Assembly: GCF_006345805.1 (NCBI RefSeq)
Contig: NC_043006.1
Span: 93,868,001-93,932,000, forward strand
Length of the DNA stretch: 64,000 nucleotides
Direction of reading: 5' to 3'
Source: Octopus sinensis
Taxonomy: Eukaryota
Shown piece by piece: positions 1 through 64,000 of the stretch. Numbering within the stretch: the first letter of the stretch is position 1; every line of letters begins with the position of its first letter. Under the pieces are notes generated by a model. That model did not search any database and was not told the origin of the DNA. It saw nothing but the letters and a program-made list of their open reading frames with translations. Position numbers and translations under genes: made by a program.

Positions 1-320
1 AGTTTGATTTTAATTTTTACTTACTACATATAATTCAATTGTTATTATTATTTTTATTGTTAAAGTGAAAGTATCTGACATAAAATAGAGAAACGTTTTT
101 GTTTCACTTTTAACACGTAATACAGAAATAGTGGAGAAGATATGATATTGCTATGGGCTCGCTCTAGGCAAGAAGTTGAACATTTTTTTTGCCCATGAAA
201 CTACATGGAACTTAAGTAAGGCATGTGTAAAATTTGAATGAAATTGCTTGAGTAGTTCTCAAGTTTTAGGAAAACACACAGACAGACAGACACACACACA
301 TTCTCAGTTTTACATATATA
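1..320 (-). mobile_element. Helitron-type 5' end fragment
   Basis: The minus strand reads TATATGTAAAACTGAGAATGTGTG..TCTGTCTGTCTG..AATTTCATTCAAATTTTACAC, the usual layout of non-autonomous Helitron 5' ends. Confidence 0.5.
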
Positions 321-544
321 TACATAAATATATATATATATATACGAGAGATCAATACCTCGAAACTCGAGTCCGTGTGTATCATAAGTTGAAGACGGGA
401 AGGATGACTTCCCTTTGCAAATACTGACAGGACACAGAAAGTGTGTCTATGGCCAGCTGGAGGAGTGTGTCCTCCTGGGGCTAAAAACTACAGTAGCATC
501 CACCCTTAGGGGTTAGCCATATTGAAATGGCAAAAATACGTCAC

Positions 545-546
545 GT

Positions 547-580
<34 letters not shown>

Positions 581-676
581 TATACATACATATATATATA
601 TATACAGACACACACACACAAACACACATATACACACACACATAAAGGTTCTTAATGGTTGGTAGATAGATAGATG

Positions 677-746
<70 letters not shown>

Positions 747-767
747 CAGACAGACATACAGACAGAC

Positions 768-827
<60 letters not shown>

Positions 828-865
828 GGACGGATGGACAGATGGATGGATGAATGGATGGATGG
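545..865. repeat. Compound microsatellite (TA)n/(CA)n/(GATA)n/(GACA)n/(GGAT)n; one of many in the window
   Basis: Directly visible. Similar tracts at about 7370-7860, 8120-8720, 15440-15890, 20560-21480, 21790-22075, 52035-52345 and 60355-60605. Confidence 0.95.
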
Positions 866-1064
866 ATGGATAGAAAAGACTTAGGCCGTGTGTGGTCTCA
901 AAACCATCATGCGTTGAGACAGTCATAAAACTGTAATCATGATGTATAACCATATATACTCATGTTTCAACATACATTAATAACAGCAGGATATCGTTTT
1001 GCAGATCATCACTAACCTGCTTTTTCACATACCATCACTGCATTCTCTCTCTCCCACTCGCTCC

Positions 1065-1132
<68 letters not shown>

Positions 1133-1286
1133 TTTCCATTTATCTATCTATATATCCATACATATATATATATCACTGTGATCGACCAGACTATCAGATG
1201 TTGCTACACATCGCTGGTCACAATGCGCTTCGCATTGTTTTAGCCTTCAAATGACGTCACCCCGCTCGCTAAGCGAGCAGGCCAAT

Positions 1287-1336
<50 letters not shown>

Positions 1337-1404
1337 AATTAATTTACTCTGCTATGTATTGAGTACCTTGTTTGCTGTGGTTAACCCCGACTCAACCCGG
1401 GACC

Positions 1405-1462
<58 letters not shown>

Positions 1463-1850
1463 GAGAGAGAGACAAGATCGAGCAAAGTACTTAGCGGCAG
1501 ATAGAGATGCTGCTAGTTTCAAATTCTACCGAGATCGACTTTGCTTCTCTTCCCTTCGGAATCGATAAAATAAGTGCCATTTGAACTCTGGGATCGATGT
1601 TATTTCCGGCCCTTATAATTTCTGACTTTGCGCCAAAGTTTTGTATCTACAGTTATTGCTCAAGCTTGGGTCTGCTTTGCTGGCCACTGCTATCGAACTG
1701 AAGAGGGGTTGTTATAGTTTGGAGACTTCTAAGCTGTAAGACAAGAATGCACCATATACGACGGCATAAAATGTGTACTAGCATATCAAACGCACTCACA
1801 ATTCCAGTAGCGCATAAGCAGGAGAGAAAAGCGTTTTTATATATTTAAGA

Positions 1851-2246
1851 CTAGCAGTATCGCCCGGCGTTGCTCGGGTTTGTAAGGGAAATAACTATAT
1901 AAGCATTTTTAGAGAGTTATAGCCAAAAAATAACAAAAAATGCATTAAAAATGGAAAAAAAAATTATGGTAATTTTTTTTAAATCGTTGACTCATCGTAG
2001 ACATCTTTAGAGAGTTACTTCCCTTATATAATAGCGAAAAAATGCATTAAAATGGAAAAAAATTATGGTAAATTATTTTTTAAATCGTAGACTCATCGTA
2101 GACGCGCGCTAATACCCAGAAGGGCTCGATATGAATCACGACTATAAGATACCCGGTTTTGGTTACACTGCACCGCAAAATGTGGGAGTAGTTAGGAATC
2201 TAAATCGTAGGAGACAGACACACAACTTCACTTTTATATATAAAGA
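1851..2246 (-). mobile_element. Non-autonomous Helitron (family A), 396 bp
   Basis: Minus strand starts TCTTTATATATAAAA and ends with hairpin CCCGAGCAACGCCGGG plus CTAG. It sits between A and T and has an internal duplication. Confidence 0.85.
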
Positions 2247-2347
2247 TTACGGCCCAGCTCTGCATATAGGACCCGGAGGGAATTTTTTAAGACATTTATT
2301 TGGAAACAAAATGCATCTTACAGTCCCATATTTAAGAGATGAGGAAT

Positions 2348-2493
2348 TATGTACATTGTTTACATTTGACGGATATTTGTCCTCATCTTGTTTCTTGTTA
2401 ACACAACGTTTCGGCTGATGTACGCTCCAGCTTTCATCAGGTGTCTTGGGGGAAATTTCGAACCTGCGTTCTCATTCCTAAGGTATTTTTCGA

Positions 2494-2526
<33 letters not shown>

Positions 2527-2640
2527 ATATGGTCACTGCTTGGAATCGAACTCGGAATCTTGGGGTTAGTACTATGCGCTCTTAACCACTACGCCATATG
2601 CCCGTGGATAAATATCCGTCAAATGTAAATAATGTAAATA
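2348..2640 (-). mobile_element. Composite element: tRNA-like head + (AAT)n + Penelope-type tail with hammerhead motif
   Basis: tRNA-like 2603-2531 (A box TGGCGTAGTGG, B box GTTCGATTCC), then an (AAT)n linker, then GACAC-CTGATGA-..-GAAA-CGTT-GTGTT at 2445-2400. Inverted repeats of 35 bp (32/35 identical) lie at 2348-2382 and 2606-2640. Confidence 0.6.
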
Positions 2641-2996
2641 GAATGCATCTTATATGCCATCAAATTCGGTAAATTTAGTTTCAAACTATGGCGCAATGCT
2701 AGGAATTTTTTAGTGGTGGTGGTGGGGGGCTAGTCGATTACATCGACCCCAGTGTCCAACTGGTATGTATTTCATAGACTCCGAAATGATGAAAATCAAA
2801 GTCGCCCTCGACGCTATTTGAAGTCAGAACGTAAAGACGGACGAAATGCCGCTAAGCATTTTCCCGTCCGCGATAACGATTCTGCCAGCTTGCCGCCCTC
2901 AATTACTATAATATTTGTGTTTACTAATTCGACGGATATCTTTCAATTGTTAATATTTCTCAATGAATTGTTCCTTATCTCTGTTTGTGTTTGCAG

Positions 2997-3140
2997 TCGT
3001 CATAACTTGTTGTTGTATCGATATTCGGATCCCAAGGACCGTCCAGCAAATTGAGAAGACTGATCGAAAGCTGAAACTTAACAAGCAATACATTAAGGAA
3101 CTCAGTAGAGCAGCGTCATCCTCTACACCAGCGCCTCCTG
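2997..3140 (+). CDS. TMIE: Internal coding exon of a TMIE-family (transmembrane inner ear expressed) single-pass membrane protein
   Basis: Acceptor tgttccttatctctgtttgtgtttgcAG and donor G|GTATGT bound a 144-bp phase 1-1 exon. It translates (x)VITCCCIDIRIPRTVQQIEKTDRKLKLNKQYIKELSRAASSSTPAPP(G). This aligns without gaps to human TMIE as recalled ([36 protein letters not shown]): Cys cluster, RxPRT, IE and KxY..L are shared. Confidence 0.8.
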
Positions 3141-3379
3141 GTATGTCAAACATTACGGATGTTGTTGTTGTTATTGTTCTTCTTTTTGTTCCACACTACA
3201 ACTACAGTAGCTGTGCTGCTGCTGCTGCTGCTGCTGCTCTGTAAGAGGTTGTCTCTTCCCTCATTAATGTCGATGGGGACGCGTAAGTTTCTGCGATGCC
3301 TGAAGTTCTATCCTCGACAGCCTCCAGTTCCTCTAACACATCGTACAGCGGACAGAGAAAAGATCTTCCTTTGGTCGGT

Positions 3380-5700
3380 TGCTTGTCTATTTAAATTAGT
3401 CCAAAGCTTCGATAATTAATCAATTATCGATACCTTGCAATTGTCCTAATTACAATGGTTTTCAGAGGCTGGATCATTAAATTCATAGCAAGTTCTGTTC
3501 AGTATTCAAACTAAACCGCCTCTCGGAACCATTTAGCGTCAAATTCCCAATCCAACAAAGATACCCCTCGCCTCCATAAGTTGTATATTTTAGCTCTGGA
3601 GCTTTTGTCACTGAGGGTGGATACTTTGTCAGGCAACCCGATTGAACTGGGCCATAGGAAGGCCATGTTTGTATGCGTTGATGATGCTAACATCATGATG
3701 TCGGGAACTTATGAGATACAAGTGGTTGGCATCATACTTGAAAGTATTCCTGGAGGGTACGGGGCAGACAATTAAAACAAATCGGTTGGCTTACAACTTG
3801 GCCCCTGCAGAAGCCTGTCCAAGATGGTCAACAGCAATTTCTACAGCTGGACCGAGAGTCCGGTTAAAGTGTTTTCAATCTGGTTCGGCCGGAAACCACT
3901 TGAGAGGGTAGGAACTGAGAAAAGTTGGCGAGAAAGGAGAGTGTACTGTCTCATTTAGAAAATGTGCCAAGAGGATTAAGGATCGAATGAAAGTAGCTCA
4001 TACCTGTTTTGCTTCCGGGGGTGAGGGGTTACAGCCTGACCATTTTACTTCGGTCCGAGAAACATTGAAGTGCATGATATCGAAGAAACAGATTTCACTG
4101 GTCGAAGGGTTCATCAGGCTGTTAACATTCGCTCCGTAGTAGTCTTGGAATGTCGACACTGATGAAACGTAGACAGGCTGTGAGACTGACTCTTCTGAAA
4201 AAGTTTCTGGACCATTACAACGGCTGGAACAACAATGAAAATGAAGGCATACTGTGGTGGCTGCATTCGTGTGGCACGTAAGCCCGTTCCTTTAACCGCA
4301 TGCAATCATGGGTCAAATACACATACTGTTGTTGGGTGTTTGGCATCGGCACTCTACCAGGCGAACAATGCTATCGATAGGAAAACAACTTTTGCATTCC
4401 AAAGAGAGTTAGTAGAGGCTATGTGCAACGATGGCGTGGGAAAGATTCTAGGCATTGGCGACAAAAGACAAAAGACTACAGAGAAGTCCTTGGCATGGCA
4501 TTGCTATAGCGATAAATGCATTACTTGTTCGAGATAAGCTCTACAGAGACAGAAGTGCTAACGGCCGAACCTGTCCGAAATGTATGTTGGGTTACAAAAC
4601 CATACTGCAAATCCATCCACAAACTAATTCCACTTCTTACAGTACATTGTAGAAAGAGTGAGTAATGAAACCGGCTTTAGTTGATTATTGATCTTTCTGG
4701 ATTAACCCGGGGCTATGACTAGGGCTGACTATCGATACTTGATGCTTGTTCTCAATGTGATCAGTTTCAGTCCTGTCTTCGGACCTTAAATCGGTTCAAT
4801 GTACAGCACCATCTTGGTGATTATACTAAATGGTCACATATCAAAATCGTTTCTAACCACTCGATTTATTTGTCTTTGGTGTCCGCTACCAGCCGGCCTC
4901 TAAGTGTTGGTTCTTAAAGCCATTGCCCCAGGCACAAAGTGTTGAAGCCACCCATAAGAAAACACCATGCAGGCAGTCCACATATATCAACTACATTAAA
5001 AAGAAACTGGCATTCCGTCGGTTACGACGACCTGGGCCCCAGTTGATCTGATCAACAGAACAGCCTACGTGCAAATGGCTGAGTACTCCACAAACACGCG
5101 TACCCTTAGCATAGTTCTCACAGAGATTCAGCTTGACACAGAGTGCGAGAAAACTGGCCCTTTGAAATACAGCGTACAACCCATTTTCCCCAGTTGAGTG
5201 GTCTGGAGCTACATGAAATAAAGTGTCTTGTTCAAGGACACTGCGAGCCGTCGGGATTCAAACTCATGACCTTGTGATCCTGAGCTGAATACCCTAATCA
5301 TTAAGCCACTTCTTCCCTTCACATCAACTGCATAGCGGTAAAGGTGTCCTGTGAATAGGAATAGATTGGTAACACACAAGAAATACGAAAGAGCGAGTTG
5401 TGTTGCCCTGTCTTGTAACTTCTGCGAAGACACTTGTGTGGGGGACAAGAGTAGAAGGTTTCAGGATGGTCTTCTTTTTTTCCTTTAAGGCTAAGACCTT
5501 CTCAATCCCTTAAGGATCGTTTGAAGAGAAAGTTGAGTGTAGAGAGCAAAATGTACCCTCCAGAAAGTTTCGTGAAAGTCAGGAGTAAATGGTAAAACCG
5601 GTGCAGTTAATTGACTCTATTCTATGTAGCTGTAAGCTGGCGGCATATCTTCGAGAAGGCCTTAATGGTTGGTGTGTCAAAAGTGTCATGAATAGCCCTA
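3380..5700 (+). mobile_element. Decayed Tx1/L1-clade LINE ORF2 fragments (two RT pieces, zinc knuckle, C-terminus), interrupted by a SINE
   Basis: Broken frames give YILALE..CVDD (YADD-equivalent, about 3580-3690), VRDKLYR..TCPKC (about 4520-4590), a second RT piece DYRYL..LNGHISKSF..CPL (about 4720-4900) and C-terminal LKRKLSVE (about 5515-5560). Confidence 0.75.
4985..5322 (-). mobile_element. tRNA-derived SINE, family C (core GTCCTTGARCAAGACACTTTATTTCA)
   Basis: Head, core and tail match copies at 13085-13368(-), 37530-37780(+), 54790-55045 and 58350-58520(-). Confidence 0.75.
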
Positions 5701-5775
5701 TGTTTAGGGGGAACCCTTTCTTGTTTTTCATCTTTATGTTTTCTATGCTGCATTACTAATTATTATTGTTTATAT

Positions 5776-6350
5776 ATGAAATAAAAATATTCTCAGTAAA
5801 GAAACCCACCAATACATAGTTGGCATAATCCCACTGATGCGGGTGGATCTCCTTGGGTTGGGTATGACGAGAAACTTCGAGCGACCAAAGACTATTCTGT
5901 CCATGGAGGGCACTTGCTTTCACCTGACTGTCGGTTTTGACCTACAGGGTATGCTTGGAGTCGTGTCATCAACTCTAACCGTTTTCGCTACAGTGACCCG
6001 CTTAATCACAAATTGACAGGAGGAGAGCGATTCGCTCGTTTGTCTCACTTTCCCCTCCAACTAGAACTTGAAAATGTCGCTGCGGTTTTTGCGAAAGAGG
6101 AGAGTGTTTGACCTCAACCTCGTCCACCTCGTCCACCACACAATCTACTATGTATCGTTCCAAGACAAAGGAGGACAGGGAGACGATCTTCACGGTGAAC
6201 TTGGACGATAGCTGTCCTTCGCGCTCTACAAGCGTTGAACATAATTCCACGAGTCATCGATGTTTAGACACTGAATGATTTCTCGCTCTGTTCGAACATT
6301 CTTAACGCGTGGGTCCGTTGCTCTGCGAGCATCTCAGAGGGTATCACCAG
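5776..6350 (+). mobile_element. Probable LINE ORF1-like remnant; left arm of an inverted duplication
   Basis: Coding-like composition with stops, next to LINE ORF2 debris. 5776-6046 is copied in inverted orientation at 6881-7134. Confidence 0.3.
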
Positions 6351-6390
6351 ATCAATGACTTTTTGTATAGGCACAAAGCTAGAATTTTCT

Positions 6391-6431
<41 letters not shown>

Positions 6432-7802
6432 CGCATGAGAGAGAGAGGTTGGGGAGGGTGACAGTTATGTTTTGCTGGATACAAGGGCCAAAGACACCGA
6501 AGATACTACGAAGGCAGAATACTAAAAGAAGTAAAAAAAAAAAAGGACTAAAGCAAAATAACCAGTGTGGGATTTACAATAAGAAAAAGGGCGAGATTAA
6601 TAATAATAATAATAATATTGCTTCTTAATTGACTAAACTCTGAGCCATTCATGTCATTGCTATGCCTGTCTATTTCTGTATGCCATATGACTGAAAACCA
6701 CCACTTAGCTGTTATTTCTACATTTCTGAACTTCCTTGCATAGATTACTTCATTCAACTAGATTCTACACTTTGATTATGTTTCAACAACCAATTAATAA
6801 AAAATATCTTTATGTAGTAAATATGTAGTTCTTAAATTTATTCTTCTTCTTTGTAAGAATTCTTCTAAGAATATACACACAGACAAACGAGCGAATCGCT
6901 CTCCTCCTGTCAATTTGTGTAGCGAAAACGGTTATAGTTGATGGCACGACTCCAAGCATACCCTGTAGGTCAAAAGCGACAGTCAGGTGAAAGCAAGTGC
7001 CCTCCATGGACAGAATAGTCTTTGGTCGCTCGAAGTTTCTCGTCAGACCCAACCCAAGGATGTCCACCCGCATCAGTGGGATTATGCCAGCTATGTATTG
7101 GTGGGTTTCTTTACTGAGAATATTTTTATTTCATTTTTTTTCTTCTTTTTATGTAAATCCCACCCACCAACGCAATGTATAACCTGTCACTGTAATGTCC
7201 ATTTAAACTGAATCCCCAGTGCCAATTAAATGAAGTCGTCGTCGTCATCATCATCATTTTTTTATTTGCTGCACAATTCAATTCTATTCTCTTTCTTGCG
7301 TTTAGGACGTGTGACAAGCAACAGGAGGGAAACACAGAGATGAACCACAGGAAAATGGGGAGCAAGGAGGATCACACACACACAAGCACGTACACACACA
7401 CACACACACACACTCGTACGGAAACACAAGCAAACACACACATGTACCAGCGCTTAGATAAAAAAAAATGCTCATACACACATATGCACTCACCGACACA
7501 CATACACCCACTATATACATACACATAAATAACACTATATACACATACATACATACTATATACATACACTATATATATACACATAAATAAGCACATATAC
7601 ACAGAAACATATACAAACACATATACTAAGTCATACACATACACACTCTTAAATATATGCACATACACACACACACCTACATTCACACAGGCACACGTAA
7701 CGCACAAAAGTACACACATGCGCAAGCACATATATACACCCGCATGCATACACATATACATCAAAGCACATGCACCCAAACTCATTTATACATAACACGT
7801 GC

Positions 7803-7840
<38 letters not shown>

Positions 7841-8132
7841 AACTATATATGCATGTATATGTGTGTGTATGATTTTTGGAAGTGGGTGATTATCGGCGAG
7901 TCTTTGCATGCATGTGTGTATGGATGTTTATTTGAACATGGACAGCATCATGTGAAAGACAAATCACGTGACAACAAAAAAAATGCAGAAAATAACAAAA
8001 TAAAATAATATTCATTGTCAAAGGGATTAAAGAAAAAATAATTCAAGGTATTTATTTGGTCATTTTATTTTTTTATACATATACATACATATATGTGCGC
8101 GCGTGTATATATATATGTGTATATATATATAT

Positions 8133-8193
<61 letters not shown>

Positions 8194-8488
8194 TAAATAA
8201 AACATATGCATATATATAAACATATATGTACGTACCTACCTCTACATGTACATATACATGCATATATGAGTACAGGACACCAAAAAGACGTCGAACACAA
8301 CGAGAAACGAAAACATAGACACAAACCCAAGGAACTGGACATTTTTTTAAACAACAAAAAAATAGACTACAGGACAATTAACACAAAGAAAAAAACCCCT
8401 TCTTCAGTCGCTATGGTTTCATCTACTCTACGTTTCGAAGGTGAAAGCGAGACGTATCTTCGACAAGAAACTTTCCTTCCTGCGAAAA

Positions 8489-8564
<76 letters not shown>

Positions 8565-8656
8565 TATATATATGTATGCATATATATATATATATATATA
8601 ATATATATATATGTATGCATATATATATAAATATATATATAAATATATATATACAT

Positions 8657-8705
<49 letters not shown>

Positions 8706-8751
8706 ATATATATATATTAACATACATGTATACTACATGTATTCTTACAAC

Positions 8752-9156
8752 ACAGGGTGTGTGATAAGAAGCTTACTTACCAATCACATAGTTCCGGTTC
8801 AGTCTCATTACGTGGCACCTTCGGTAAGTGTCTTCTACTACAGCTTCGGGCCGACCAAAGCCTTGTGAGTGGATTTGTTGGACGGAAACTGAAAGAAGCC
8901 CGTCGTATATGTATGTACGTATGTATGTATGTATGTGTGTATATGTTTGTGTGTCTGTGTTTGTCCCTCCACCGTCATTTGACAACCGATGTTGGTGTGT
9001 TTACGTCCCCGTAACTGAGCGGCTCGGCAAAAGAGACTGATAGGATAAGTACTAGGCTTACAAAGAATAATTCCTGGAGTCGATTTGCTGGACGAAATGC
9101 GGTGCTCCAGCATGGCCGCAGTCAAATGACTGAAACAAGTAAAAGAAGAAAAGAAT
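8752..9156 (+). mobile_element. CORE-type tRNA-derived SINE (octopus OR-like), near full length
   Basis: tRNA-like head, core GGCACCTT(G/C)GG(C/T)AAGTGTCTTCTACTA resembling the CORE/MIR motif, internal microsatellite, tail CCAGCATGGCCGCAGTCAAATGACTGAAACAAGTAAAAGA. Confidence 0.8.
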
Positions 9157-9489
9157 ATAATTACGATTCGGTTGAATTAGGTTCTTAAATTGGAGCACCT
9201 TATTAGGTCAGTCTCATTTGCACACCCAAACAGCATTAGGTGAATAGCAAACGTTATGCTGAAGGGTTTGCACTTGATATTCTTGCAGTGTATGCAGATA
9301 ACCCGACCCAACTTATTGAAGAGATCCGCTCTTCGTTGTTCAGACACGTACCTTATCAATGTAAATATTTGAGCTCCGTTGGTTATACGAATATGTTAAA
9401 ACAGTTGGTTTGTCCTTTGTGTGTGAAGTCTATGCGGTCATCTGACGAAAACGGTTTCTTTGCAATGATGTAATGAATTCATTAATCAA

Positions 9490-10305
9490 CTAGCTTAAGG
9501 TGACCCGCTCTACGCGCGGGTGAGGGTGTGGTTGTTACTTTCTGTTGCTTCCTTTCTGTTTCTCATCGCCACATTCTCCGTCTTTGTTTCTCTCTCCTTT
9601 CTCTCTCACTTTCCCATTCTCTTACTCTTCCTTTCTCTTGGACTCTCTCTCGCTTTCTCTTACTCTCTATCTTTCTCTATCTATCTATCTCCCATTTATA
9701 AAGAACAAAAGATCTTGAGTAAGTTAGAAAGAAAATATTTTGAAAGATCAATCATTAATATCAGGCAGTGACAACGGAAAGCACACTTGCCTTTTGTACG
9801 TGCCACTATTTGAGCGATTAAAAATAAGGATAAAAAGAATTTCTTTCTTAAATTTAGTACTTATTTTGAGAATTTTTCGACGATTGACCATGCAAATGAA
9901 AGCTCTAAACACGGGTTACATGCAGCTGTAAATTTCTTTCAGAAAAAATGAAACTAAACAATAGAAAATAAAAGGCAAAATATGTAAAAAATGAAATTTT
10001 TTCAACTTCAAAAATCTTGCCTTAATTTTCAAAATTTCGAACCCATTTTCTGCGCTTAAATTATAAGTCCGCTTCCACTTTACCATGTTGAAAATTTGAT
10101 TGAAATCGGGTAAAAGGTGTCCAATCTACCCCCACACCAAGTGCCCCCAAAATCAATAAAATCCTCGTTTTCACAGCAAAGCAACCACTGTAGCACCCCA
10201 AAACATCTCCCAATCAATTTCTCACCTCAAGTTACCCCCTCCTGTAAATTTTAATCCCCTTCCAGCCCCATTTAGTAACAACGTTCGCCTTCTTCATTTT
10301 ATAGA
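9490..10305 (-). mobile_element. Non-autonomous Helitron
   Basis: CTAG at 9490-9493 with hairpin ACCCGCTCTACGCGCGGGT at 9503-9521; 5' TCTATAAAA at 10305; A/T insertion context. Confidence 0.65.
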
Positions 10306-10329
10306 TTAGATTGATTAGATGCCAATCGC

Positions 10330-11150
10330 GCCAATCTGGATTAAAAAATCGATAAAAAATCACTCTTCTCAATTGAAAGGTGTGGCCTTTAGGGCAAAAT
10401 TCCTCATCTTTTAAAATGTGGCCCGCGTAGGCCCGAATGAAATCGGGTTATAATACCGAAACAAATAAAACAATGATAAACTATTTTAATCGCGAGCAAC
10501 CGCATCTTTCCAGATGGTGAGTTTTAACCTACTCAACTCTCTGCCTCATTACGCCTTGTATGCCCTGTGTCAATTCTCAGCTCGATCCGACCGCTGGTCT
10601 GGCTGCCAACCTCTCACTTAGCAAAATGTGCACACAATTCTGACCCAAAGCCTCTTTTATATATATATAGAAGCAGAGAAACCCGGTCTTGCTCGGGATT
10701 AAAATAGTTTATCATTGTTTTATTTGTTTCGGTATTATAACCCGATTTCATTCGGGTCTACGCGGGCCACATTTTAAAAGATGAGGAATTTTGCCCTAGA
10801 GGCCACACCTTTTAATTGAGCAAACTCAAAGTTGCTATGCAAACTCGCCAGGACTTTTAACATAATTGTGCAAATTTTCAGCTCAATCCGACCATATTTA
10901 CTGACACTTTTGCCAGTATAATTGCTTGTGAGACAACGTCCACTCTTTTCACGAATATGTAGTAGACTGACAGAGATACCCGGCCTTTCTTGGGATTAAA
11001 ATAGCATAGGTTTTCATTGTTTTACTTGTTTGATTAATATAACCCGATTTCATTCGGGTCTACTCGGGCCACTTTTAAAAGATGAGGAATTTTTGAGGAA
11101 AAAATAGCTGCCATGCAAACTCGCCAGCATCTTTTCAGCTCAATCCGCCC
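10330..11150. mobile_element. Nest of Helitron fragments (three copies of one 3' region, one inverted)
   Basis: 10368-10496 is the reverse complement of about 10690-10819 (4 mismatches in about 130 bp); a third copy lies at about 10975-11095. A head-to-tail junction TTTTATATATATATAGAAGCAGAGAAACCCGGTCTTGCTCGGG occurs at about 10655-10697. Confidence 0.65.
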
Positions 11151-11163
11151 ACATAATGCACAC

Positions 11164-11220
<57 letters not shown>

Positions 11221-11289
11221 ATATATATATATATATACGCATTATATATATATATATACGTTTATATATCTGTTGTACAAGATTTTTTA

Positions 11290-11660
11290 TGTGAAGTCGT
11301 GTGTTGAAACAGACATTGTTGTATTTCGGAATGGTCATTTTGCCAGTTTAGCCAATAAAAACACACGCACTATATATTTGGTGTTACTTTGCTTCAGTGT
11401 TAGTTATTTTTCACATTAATCTTAATCTTATTTCGGCCAGAGTTCTTTCGTCACACTCCTGTGACCGCATCAGTGGTCAGACAAATTACGGAAGCTACAC
11501 ACATAATAGAAGATAAACCTAGCCTGAATAGGAAACTGAAATGGAACACTAGCACACACCACAACATATGACACAAGAGGATCCCATAAACTGGTTACAA
11601 TATAATCAAAACCGAAAACATGATAAATACAATACACAGAGAAATAAACAAATAGAAATA
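11290..11660. mobile_element. Penelope-like remnant (ORF C-terminus plus inverted terminal piece with degenerate hammerhead)
   Basis: Plus strand gives EATHIIEDKPSLNR (about 11510-11550). Minus strand has GACCA-CTGATGCG-GTCACA/TGTGAC-GAAA-GAACTC-TGGCC at about 11435-11478. Confidence 0.45.
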
Positions 11661-12118
11661 AATAACTATATAGTTATTATCGACCGGGCAAGTGTCTTCA
11701 AATTCCGGACTTTGTGCCTAGAGAAGAAAAGAATAAATTGACAACCTGAACATCTTTTTTGTATCTGTACATCTCAGTTTACCATTCTTCAAGAAACTTA
11801 AATGTTTGTTCGTTGCACTGATTTCTCTGCAACCAGCGAAAGAAAGAGAGATTTGTTAAATGCTGTAAAATATTAAATTCACAAATAAATAAATTTATGC
11901 AAAAAAGAGAATTTTGTTTTATATAATAATTACTTCCGGGTCGATATGTGTTTTTTTATCTTTTTTTCTTATTTGTCAAGAATTACAACTTGTTATAGTC
12001 TAGTGAATGAATTTGATGGGCGGAAACTGTGTGGAAGCCGTATTATACCTGAGTATCATATTATACCTAAGAATGGGTATGAGTGTGTATGTGCGTGCGG
12101 TTGTATAAACAGATAAAG

Positions 12119-12458
12119 TGCGGGTATGGCTGTGTGGTATGTAACTTGCTTACAAACCACATGGTTCCGGGTTCAGTCCCACTGCATGGTACATTGGGCA
12201 AGTGTCCTCTACTATAGTCTCGGGCCGACCAAAACCTTATGGGTATTATTTGGTAGACGGAAACTGAAAGAAGCCCGTCGCGCGCGCGCACGCGTGTGTG
12301 TGTGTGTGCGTGCGTGTCTATGTTTGTCCTCCCGACTATATCTTGACAACCGAGTGAATAAGTACTAGGCTTACAAAGAATAAGTCTTGGGGTGGATTTC
12401 TTCGAATAAAAGCGGTGCTCCAGCATGGCTGCTGTCAAATATCTGAAGCAAGTAAAAG
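12119..12458 (+). mobile_element. CORE-type SINE copy
   Basis: Matches the 8752-9156 family. Further copies at about 13413-13552(+), 14290-14655(+), 20740-20970(+), 50175-50505(+) and 51410-51500(+). Confidence 0.75.
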
Positions 12459-12568
12459 AGTCAAACATAGTTATGCACACATACGTACACGCACATTTGT
12501 ATCCATTTATACACACACCGCACACATGCACACGCACGCGCATATATACGTGTGTGTGTGTGTGTGTG

Positions 12569-12608
<40 letters not shown>

Positions 12609-13849
12609 TGTGTGTTTCTGTTTGTTTCCTCTGCGACGGAAAATCGCTGCTGATATGTGTACAGTCCCAGAAAATTTTCGCTCCAGCTACCAAAAGAAAT
12701 TTGTTCAACTAAAGCATTGAAGGTGTTGCCCCAGTATGGCCCCAGTCAAATTACAGTAACAAAAGAAAAGAATAAAATACTTATATTAAATAAATATTGA
12801 GAACGGTAGCGGAAAGTTGACTGGGATTTGCAAAGAGTCACCTCCCGTTAATTATTATAAAAGAGTTGTTGCCCCTGAAATATTTGGCTGTAAATTAATC
12901 AGCTGTGTTGAAAATTCGGACTTTGTTACAACCGTTTGTATGTGTGAACGGGGACTGAATGTCTTCGTGTGTAAGAGTGAGTATATGTGTCGATGTGTAT
13001 ATGTGTGCGTATGTGTTGTGGTATTAAAAATATATTTGATAGATTGTTGTGACTCCCTTCGGTCATGCACCTAGAAAGTTACCGTCCGAGGCACAAGTCT
13101 GGGCAAGGTTTATTTTTTATGGAAGACCAGCTGTCGCCCAAGCATATCAGCCTCCCCCTCTCCATGTCACCGATGTTGTCCAAGGGAAAGGCAAAGGGGC
13201 CGATACCGCTTGGCACCTGTGACGTCACAACTCATTTCTACGGCTGATCGAACTGGAGCAACGTGAAATAAAGTGTCTTGCTCATGAACACAACATGCAG
13301 CCTGGTCCGGGAACCGAACTCACAACCTCATGATCATAAGCTCGACGCTCTAACCACTGAGCCATTTGATAAATTAGTGAAGAAGAAAAGTATATTATAC
13401 AATGCAGTATAAGCGCAGGCGTGACTGTCTGCTAAGAAGTTTGCTTCCCAGCCATACGGTTCTGGGTTCAGTCCCACTGCGTAGCACATTAGGTAAATGT
13501 ATTCAACTATAGCTTTAGGCCAACCAAAACCTTGTGAATGGGTATGGTTAGCACGCCGGGTAAAATTGTGAACACGCAGGGCAGATTGCTTAACGACATT
13601 TCGTCCTTCTTTACGCTCTGAACTCAAAGGCAGCAGGGGTTGACTTCACCTTTCGTCCGTTTCGGGGTCGATAAAGAGGTATAAGTTGAACACTGGGGTC
13701 AATGTGATCGATTTACCCCTGACCTGAATTTGCCAAAATTCCAAACTAATATCTGGTTGATTGGCCTGTCTAGATCAAATACAGCAACCCCTTAACGTTG
13801 CCGTTAACCCACCATCTTGGGACGGTACTATATTTATCTGACCCAGAAA

Positions 13850-14073
13850 GGCGGCGAGCTGGCAGAAACGTTAGCACGCCGGGCGAAATGCTTAGCGGTA
13901 TTTCGTCTGTCGTTACGTTCTGAGTTCAAATTCCGTCGAGGTCGACTTTGCCTTTCATCCTTTCGGGGTCGATAAATTAAGTACCAGTTACACACTGGGG
14001 TCGATTTAATCAACTTTATCCGTTTGTCTGTCCTCTCTGTGTTTAGCCCCTTGTGGGTAGTAAAGAAATAGGT
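13850..14073 (+). mobile_element. tRNA-derived SINE, family B (Meta-domain-like core)
   Basis: GGCGGCGAGCTGGCAGAAACGTTAGC head, B box GAGTTCAAATTCC, core GCCTTTCATCCTTTCGGGGTCGATAAATTAAGTACCAG. Other copies at about 2700-2900(-), 13555-13740(+), 26270-26420(-), 33170-33400(+), 39652-39812(-), 41399-41610(+), 42650-42858(-) and 53780-54130(+). Confidence 0.8.
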
Positions 14074-15777
14074 ACTATATTTATCTGACCCAGAAAGATA
14101 AAAAGCTAAGTTGACTTCGGGGACGATCTGAACTCAGAATGTAAAGGATCAGATTGCAATGTACTTTCTTTGACGCCCTAACACAGAGGTTCTCAAATCG
14201 AGGTACGCAGGAGAAATTTTAGGGTTACACAAAGCTTGCAAAAGAAAGCAAAAATGAACTTTTAAAGCAGTCATAATTCCTGACTTTTTGGTTAAGAAGC
14301 TTTCTTTGCAACTACAGCGTTTTGGGTTCAGCCCCATCTTAGGCAAGAGTCTTCTATTACACTCCCGGACCGACTGATAGCTCGTGAGTGAATTTGGTAG
14401 ACGGAAATTGTGTGGAAACTTGCCGTACAAGTGCATGTTCCCCCCCCCCACACACACACACACACCGCTTGACTACCGGTGTTGGGTCGTTTTCTTCTCC
14501 ATAAACTAGCACTACGGCAAAAGAAAACCGATAGAATAACTACCAGATTTAAGAAAAAAAAAATAATAAGTATCGCGATCGATTTGTTCGCCTAAAGCTT
14601 TCAAGGTAGTACCCCAGTATGGTCGCAATCCAATGACTGAAACAAGTAAAAACTAAAATACAAACGATAAGTAAATGTAGATATATTCGGAAAATGTGTG
14701 CAGAATCTTTTGACGTTGTTCTCTGCTAATTGTTACGAAAAGAGGCTTTCAGCGATGTTTATAAGCGAAAACAAATTTCGTGCAGAGAATGTTTATGCGG
14801 ACGTTTCTCTCTCAAACGATGACATTGAATTAAATAAAATTAATTTACTCCATATTCAGAAGGTCGAAAATTCAGTGACAGGAAACAATCGATTACATCG
14901 ATCCAGAATTTGAATGATATTCGATTTTATCGACATTAAAAAGTCGAAATCGAACATGACCGTGGCAGAAGTTTAAGTCTTAAATAAATTAAATTAAACG
15001 CCAAATAATACATGTATGTTGTCTGATCTGTGGTATCCAACTATTTGCACTGTAGTCTTCCCACAGGGTACGCCAACATTGTCGGACGTAAAGGGGTACG
15101 CCGGAAAGGTACTTCACTTTATCGAAGGTCGAAAGACTAACTTGACCTAGGGCCAAATTTATAGGGGTGCGGAGAAGGCAATTGCCTCGAGCATCTGATA
15201 ATACTGAGGCCTCTCTGCTACGAAGGGTATGTAGCACTCAATACCGGTAGGCCTCCACATCCCAGCAATCAGGCATGAAGAGGCTCTCTTTCAATGTACA
15301 AAGATATCTTTACTTCTTAAAAAACGTGATATATGATTCCCTTTTAGGATAAATAATCATTGGTTTTGCCACCTTAGAGACATCAGTTAATTCAATTAAG
15401 AAGCACCCATGACAGAGAAAAGGGCAACTCTTGAAGATGTATGTACGTATGTATGTATGTATGTATGTATGTATGTATGTATGTATGTATGTATGTATGT
15501 ATGTATGTATGCATGTATGTATGTATGCATGTATGTATGTATGTATGTATGTATGTATGCATGTATGTATGTATGTATGCATGTATGTATGTATGTATGT
15601 ATGTATGTATGTATGTATGTATGTACGAATGTGTGTATGTATGTATGTATGTACTACGTATGTGTGCGTGTGCGTGCGTGTAAGTATGAATGTATAATAA
15701 AGGTACAGAGATTGAGAGAAAGTAGTTATCGTGTCTCGCTCAGATTCCTTGAACTTGGCTTGACCGATCAGTTAAAG

Positions 15778-15876
<99 letters not shown>

Positions 15877-17313
15877 TACACACACACGTACATTTCTACT
15901 TTTAAACTTATTTCAGTGAGGCATTGAAAACTGGTCTTATTTTATGAAACAAGTTTCAATTTCCTGTTTTTTGTCGGGATTTTCCCCGATTTTTTTTTTT
16001 TTTTTGCAAAATAACAAAGGGAAGAAGAATTTTTAAAAGAAGAATTTTTAAAATCCATGTCTTTTAAATGTCAGTGTTTCCACCCATCCCCCCTCTCACG
16101 CACGCACAAATGCACGCACACACTCTCATCATGTTTTTGGAACAGCAACAATCACAAAAATGATTTTTTTTTTTATTTTTCGTAATTTTCCGTCATTTTA
16201 TTTTATTCCCACATTCTGAAACATTTGTTTCAAACTCGTATTAAAAGAGAAAAAATCTTACCCTGCTTTCCCACTTCTTTTCACAATAAAGGAAAAGTCA
16301 AGCACTTCAAGTAGATGAGTAAAAACCGAAATTTGAATTTTGAAATAGTGTATCTATAAAGCGACATTTTCAGTCATTTATTTAAAATTTCTCTGCTAAC
16401 TCATCCAATTCAATTATATGTAAAAAAAAAAACAGGGTTTGAGATTTAAATTTGGTAATTTTCAAAGATTTTTATTCATGTGTATAAGGGGCCCACCACT
16501 TTGCCGCCCACCCTTGGTTTAAATCCGGTCCTAACTTGACCAAAGCAGAATTTCAACTCTTAAATTAAACTGAACTAATTATCAAATAATAAATGTCTGT
16601 TGTCCGTTCTCTGCTATTTAACCCCTTTCACTGCATAATTCCATCAGGGGAAACCAACACTGACAAACATAATAAAGGAGGGACTTCTGAAAGAAAAGTT
16701 TTACGTCTAAGGAGGCTGGCGCCTTTCAAGGGAAGCAACTCCCGATAATTTAAATGACACTTTCTTTGATGACATTTATTTCAACTGTCTTGAAGGTGAT
16801 TTGAGATAAACGAGTGAAGGTCATTTAATCAGTTAATAACATCCAAAATCTGATGCTTGTTCGGGTTCACTTCATTCAATAACCATCAACATTTGTCTGT
16901 TGCATGAGAGAAACTTATTCCTGTTTCGAATTATGTGTTGAAACCTATCTGAGGAGGTCGCCATCTTGTTTACATTTAGCTCAAAGAAACAGCAAGGGAG
17001 ACACTAACCTATAACTAGACCTGCTAAAGATAGCAACCAAATTCCTCCCAAATCATATACACTTAGCACATCCTTGTGGATGTAGGCCATCAACGACTTC
17101 TTTTTCCCACACTTTTCATTTCTGGGCCTCTCTCTTTTACTTCTCTCCACTTCGATCCCCGATTTTTCAGCTCTGTTAGAGGGGGGTAGTTGTGTATGTA
17201 TTACAGAAAAGAGTCGCTTTTGTGCAAAGTTAAGCAGATATCACAATAGAGAAAACTAGAGATATGTTCTATTACAAGTTTTTATATTAACGCTCTACAT
17301 TTATCTGTGGAGC

Positions 17314-17369
<56 letters not shown>

Positions 17370-17396
17370 CTCTCTCCCCTCTCTCTCTCTCTCTCC

Positions 17397-17432
<36 letters not shown>

Positions 17433-17740
17433 AGCTTCTACATATATATATGTAGTTTCTAAGCTGAAGTGAAGGCAGCATGTTCTTTGCCTATCTCTTT
17501 AACTTCTTGGAGATTTTAAGTAAAATTATACTAATGTGTCCATCTGTTTCAATTTAATTATATTCTATGTCTTTGTGCAACTGAGGATTGCTCTGCATTC
17601 AAATGTATGTAATGGTTGCATTGTTCATTTAAATGGAATTGCGTGAAATGATCGTACTGCATTACTTCTGGATATCCTTGTTACTTATTATGATTATACA
17701 TACATGCATACATACATACATACATACATACATACATACA

Positions 17741-17783
<43 letters not shown>

Positions 17784-18437
17784 ATGTATATATATATATA
17801 TATACATTTGGTGCGGAAATATATTGATCTTGTTCCGCATCCCACTATCTTTAAACCATTCTCTCTTCGGCCCCTATTGAGGGTTTCCGGTTAGGGTCTA
17901 ATATACAGTGCAGGATGTTGATTTCTTTAACGTATGGCCTATGCATCCTTTCGGAGTTTGCTGCACCACGTCATCTGTTTCCTTGAGGAAAGACCTTCCT
18001 TCCCCAGATTTTGTTGGTTTTGAATCCTCATCGATACTTCTGTGAGAATCGATCTCCTTGCTTTTTTTTTCTGTTTAACAGGCAATCACAATCAGAGGAG
18101 CGGTTTATGTTCGGTTTTGTGTCTGCCTTCCAAGACTGCCGAGCCCAGTTCACACAACCCAGCTATATCCCCACTGCATCCATGCATATACGGTAATACC
18201 CCCTGAAAACATACTTTTACAAAATCAATGTGGCATACTCCCAGTAGATTTAATCACACAGGGAACCGACCTGCAATTTCTAAGGGCCCCTGCTATTGTT
18301 AGGATGTCGCTGGCCCCATGCTAGGCTCGTCTGCCTTTTTAGCTGGTTTTATTCATGCCTTGCTGGGTTTCTAGCAACCTTAGCAGGGATTCACTGAAAG
18401 TAGGGGACGAATAAAATGAAACGTTATTTTAAACACA

Positions 18438-18509
<72 letters not shown>

Positions 18510-18876
18510 CTCCATTTTATCTACTTCATTTCTTAATTATTTCTAATCTACATATCAATGTCGCATTACTACTAGCAATTACCAGAAACAACCACCACCA
18601 GAATAGCAGCAATTAACACTGACACAACCAACACCATCGCCGCCATCACCCCACCACCACCACCACCACCACATTGTATTGTTATCTTTCTTCTGGTTCT
18701 AAAGTGTCTTGATCCAGATTTCTGATAAGAACTTTTGACTTTCACCCATGTTATCTGCCAAATTAAAGTTACAACAACAACAACATTGATAATGACGACG
18801 ACGACGATGATGATGATGATTTCTTTGACATTTTTAAATCTTATTTTTAAACGACGATGACGAGAGCGGCGGCGGC

Positions 18877-18914
<38 letters not shown>

Positions 18915-18929
18915 CGACGACGACGACGA

Positions 18930-20150
18930 TTTACAAACAAGAAAATGTCCCCCTCCCCCCAAAGGAAGGGATATCCAATGACTGCGCTCACAAAACTACG
19001 GTCACCCTGATTGCTAGAGTGAGTGTCCTTTCTTCGCCCTTCCCTCTCAACCCCTGCTCAAAGCAGGCCCGTTTGTATCTACCATTCTTGTTATTCTCAG
19101 TCACCGTTCAACAAATTTGCTGGAAGACAGCAATCTCTTATTCATCTTTTTTTTTTTCAAATGGAACTTGAAAAAGGTGATGAGGGCTTGGCCAAGGAGG
19201 AAGGTGCCTGTCTTCAGACCTTCTAATCTGATCCACCACACAAACTCTTTCACTAAAGCCACCAGACAGATAAACACTGCTTGCTGATGGTTGGCTGCGT
19301 CAACACCCGCTTAGCTAATTCACTAATCCGGCCTCTATAAGCTTGGCGTACCGGGAATGGCATGTTCAGCTTCCAGTAACCCTATCTATTTCTACAAAGC
19401 TGATCTAGGTCGATCGTACAGGTCACGAATTTGTGATTTGTGTATCCGGCGGTTATAAAATGTGGGCAACATGTGCTATCCTTATCTTCTGGTTAACAGA
19501 ATACTCTACCTAGATACAACCTAAATGAACCGATATGGCTAGGTCAAGTCCACATGGCACATCCGAGAAATCCAGTCGGTATCTGTCAGACGATTGGAAA
19601 CGTCGCTGCAGGTTTGTGATGGAATTGCACCCTTCTCCCCTCAGTTAGACCCGTATACTTCAAACATACATTTAAGATAGTATTCTAGTACAAAAGAATG
19701 GGATGTTCCTAGGAAAACCTCCAAACGCCTGTAGAAATCCAGATGTCCCCACTAGCGGAGCATAAACACTTACTACTAACCTGAAAACATCCGCTTCGCT
19801 ACTGCTCGCATCCAGGACCACAAGTTTATTTTCTGAATCCAAGAATCTTGAGATTCAGACCGTTCCGACACAACATCGCAGATCCACCTTCCATTCCCAG
19901 TTGACATGGAGATAAGTAAATCTCGTATCCACATGAAGGCTTGTGGATCGGAAACTCTGATCTCGCAGATGGCCATCACATATATTTAATTGCTTGTGAT
20001 GATTAAGTAGGTAACCCTGCTTCTAAGGGCGACTCCAATCAACGTGCGTTTTCACTGCCTATTCTGAGCACAGACATACTTTACAAGAAGGAATGAGAAA
20101 AAGAGTCACTAACTTTATTCCTATGAAAGGACATGCTAGCATCGACGACC
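18930..20150 (-). mobile_element. Internally deleted Tx1/L1-clade LINE (APE endonuclease joined to ORF2 C-terminus)
   Basis: Minus-strand frames: FRLVVSVYAP; YLGRVFC..CPHFITAGYTNHKF..GYWKLN; then directly VFICLVALVKEFVWWIRLEGLK..FFKFHLK. No RT motifs between them. Confidence 0.75.
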
Positions 20151-20428
20151 AATTCTTTAGGTAGTCTTTTGTTTATATTAGACTGTGAGATCGTTCACAT
20201 CTTTAAGGTATTTGCTTTTTAAAATGTATGCGTGTTGCAAAATTTGGATAATTCTTATGTGTTGTGGAATACTGCTGGTTAATGTAATTTAGTTATTGTG
20301 TGTCATGCTTGTATTTTGGTATGTGTGACCCATTAGTTTTATATTATCTGTGTCTGTCCTTGTTTGTCTCCTCTGTGTTTAGCCCCTTGTGGGTAGTAAA
20401 GAAATATAAACACACACACACACACACA

Positions 20429-20482
<54 letters not shown>

Positions 20483-21610
20483 CATTTTCGTCTGTCGTTA
20501 CGTTCTGAGTTCTGTATTCGCGATTTCTTTTCCCTCTCTCCCTCTCTCCCCTCTTCTCTCTCTTTTGTTCGTGCTGTTGTGTGTGCGTGAATTCGGTCAT
20601 GCTTGTGCTTGTGATGATGGTGACTGTGGTAGTAGTAGTTGTGGTGACGAGAAGGGCTGTGTTGTTAATGCGGATGTAGATGCTGTTGGGGTGGGTGGTG
20701 GAGTTGCTTGAAAGCACTCCCCCCACCACCACCATTTGTTCGTAGTAGACGTAAAAACTGTGTGGAAGCCCGTCGTATATGTGTGCATGTTTAGCCCTCC
20801 ACCGCACCATCACCCCCGCACACATACATCCTGACAACCGGTGTTGGTTTGTTTACAGCTCTGTAACCTAGTGATTAGGCAAAAGTGAACGATGGGATGA
20901 CTAAACGCTTCAAGATGGTGCTCCAGTATGGTCGCAGCCCAATGAGTGAAGCAAGTAGAAGATAAAAGAGAACACACCAATATCAAAATCACTACTACTA
21001 CTACTACTAATAATAATAATAATACCACTTTTGATACTATCACAGTAAGCATTGACACTACTACTACAACTACTATTAATAGTACCACCACCATCAGCAC
21101 TACAACAACCACTGCGCTACCACCTTTACCCACGCAACTGCTGCAACTACTACAACCACCACCAACTACTACTACAACCACCACCACTACTACTACAACC
21201 ACCACCAACTACTACTACAACTACTATAACCCTCTACGACTTCTATTACACTACTACCACAAACATCGCCTCAACCACCGCCATCACAATCATCTTCCCT
21301 CGAGCAACACTACCACCATCATCACCAACCAACACCACCGCCACCGTCAATACCACCACCACCACTGCCACCGCCACCTCGGCCGCAGGCACCTCTACCT
21401 CCCCACCCACCTCCCACCAACCCACCAACCCACCAACCCACCAGCCAGCCAGCAACAACGTCATACGTCACTCGAAGTTCTAAGCTGACCTTTCCCCGGC
21501 ACCGCCAGTGACATATTTTCCAGGTAAGACGAATGTCAATTTTATATTTATATTATAAGGATTTGGCTCCGTGTTTATGGTTTTTATGCATATATTTGCA
21601 ATTATATACG

Positions 21611-21641
<31 letters not shown>

Positions 21642-21790
21642 TTATATGTATGTGTGTGAGTTATATACCAGTGTGTTTACATGCATGGAGACGTATACAT
21701 CCATGCATATACGCATAATATTTATAATCGGGTATTTACATCACAGTGTGTTTGTGTGTGTGTTTGTGCCATATATTAAGTAATACATAC

Positions 21791-21860
<70 letters not shown>

Positions 21861-21968
21861 ATATACGTATACTCACCCACGAATACCCGTCCAAATACGT
21901 GTAAATATGTGTGACTTCGATTGGATGGAGAGATAGATAGATAGATGAATGGATGGATGGATGGAGAT

Positions 21969-22061
<93 letters not shown>

Positions 22062-22118
22062 CAGATAGATAGATGGGTGGATAAAGGCGAAGACGAAACT
22101 ACATACATATATGCATGC

Positions 22119-22287
22119 ATGTATTATATGAATATTTTTCTGTACAGGAATGTGTGTGCGTGTATTCACACACACTCACACACACACTCACACACACACT
22201 CACACACACACACACTCACATACATACTAACTAAATATACACAGGCATGTATATGTAAATATGTGTGCAGTGTGTGTATATATATGC

Positions 22288-22342
<55 letters not shown>

Positions 22343-22409
22343 TGGTGTGTGAGTGTGTGTGAATACACGCACACACATTCCTGTACAGAAAAATATTCAT
22401 ATAATACAT
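22119..22409. repeat. Inverted repeat, about 65-75 bp arms
   Basis: ATGTATTATATGAATATTTTTCTGTACAGGAATGTGTGTGCGTGTATTCACACACACTCACAC from 22119; its reverse complement ends at 22409. Confidence 0.9.
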
Positions 22410-23048
22410 TTTTACTTTTATTTTTATTTTCCCTTTTCTCTTTTTGTCTCTCTCCCCTTCTCCAAACACACAGAGACACACACACACACATGCACACACA
22501 CACACACACACAAACACACACGGACACACAGAGACACACACACACACACCTCCACAAAACGATCATACAAAGTAGAAGAGTTCTTAGACCCCAAATGGCA
22601 TTTGACCATCCTCAAAATCATAAAAGGTGTAATTTTTGGCCTGCCTACCCACCAACACACACTCAGTGACACTAAAATGGACAAAGGCTAAAATTCTTAG
22701 AACTCCCTTGGGGGTCCAGCAGGCCAAAGGAAATCCTTCTTCTTCTTCCCCTCTTTTTCTTTAGCCTCAGATACAAACACACACACACACACATACACAC
22801 ATGTTCTCTCTCTCACTTCCTCCTCATCCACTTCACCCTCTTGTGCTGTCGTGTTCCTCCCCACCACTACGAAACTCTATAAAATGATTAAAATTCCCCA
22901 CAAAGGAATTATTTTGATTTGAAAACCCCACTAGAATGGGAGAAAGCGCTAATGATCTGAATGATATGATATATATATGTAAAAAATGTAATATAAATAA
23001 ATATCTGTAAATATGAACCATCCGATCTTCTGATTACCTCATTTCTTC

Positions 23049-23089
<41 letters not shown>

Positions 23090-23146
23090 TGTTTGTATAG
23101 ATAGATAGATAGGTAGATATGTATATGTATATGTATATATGTATGA

Positions 23147-23179
<33 letters not shown>

Positions 23180-23187
23180 TGTATGTA

Positions 23188-24478
23188 CGAGGGACGTTCA
23201 ATAAGTAATCCCCCTGACCCACTTGCAGTTGTTTGATCTAGCTGAAATTTTGCATGTGCAATTATTTATATCTCTATAGAGTAAGTGGCAAATTACAGCT
23301 CTGACCTAATTGTGGTTTCTGATTTACAAGTGTTTGAACTGAGTCAAGTGTGAAATGGAGCCTGTTGAGTGTCGAGCAGTGATCCGGTTTTTGTATTTGA
23401 AAGGACGCACACCACGGGAGACTTTTGCTGAAATGAAATTAACTTATGGTGATGATGCCCTATCATAGGACCTTGTAAAACTCTGGCATCGTGAATTCAA
23501 ACATGGTCGGAACTCTGTGGAAACAGCTCCCAGATCTGGTCGCCTCCTTTCTGCCATTGATGAGACATCTGTCCGTCAAGTTGGGGCTGCCATTTTGGAA
23601 GATCGACGCATAACAATTCGCCAAATAGCCCATCAGGTCAAGATTAGTACCGGGTCTGTGGAAACTATCATTCATGACCATTTGCATGTGTAAAAGGTGT
23701 CTGCCAGATGGATTCCCAGGTTGCTCACACCTTTCCAGAAGCAAGAACGCGTCGAGTGCTCGAGGATAAATTTGGAGATGTGCAAGAAGATGAGTCAAAA
23801 GTTTTCAAAAGACTTATTACACAGGATGAAAGCTGAGTTCATCACTATGATCCAGATACCAAAGTCCAGTCAATGCAGTGGAAGCACCGTGACTCACCTC
23901 CTCCAAAGAAGGCAAGGGTGCAGCCATTCGCTGGCAAGGTCATGCTCACAGTCTTCTGGGACCAGGACGGAGTAGTGATGACAGATTTCCTGGCAAAGGG
24001 TACCACAGTTACAGAAGCCTATTATGCTTCACTTTTGAGGAAATTAAGAGAAGTTATCAAAATCAAGAGGCGGGGCAAGATCAGCAAATGCATTCTCCTC
24101 CTGCAGGACAACGCTCCGGTCCACAACTCGCGTGTCGCCAGAACAGAAGCACAGGCGTGCGGCTATGAACTCCTCCCCCATCCCCCTACTCTCCTGACCT
24201 TGCACCCTCTGATTTTCACCTCTACCCATCCATGAAGTTGTTTTTGAAAGGAAAGCGTTTCCCAGATGATGCAGCCTTGATTTCTGAAGTCACGTCGTGG
24301 TTGGAGGACCAAGCTGAGCTCTTCTACAAAAACGGTCTCCAGAGCTGCATTAAACGATGGGAGAAATGCGTAACTCTGGGTGATTCCTATGTAGAAAAAT
24401 ACTAATAACTGTGCTAAGTTTCGTTGCTCTACTGCTATGGGAAGTGGGTCAGGGGCATTACTTATTGAACGGCCCTCG
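23188..24478 (+). mobile_element. Full-length mariner transposon (1291 bp) with inactivated transposase
   Basis: About 37-bp TIRs CGAGGG(A/C)CGTTCAATAAGTAAT(C/G)CCCCTGACCCACTT with TA duplication. Transposase runs 23355-24405 with WIPRLL, QDNAPVH and YSPDLAPSD, stops at 23466 and 23691, and frameshifts. Confidence 0.95.
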
Positions 24479-25144
24479 TATGTATGTATGCATTCATGTA
24501 TGTATGTATGTATATGTAGATCCGTATATGTATATGTGTATGTCCGCCCGCGCTTCTGAGCGTGTGTCACCAAACGAAGAAATATTTATTTTCAGGTCAA
24601 AGTAACTTCATATGATTTCATGCTGTGCTCGGGTGTACCCAACCCAAGTATTTATACACACACATGCCACACTATGCTTATACCAGTAGAAACTGCGAGG
24701 TAAATATTTATTTAAGTATATCTTTGTCATTTCCAACCTTGTTTTTGTTTGTTGTTTTTTTTCTTCCTTTTGTAATAGCAACTTTAGTGACTTCTTAAGC
24801 AAGGAAGCTCTGCCGCGGCCGAAGGTCCTTACATGCTTACCAGCCTGTTTTTGTTTATGAGCAATGCTTGACAAGTAGGCGTGAATGCTGGTTCTTCACA
24901 TTTCGTTAAACGTCCTTTATTGTTGGCCTAAAAAATTATGAATGAATTAAATTTTCTGTCTTATGACGTAAATGGAGATATTTGTGTCAGGAGAAATACC
25001 CCGTGGCAGGAAATATAATGAGTCACAAATGTGAACAGAACCTCGTACCTCGTTGTCTGCTTGTGTCACCTGTCACTCAGCTAAATCGTGGTTTTACGTG
25101 TGTTTGTTGTCATTTTTCTATAGCTTTTTTTTTGTTTTTTTCGT

Positions 25145-25351
25145 TATCTTTTTACCTTTTACAGTCATTCCGCTACGGCCATGCTGGGGCACCGCCTTGA
25201 AGTAGTTTTAGTCGAACGAATCGATCCCAGTACTTATTTTTTTAAAGCTTGATACTTATTCTATCGGTCCATTTGACGAACCACTAACTTATGGGGACGT
25301 AAACACACCAGCACTGTTATCAAGCCGTAGTGGGGGACAAACACAAGCACG

Positions 25352-25405
<54 letters not shown>

Positions 25406-25560
25406 GCTATATTTATATACTTTCCGTCAATCAAATCCACTCGCAAGGCCTTGGTCAACCCAAGTCTATAGTTGAAGACACTTGCCTAAGGTACAACGCA
25501 GTGGGACTGAACCCGGGACCATGTGGTTGGGAAGCAAGCTTCTTATCACACAGCCATGCC
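25145..25560 (-). mobile_element. CORE-type SINE copy
   Basis: Reverse complement of the 8752-9156 family; a similar minus copy is at 35655-36057. Confidence 0.75.
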
Positions 25561-26483
25561 TGCGTCTGTACAGGTATGGTTGTGTGGTAAAGAAACTTGC
25601 TTGGCAACCGCGTGATTTAGGGTTCAATTGCACCACGTGGCACCTTGGGCAAGTGTCTTTACTATAGCCTCGGACTATGCAAAATATGTGGTGGGGGGCG
25701 AGAGGGGGTGCCTTTGTAAAATGTCACCGTGTGAAAGGGATCGCTGAGTTATTAAAGGTTGGGACTTACTGGTTGATATGACGAATCTTTTGATGCTTAG
25801 ATTTTGCTTGATTCAGTCATTGTATTGCGGCCTTGCTGGGGCACCACTTTGAAAGGTTTAGGCCAACAAATTTACCTCAGTAATCATTTTTCAAAGTTTC
25901 GTAATTATTGAATCAGTTCCTTGAGCCGAACCGCTAAGTTACAGAAACGTAAACAATCGATGAAACTGTGGACAAGCCTAAACACATAGCGGTTTCCAGC
26001 TATTAAATTCACTTACAAGGCATTAAGTTGACCCACGAATATAGCAGAAGGTTGATGGCCGAGGTGACACGCAGAGAGACTGAACTCGAAACTGCGTGGT
26101 TACAAAGCGAGCTTCTTAACTACACAGCCACATTAACCACCCAACATGCCCCACATTTTAGATGCTTGCGTTGGTTACTGTTTCTTCCTGAGTCAAATTT
26201 TTACGGAAATTATATAAGACGAGGTTTTAGGTAATGGTTTTTGATTTAGACACAGAGCCTGCATCTTTGAGGGGACGAATTAATGGAATCTATCGACCCT
26301 TTCTACTGGATTGGTACTTTAGATAATCGACCACGGCGGGATTTTAACTCAGAACTTACAGAACCGGAATAAATATCACTAGCCACACTGTTCGCCGCTC
26401 TACCGATTCTGCGAGTTGGCTGCCTTGAAGACTTATATTGTGGAAGTATATTTAGATTTCTAAGTGCACGTGTATGTATGAGT

Positions 26484-26519
<36 letters not shown>

Positions 26520-26529
26520 ATATATGTAT

Positions 26530-26599
<70 letters not shown>

Positions 26600-26702
26600 C
26601 AATAGTAAATCCAAAATAACGAAGAACAAACAAAAACACAACAACGCGAGGACGTAGTACATGTAAAGCATTAGCAGACGCTCAGGGAAGAAAAGAAATG
26701 TG

Positions 26703-26737
26703 GTTTAACGTTTCGAGCAAAGCTCCTCTTCAGAAAC
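26703..26737 (-). ncRNA. Minimal type I hammerhead ribozyme motif in a Penelope-derived repeat
   Basis: GTTT-CTGAAGA-G-GAGC-TTT-GCTC-GAAA-CGT-T-AAAC: core, stem II, stem I and palindromic AACGTT in place of helix III. Variants at about 27447-27481, 28195-28230, 38225-38259 and 49515-49550. Confidence 0.55.
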
Positions 26738-26905
26738 AGAGGAAAGTCCAATAGAGGAAGACGGATGGGGGCAAAAAATCGCCGATTCACACACACACAC
26801 ACACACATATATGTGTGTGTGTGTGTGTATGTGTGTGTATACAGATATATATATATGTATGTATGTATGTATGTATGCATGTATATGTATATATGTATGC
26901 ATACA

Positions 26906-26963
<58 letters not shown>

Positions 26964-27220
26964 ATATATATAAACATAATACATAGGGCAATAATAAATT
27001 ATTATTACCAGTGGCCTAGCACAAAACACGAATTAGTCATTAGACTATATATTATTCATATATAAATACAAAAAGAGGCTTCCAAATAGGAAAGCGTTGT
27101 GCTAGAAAGAGCAGTAGAAATCTCAAAACCACAAATCTTTCTTCTTGTGGTTTTGAGATTTCTACTGCTCTTTCTATCACAACGCTTTCCTATTTGGAAG
27201 CCTCTTATTGTATTTATATA

Positions 27221-27255
<35 letters not shown>

Positions 27256-27649
27256 GGCGCAGGAGTGGCTGTGTGGTAAGTGGGTTGCTTACCAACCACA
27301 TGGTTCCGGGTTCCGTCCCACTGCGTGGCTCCTTGGGCGTATGTATATATATATATATATATATATATAAGTTAATCCAAACAAGAAAGCACAAAAAAAC
27401 ACAACAACGCGTATTATGGATGCTCATGAAAGAAGGAAAGGAGGAGGGTTAACGTTTCGAGCAAAGCTCCTCTTCAGAAACAGAGGAAAGTCCAATAGAG
27501 GAAGACGGATGGGGGCAAAAAATCGCCGATTCACACACACACACACACACATATATGTGTGTGTGTGTGTGTATGTGTGTGTATACAGATATATATATAT
27601 GTATGTATGTATGTATGTATGCATGTATATGTATATATGTATGCATACA

Positions 27650-27707
<58 letters not shown>

Positions 27708-27954
27708 ATATATATAAACATAATACATAGGGCAATAATAAATTATTATTACCAGTGGCCTAGCACAAAACACGAATTAGTCATTAGACTATATATTATT
27801 CATATATAAATACAAAAAGAGGCTTCCAAATAGGAAAGCGTTGTGCTAGAAAGAGCAGTAGAAATCTCAAAACCACAAATCTTTCTTCTTGTGGTTTTGA
27901 GATTTCTACTGCTCTTTCTATCACAACGCTTTCCTATTTGGAAGCCTCTTATTG

Positions 27955-28002
<48 letters not shown>

Positions 28003-28198
28003 CGCAGGAGTGGCTGTGTGGTAAGTGGGTTGCTTACCAACCACATGGTTCCGGGTTCCGTCCCACTGCGTGGCTCCTTGGGCGTATGTATATATATATA
28101 TATATATATATATAAAGTTAATCCAAACAAGAAAGCACAAAAAAACACAACAACGCGTATTATTGGATGCTCATGAAAGAAGGAAAGGAGGAGGGTTT
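26705..28198. repeat. Tandem duplication of a 744-bp unit
   Basis: 26705-27448 and 27449-about 28198 are nearly identical apart from microsatellite length and 1-nt indels. Junctions fall at TTAACGTTTCGAGC. Confidence 0.95.
27059..27220. repeat. 162-bp near-perfect hairpin (76-bp arms, 2 mismatches, 10-nt loop); second copy 27803-27964
   Basis: TATATAAATACAAAAAGAGGCTTCC...CTCAAAACCACAA / loop ATCTTTCTTC / TTGTGGTTTTGAG...GGAAGCCTCTTATTGTATTTATATA. Confidence 0.95.
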
Positions 28199-28559
28199 AA
28201 CGTTTCGAGCGGAGCTCTTCGTCGGAAACATAGGAGAAGGAAAGATCCAGAGAAGGGAAGACAGAGGAAAAAAAATCGCCAACGGTACACACGAGGTCAT
28301 ATATATATATATATACACACACAGAGAGTGCGACACAGACAGACAGGCAGACAGACAGACAGGCAGACAGACAGACACGCACAGTGAGGGAACAAAGGAC
28401 AACACTACAAACGAATTTTTAAATAAACTATTCCTAGTTTTATTATTTGTGTTAACAAATCAGTTTTTGGTTATCTTTGAGATAAAAGAAAATAAATGTA
28501 AGATAATTTACGATAATTATCGAATTATTATATTCTGGAAACAAAGTTTAATAGTTAAA

Positions 28560-30520
28560 AGTAACATTAGGTTTGATATTTATCTAAGAGAGACTTAAAT
28601 CTCATTCACTGTTTAGTTAACTATTGTACAACTGTTCTGAATCCTTTCTCAACCAGGTAGGAGGAAGGAAACACCAACAACAAATCAACTTCCTTCCAAA
28701 GACAGGTTTTGTTTTTATTTGCTTAAACAATAATCTCCATTATCGTCTCCGTAAAAATTCATCGCAAACATTTTTGCCGTTGGAAAGTTCGTCTTTAAAA
28801 GAATACGTTGCAATAGAAAACAGATCGATCGTTTTCTTAAAATGGCAACTTCATTAATTAACTTTCTAATTAGTGAAAGGTAATTTCTTTAAAATGCGTC
28901 ATCTAGTTTATAATTTGCTCATGTGCCTCCTTTACAGTGATATCTCTTACGGCAAGTACGTTTATGATAAAAATGTTTACGGTGATATACTTTCTGTGGA
29001 AGGCAAGGAAACTACGGTAATCCTCTCGAGAAAGCATCTCGTGAAGACATATAATGCTGGTCATTGTTTTTCTATATCAGTAGAGGCTAAATTGATCTGA
29101 GCATGTTCTTGTTGGTGGTGGATACATGCGACGGATGATGCGCGACGTTGCAGAAATCCGGATTTTACAATTCCACAGCTGCTGCCAGACGATGGTCGTC
29201 TGCTATTTCAGTGCTTTTCAGCACTGTGCGTCTATTCGAGGTGCTTTCTCAAGACGAATATTGCAGTTTTCTGGCTTTCTACAGAATATCCACGTTAAGA
29301 TTGACAGAATGCTATTTTGAACTAATATTGCTTCCGTCGGTAATAATGAAACTCGATTACTCTTTGGGTGAAATAGCATCTGAACTTCAAAGCCATTTTG
29401 CAAGACTAACAGTTCTTCAAATAGATCTACTGTGAGATTTGTTTGCATCGATCGGAAATCGATTTACAGCCAAAACTGATATTTTCAGCTCTCCAAAATT
29501 TTAAAATCTACAAACCATGTCTTTCTTCAACGCTAGAAGATGAAGATGTTAATATTCTTGGTCAGCATATATTTCCAGAAATGCCTTTTATGTGGGGAAA
29601 ATGATAGAAGTTTTGATCTACCATGTTGTAACTTGGAAATTGAACTTCGCTGAGAAATGTAATTTCTATTCTTTTGATTCAACGAGATTTTATTTCCTTG
29701 CTGTTTGAATTTCATTTGTTAAAATATCAGAAAGGCAAGAAAATCTGCTAGTTTGTTTTCAAGATACTAACATACATTGTTTCATCCATATTTCTTTTTT
29801 AAAATTCAACTTCGCAGGCAATTATCGCAGGCTTTCTTTGCTTTCGTAGCAAAGTTGTCATCTGGAGCTAAGCCAGAACTTTTGTTCTCACATATAAGAA
29901 ACTAGCTCAAAAGCCGCGCGATAGGGCGGCTTTTAAGCAAGTATATGGATGTTAAGCAACTGACCCGAATGGGAAGATCTGCAAACAGATCTCGGACTTG
30001 TTTTGGAGAATTTGTTGTAGTTGCTTCCTCTAAAGTCATATTCCAATGATGATCATATTCGTCGCAAAGATCACGTAAAAAATCGCCGAAAATTATCGCT
30101 GGATTTCGCAGCTAATTTCAATTATTTTCAAAATATATTTCCAAGTTATAAAAATTGTTATTGCACAAAAAATTTGTCTCAAAAAAATCACGTAAAAAAA
30201 TCGCCGAAAACAATTGCAGTAATGAAAACTTGGGAATCCAAAATTTCAGGATTACGGGTCCGGATTCGGTCCGGAATGTTTTTAATTTACTCACGGTGTC
30301 AGCCTGATTCCAAAATGGTATATGTCGCACTACGGCTTCTAAGAGTAAAGTTGAAAAAATGCGATACACTGACATTAGCATGTATTATATAAGATAACAA
30401 ACGACATAGTTTAGTTGTGTAAGCGGAGCTTTCCCAAACCGGAATTTGTTTAGTTCCTGCACTCAAACTGGAGAGGGTCAATGCGAAGTTACTTGATTTC
30501 TTTTTAAATTGTAAATGAAA
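28560..30520 (-). mobile_element. Heavily decayed hAT (Charlie/Buster-like) transposase remnant, with a nested Helitron
   Basis: Minus frame LWKEVDLLLVFPSSYLVEKGF at about 28640-28700 matches the hAT dimerisation motif FPxSYLVExGF. SLLPTEA at about 29330 weakly resembles LLHTEVRW. A related plus-strand piece (KQQGDKMSLVQAKGTIMTFI) lies at about 30905-31020. Confidence 0.5.
29902..30394 (-). mobile_element. Non-autonomous Helitron (493 bp) with short RepHel fragment
   Basis: 5' TCTTATATAATAC; 3' hairpin AAAAGCCGC-CCTATCGC-GCGGCTTTT then GAGCTAG; A/T site. Internal frame DHHWNMTLEEATTTNSPKQVRDLFA is RepHel-like. Confidence 0.8.
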
Positions 30521-32523
30521 TAATATTTAAAGATCAGTCCTGCTTCCAAGATCTTTGGAGGGTCTTTGAATTCTATGGACAACGGTATCACCCTTCCTTC
30601 AGATTAAGCAAATAAATGTACCACTACAACTACCATCATCGCTATCACAACCACAATCACCACCAATGTTAGTATAATCTCTACTACTTATACAACAACA
30701 ACAACTACTACAACTACTACTAGAACCTCTGCTACTCCCACTACCACTACTGTTACTACCACTACTACCGTAACCATACATACTACTATTGCTACAATTA
30801 TAACTTCTACTACTACTACTATTACTACTATTGCTACATCACTATCACAATCACCATTGCCAGAGTGAGTACTACAACCGCAACTACCAACGCTACAACC
30901 AAATATTGATTGCCTTTCTGACATTTTTAACGAAAGAATTATTCAAATTTAAACAACAGGGAGACAAGATGTCCCTTGTTCAAGCGAAAGGAACAATAAT
31001 GACATTTATTTACAAAATATCAACAACAAAGAACATACATGTATTTAGCGGTCGAGCTTTGGTCTTATTTGTTGCTTCGATTACAACCTGTAAAGCTTCA
31101 TTTAGTTTATCACGAAGACGTCTTACAGTTAAATGTTGCCTATAAATAACACAGCCACTAAGTGTAAATGACTAAGAAAAGGGAGAAATTAAGACGAAAA
31201 AAAGAATGAATTTACCTGGAAGAGTTCTGGTCGTAAGAAGGAATAATACAATGAGTTGAAAGAGAATTCCGAAGTCTGGCAATTCATGAAAAACAGCTAC
31301 GACCAGAGAAAGATTTCCTTATTCATGGAAGTACAACAGCATTTGGATGAAAGCGATGTGAGTTTCAAGTTAGGTGAGATAGTACAAAGTGATCTGGCAC
31401 AAAGAGAGAAAGTTCTTCAGAGCAATTCTTTTAGCAATAATGGTAGAAAAGACTAAATCTGGTGACGTCACGTTGATGTGACAAAGATTGCAGAGTCGAA
31501 GCAAGAGAGGGACCAATCAAATTAGGGACTCATACCTGAACCCGATCGAGGAGAGACAAGTGACAAGACGGTGCACCGGCCCAAATATGACAACAACATT
31601 CCATAAAAGGATGAATTGTGGACATGTAAAAATACAAAATTGCCTGAAATGTGAGGTAGTCCTTTGACCTACACAATGACCCAGTCTTGCAGGAAGCAGA
31701 CCTATCAATTGATTGTATGTAAGAATCCCAGAAAGATCAGGTCAGAAAATAAGGCCAAGCAGTTTCAAAGAAGATCTTTCCTCAAGTGGTTTATTAGAAT
31801 TACCTTAATTTTTTTTTTCAGTTTTGTAAATCGTTGAAAATTTTGTCTCAGATTCTAGCAACTCTTTAGTAACAGGATCACAGACCAGTAATAAAGACAC
31901 GCAGTCATGCAGGGCTGTTTCATCAAATCGTACACAAACTTCACTTGCTTTTACGCAAATCATCACAACGTTTGTTTCCAATTTAATACAACCACACTAA
32001 CCAGTGAGGATCAATATAAATAAACATAGATATATTTATATATAACACGTCAGAAAAATATTTGTGAAAGAGTCAAAACTAAAAGCTCCATATTTCCTAT
32101 ATTTCGCTTTAATTTCAATATAATTTCGTTTAATATATTAAATATTAATAATTAATACTCATTCCATACCGGTTTATATCTAAACGAAGCAAACTACGAA
32201 CATGGGACTTTGGTACATCACCAATCTGGTTTCTGCTTACCAGTAATACAAAGTCCAAATTGGAATATAATCACAACTCAGTGGCTGGTGTACAATGCTT
32301 ACGTTGAGAACGGCTACGATTTTAAAATCGTGGCATTCTAAATACCTAACGACCTCATCAGGGCCTCTTTGACATTTTTCACCCATATTCAGAATGTCAA
32401 GGGGTCGCTGTTACCTAGATTGAAGACCCGCATTGGGCAGCCCATAAAATCTCAAATTATTGCTAATTATTTGTTGATATTCTTCAGATTAGATCGGTAG
32501 AAAAATTTGCGTTCAGCAATGTG

Positions 32524-32580
<57 letters not shown>

Positions 32581-32699
32581 CGCGTATGTATGTATGTATG
32601 TATGTATGTGCGTGCATATATATATTATATTCACTATGTGTGTCTGTATAGGTATAGTATACATATAGACACACACAGACACACACACGTGTGAGCGTA

Positions 32700-33495
32700 T
32701 CTTTTATCTGTTACTTTTCCAGTAATTGGACTGCGGCCATGCTGGGGCACCGCCTTGAAGAATTTTTACTGGAATGAATTGACCCAGGTCTTTTTTGTGT
32801 CTGGTGCTTATTCTAGGAGCTGCGGAACCACTAAGTTACGGGGACGTAAACAACACCGATTACCAAGCGGTGGTAGGGAACAAGCACAGACACAAAGACG
32901 CACACGCACACACACAAAGACATACTTATTAGCAATGCACCCCGGCGTTGCTCGGGTGTTATGACCGACAGCCACATTGTATTATTTGTTTCTTTCTTAT
33001 GGGCAGATTCGGCATACGAGGAGTATGAAGCAAATAAATCTTCTTTATGAACATGTTTTTCGGTCATTTTCTGATGAACAATGCTGCAGTTTCCGTCTAC
33101 CAAATTCAGTCACGTGTCTGCGGTTTGCCTAGGGCTATAGTAGAAAACATTTGCCCAAGGTAGCGAAAGGCGGCGAGCTGGCAGAAACGTTAGCACGCCG
33201 GACGAAATGCTTAGCGGTATTTCGTCTGCCGCTACGTTCTGAGTTCAAATTCCACCGAGGTCGACTTTGCCTTTCATCCTTTCGGGGTCGATTAAATAAG
33301 TACCAGTTACGCTCTTGGGTCGATATAATCGACTTAATCCGTCTGTCTGTCCATGTTTGTCTCCTCTGTGTTTAGCCCCTTGTGGATAGTAAAGAAATAA
33401 GAAAACATTTTCCCAAGGTACCATGCAGAGGGACTGAACGTAGAACCATGTGATTATGAAGTAAACTTCTCAACCACACAGTCAGTCTTGTACCT
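32700..33495 (-). mobile_element. CORE-type SINE with nested Helitron 3' end (about 32927-33085) and family B SINE (33170-33400)
   Basis: SINE tail, core and head are recognisable around the inserts. The motif TTAGCAATGCACCCCGGCGTTGCTCGGG is at 32927. Confidence 0.65.
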
Positions 33496-33496
33496 A

Positions 33497-33555
<59 letters not shown>

Positions 33556-35497
33556 GGATCAAAGGCGTTCCTCTTTCCAACATGACTATACACAGATGAA
33601 CCACGTTATCAGAAACCTCCCTTTTCAAGACGGCGAGAGGTTATTTGAAGGCGATTAACTTATTACTTCTTGCAAAACAAGCGACCACGTAGCGGTTTCC
33701 TCGTTGACTCTTTAACGACATGAGTACCAAACAGGTGAAATATATATAAACAATGCATTCAATACATTGTAAATGCATTTGCCTGAAAGTATTCATGGTC
33801 TTATATTGTTAGTCTTCGTTCGTTAAGTGCTTTCGGAATGCTGCTTTAAGAATTGTTCTGATTGTTACAGTTCTTCGAATACATTCAGGTTATTGTTTCC
33901 GTTGTTTGTTGTTCTGGTAAAGGTTCACCTGTTATTAAGTAATACAAAATAGGCTGCGACTTTGCTTGTTATCTCCGTTGGTGGCGGTACTAGTGGTAGT
34001 GGTGATGGAGGTGATCTTCGTCATCGTCCTTCTAATGTTAGCGGTGGTGGCGGTGGCAGTGTTTGCGTGGTGTGTGTAAGTAGCGATGTCGTAAATTTTT
34101 TCTAAGTGAAATACCATTTAACAATCTGCAATTATATTTACATCGTTTTGTTTTGACGGTGGATTTTACACTGTAATTAATCACTCTGTTAATATATAAG
34201 TGTCTATATGCATGCATGCATACATACATACATACATACATACATACATACATACATACATAATGTGTGTGTATATTGACTAACGCATACATTTCTACAA
34301 TTCTCAACCGCTTTCCACCAAACTTTACACACACATTACTTGTGTCCCAAAGATGGTCATGCACTATAACATTTTGCTCTGAGCTCCCGCGTAAAGGGAC
34401 AAACCGGGGAAAACGGTAATTTACACGGGTTTTTCTCTAAATCGTTGCATGTACATAGTTTTTTTTTGTATGTAGGGTCTTCCATACTTTTTTAATCTAT
34501 ATCTTCGTGTATTGGCATTAGAGAATATTTTTAGCGGTTTTCACATTTTTTATTTATTATTTATTTATATTTTGCAATTGTATATAATTAACTTGGTTAG
34601 AGAATACTATAAAAGTGAAAGAATTTTGTTTATTTAGTTATTTCGACTGTTCACCTGCGACGGTGAATAAATTGATTAGGAACACTGTAAGCGATGAATA
34701 TCCAACACCAAACTAACTTAATCTACATACTTAAACTGCATTAAACTTTGGCAAGCTTACCTTTGCCTACTCTGAGTTACTTGAACGGTGATGTTCCTTT
34801 CCCTCTCTTTTATTTGTTGATACCATTGTTTAACTACCAATGCATTGTTTCACTTTAAGGATGTTTATTTATCCATCCATTATGATATTTCGAAAGCGAC
34901 ATCTTTTCACAGCGAACTACCAAACATACAAAGCAGTATTCGTGAACTGAAGCCAAACTCTTCATGTCTTCATTTTTCGTTACCTGAAGTCAATTTCAGG
35001 GTGGACGTACACTGTAAGCATGTAGCAAATACATTCCTTTAACTCTACTTTTTCAAGTAAGTAGTATGTTGCCATTTTTTAACGTACTAATCATACTTCT
35101 CTCCGAAAACCTGGCGCCCTTTGCTGTTGAATAAAATAAACTCGCAGACGGGAAGTTTCAACGTCTTCCTTCAAATTCCTTACACTATTTATGTTGCTGT
35201 TTCTGAAAAAATATTTCGCTTTAATGTAAAAACTATATTTGGTAGTCATTATTTGTAATCTACTCCCAAAACACTTCAGTAACTTTACTTTGCATCGCTT
35301 GCAGACTTATATGTTCTATGATTATTAAAGTGCAACGACCTCCACAGTAACCAGCCTTCAATTTGGTTTTCTGTTCCTACCTTAATTTGAAACATAGATT
35401 GCCGTACTACTTATAAACCTTCTCGGTGTTCAATTATTTGGTAAAAAAAATATTCCCAAAGCAAATTAAACCGTATGAAGGAGGGGTGCGTTTGCTA

Positions 35498-35571
<74 letters not shown>

Positions 35572-35614
35572 CATTTATGTATACATACATACATAACATA
35601 CATACATACATACA

Positions 35615-35645
<31 letters not shown>

Positions 35646-35849
35646 GTACGTACATGTATGGATCTTTTTTATCTTTTACTTGTTTCACTCATTAGATTGT
35701 GCCCATGCTGGGGCTTGAAGAATTTTTAGTTGAATGAATCAACTCCAGTACATTTTTTCTTAACAAAACACCTGCAGAACCGCTAAATTACGGAGGGTGT
35801 AAACAAACCAACACGTGCGTGGGAGACAAACACAGACACAAAGACGCAC

Positions 35850-35906
<57 letters not shown>

Positions 35907-36057
35907 ACGGGCTTCTTTCAGTTTCCTTCTAACAATCCAGTCACAAGGCTTTGGTCGGCCCGAGACTATAGTAGAAAATATTTGCCCAAGGTGCTATTCA
36001 GTGGGACTGAACCTGAACCATATGGTTGGGAAGCAAGCTTCTTACCACACAGCCATA

Positions 36058-36098
<41 letters not shown>

Positions 36099-36263
36099 AT
36101 ACATTAATGACGATTTCATTTCCATATTTTTTGTGGAAGAAGACAACTTTTAATTTATTTTATATTTTTTTTACCAACAGGCAGTATATATATGCTTATT
36201 AACCCATATACATACATACATGCATACATACATAATTACATACTTATGTAATTATATATGTAA

Positions 36264-36294
<31 letters not shown>

Positions 36295-36362
36295 CATACA
36301 TACATACATACATACATACATACATACATACATACATACATACGTACGTACGTACATACATA

Positions 36363-37085
36363 TAAACTGTCGTATAAGTTATGCAAAAATGAAAATAACA
36401 TTGACATCTCATTTTAGCAGATATATTTACCAAAATTACATAAAAATATCTTGAAATACTAAAGAGTACGTTTACTTTCAAAATCGCCATTGGCTTCAAC
36501 CTTAGCCTCCAGGCGACTTCGGAATTTCCTGCAACTCTTTTGGGCGGTCTCCTTGTTTAAGTTAATGAGTGCTGCGTTATTCTTTGCCTTCAGTTGGTGT
36601 TACAAGGAGTTTTGTTGGTCTCTCGCTCAACTGCGCCCCACACATGATAATCAAAGGGGTTGCAGTCTGGGGAGTTAGGTAGCCATATGTTAGGGGTTAT
36701 GGGATTGCAGAAATTGTCTGACAGCTGTGACTGTATTCTCCTGCTTGTGTGGCATGGTGCAGAATCCTGTTGCCAGACATGGGGTCTTCCAGCAGCCACC
36801 CTCTTGGCCCAGGGCAGCACTACCTCTTCCAGGCACTTGATGTAGGCCTCCGTGTTGAGTCTGAGGCCGTGTGGGAAGATGAATGGAGACATAACGTCGC
36901 CATCACTAGAAATCACTCTAAACACCAGGATGTTGACTGGATGTTTGCTTTTTATCACTCTCGGTACAAGTCCTTAGATTGCACTGTCCTCAAATTGACA
37001 CCCTGAAATGTTCATATTGGAGCTTCTGGCACGAATGCCAATCAGTACAGTATGTTGTTTCTAAATTTCTGGCAGAGTGAATTGT
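36363..37085 (-). mobile_element. Tc1/mariner DD37D (maT-type) transposase 3' remnant
   Basis: ORF 36590-36958(-) contains WQQDSAPCH...WLPNSPDCNPFDY, with 37 residues between the last two catalytic Asp. Confidence 0.85.
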
Positions 37086-37239
37086 GTCATGGTGGGGTTT
37101 TTCTCACAGACGGTGTCCAACTGACCCTACTATACTGTGTAGTCGACAAAACCAAAAAACAAGAATGCGCGTGCGCGAAATAAAAAATATATAGCGGTGA
37201 CAATTTACCTGTGTGAGTGTATATATATACACACACATA

Positions 37240-37454
37240 CAGTGACCCAAAAGTAGGTTTACAGTCGTCACGTAGGCACTTTAAATTTCTTTTAAAACAT
37301 TTTATTACATTTAAATTTCTATCTTACAATTAACTAAATTAGCATAGAATAATGGTTTCAAATGTTTTTGTTTTATATTTAAGATCTTAACTGTTAATAT
37401 ATGAATGCGAAAGAGATGATTGAATAACTGTAAACCTACTTTTGGGTCATCCTG
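37240..37454. mobile_element. Tc1/mariner-type MITE
   Basis: Inverted ends TGACCCAAAAGTAGGTTTACAGT / ACTGTAAACCTACTTTTGGGTCA; AT-rich interior; TA at the left flank. Confidence 0.75.
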
Positions 37455-37468
37455 GACATACATACATA

Positions 37469-37530
<62 letters not shown>

Positions 37531-37798
37531 GGTGCGTGGCTTAGTAGTTAGGGCAGTCGGCTCACGATCGTTGCTCCAGTCCATTCAGCTGACAAAAATG
37601 AGTTGTACCTTATTTCAAAGGGCCAGCTTTGTAACACTCTGTGTCACGCTGAATCTCCCTGAGAACTACGTTAAGGGCACACGTGTCTGTGGAGTGCTCA
37701 GCCACTTGCACGTTAATTTCACGAGAAAGCTATTCTGCTGCTCATATAAGCTGGTACCCTCGTCGTCGTAACCGACTGACTGCTCCAATATATATATA

Positions 37799-38108
37799 TC
37801 TTTATATATAAAACTGAAGTTGTCTGTATGAGAGTCTGTCTCCTCCGATTTAGATTCCTAACTACCCCCACATTTTGCGGTGCAGTTTAACCAAAAGCGG
37901 GTATCTTATAGTCGTGATTCATATCGAGCCCTTCTGGGTATTAGCGCGCGTCTACGATGAGTTTACGATTTAAAAAAAAATTTACCATCATTTTTTCGTT
38001 TTATTAATGCATTTTTATGCTCGGTTTATATAAGGGAAGTAACTCTCTAAAAATGCTTATATAGTTATTTCCCTTACAAACCCGAGCAACGCCGGGCGAT
38101 ACTGCTAG
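37799..38108 (+). mobile_element. Non-autonomous Helitron (family A), 310 bp
   Basis: TC start, CCCGAGCAACGCCGGG hairpin, CTAG end, A/T site. Reverse complement of the 1851-2246 family. Confidence 0.9.
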
Positions 38109-39951
38109 TATGTATATATATATATATAGTTAATCCAAACATGAAAGCACAAAGAGAAAACACAACGCGAGGACGTTGAACAAGTATAGTGTTAATGGAC
38201 GCTCAGGAAAGGAAAGAAAGGAGGATTTAACGTTTCGAGCGGAGCTCTTCGTCAGAAACATAGGAAAAGGAAAGATCCAAGGAAGGGAAGACGGAGGAAA
38301 AAAATCGCCAACGATACACACGCGGTCATCCGAGAGGATGAAATGCAGAGTCGACGTCGGAAGCATTTGAATTCAGAACATGAAGAACCGAAAGAAATAC
38401 CGCTAAGCGTTTTGTCCAACGCGCTAACGATTCCGCCATGGAAAAATAACGTTTCTGCCTTTCTTAACACAAACAGGCTTTCAGAGTATGCTCAAAGGTG
38501 CAGTTAAAGGAAGTCATGATATAGTGTCTGTCAGTCGGAACAGGACAATGGAAGTGTGTGCCTAGTTTTCGAAACTAACGTAAGGGAAGAAAATGGGCAG
38601 AGCTGGTTTGGCTGGGTTCCAAATACGTTGGAGGAAAAAACACAGGGATTAAGAGAGAATAATTGCTTGTAGTCAGGTTTTCCCTAACTCTTTTGTTACT
38701 TTTGTTGTGTTGTAGGAAGAAGTAGAGAGTAGCGAAGTGACTGCAAATGAGATTTGGTCGGATAGGTCTTTATGCAAAAGTAAGTCTTGATGACTGTTGA
38801 AGACTACGGAGCCATATCGCATAAAGTCCAGCCGTTACACGTGTAGTAGTAAGAATTGTTAAAGGATTTCGTTCCTAAAAGGAGTAAAAGCAGATGAGGA
38901 GAGATAGTAGTGAACAGCTGCAGAGACTGTAGAGAGAAAAGGTTCTGAAAGCTTCCTGGTCATGGCTTCTTAAACGGTGGATTAAGAGCAGATTAACCAG
39001 AAGCTAACGACCAAGAAGTTGAGGACAAAGATACTGAGTCACCACCCACCCCACGCAACCCTTTACCCACTTCTACCGATTCCTCGTCTTACAGAAAAGA
39101 AATGAAGAAAGTTGGGGAAATTGGAAACGAAAAAGTTGTTAAGAAAGAAAAAGAACAAACCAAACGGAAGGAATGTGGAACAAACAAATATCGGTTTACC
39201 CGTTTTCCAGAAGAAACCAAGATGAAGAAGCCCGCCTATTCTTTGGAAGCTATGAGGTTTGCAGCGGTGCCATCACAAAATGAAGATTTCAGGGACTTCT
39301 TGAAATACCTGCAGGAGAAGAATGGGATTGCTGGTGCGTGAAGAGATGAAGGCAGAGTTTAAAATGCACACGAAGGACTGACTTCAGGTGAAAACCCTAA
39401 CAAAAGTTTTCCATGAGCTATCAGGAATATGAAGGCCCCTTCCTGCCAAATTCCACAGCTGAACTGCTAACAATCACATATGAGAAGCCACTTCACTTCG
39501 TGTACAAAGGATTTGTTCATAGTAATTGATGTAGGAAGCCCTGATGCGAGTCGGGGGGGCATCTCCAGTGTGGGGATCTGTTTCATTATTTCTTTTCTTG
39601 TTTCTTGTTTAAATAACGTCTGCCTCAATTGCATCTTGTTTATACCTATTTCTTTACTACCCACAAGGAGCTAAACACAGAGGACAAACAAGGACAGACA
39701 CGGATATATCGATTATATCGACCCCAGTGCGTAACTGGTACTTATTTAATCGCTCCCGAAAGGATGAAAGGCAAAGTCGACCTCGGCGGAATTTGAACTC
39801 AAAACGTAACGGCTTGTTTATCTTGCCGTTTCTATAACAAAGTGTTGTCATATTGTTCAATGGGTATTACTACTGGTTCAACTGCGTTTATGTATATATG
39901 AACCTTGCAAGGACTGTGCAATCAAAGATGACTTTTATTTTTTACTTGCAG

Positions 39952-40042
39952 GATCTCGAAGGGAGAGTGCTCATCCTAGATTTGAAGACAACACTCTAAT
40001 CGACCCCCCTCCATTGTGCTGGTTACTTAGTCTGCATATGAG
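39952..40042 (+). CDS. Candidate internal exon (phase 1 to 2), possibly the next exon of the TMIE-like gene
   Basis: Acceptor acttttattttttacttgcAG and donor AG|GTCAGT. The 91 bp are open in the phase left by the TMIE exon: (G)SRRESAHPRFEDNTLIDPPPLCWLLSLHM. No homology recognised. Confidence 0.35.
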
Positions 40043-40544
40043 GTCAGTACCTTCCTTTATTTTCAAAGTTTTGTAGTTGTGCAGCAAGTAGCATGTCTGT
40101 TTCTATTTTTTATTCCAAAGATTGTCAACCATTATTAGAAGTCATCCAAGACGAATCCTTCTCTGTCGAGTCTTGCAGGGATCACAGAGTGGGGTTTCTC
40201 ACTACTTTTTTCAATAAACTTTTTAAAAAGTTATTTAAAAACCCGTCGAGTTGGCAGAATCGTTACACGCCAGACAAAATGTCATTAAGTATTACGTTCT
40301 GAGTTCAACTTCCAGCTTTACCTTTCCTCCTTTCCTGATCGATAAAATAAATACCAGTTAAGCATTGGCGTTGACATGATAGATTGACCCTTTCCCCCAA
40401 GTCTACGGGCGTTATGCCAAAATTGTATCCCTTTTTATCTCTCAGCGATTTAATGGTTACCTTCCTGTGGTAATGTGCCATCGGGTTTAATTTTTTAGTT
40501 TCTCTTCACAATTAAAACAACATAGTTTAGCCCAAACTACATTC

Positions 40545-43500
40545 TAATATCCTTGTTGAATACTCTTACTTCTTAGATCAGAGAATTCGTGTTTTGTTGT
40601 TGTTGTTGTCGTTGTTTCATTTTTTGCGTACACTTTGTGGTCATCCATATAAAGCAGCATTATTTTTGCCCTAGTTATGGTAAACCTGTAGACAGGCCTG
40701 GATTTTCTCTGTATACTTGTCAGAGAGACTAACACAAGCACGAAAATCAGTGAAGAAAACAAGTCACCCAGAAAGACTCTCTACGAATTTTCACATTTCC
40801 AAATGAGTCATTTCCTCATGTTAATCCTAATCCTTCTTTCGATGATCTCATTGGAGATTTTTGAGGTATTTTTCTTTTCTAAAAACAACACTATTATTCT
40901 TCTCATTGACCTTGATTGTTCTCAGACCCAAGAGTCAGCAGTGTGGAACGTTGTCGATAGATTACATGTATTCCATCCAGCCAACAGCTAAATTCTTTTT
41001 ACTTAATCGTACCCTTACTTGGTACCCTCCTATCAATATACAACCGATCGACAGTTCCCTTTGACTTTTTTCTGCTTCCCTTTTGCGCCCCTGCCAATAA
41101 ATTCTCTTTCTCCAGAAAGTTATATATTTCATCTGCCACGGGGCCAGTTGATAATTCCAGAAGAATAATAAGCTTGGATTATAATTGATTACTTCCTTTT
41201 TCTTTCCTTTGTCCTTCTGTCCCATCATTGTTGTTCCTCTTGTCATCCATGTTGTGAGCTTCATTTTCTCTGCAATGAGTCATATATGGCTGTGTATACT
41301 TAGGAGATTTTCGAGCCATAATCCTTGAACACAATCTGATCCAGTAATTTCCTAAGCCATCTCTTCACTTTATCTTCGTTACTATTTATATCCCTTGAAG
41401 GCGGCGAGCTGGCAGAATCGTTAACAGGTCGGAAAAAATGCTAAGCGATATTTCGTCCGTTTTTACATTCTGAGTTTAAAATCCGCCGAGTTCGACTCTG
41501 CTTTTCAGCCTTTCGAGTTCGATAAAATAAGTACCAGTTACGTACTAGGGTCGATATAATCATCTTACCCTCCCCTTAGACTGATGGTTGTGCCAAGATT
41601 CGAAACCAATATTTATATTCTCTTGTTTTGATCTTGTCACATTTCTCTTTTCAATTTCCATAACCAATCTCTCCTCTTTCATGCTGAACTCTTTCGCTCC
41701 AATATATCTGACCAAAAATGCTTTGCTGTTTCGGCATCTCGAACACCATTCCTCTGAAGTTCCTTCTCATCATTCTCCTGAGGTTCCTTCAGATGTTGAT
41801 AAAATTTTCTTTCATGGTTTCTACAGAAACCATTCTGCTGGAATTGGTTTATTATTTGTTGGTATCTCATTTTAAAATTCATTTTTCATTTTAAAATTCT
41901 TTTACCTGATATAGCCTCTTGTGTGGGGGATGGGAGTGGAGAGGGGTGTTATCACTTCTTTAACTTCTTGTAATCCTCCGTTTCGACTGCTTTTCTGTGT
42001 CTTCTCCGTCCTCATTTCAATGATTGCATTTATCCTTCCAAGTTATTTACTGAACTGTCCATTAATAGTCTTATCATTGAGTGAGAGACCAATGCATTCC
42101 ATCAAATTGACATTGGGGTTACATATACAAATCATGACTACCCGTCTGATAAGGGTACACCAGGCACATGCATCACAACCATATGTGCACGACATGATGA
42201 CCTTATATTAAGATAAACAGCACATGACCGTGAAAGTGGGGCCCCAGTTAGAATTTTCTTCAAGTCGAGTAGCTCATCCCGCTCAAAAGGTCCTTGAATA
42301 AGGGTCGTTAAGTATGTTGATCAAAACACCCATGTTTCCAGAGGGATATTATTGAAACCCCAAAGAATTCCTTTCAACACATGTCTATGATGCTCCTCCA
42401 CTACTTCTGCTCGTGATCAGAGATGCACATATCGTCAGCCACTAAGAGACATGCTCAACTGGTTAAGGTCAAACAACTGACAAGCAAATCTGTGGTATTG
42501 AGCAGAATATTGCTGTAGCCCATCTTTTATACCAAGACAAAACAATGTACATGATAACACTTCCAATCAGTTACTGCATCAGGGCATTTTTTTTTATCAT
42601 CATCATCATCATCTTCATTATTATTATTATTATTATTATTATTTTTATTTTCTACTCTAGGTACAAGACCCGAAATTTTGGGAGAGGGGCCAATCGATTA
42701 AATCGACCCAAGAACGCAATTGGTGCTTAATTTATTCAGCCCGAAAGGATGAAAAGCAAAATCGACCTTGGCGGAATTTGAACTCAGAACGTAAAGACAG
42801 ATGAAATATCGCAAAGCATTTCGCCCGACGTGCTAACGTTTCTGCCAGCTCGGCGCTTTATTTATACTTTATTGCCTTTGCACAGCTTCTAACGCTGGAG
42901 ATGTACTACGGTGTCAGCTGTTCACTACCAGTGAACTAAGGTAACACCTCTTATTTTTCGATCACCTTTCGGAGTATTCGAACGGTTCCAAGCAGTTTCT
43001 GTTTTATGCAAGTGCTCCACCCTTATTGTAGCCCCTATTTGTTCCATGTACTTCTCGAGATTTTTGCTCCCTGTTCCCAGGGCTCCGACAATTATTGGTA
43101 CTACTGTTACCTTTTACATCGACCACAACTGCTTAACTTCCCAAGCTATCCTGTCATATCTATCGACTTTTCTTTCTTCCTTATTGCATATCTTGTTTTC
43201 AGCTGGGCATGCTATATCTATGATCCAGCATAGTTTGCTTTCTTTCTCAATTACGACTATATTCGGCTTCCTATTTTCTATCTCATGGTCGCACTGAATC
43301 ATATAATTCCACAGGATCTTTGCATTTATGTTTTCGACAATGACTTCAGGTTTTTATGGCCGTACCAATCTTTTGCTCTGTCAAGTCCATACTTGTTTCA
43401 AAGTGTCCAATGAACAAGCCTTGCTATATTGTAGTAGCGTCTCTTATATTCCTTATGGGTTAGTGGCGTACATTGGCTGGTAATATGCCATACAGTTTCA

Positions 43501-43890
43501 CCGTTTTGTCCACAGATTCTGCACTTATCACTTTCTGATTTGTTGTCTACTCTGTATTTCATGTAGTTTGTTCTTAGTGCTTGCTCTTGGGCAGCACAGA
43601 TTAGAGCCTCCGCTTCCGATTTTAAATCACTTTTAGTCATCCACAGCCATCTTTTTTCTCTGTCTTATCTTCAATATCCCTATGAAATTGACCATGCATT
43701 CTTTTCTTTACCCACCTAATTTCAGTTTCATCCGTTTTCAATTTCTTTTACAGTGCTTTATCTTTGCAATCTTCCATCCTACACAAGCCTCACCTTCTTA
43801 ATTCTAATAATAGCGATTCTGTGGCATTGTTTACATACAATGCTATGTTGTTTTCTTCTGCTCTAATGCTGTGTTCGTATCCAATAAGTA
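40545..43890 (-). mobile_element. R4/Dong-like LINE (restriction-like endonuclease type) fragments
   Basis: LLYMDD RT motif (about 40650); AETAKHFWSDI (about 41710); CCHC knuckle CRICGQNGETVWHITSQC (ORF 43398-43640); RKPNIVVIE..IIDIACP endonuclease (ORF 43114-43302). Confidence 0.8.
42077..42587. repeat. About 520-bp interspersed repeat, copy 1 (copy 2 at 43919-44454, same orientation)
   Basis: The two copies share roughly 90% of positions by eye. Both abut (TTA/TCA)n tracts and the R4/Dong-like fragments. Confidence 0.8.
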
Positions 43891-44454
43891 CCCTTCCCAC
43901 TCTTTATTATTATTGTTATTGAGTGAGAGAGCAGTGCATTCCATCAAAGTGACACTGGAGTAAAATATACAAAACCCACTATACGCATCATGACTACCCG
44001 TCTGATAAGGGTACACCAGGCACATGCATCACAACCATGTGTGCGCAACATAGTGATCTCATATGAAGACAAACAGCACATGACCTTGCAGGTGGGGCCC
44101 CAGTTAGAATTTTCTTTTGGTCCAGTAGCCCATCCCGCTCAAAAGGTCCCTGAATAAGGGTTGTTTTAAGGATGTTGAAAGAAACACCCATGTTTCCAAA
44201 GGTGAATTATCCAAACCTCTAAGAATTCCTTTCAACAGACGGCTATGATGCTCCCCCACTACTTCTGCTCATGATCAGAGATGCACATATCGTCAGCCAC
44301 TAAGGGACATGCTCAACTGGTTAAGGTCAAACAACTGACAAGCAAATCTGTGGTATTGAGCAGAATATTTATACCAAAACAAAACAATGTATATGATAAC
44401 ACTACCAATCAGTTAAGATCAGAAACCACAAGAGCCACTGCCTGGTACTGCATT

Positions 44455-44475
44455 ATTATTTTTATTATTATATTA

Positions 44476-44518
<43 letters not shown>

Positions 44519-44596
44519 ATTATTATTATTTATTATTATTATTATTAATTATTTTTTATTATTATTTATTATTATTATTATTTTATTTTTATTATT

Positions 44597-44629
<33 letters not shown>

Positions 44630-44717
44630 TTATTATTTTTTTTATTATTATATTATTTTATTATTATTATTATTATTATTATTTATTATTTTTATATTAT
44701 TATTATTATTATTATTA

Positions 44718-44753
<36 letters not shown>

Positions 44754-44926
44754 TATTATTTTTATTATTATTTTTATATTATTATTATATTATTATTATA
44801 TTTTTATTATTATTATTATTATTTTTATTATTATTATTATTATATTATTATTATTATTATTATTTATTATTATTATTATTATTATTATTTATATTATTAT
44901 TATTTATTATTATTATTATTATTATA

Positions 44927-44957
<31 letters not shown>

Positions 44958-44980
44958 TATTATTATTATTTTTTTTATTA

Positions 44981-45011
<31 letters not shown>

Positions 45012-45065
45012 TATTATTATTATTATTATATTATTATATTATTATTTATTATTATTATTATATTA

Positions 45066-45097
<32 letters not shown>

Positions 45098-45112
45098 TCA
45101 TTATTATTATTA
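44455..45112. repeat. Long degenerate (TTA)n microsatellite, about 660 bp
   Basis: Directly visible. Confidence 0.95.
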
Positions 45113-45505
45113 CTATCATCATCATCATCATCAGCAGCAGCAGCAGTATAATATATATTCTAACTAAAACTATGTACATAAATAGGTCTCTATTATTGAT
45201 ATCTCTTTGTTAGATACACCTGAGAGATTTTAGCAGCAGCAACGTGATATTGAATAAATTGAAAATGCTTGTTAGGTTTCGCACTGACCCTGTTGGATAT
45301 AAACTCGGTTGCACTTGTTTGTAAATGAAAACGCTTCAATTTATCTCTGGTTGTGAAGGAAGTAACAAATCGTTTGACAGAGGTACTTAGGGCTCTCCAC
45401 ATAAGTAATTTGAATCTATTTCACTATATTTCGGTCAGTCTATCAAGCTAGATATCTCTTATTTGATTCTATTCACGTAAACACCACACACACCCACACA
45501 ACACA

Positions 45506-45549
<44 letters not shown>

Positions 45550-45784
45550 ATGTACTTACGTGCATGTGTATAGTGGACGATAGTAACCTACACAGAGCAA
45601 TAAATTAACGCATGCAGTTGCATCTATTTGTACACACGAGAAGCACTATGGATGAAATCACGTTAATGATTTTTATCATGTAGTCACGTTAATGATTTTT
45701 ATCATGTAGTCAGCATGAATTGAAAAGTTATAGTTATTTATATATTAAATTAATAATTATATATATATATATATATAATATATA

Positions 45785-46193
45785 GGCGCAGGAGTGGCTG
45801 TGTGGTAAGTAGCTTGCTTACCAACCACATGGTTCCGGGTTCAGTCCCACTGCGTGGCATCTTGGGCAAGTGTCTTCTACTATAGCCTCGGGCCGACCAA
45901 AGCCTTGTGAGTGGATTTGGGAGACGAACTGAAAGAAAGAAGCCCGTCGTATATATGTATATATATGTGTGCGTTTTGTGGTCTGTGTTTATCCCCCTAG
46001 CATTGTTTGACAACCGGTGCTGGTGTGTGTTTACGTCCCCGTCACTTAGCGGTTCGGTAAAAGAGACCGATAGAATAAGTACTGGGCTTACAAAGAATAA
46101 GTCTTGGGGTCGATTTGCTCGACTAAAGGCGGTGCTCCAGCATGGCCGCAGTCAAATGACTGAAACAAGTAAAAGGTAAAAGAGTAAAAGAGT
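45785..46193 (+). mobile_element. CORE-type SINE, full length
   Basis: GGCGCAGGAGTGGCTGTGTGGTAAG head through the AAAAGAGTA tail. Similar copies at 52852-53245 and 56340-56830. Confidence 0.85.
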
Positions 46194-46262
<69 letters not shown>

Positions 46263-47002
46263 GGTACTATGTATATATGTACTATGTATATATACACACA
46301 CACACACACATATATATGTATGCATGTATGTAATGCAAAGGAATAGGAATTCTAAATCCAGACTCGCCCAACCACATCGAATGATAGGAAACATTTAGAA
46401 TCGTTTAGAATAAACAAGTTAACTGAACTTCCTCAATTGGTCCATCCTGATTTCGCTTCCATGGAATTTCTTGTGTGTGTGCTTCGTAATCATATTTAAT
46501 AGAAATCAATTTTTTCTTCATTCAGGTGGGAACTCAAAGTGAAGTCAAACATGGAAGAACAAAGACCAGAACGAACGTGGCTTGTTGAAAACTAAACAAC
46601 AGACTTTGCCATAAATACAGTCTAACCAGCCAAACGTTGTTATTGTTGCCATTGTCCTTATTCAGCACCTTATAATCCTTGATCGAGCAAACTGTCTGCC
46701 ATAGGTACCCTACTCTTGATAGTCCTGTCTTTGATTATTCAGACGGTGTGTACTAATGGCTACGTTATTCGAATTGAGCTTTTCAAAAATAATGTCGGAT
46801 GTAATTTCATAGAGAAACTTTGACTGCTATTTCTGGCAGATCGAGTAACAGAGACCCACCCGTTGATTTCTTTTTTCTTTTCGTTTTTTTTTTGCCCGGA
46901 CAAATAACGAAGAACACGATAGCAAAGAACAAATGTGATAACAAAGATACCATCTTAACTGATACCTATATCATAGGTTATCAACATACACGCCCACATA
47001 CA

Positions 47003-47035
<33 letters not shown>

Positions 47036-47617
47036 GCGCGCACTTATATCGAACAGTGGGTATGAGTTTTAAGTGGATAAATGTTCTTCATTTGTGGGAT
47101 AAGAAGGCTACCATTGGTTTCATGCTGAGAGAAATCTCTCTCAACAAATTATCAAACCTGCCACGGAGAACGTTGGTACTCGTCTTGATATTCTAGAAAC
47201 TAAATTATTATTTCTGTGGTGAGATATTATCTGTTATTGTTCCCTGCAGGATCAGTTACTCCATGAAATTGTAACCCAGATTATTTTAGATACCGTGTCA
47301 AGGACTCATGTTAATTTCTAGTTTTTTTTTTTTCATTTTTATTAGAATAACACCTGCCATTTTTATGTTTGTTGCAAAAAACATTTTCTGTATTTTCCAC
47401 TAAAAGAAATTATCAATTAATTGATATCATTCGATTTATTTTTCTCCTTTGACTGGTACTTTTAGCTTTTAAACGTACCCTCTTGAGTTTTTCTCAACTA
47501 ATTGCATGGATAGTTAACCGAAGTTTTTCAACTCGTTACACAACACATCTGTTGCTCTACCGTTACTTACATTTAAAGACACCGAGGTGTACGCACCCTT
47601 AACTCACACACGCACTA

Positions 47618-47669
<52 letters not shown>

Positions 47670-48018
47670 ATATATATATAACCTAGTTGAGAACCCCTTT
47701 CAATGTCTTCTCCAAAGACAGTTACAATTGCAGTCCTATCTTATTTGTTGCTATAAAAAAAAACTTTATAGACTTCAAATGAATCTGGATATAATTACCA
47801 TCATTGTTATTGCGATTTAAATAATTGAGTCCGAAATAATAACATCAACAACAACAACAGCATTAATAATAATTGTTTTCATTTGGGGCACAAAGCCAGA
47901 TATTAAGAGGGGAGAGGAATACGGTTACATTGATCCCAGCGCCTGACTTGTAGTTATCTTACCGACCCCTTAATGATGAAAACCAAAGTTAATCACGGCA
48001 TCAACTACTACTAATACA

Positions 48019-48071
<53 letters not shown>

Positions 48072-48081
48072 CAACAATAAC

Positions 48082-48121
<40 letters not shown>

Positions 48122-48158
48122 TAATAATAATAATAATAATAATAATTTCTACAGTACA

Positions 48159-49024
48159 ATGGGTTCTAAATTTTGGAAAACTGTTAAAAAGATCCAAATT
48201 GCCACTGGCGTTCATCCTTACAGAAATTTAGATTTGGAAAATATAACCTTACCGATCCTGGATATGGAATTTCGTTACATATCACGTAACGACGGACAAA
48301 AAGAGTTGGTTGGCAAGGGCACATACGGCCGAGTCTACCTGGGTCGCTGCAAAGGGATGCCGAGCTTGGTAGTAGTGAAATGCTTCAAGAACAAAGACAT
48401 GAAGGAAATTTGTGCCGAAGCTAAAATTATGAGCCATTTATCAGAAACAGGGGTGGTGCCGAAATGTTTCGGTTTGATCCAGGATGAAAATTCAGAAATA
48501 CAACCGTGCTTAGTTCAAGAATATTTCGGACAAGGTGTTACCCTTTCAAAATTTCTCTGTGATTTGCGTGTTACGCTTAAGAGCAAAAATTGTATAGGTA
48601 TCTGTTTGCAACTTTCTCGGGGATTAAAGAAAATACACGCTCAAGGCATTTTATTAAACGATATTAAAACTGATAACATACTTATAGATCGATACACTAT
48701 CGATTTTCAAATTCGCTTTATAGATTTTGGGTGTGCTAGCACCTTGAAGGAATATCGTTTGATATTTCGGAAAGTGAAAGCTGTTACCATGTTGCCCCCG
48801 AGGTCAAAGCAAAACAACCAACCAGTACTTCGTCGGATGTGTTCAGTCTGGGTCATGTCTTTGATGCAATTCAGGACCTGATGCGGGTGGAATGTCTCGT
48901 TCCCCTCGTGAACAGCTGCACTATGGACAACCCTAAAAAGCGCACCAGACTTCAAGATCTCGTCGAGGATCTCAAATCTCTTCACCACGAGATATTTTAT
49001 AGAGAAATGAGAAACTGGGATTAA
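48159..49024 (+). pseudogene. Intronless Ser/Thr-type protein kinase with one frameshift (pseudogene or sequencing indel); about 288 aa if one base is restored
   Basis: ORF 48159-48881 has GKGTYG, VVVK, alphaC Glu (AEAKIM), catalytic loop LLNDIKTDN and DFG. A shifted frame continues with CYHVAPE, SDVFSLG and subdomain XI Arg (NPKKR), ending TAA at 49022-49024. Adding one G at about 48749-48750 gives DFGCASTLKGISFDISESESCYHVAPE. Start context is ACAATGG; AATAAA lies at 49201. Confidence 0.85.
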
Positions 49025-49135
49025 AAATGCAAACATGCACGTGCGCGCAGACACACACACACACACACACACATACACACACACACATATATTCACACGC
49101 ACCTTCTTATATACAAGCGTACATACGCACATACA

Positions 49136-49174
<39 letters not shown>

Positions 49175-49367
49175 CGATGGATTTCTATTCTTTATTTGTG
49201 AATAAAAAAACGTTACCAATAGTTTCACGTGGAAAACATTTCCATAATCTTCACACGATCCCAAATAGTATTCTCATCCAAAATAGAGGAAATTACCAGC
49301 AGTTTTAAGTGGATCATTTGAAGAGTGTGTTATTAATCCACAAATAATATATATACACACATATATA

Positions 49368-49419
<52 letters not shown>

Positions 49420-50224
49420 GGGAGAGTTTACGAAATAACAACAAAAGACGAAGACAGGTGGTGTACAAAACAAAGAGATGTATTGTTATAACGCTCAGGA
49501 ATAGAAAAAGTCTTTACGTTTCGAGCCTACGTTCTTCTACAGAAAGGGACACAGAAAACAAGGAGAGAGAGAAATGTGTGTAGTGGCTAACGATCTATCA
49601 TGGCGTATATATATATATATACGCACACACCTACCCACAGAGACACACAAGGGATATTATTCAAAGAAACAAATTATATTAAATGAAAAAAAAGCCCAAG
49701 GTGTGTATTGATCTCCCAAGCTTCAGCACAGAATACAATACCAGAGTGCCTTCAATTTATACGTACATTTATATATTCTTAACCTGTTCTCAAAACCTTT
49801 CAATTTGTTTAACATTAATAACACTATTTAAAAAGAGGCTATACATATGAGAACGCATCTAGCGGTGCCGCTTGTTTATATGTTTTTAACATATTTATAT
49901 CGGAGGAGAGATATATTATCTTACCAACTCTCTGAGATGAAGCAAAATATTAATAAATATATTTATTTATGTTTTTGTAATTTCTGTTTGGTGTTATCTG
50001 TCAATTTTTCTATCTACAAATGTGTAGAATCGTATATTTGTCTATCTGTATATTTATGTATGTATCGATAAATCAATATAATTATGTTTATTAATTCGTT
50101 TTGCAAGATTCCTGATATGAAATCGTGTGTTGAAACATATATTGTTGTATTTTGGGATGTTATTTTTTTTTCCAAGTACATCCTTGTGAGTGGATTTGGT
50201 AGACGGAAACTGAAAGCCCGTCGA

Positions 50225-50281
<57 letters not shown>

Positions 50282-50629
50282 CGTGTGTGTGTGGCAGGGG
50301 GGAGTTTTTGTATATGTTTGTGTGTCTGTGTTTGTCTCCCCAATATCGCTTGACAAACGTCACCGTCACTTAGCGGTTCGGCAAAAGAGACCGATAGAAT
50401 AAGTACTAGGCTTACAAAAATGATTCCTGGGGTTGATTTGTTCGACTAAAGGCGGTGAACCAGCATGGCCGGAGTCACATGACTGAAACAATTAAAAGAA
50501 TACAGTGCATCACCACCAGTGAAACCTAATTGCTGGAAACTGTTTTACTCTCGGTGTGAAAAGTTTTGTTATACTTAAACAAGGCTAGTGTGAAGTTCTG
50601 AAGCATCAGCACATGCGCATTCAACACCT

Positions 50630-50920
50630 GCCGAATCGGTTGTATACAAAACAGAAGTTACCTCTGCAAAACTAAACCAATTAACAGAGTGTAAAAAATA
50701 CATAGGAATGATAGAAGGCAGGTTCAAATAACCCTACATCAACACACATCATCCTACAGACGTGTTGAGAATAAGAACGCTACAACCATGTCCCACGATA
50801 TACCTTAAGAAACAGCACCAATTTTGACAGTCCCTGAAGTGAAATACACATAATATAAACAGCACAAAAGCGTGTAAACTCTGTGTTGATGAAAAATTCC
50901 TTGACACTGGATTTAAATTC
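50630..50920 (+). mobile_element. Penelope-like GIY-YIG endonuclease remnant
   Basis: Frame ESVVYKTEVTS...KKYIGMIEGRFK* shows the VVY..YIG pattern, followed by broken frames. Confidence 0.55.
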
Positions 50921-51135
50921 TTAAAAAATGTCAGCACGTTGATAAATACTGATTGAAATTTTTCAAATTAACATGACAACCGTATTAAACTATATCGAGC
51001 TACCAAACACTCAGTGTTTCTCTATCTCTTTCTCCAGGCAATATTTACATTGCAAGTCCACATCTCAGGAATGCTCGTTTTTGCTTAACTCCTCAAATCT
51101 TGACAATCTATCGACAATCTTGATGTTTAGGCTTC

Positions 51136-51184
<49 letters not shown>

Positions 51185-52314
51185 AAGAGCAAATATATTT
51201 TATCCTACACGTGTTTCAGTCATTGGACTGTGGTTATACTGGGACAGTGCCTTGAAGGATTTAGTCAATCAATTTGACTCCAGTACTTTTGCTTTTTCAA
51301 AGTCTGGTACTTATTCTTTCGGTCTCTTTAGGCAGACTGCTAATCTACGTGGGCATAAACAAGCCAACACTGTTTTCAAGCGGAGGGGCACAAGCACAAA
51401 TACACACACATACTGCGTGGCAAGTGTCTCCTACTATAGCCTGGGGCCGACCAAAGCCTTGTGAGTGGATTTGGTAGACAGAAACTGAACGAAGCCCATC
51501 GTATATATATATATATGAGAAATATAAAAATATACAAGGTGTAAAGATGCTGAAAATTCAGTATACAGCATGTGGGAAAATTATGAGTTGAAAATATGTG
51601 GACATATAAAAAGTGGAAGAGAAATGCCGTCGTTTTATATAGTTTAATGTCTTTTTATAAATATATACATAATATATGGATGTCGTGAAATCCAGCCAGT
51701 TTTCGCTATTTAAATTAGCTTTTCAAGGGACATTGTACAGCAATCAGTTCTCATGACAGAGGGGTTTCATCATTTTGGATGTTTGAAGAATAAAAGGAAT
51801 GAGTCTAGAGAGTGAACCAAGGGAAGTAACAAGTGGCAGGGGGGACAACCGGCTCCTTAGTATAATTTTTTAAATGGTCAAATTTATATATTTAGGAGTG
51901 GTCTGTACGTTTGTATGAACATGTTTTCCTTGTTTAGGCGTCCTTGTACTGAGATTGAATCTTTGCATTGGTATAAAGGGAAGATATGAAGCCGAATTTT
52001 CATATCTTCCCATTATACCAATGCAAATTATACCAATGTATGTATGTATGTATGTATGTATTCATGTATGTATGTATGTATGTATGTATGTATGTATGTA
52101 TGTATGTATGTATGTATTCATGTATGTATGTATGTATGTATGTATGTATGTATGCATGTATTCATGCATGTATGTATGTATGTATGTATGTATGTATGTA
52201 TGTATGCATGTATGCATGTATGCATGTATTCATGCATGTATGTATGTATGTATGTATGTATGCATGTATGCATGTATGCATGTATTCATGTATGTATGTA
52301 TGTATGTATGTATG

Positions 52315-52345
<31 letters not shown>

Positions 52346-53597
52346 GTAATTGTGTATGTATGTATGTGTACAGATTTGTATGTTTTGTTTTGTTTGTTTT
52401 ATGTATGCACGGACGCGTGCGCGCACGCACACACAGAGACTCGCTTAGATGGGGGTGGGGGTGGAGCTGTTAAACATTTCAACTACAAGTTTGTTTATAT
52501 GTTTCTTAATATCCAAGCAATGACCCACTCGTGTTATTTTCGCAACACCAATCCATAAAATGTATTTATGGAGAGAAAAATATTGAAAAACATCAATAAA
52601 TGACAGAATGAGAAGAAAAAAATGAGGAAGGTGGTCGTGGGATGTGCTAGAAACAAAAACCAAATTTCCCTTAAATCACACACTTTTTCTTCTAAAAATA
52701 TTTTCAATTTTTTTCTTATTTTTACACCGAAAAGGCTTCTCTTATGGCATTTTAAGCGCGTAGTGCAAAAAGAAAAAGGAAAAAAAAGGCCAAAATCGGT
52801 CCAGGGTGGGGGTTGGGGATGGGGGTGAGTTAAAAAATCATAAATTTTAAAGTGTGGCAAGTAGCTTGCTTACCAACCACATGGTTCCGGGGTCAGTCCC
52901 GCTGCATGGCACTTTCAGCAAATGCCTTCTACTATAGCCTCGGGCCGACCAAAGCCTTGTGATTGGATTTCGTAGACGGGAACTGAAGGATGCCTGTCGT
53001 ATATATGTATATGTATATGTGTGTGTATATGTTTGTGTGTCTGTGTTTGTCCCCCCCAACATCTCTTCACAACTGGTGCTGGTATGTTTACGTCCCCGTA
53101 ACCTAGCGGTTCGGCAAAAGAAACCGATAGAATAAGTACTTGGCTTACAAAGAATAAGTCCCGGGTTCGAGTTGGTCCATTAAAGGCGGTGCTCCAGCAT
53201 GGCCGCAGTCAAATGACTGAAACAAGTAAAAGAGTAAAAGAGTAAATGCACGCAACAATAATAACGTAGTTTTGAATTAAAAATTAAGCCAAGAAGGAGT
53301 TGCCTCCCCTAGCAATAGCCGAGAATGCTGTTAAAACGCGGGAACGAATAAACTCCTTTCTTTGTTTTCCTTTTAAATAAATTTGAATTTTAAGGTTAAT
53401 TGTTATTTTATGTTAAGAAGCCAACAACGCTCATACACTTCCGTACCTCGAGGGACATCACTGTGTTTTTTTAATTAAATAAAGCGTTTCGTTTCTTGAA
53501 GCCTCGGCTTCCGTTTATAACTGATAATAGAAATGCTAGTAGGTTATAGTTGCGGTGTGTGTGTGTGTGTGTGTGTTGTGTGTGTGTGTTGTGTGTG

Positions 53598-53641
<44 letters not shown>

Positions 53642-55078
53642 TGTGTGTAAAAACCCTTAGAAGACTGGAAAAAATAGCCACCAATGTTCTACCGAGAATC
53701 GAACCCCCGCCATACACACACGTGTATATCTTGCTACCTCACAGTCAAATGACTAACAATATATCTTCCTTTCTTAGGGCGAAGAGCTGGCAGAAACGTT
53801 AGCACGCCGGGCGAAATACGTAGCCGTATTTCGTCTGCCGTTACGGTCTGAGTTCAAATTCCGCCGAGGTCGACTTTGCCTTTCATCGTTTTTAGGTCGA
53901 TTACGCACTGGGGCCGATGTAATCGACTTAATCCGTTTGTTTGTCCTTGTTTGTCCCCTCTGTGTTTAGCCCCTTGTGAGTAGTAAAGAAATAGGTAATT
54001 TCGCCCGTCGCTTCGTTCCGAGTTCAAATTCCGCCGAATGAATTACGTACCAGTTGAGTAGTGGGTCGATGTAATCGACTTAACCCCTTTCCTCAAAGTT
54101 CAGGCCTTGTGCCTATAATAGAAAGGTTTATTAATCTCAAGTTAATCTTATTATTATTATTAATCTTAAGACAATTTTGCTTGTCCCCTTTTCAGTCTTC
54201 CCACCACCTCCATCACTTTATGAGTAACACTGCTCTAGTGTCTTCATTTATTATTTTCAATAATTATTGCTAAGGTTGTGATATTACAAAGACTGAAACA
54301 TTTTTATCCTTTTTGATAGCAACCCGCCCAAAACCTCCTCTGGTTCTGTGGTGCAAACTTCATATTTAATGTTATCTAAATGGTTGTATTTACCCGTGTA
54401 TAAGTTGCGTTGTCTTATACTCTATTTTAAATGGTGAGGTGCCACTTATACCGTCGGGTAAGTTTAAAATATGAAGGGGAAAATATTCATACCAAGATTT
54501 AACATTAAATTAGGCGTGTAGTTTATTCATAAGAAAATACAGTAAAACTGTCCGTCAAGATTTCTTGTTCTAAACAAAAGCTTAATTACGAAAGAAGTAC
54601 TTTACTAAATTTATCGTTATTTTCAAAATTAATTGGAATAGAGACAGGAATATGGTAACGCGAATTAAAGCATTTAAAGACAGCAATCCATCCTTACAAG
54701 CTAGAGCAGTAAATGAATTGCAATTGGAAATGGGAGAAGAAGGTTCCAGTCATGTTGGATCTTGAGGACTTACAGTCAACTATTGAGACTGGCACTCCGT
54801 CGGTTTCGACGATGATCACTGTTGCTGTTGATCCGATTAACAGAACATCCTGCTCGTGAAATTAACGTGCAAGTGGCTGAATATTCCGCAGACACGCGTA
54901 CCCTTAACGTAGTTCTGAGGGAGATTTAGCATGAGAGAATGTGACATGGGTGGCCCCTTTGAAATACAAGTAGAAGCTGAGTGGAGTGGGACAACGTGAA
55001 ATAAGCTGAAGGATACAACACGCCGCTGGGAATGGAACAGTTGACGATGAAGAATTGTCAAATCTACATTACGTCGAC

Positions 55079-55432
55079 CATTGATTCTCAACCGGGGTCC
55101 AAATGGCCCTTGAGAGTTCATATAAGAGTTTCGGGGGTTCGCGTAATAAAATAATAAATTGGGGGGGGGGTCCACAATAATATTTTAAGGGCCCCTGAAA
55201 GTATTTTGTTTTAGATGTATGTATTGGTATGTATTGCAAGAAACAGCTGTGTTTCTTCCTTTAACATTTTACAAAGTTCAACCTACACAAGATAATGGGT
55301 GAAAAGCAAAATAGGAATTTTGAAAGCAGTTTCTATAAAACTATATTTTAAACATCGAATGGCAATGGGGTTCACCAGAATGAAATCGTAATCAAAGGGG
55401 TCCATGGATAAAAAATGGTTGAGAAACCATCG
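55079..55432. mobile_element. hAT-type MITE
   Basis: Ends CATTGATTCTCAACCGGGGTCC and GGTTGAGAAACCATCG resemble hAT/Charlie-type termini. Confidence 0.5.
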
Positions 55433-55725
55433 AATATAACAAAGTTCCTTTGGCTATAAAGGACGCCGAAATTGTGAGTTACTTCCCCTGACACTTAAAC
55501 CTCTCCGCTGTACGCGTTGTGCCAAATTCTTTTTAATCTTATCCTTAGCTCTTAATTTTAAACCAATTTTAAAAGGTGTTTTTTTGGGGGTTTTTTCTCT
55601 CTTTTCATTTTAACATTTTTTGCTTTTTGCATTTTTTCCCCTCCTTGCTAAACTAAAACTATATACAAGTGCATTTTTAAATATGTTCAGTTTCCGAATA
55701 AGCAGGGCCCAACTGGTATCTCGTA

Positions 55726-56034
55726 CAATAATCCCTCACCATATCGCGGTTCACCTATCGCGGTTCACCTATCGCAGTTCACCTATCGCGGTTCACCTAT
55801 CGCGGTTCACCTATCGCGGTTTACCTATCGCGGTTCACCTATCGCGGTTTATTATTTAAGCTTACGTTGATTCCTCCGTGCTGTTGCTTTGCATTTATAA
55901 TAAAGTAAATATAAACAAAATATAAAAATAATAATAAAATAAACAGTACAGTACTGTTTCTATTTCGCGGATTTTCACCTATCGCGGGGAGCGAGGTATG
56001 GAACGTAACAACCGCGGTAATCGTGAGATTACCG
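55726..56034. mobile_element. pogo/Tigger-type MITE containing a 14-bp tandem array
   Basis: TA-flanked imperfect TIRs. Seven full units of TCACCTATCGCGGT at 55751-55848 plus a partial unit. Confidence 0.65.
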
Positions 56035-56549
56035 TACCTGTTCAATCAACTCAAAATTTTTCTTTTTCTCTTTGTTTTCTATTTTTAATTACTGATTTCA
56101 TTTTATTGACGAACCAGCTTCAGTTGATCAAACAAGCTGAGATGGAAAACTTTGAGTTTCTAATGAGTAACGAAAAGGGAATTTTCTTAAGCTCACAGCC
56201 ATGCCTTGTTGGTAGGCACAGGTATGGCTGTGAGCTCATTTTGCAACCACGTGCCTTCAGGTTCAGTTCCACTTTGTGGTACCTTGGGTAAGTGTCTTCC
56301 ACTATGGTCCAGGGGGTCACCAATACCTTGAAATGAATTTGCTTCCCAACCACATCGATCTGGGTTCAGCCCCACTCCGTGGCATCTTGGACACCTCGGG
56401 CCAACTAAAGCCTTGGGAATGGATTTTGCACACGGAAACTGAAAAAAAGTCTGTCGAGTATGTGTGTGTGTGAGAGAGAGAGAGAGAGAGTGTGTATGTG
56501 TGTGAGAGAGAGAGAGAGAGAGTGTGTATGTGTGTGAGAGAGAGAGTGA

Positions 56550-56596
<47 letters not shown>

Positions 56597-57130
56597 GGGG
56601 AGAGAGAGTGTGTGTGTGTGTGTCTTTGTGTATGTTGCCCGCTACTACTCGACAACCGGTGTTGGTGTGTTTACGTCCCTGTCACTTAGCAATTCAGCAA
56701 AAGTGACCGATAGAATAGGTACCAGATCTTTAAAAAATATGCACTGGGGTCGATTTGTTCGATTAAAAGTTCTTCAGGGCGGTGCCCCAGCATGGCCACA
56801 GTCTAATGATTGAAACAAGTAAAAGATAACCATTTATAATTTGCTTTCAGACAACAATAGCCACAGATCAATACAAGTTCAGAAGCAGAAGATAAATGCA
56901 GCGAAGTCAACATAAGGAAAATGAGCAATTGTCTCTTGCTTTAGTCTCGAAGCGACTAATGCCTCGTGTGTCGATTTGGTAGATGGAAACTGTGTCGAAG
57001 ACACTTGCTCAAGGTGCCACGCGGTGGGACTCGAACTGGAAACCACTGAGTTGAAGAATACGACAATTTCTTTTCCTTCATTCGGTTCGAACGATTGTAA
57101 AGATTCTTGAGAAAAGATAAAACTCTAATC

Positions 57131-57505
57131 CAGTAGAACCTCACAGTACGAGTGTTCCATTGTACGAGTAATTTGCTGTACGAGCCGAGACTCGTGCGAA
57201 TTTTTGTCTTGAAGTATAAGCGGAAATCCGCAGTACGAGCACACAAGTCTTTAAAAGTAATTCAGTTAATAAAAGCAGTTTACAGATTTTTGCATTCTCT
57301 TTTTTGTAATTGTCAGTTTTACTTCTAACTACACCTTTTCTGTTTTAAAACCATAAAATATTATTTTTGAGTGGTTTTGAGGGGCTGGAACGGATTAATT
57401 ATACTTTAAGTAATTTCAATGGAGAAAATTGATTTGTAAAACGAATAAATCCTAAGAGGAGTTTGGTCATGGAACGAATTAAACTCGTACTGCGAAGTAT
57501 CACTG
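57131..57505. mobile_element. pogo/Tigger-type MITE
   Basis: CAGTAGAACCTCACAGTACGAG ... CTCGTACTGCGAAGTATCACTG imperfect inverted ends. Confidence 0.6.
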
Positions 57506-57654
57506 TGTTAGAAATATCAAGTTTGCAAGTTAACTGCGCAAACAGAACTTGTCATGTGGTGTCTATGGTAAACAAAAACTAATTGCGAACCAATGAGGAA
57601 GTATTTGGTTCAGAGGTTGCCAACCTGGGGTATCTTATTCCTACGTGTGTGTGT

Positions 57655-59085
57655 GTGTTTATTATTTCTTCATTACCCACAAGGGGCTAAACATAGAGGG
57701 GACAAACAAGGACAGACATAGGTATTAAGTCGATTACATCGACCCCAGTGCATAACTGGTACTTAATTTATCGACCCCGAAAGGATGAAAGGCAAAGTCG
57801 ACCTCGGCGGAATTTGAACTCACAACGTAACGCAGACGAAATACCGCTAAGCATTTCGCCCGGCGTGCTAACGTTTCTGCCAGCTCGCCGCCTCGTGCGT
57901 GTGTGTTTATGTTCGACTCCCCGCCAGTACTTGGTGCTGGTTTGTTTACATACCCCTAGCATAGCGGTTCGGCAAAAGACACCGATAGAATAAGTATCAT
58001 ACTGGTAAAATACGCACTGGGATAGACTCGTTGGACTAAGCTCTTCAAGGCGGTGCCCCAGCATGGCCACAATCCAATGACGGAAGCATGTAAAAGATAA
58101 AAGATAGAACTAAATTGGATTTCCAGAGACGCATTCAGTTCCAATTTGTCAAATTTCTTTTGGAGATTTTAGGTTTGGAATAAGCAAGAGAAAAGGTTGC
58201 ATGTGGAGGAAGCACTACTGCGCCCCCTAATTCCATCTTCTGTACCATTTGATAAATTAAAAGGAAGGAGACAAATGCCAACCCGTGGACATTACTGTCT
58301 CAAGTGCTACGACTCATACTTACTCCATAGAGTGCAGGTAACCGAGATCACATTCCCGCTGGACAGGACGCTAGTCTGTCACAGGGCAACTCATTTTTTT
58401 ATCAGCTGAGTGGACTGGAGCAACTTGAAATCAAGTGTTTTGCTCAAGAATATACACTTCACTGCTCGGTCCCTAAATCGAAACCACGACCCTGCGAACG
58501 TCAGATCAATACTAACCAGTTGCCCATGCTCTTTGCCAACAACTAAATAACAACAGGAACAAGTACACAGCCAGTTAGAGAACCTCTGTGTGGTTAGTCA
58601 GCTTTGCTAGAAACAGCAGTGAAATCTCTGTAAAACAAAATCACTCCATATCGTCTCAAATATAGAGGAGGTGGGGAAATGCATTGAATAATCTTTTCTA
58701 CACAAGGTCCGAACTTGGGGGGGGGCGGTGCGCAGTCGATCAGATCGACTCCAGTGCGTAACTGGTACTTATTTAATCGACCCTGAAAGGATGAAAGGCA
58801 AAGTCGACCTCAGCGGAATTTGAACTCAGAACATAGCGGCAGACGAAATACCTATTTCTTTACTACTTACAAGGGGATAAACACAGAAGGGACAAACAAG
58901 GACAGACAAACGGTTTAAGTCGATTACATCGACTCCAGTGCGTAACTGGTTCTTAATTTATCGACTCCGAAAGGATGAAAGGCAAAGTCGACCTCGGCGG
59001 AATTTGAACTCAGAACATAGCGGCAGACGAAATACTGCTAAGCATTTCGCCCGGCGTGCTAACGTTTCTGTCAGTTCACCGCCTC
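57655..59085 (-). mobile_element. Cluster of family B SINEs (57655-57892; two in tandem at 58700-59085) plus other SINE pieces
   Basis: Reverse complements of the 13850-14073 family. Confidence 0.75.
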
Positions 59086-59589
59086 AAATGCATTTGATAA
59101 TGAACTAACCCAGTTGTCATAATGTTTCAAATAAAATCAAGGACAGTCGGAGACGATGTGGGTCTTGCACATAAACAACAGGCGTTTTAACTGTTGTACT
59201 GAAATACGCATTTAATAAAACGAACCTTGAAACTCATCACGTTCACGGAATATAAGCAAAAACAAAACAACTGATAACGTACAGCAGGAAATAAACAGCA
59301 TTTGGCAACTATACAGGGTAGATGAGAGAAAGAGAGGGAGAGAGGGAGCACTCAAGCAGGTAAGCAGGCAGGCAGACAGATAGACAATCAGGCACAACAG
59401 ATAGATAGTGTGTGTGTGAGAGTCTTTGTGTGTGGTCGTTGAGGTGTTTTCATTTGAATGTAGCAATTTCAGTTGTGAAGAACGTCAAAGCTTCAGATGC
59501 CGAATGTTTTTGTTTGTTGGTGTGTCTGGCTCTCTATTTTTATCAAAATGGGATTGACGTGAATTTAAACAGGCTTCTAGTTTATGCGT

Positions 59590-59605
59590 GGCACACACAC
59601 ACACA

Positions 59606-59636
<31 letters not shown>

Positions 59637-59696
59637 TCACACATGTATGTACGTATGTATATATATGTATATATATATATATGTATATATATATAG

Positions 59697-59742
<46 letters not shown>

Positions 59743-59972
59743 GTATATATATATAATATATATACATATATTAAATAAAATACAAAATGGGACAAGAACG
59801 CAAACCATCCAGACAGATGATACAAAGAAAACAAGGACGGGTCATTCGGAGTTTTCTTTCCTCAGTCGAGTTCAGATTATCTTTGCAATTTCGACTAGTT
59901 ATACTCGAGATTGCTCCAATCTGGCCTGTCCCAAGGAAAAACTTAGCTGAGAGCATTAGGTTCATTGGAAGA

Positions 59973-60003
<31 letters not shown>

Positions 60004-60352
60004 ACACACACACACACACTCACACATGTATGTACGTATGTATATATATGTATATATATATATATATATATAATATATATATATATATATAATATATATG
60101 TATGTATGTATGTATGTATGTGTATATATATATAATATATATACATATATTAAATAAAATACAAAATGGGACAAGAACGCAAACCATCCAGACAGATGAT
60201 ACAAAGAAAACAAGGACGGGTCATTCGGAGTTTTCTTTCCTCAGTCGAGTTCCAGATTATCTTTGCAATTTCGACTAGTTATACTCGAGATTGCTCCAAT
60301 CTGGCCTGTCCCAAGGAAAAACTTAGCTGAGAGCATTAGGTTCATTGGAAGA
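59590..60352. repeat. Tandem duplication, unit about 379 bp
   Basis: The unique block TAAATAAAATACAAAATGGGAC...GGAAGAATAC starts at 59772 and again at 60151; the copies differ by a 1-nt indel. Confidence 0.9.
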
Positions 60353-60403
60353 ATACACACACACACACATATATATATATATACATATATATGTATATAT
60401 ATG

Positions 60404-60478
<75 letters not shown>

Positions 60479-60506
60479 ACGTATATATATACATATACAT
60501 ATATAC

Positions 60507-60607
<101 letters not shown>

Positions 60608-60609
60608 TC

Positions 60610-61350
60610 TACCCCATGGACAGCTGAGAATAAAGACAACCCTGTGACTGCAATGTCTTTCAGCCAAGAAGTGGGGGTGGTCTGCCTCTTTTACGTCTGC
60701 CGTTCACCTTGCCAGTTATGATCGTTCACCCAAGTCCATCCCGGCGCATGACGTGGCCAAAGATCCGTAGCTTCCGCTTCATGATGTTTCGCAACCGAGC
60801 TTTTCTAGTACCCAGTTGTTCGTCCTTCTCTCCTCCGTCCACGACACTCTAAGGATTCTGCGGTAACACCACATTTCAAAAGCGCCCACTCTTTTCTCGT
60901 CTGCCTTCAATATTGTCCACGACTCGCAGCCGTACGTCGCAATAGAGAAGCCTTATCTTCAGCAGCATTGACACGCTACGACTCTTCCAGATGTTCTCCA
61001 TATCTTGTACCGCTTGCCTCGCTATCGCGAGTCTTCTCCATATCTCTGGTATACTTGATCCACTGGTGCTGATTGTGGATCCCAAGTACACAAAATCATC
61101 GACTTATTGAATCATCTCTCCGTCTACGGTGAAGTCACCTTGGTCTGTCCTGTACTTATCCACCACCAAGATCTTTGTCTTCTTTACATTCAGGAACAGG
61201 TCACTTTGTGCACTCATGTCTTTCACTTTGCGTATCATCTGCAGCAATTCGTCCTAGCCGTTACTTATGAGGGTTGTGTCATCAGCGTATCTCAGATTGC
61301 ACAGCCTTTCTCTGCCAATCTGCACAGTACCGTCGTAGTTCTCTCTGCAT
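60610..61350 (-). mobile_element. 5'-truncated RTE-clade LINE
   Basis: Minus frames NLRYADDTTL..LNVKKTK and YLGSTISTSG..EIWRRLAIAR..IWKSR. Confidence 0.8.
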
Positions 61351-61387
61351 ACATACATATCTATATCTACATATATATATATATATA

Positions 61388-62230
61388 CTAGCAGAATTGC
61401 CCGGCGTTGCTCGGGGCTGAATTGCTTGAAAGTACTGTTAATGATTGCACTGAATTATGATGATTATTCAGGCACATATTGATATAAGTTTACGGTGGGA
61501 GATAAGGACTTAACGATCAAACGTGTGCCATTGCATTGTTTTGGGGGAACCAAATTTCTGATGAACATTATAGGGACACCAACTTTAAGTTTGAGAAAGT
61601 GTGGTGGTAGTCCGGGGTGCTCAAAGGAATTGATTACCTCTATTGGATAGTTGATGACGTCCTCTGGGTCAGGAATTGTATCGATAGACTGATATACATA
61701 GACTTCCCCAGGAATGAGTTTTAGCATTTCATCATTAATATGGTGAACAGTTTTATTCCTCGGGGCCAGTATAGCCTTTTTGCCAATCCAATCCATATTC
61801 TGATAATTAGCTTGTAGATCTGGGAACACTGCATCTCTGAGATCATAAGGCGTCTTAACAATGGTACAAATGGAATCGATGGCAATATTACCATTTTCAT
61901 CCCCTGGTATTTTGCCTTCGCCAAGTGCAAGGAGGGTGTGAGGAAATGCTGCTGATGTGATATTACGTCGCATATGAGCACGCATATTGGTGTGAAGTTT
62001 GAGAGTTACTTCCCTTTATTAAAAAATATGCATTAAAATGGAAAAAATGATGGTAAATTATTTGTAAAATCATAGACTCATCGTAGACGCGCGCTAATAC
62101 CCAGAAAGGCTCGATATGAATCACGACTATAAGATACCCGGTTTTGGTTAAACTGCATCGCAGAATGTGGGAATAGTTAGGAATCTAAATTGGAGTAGAC
62201 AGACACACAACCTTTCTTTTATATATAAAT
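61388..62230 (-). mobile_element. Internally deleted Helitron (family A termini) carrying a RepHel PIF1-like helicase fragment (ORF 61464-61985)
   Basis: Same termini as 1851-2246 and 37799-38108. The ORF has AILAPRN, LKLKVGVPIMFIRNL and CNGTRLIV, in the same orientation as the element. Confidence 0.9.
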
Positions 62231-62901
62231 ATTTTCGTCCTAAAAAATTTTGTATGGATTGAATGGTTACCTCTATGGAAATATATACACGCACATTATA
62301 CATACATGTGTGTATAGATACATTTAAATATCTATATACACTTTTGGGCGATCTTTCTGTTTCTTAGAGATTACTTTAGATCTTATTTTCGTCCTAAAAA
62401 ACTTTGTGCAGAGTGAATGGTTACCTCTATGGAAATATATACACACACGTTATACATACATGTGTGCATAGATGAATATATAAATACATTTATATATCTA
62501 TATACACTTTTGGGCGATCTTTGTGCTACTTAGAGATAACTTTAGATCTTATTTTCGTCCTAAAAAACTTTGTATGGAGTGAAAGGTTACCTCTATGGAA
62601 ATATATACACACACATTATACATACATCTGTGTAAAGATGAATATATAAATACATTTAAATATCTATATACACTTTTGGGCGATCTTTCTGCTACTTGTA
62701 TATACTTTAGATCTTATATTCGTCCTAAAAAACTTTGTATGGAGTGAAAGGTTACCTCTATGGAAATATATACACACACATTATACATACATCTGTGTAT
62801 AGATGAATATATAAATACATTTAAATATCTATATACACTTTCGGGCGATCTTTCTGCTACTTGGATATACTTTAGATCTTATATTCGTCCTAAAAAACTT
62901 T
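62231..62901. repeat. Tandem array of four ~165-bp units plus a partial unit
   Basis: Units start at 62231, 62385, 62551, 62716 and 62881 (AT(T/A)TTCGTCCTAAAAAA...TTTAGATCTT); lengths 154, 166, 165, 165. Confidence 0.95.
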
Positions 62902-62939
62902 CCTGTCACACACTCACGCACACGCACCCTCATACACAC

Positions 62940-62977
<38 letters not shown>

Positions 62978-63091
62978 ACACGCACACACACACACACACA
63001 CGTTAGCTTACAATTTTATTTATATATTTGCGTGTCTATGTGTGTAAAGAGGAAGTGGGAATGCAGAGTGAAAGAGTCAGTCACTACAAAA

Positions 63092-63646
63092 AGTGAATTA
63101 CTTTCACTTTATTCGTTGCACACTGTGTGTGTGCGTGTGCGTGTGCTGTAGCCGACACTAAGAAAAGCATTTGACTTATACACCACAATGTGAGTTTTTC
63201 TAAATTTTGCTTAATTGGGGTTGAAATTTTAAAAACTGGACTGGCAAGACCCGATGCATCTACTCTTAAAAATGCTAGGTAAATTGTAATTGAAGGAATC
63301 CTATATTGTAGATTTCTATAAAGACAAAGGGAGGCAGATAAAATCTGCCTTTTATAATAAGAGATATATATATCTCTTATTATAAAGGCAGATTTTATCT
63401 GCCTCCCTTTGTCACTTATAGAAATCTACAATATAGGATTTCTTCAATTACAATTTACCTAGCATTTTTAAGAGTAGAATGCATCGGGTCATGCCAAGTC
63501 CATTTTTAAAATTTAAACTCCAATTAAGCAAAATTTACAGAAAACTCACATTCTGGTGTGTATGTCAAATGCTTTTCTTAATGTGGTTTACACCACACGC
63601 ACACGCACACACACAGTGGGCACGAATAAAATGAAAGTAATTCACT
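63092..63646. repeat. About 555-bp imperfect palindrome formed by two head-to-head copies of a Helitron-like 5' end
   Basis: Centre at 63368/63369 (AAGAGATATATATATCTCTT). Both arms begin TCTCTTATTATAAA(A)GGCAGATTTTATCTGCCTCCC and align for about 275 bp with scattered differences. Confidence 0.85.
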
Positions 63647-64000
63647 GTGTGTGTGTGTGACAGGTAGACAATAGAATGCGATGGCGATGGCGATGTAATA
63701 TTTGTTTCTGTCTATCACGCTGATAGATACATGAGTAAAATGTATGACAAGCTAAGAGATAAGAGTGAGTGAAAATGTTCTTGGAAGAGAGTAAATAGCG
63801 AGAGTGATTTGAGGAAGACTTTACATTAATAACCGTAGTGGCTTGTATATATATATATATAATATACATACATAAGACAGTAAGGTGTGATTTGAGGGAG
63901 ATTTGGCTGCTATTTCTACCATGTCTAGCTGCCATGTAGGGGTCTCCCTCATAGGCTCATACATACATATATACATAGATAAGACAGTAAGGTGTGATTT

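What the first reader, a model, noticed from the sequence alone, without database searches (positions are those of the whole stretch)
2997..3140. Cephalopod TMIE-like exon retaining residues that matter for hearing in vertebrates
Seen: a clean phase 1-1 exon encoding VITCCCIDIRIPRTVQQIEK. Established: vertebrate TMIE is part of the TMC1/2 hair-cell mechanotransduction complex and is also an nAChR auxiliary subunit; human R81 and R84 are DFNB6 mutation sites, and the juxtamembrane Cys pair is a reported lipid-modification site. By ungapped alignment from memory, R81, R84 and the Cys pair are kept here while R92 is not, and the upstream intron seems to fall at the same codon and phase as human exon 3. 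Inference: a candidate component of statocyst or lateral-line-analogue hair cells, or of cephalopod nAChR-derived receptors.
Basis: partly seen in the sequence, partly recalled or inferred. Interest (0 to 1): 0.72.

Follow-up and report, generated by a model that had tools for sequence, protein, structure and literature searches.

The report
Octopus TMIE gene exon, confirmed
The flagged 144-base stretch is a real coding exon of the octopus counterpart of TMIE, a small helper protein of touch and hearing channels. The gene is already predicted in public databases, though unnamed, so this is a correct but fairly ordinary find.

Summary
Window 2997-3140 (+) is an open exon in phases 1-1, with a pyrimidine-rich AG acceptor and a GTATGT donor. 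Its 47 codons pass Pfam's TMIE model on their own (39.5 bits against a cut-off of 27). It is the only TMIE-like piece in the six-frame translation of the window (E=1.5e-18; next best 0.86).

The window is identical to Octopus sinensis CM016868.1. The exon is already part of RefSeq XP_036362873.1, "uncharacterized protein LOC118765236", which carries a precomputed Pfam TMIE hit. An O. vulgaris model also contains it.

- The palmitoylated Cys pair is kept.
- Both elbow arginines (human R81 and R84) are kept.
- The R92 equivalent is Thr.
- The upstream intron splits the same codon in the same phase as human intron 2 (c.211|c.212).

The most likely function is an auxiliary subunit of a TMC-type mechanosensory channel. 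The tissue (statocyst, epidermal lines) and any role with nAChR-like receptors were not tested. Both ends of the public gene models look unreliable. I rate it a new member of a known kind, of modest interest.

The parts
1..2996 (+). 3' part of the intron that precedes the exon. The whole intron is 7,513 nt. Its 5' end and the transmembrane-helix exon lie about 4.5 kb upstream of the window.
   Evidence: window position 1 = L001 18282; the upstream exon is L001 13626-13764 and ends ...ATCGTCA|GTAAGT.
2732..2900 (.). Copy of a roughly 170-bp dispersed SINE-like repeat inside that intron, ending 97 nt before the acceptor. It is not part of the coding sequence.
   Evidence: 11 further matches to it in the window at 71-84% identity, some of them partial.
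2970..2996 (+). Polypyrimidine tract and AG acceptor (gttccttatctctgtttgtgtttgcAG).
2997..3140 (+). TMIE coding exon, phases 1-1. It encodes the cytoplasmic end of the transmembrane helix, the CCC motif, the RIPR elbow and a basic cytosolic helix.
   Evidence: AlphaFold model: helix 95-116, break 117-124, helix 125-151, with 10-residue block pLDDT means of 76-93 between residues 91 and 150.
3008..3016 (+). Three Cys codons (TGT TGT TGT). The first two align to C. elegans C43/C44 and mouse C76/C77, the palmitoylation sites.
   Evidence: C114 and C115 are invariant and C116 is kept in at least 90% of 13 TMIE proteins.
3026..3037 (+). R-I-P-R elbow. The two Arg codons, at 3026-3028 and 3035-3037, are equivalent to human R81 and R84 (worm R49 and R52, which hydrogen-bond to TMC-1 TM6 and TM8).
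   Evidence: both are invariant.
3059..3061 (+). Thr codon (ACT) at the position of human R92, so that residue is not conserved. The worm has Ile there.
3141..7305 (+). Intron 3 of the public model (4,165 nt): GTATGT donor, tttAG acceptor. It contains a 91%-identical inverted repeat pair at 5776-6045 and 6881-7134.
7306..7343 (+). Terminal coding exon of the RefSeq model: (G)RVTSNRRETQR followed by TGA. It rests on the gene model alone and is not conserved in other molluscs.
   Evidence: No conserved C-terminal motif was found in the window.

Best explanation
Window 2997-3140 is the third coding exon of the Octopus sinensis orthologue of TMIE (RefSeq LOC118765236, named only 'uncharacterized protein').

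The protein is a small single-pass membrane protein. The exon encodes the inner end of the membrane helix, the Cys cluster that is palmitoylated in worm and mouse TMIE, the R-x-P-R 'elbow', and a basic cytosolic helix.

By homology it most likely works as an auxiliary subunit of a TMC1/2/3-type mechanosensory channel. The two elbow arginines would hydrogen-bond to the backbone of TMC TM6 and TM8. The acyl chain(s) on the Cys pair would lie along the pore-lining helices. The basic helix would sit on the inner leaflet, possibly binding phosphoinositides. Together these would tune channel gating.

Shown here: the exon, its junctions in a public model, family membership, conservation of the key residues, and the conserved intron position. 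Inferred: the partnership with TMC, the lipid modification, and the cell types in which it acts.
For: - Exon anatomy and translation.
- Pfam TMIE above the gathering cut-off for the exon alone (39.5 bits) and for the whole model (65.7 bits).
- Unique hit in the six-frame window, E=1.5e-18.
- Window identical (0 mismatches over 17,343 nt) to O. sinensis CM016868.1. The exon is used by XP_036362873.1 and, with 100% amino-acid identity, by O. vulgaris CAI9727473.1.
- Ungapped alignment to the solved C. elegans TMIE (7usw_D, E=7e-9) places W96, C114/C115, R120 and R123 on W25, C43/C44, R49 and R52.
- The roles of those worm and mouse residues are published: R49/R52 hydrogen bonds and their equivalence to R81C/R84W, and C44 palmitoylation; the C76S/C77S mutant abolishes TMIE stimulation of TMC2.
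- C114, C115, R120, P122 and R123 are invariant among 13 mollusc and insect TMIE proteins.
- The predicted fold is a transmembrane helix, an elbow and a cytosolic helix, as described for worm TMIE.
- The intron sits at the same codon and phase as human intron 2.
Against: - No expression or splicing data could be consulted. The junctions rest on canonical signals and on a computational RefSeq model.
- The octopus tail lacks the lysine clusters of vertebrate TMIE, which form its second PIP2-binding region.
- The terminal exon is not conserved in other molluscs.
- The RefSeq N-terminus has no signal peptide and its first exon looks spurious.
- No octopus TMC was examined here.
- The Foldseek search of the model against the PDB gave nothing, which is expected for such a simple helical fold.
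Confidence: 0.85

Rival explanations
1. The same TMIE orthologue acts mainly, or additionally, as an auxiliary subunit of nicotinic-type receptors. These could be neuronal or hair-cell nAChRs, or the nAChR-derived chemotactile receptors of octopus suckers. This would parallel vertebrate TMIE with the alpha9alpha10 nAChR.
For: A review of the vertebrate work describes TMIE as an auxiliary subunit of the alpha9alpha10 nAChR that takes part in channel gating. The juxtamembrane region is conserved. That octopus chemotactile receptors derive from nAChRs rests on my own knowledge and was not checked here.
Against: Nothing in the sequence speaks for this over the TMC role. All the conserved residues are explained by TMC contacts in solved structures. 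No paper in the searched library links TMIE to cephalopods.
Confidence: 0.1
2. It is a TMIE orthologue that works with TMC channels broadly in neurons and muscle, setting excitability or proprioception as reported for ecdysozoan Tmc123 genes. It would not be a dedicated 'hearing and balance' hair-cell component.
For: Ecdysozoan Tmc123 paralogues function in proprioception, locomotion and egg-laying control, and nociception. The family is widespread in invertebrates that lack vertebrate-type ears.
Against: This refines the site of action rather than offering a different molecular mechanism. No expression data were available either way.
Confidence: 0.4
3. It is a decaying or unexpressed relic: an exon-like open frame that is no longer part of a functional gene.
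For: The public models disagree at both ends. The first search, with the 47-residue peptide, found no candidate. The word-indexed search with P0001 returned only P0001 and the O. vulgaris model P0002. The introns are crowded with repeats.
Against: The frame is intact and both splice sites are canonical. The transmembrane exon upstream is intact and in matching phase. Every family-invariant residue is retained. The exon has 100% amino-acid identity in O. vulgaris, whereas the read-through into the following intron already differs.
Confidence: 0.04

Closest known systems
Human and mouse TMIE (DFNB6 deafness gene; auxiliary subunit of the TMC1/2 hair-cell transduction channel)
   Same: Same Pfam family. 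The Cys pair, the R81 and R84 equivalents and the W57 equivalent are conserved. The phase-1 intron falls in the same codon, ten codons before R81. There are probably four coding exons, as in human (inferred).
   Different: The R92 equivalent is Thr. There is a third Cys (CCC) where, by my recollection of the human sequence, human has Val. No lysine clusters are present in the tail. The predicted tail is short and of a different sequence. Identity outside the transmembrane-elbow core is low.
C. elegans TMIE in the solved TMC-1 and TMC-2 complexes (PDB 7usw, 7usx, 7usy, 8tkp)
   Same: A 51-residue ungapped alignment at E=7e-9 covers the transmembrane helix, CC, the RIPR elbow and the start of the cytosolic helix. 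The predicted helix-elbow-helix architecture is the same.
   Different: The cytosolic helix and the tail diverge in sequence. No octopus complex or TMC partner has been shown.
Mollusc and insect TMIE-family proteins (for example Liolophura XP_064614067.1, Batillaria KAG5698770.1, Trichoplusia ni 'transmembrane inner ear expressed protein')
   Same: They share the VCCCVDxRIPRT(K/R)QEIE core at 40-50% identity. Open frames from genomic contigs of other species diverge exactly at the exon's two ends, which suggests the same intron positions (inferred).
   Different: Gastropod and chiton proteins have long His/Gln-rich tails ending in a conserved ...GV(Q/H/K/R)TP(F/L)... motif. No such motif exists anywhere in the 64-kb window.

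Membership tests
TMIE (Pfam PF16038) | Sequence matches the family profile above the curated gathering score. | tested here: met
   Exon alone: 39.5 bits against a cut-off of 27, E=5e-10. Whole model P0001: 65.7 bits. Independent non-octopus profile: E=1.5e-18, the only hit in the window.
TMIE (Pfam PF16038) | A single membrane helix followed by an 'elbow' linker and a cytosolic helix. | tested here: met
   AlphaFold model: helix 95-116, break 117-124 (IDIRIPRT), helix 125-151, with 10-residue block pLDDT means of 76-93 between residues 91 and 150. This matches the description of worm TMIE. The outer part of the helix is encoded outside the window.
TMIE (Pfam PF16038) | Juxtamembrane Cys pair (palmitoylation site: worm C43/C44, mouse C76/C77). 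| tested here: met
   Octopus C114/C115 align to worm C43/C44 and are invariant in 13 homologues. Their role is published. The modification itself cannot be tested here.
TMIE (Pfam PF16038) | Two elbow arginines (human R81 and R84; worm R49 and R52) that contact TMC TM6 and TM8. | tested here: met
   R120 and R123 align without gaps and are invariant. The equivalence to R81C/R84W is published.
TMIE (Pfam PF16038) | Trp at the outer membrane boundary (human W57, worm W25). | tested here: met
   W96 of P0001, in LRIWH, aligns to W25. It is encoded by the upstream exon at L001 13626-13764, outside the window.
TMIE (Pfam PF16038) | Positively charged C-terminal tail (lysine clusters in vertebrates, a second PIP2-binding region). 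| tested here: inconclusive
   The exon peptide has 9 Lys/Arg in 47 residues and the model's tail GRVTSNRRETQR has 4 Arg. There is no lysine cluster like that of human residues 123-131 and 150-154. The terminal exon is supported only by the gene model.
TMIE (Pfam PF16038) | N-terminal signal peptide or first hydrophobic segment. | tested here: inconclusive
   The RefSeq N-terminus has none, and its first exon is antisense to a transposase-like fragment. The first exon of the O. vulgaris model (MEFSRILELVPMISYVSLQFVW...) is present unchanged in O. sinensis with a GT donor and could provide one. No signal-peptide predictor was run.
TMIE orthology with vertebrates (gene structure) | Phase-1 intron in the codon ten residues before the first elbow Arg (human c.211|c.212). 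| tested here: met
   Human intron 2 is fixed by the variants c.211+3G>C and c.212-2A>C, and R81 is c.241. In octopus the codon is split A|TC, ten codons before R. The alignment is ungapped between W and R through the worm sequence.
TMC-channel auxiliary subunit (functional class) | Physical association with, and gating modulation of, a TMC1/2-type channel. | not testable with these tools
   This needs co-expression, pull-down or electrophysiology. Only the contact residues are shown to be conserved.
Hair-cell mechanotransduction component (functional class) | Expression in mechanosensory hair cells (statocyst, epidermal lines). | not testable with these tools
   No RNA-seq or in situ data were accessible. 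The literature searches found nothing on cephalopod TMIE.

The most novel reading that the evidence does not exclude
Octopus TMIE, a short-tailed form without lysine clusters, doubles as an auxiliary subunit for the cephalopod-specific nAChR-derived chemotactile receptors of the suckers. That would link the touch (TMC) and taste-by-touch (chemotactile receptor) machineries through one shared helper protein.
Probability: 0.05. Interest if true: 0.75.

Novelty: new member of a known kind. Interest (0 to 1): 0.3.

Why it matters
The molecules that turn movement into electrical signals in cephalopod statocysts and epidermal lines are essentially undescribed. My searches found no paper on TMIE in any cephalopod.

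An intact TMIE orthologue that keeps every residue known to touch TMC channels, and even keeps the human intron position, gives a concrete handle. It can serve as a probe for in situ work, a partner for expressing octopus TMC channels, and a marker for asking whether cephalopod and vertebrate hair cells share an ancestral transduction complex.

It is not surprising, however. TMIE is an old bilaterian family, and the octopus gene already sits in RefSeq and UniProt with a TMIE domain hit. The practical gains are a proper name for LOC118765236 and a warning that both ends of the current gene models need correction.

Tried and rejected
- The word-indexed homologue search with the 47-residue peptide found no candidate. 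With P0001 it returned only P0001 and the O. vulgaris model P0002. With a mollusc alignment it reached molluscs and insects but no vertebrate TMIE. The human numbering was therefore bridged through the solved worm protein and the literature, not by a direct alignment.
- I looked for a better C-terminal exon, using a regular expression for the gastropod/chiton GVxTP(F/L) motif and tblastn of eight mollusc tails against the window. Nothing turned up. The RefSeq terminal exon could be neither confirmed nor replaced.
- The Foldseek search of the AlphaFold model against the PDB gave only chance matches. The fold is too simple and the N-terminus has low confidence.
- Rfam at gathering thresholds found no RNA family in the window.
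- I tried to identify the species of the transcript-like Logan contig SRR8281663_5241, which encodes a complete 153-aa TMIE. Nucleotide comparison with the octopus locus and a literature search for the run accession both gave nothing.
- I considered and rejected a chance open frame and a pseudo-exon.

Full report
**What is in the sequence**

One search shows a pyrimidine-rich tract ending in AG at 2995-2996 and an open stretch from 2997 to 3140. A GTATGT donor starts at 3141. The 144 bases read as two bases (TC), 47 codons and one base (G), so both flanking introns are phase 1.

**Is it more than chance?**

The 47 residues alone match Pfam PF16038 (TMIE) at 39.5 bits (cut-off 27, E=5e-10), covering profile positions 27-64 without gaps. 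They also match the C. elegans TMIE chain of PDB 7usw.

As a window-wide control I built a profile from twelve mollusc and insect TMIE proteins, with no octopus sequence. I searched it against all 2092 stop-to-stop pieces of the six-frame translation. The only hit was piece 2954-3241 (+) at E=1.5e-18, and the next best was 0.86. The exon is unique in the window at the DNA level.

**Where the window comes from, and what is already annotated**

An exhaustive search of 1.84 billion representative proteins found two proteins containing the 47 residues at 100% identity:
- XP_036362873.1, "uncharacterized protein LOC118765236 [Octopus sinensis]" (P0001, 169 aa).
- CAI9727473.1, "Hypothetical predicted protein [Octopus vulgaris]" (P0002).

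Both carry a precomputed Pfam TMIE hit.

The contig that encodes P0001 is CM016868.1 of assembly GCA_006345805.1. The window is identical to it, with 0 mismatches over the 17,343 overlapping bases, and window position 1 equals L001 18282. If the locus has the record's orientation, the window is 93,868,001-93,932,000 of that record.

- The preceding exon (L001 13626-13764) ends ...ATC GTC A|GTAAGT, so the split codon is A|TC, Ile.
- After 3140 the model continues at window 7306 (tttAG|GA CGT GTG...), giving Gly, then RVTSNRRETQR and TGA at 7341-7343.

So the exon is real in the sense of an independent gene model. It is not new to databases. Only its name is missing.

I could not retrieve a vertebrate TMIE with the homologue tools. 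I therefore bridged through the solved worm protein.

P0001 residues 91-141 align without gaps to C. elegans TMIE residues 20-70 (E=7e-9).

The TMC-1 complex paper states four things:
- Worm R49 and R52 hydrogen-bond to backbone carbonyls of TMC-1 TM6 and TM8.
- These two arginines map to the human deafness mutations R81C and R84W.
- Worm W25 corresponds to human W57.

A 2025 study equates worm C43C44 with mouse C76C77. It shows that C76S/C77S abolishes TMIE's stimulation of TMC2.

Applying the fixed offsets gives these equivalences:

| Octopus residue (P0001) | Window codons | Equivalent |
|---|---|---|
| W96 | outside window | human W57 |
| C114, C115 | 3008-3013 | the palmitoylated Cys pair |
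| R120 | 3026-3028 | human R81 |
| R123 | 3035-3037 | human R84 |
| T131 | 3059-3061 | human R92 (worm has Ile) |

In an alignment of 13 mollusc and insect TMIE proteins, C114, C115, R120, P122, R123 and I128 are invariant. W96, C116, I121 and Q126 are kept in at least 90%. The third Cys, which makes CCC, is the usual mollusc and insect state.

**Intron position**

The TMIE review lists c.211+3G>C and c.212-2A>C as intron-2 variants and c.241C>T as R81C. Human intron 2 therefore lies after the first base of codon 71, ten codons before R81. In octopus the intron lies after the first base of an Ile codon, ten codons before R120. The alignment from W to R is ungapped. The position and phase are the same.

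Open frames predicted from genomic contigs of other species (P0003, P0004, P0008) lose similarity exactly at the start of the exon. P0003 also loses it at the exon's end, after ...STPKPP. This suggests, by inference, that both introns are shared among molluscs.

**Structure**

An AlphaFold model of P0001, built with the 13-sequence alignment, gives a helix at 95-116, a break at 117-124 (IDIRIPRT) and a helix at 125-151. The 10-residue block means of pLDDT between residues 91 and 150 are 85, 91, 77, 76, 93 and 90. That is the 'transmembrane helix, elbow, cytosolic helix' described for worm TMIE. The N-terminal 90 residues have low confidence. A Foldseek search against the PDB found nothing meaningful.

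**Problems with the gene models**

Most of this lies outside the finding but is relevant to it.
- P0001's first exon (L001 10001-10132) lies antisense to a transposase-like fragment and encodes no signal peptide.
- P0002 starts with MEFSRILELVPMISYVSLQFVWNVESTEKQ. That sequence is present unchanged in O. sinensis at L001 11011-11100, followed by GTAAAT. However, P0002 then reads through introns on both sides of the exon.
- Joining 11011-11100 (ending in phase 0) to 13626-13764 (starting in phase 0) would give four coding exons, intron phases 0/1/1 and about 136 residues. Human TMIE has four exons, and its intron 1 is apparently also phase 0 (c.93|c.94, derived). This is an inference, not a result.
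- At the 3' end, the terminal exon has no counterpart in other molluscs. Gastropod and chiton proteins end with a conserved GV(Q/H/K/R)TP(F/L) motif that occurs nowhere in the window.
- A transcript-like Logan contig of unknown species (L002) encodes a complete 153-residue TMIE. It has a signal peptide, an uninterrupted TM-CC-RIPR junction and a short tail. Short-tailed TMIE forms therefore do exist.

**Mechanism**

The best-supported reading is that this is the octopus TMIE orthologue and that it serves as an auxiliary subunit of a TMC1/2/3-type channel. The elbow arginines would anchor it to TM6 and TM8. Acylated cysteines would insert next to the pore helices. A basic helix (9 Lys/Arg in the 47 residues) would face the inner leaflet. 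The residues are shown; the interactions are inferred from the worm structures and the mouse mutagenesis.

The vertebrate lysine clusters that form a second PIP2-binding region are absent. Any lipid regulation through the distal tail may therefore differ.

Where the protein acts is open. A role in statocyst and epidermal-line hair cells is plausible. Ecdysozoan Tmc123 genes work in proprioception, locomotion control and nociception, so a broader neuronal or muscle role is equally possible. A role with nAChR-type receptors, as for vertebrate alpha9alpha10, is an untested extra possibility.

**Novelty and verdict**

TMIE is a known, widespread bilaterian family. The octopus gene is already predicted and carries the domain hit, but it is unnamed. 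I found no paper on TMIE in cephalopods.

The finding is a correct reading of raw sequence, confirmed in every testable detail. It amounts to a new member of a known kind. Interest is 0.3.

Noticed in passing
window 48159-49024 (+): An intronless 240-aa ORF encodes the N-terminal part of a protein-kinase domain (Pfam Pkinase 76.7 bits, profile positions 4-151 of 263). The nearest solved relatives are STE20/MAP4K-type and MAP3K5 kinases. The rest of the domain (…DVFSLGHVF…) continues in a different frame from about 48788. This implies a frameshift: a pseudogene or retrocopy, or an assembly error.
   Followed up: partly
window 61464-61985 (-): A 173-aa ORF with a Pif1 helicase 2B domain (52.3 bits). 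It is probably a fragment of a Helitron-type or Pif1-like helicase element.
   Followed up: partly
window 2732-2900, with further matches at about 13564-13719, 13850-14015, 33169-33334, 39709-39809, 41395-41561, 42686-42856, 47922-47989, 53776-53891, 54038-54080, 57728-57892 and 58918-59087: A roughly 170-bp dispersed SINE-like repeat, found on both strands at 71-84% identity. Some matches are partial, as short as 44-116 nt. One copy ends 97 nt upstream of the TMIE exon's acceptor.
   Followed up: partly
window 5776-6045 and 6881-7134: A 91%-identical inverted repeat pair of about 270 bp, roughly 840 bp apart, inside the intron between the TMIE exon and the model's terminal exon. The ORFs across it have no Pfam match.
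   Followed up: partly
L001 10001-10132 and 11011-11100 (8.2 and 7.2 kb upstream of the window start): The first exon of the RefSeq model is antisense to a transposase-like fragment and has no signal peptide. The signal-peptide-like first exon used by the O. vulgaris model is present unchanged in O. sinensis with a GT donor, and would join in frame to the transmembrane exon. Both public models therefore look wrong at the 5' end.
   Followed up: partly
window 3213-3238, and many stretches elsewhere (for example 500-950, 7370-8700, 15400-15900, 18600-21500, 51950-52560, 60240-60720): Dense microsatellites and low-complexity tracts, including (GCT)n just after the exon's donor, (TA)n, (CA)n, and ATGT/TATG-type arrays that create long spurious ORFs. 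No Rfam family reaches its threshold anywhere in the window.
   Followed up: no
L002 (Logan SRR8281663_5241, 1106 nt): A transcript-like contig of unknown species encodes a complete 153-aa TMIE with a clear signal peptide, CCR instead of CCC, and a short tail. Over the 47-residue exon peptide it was the most similar non-octopus protein in the search (56% identity).
   Followed up: partly
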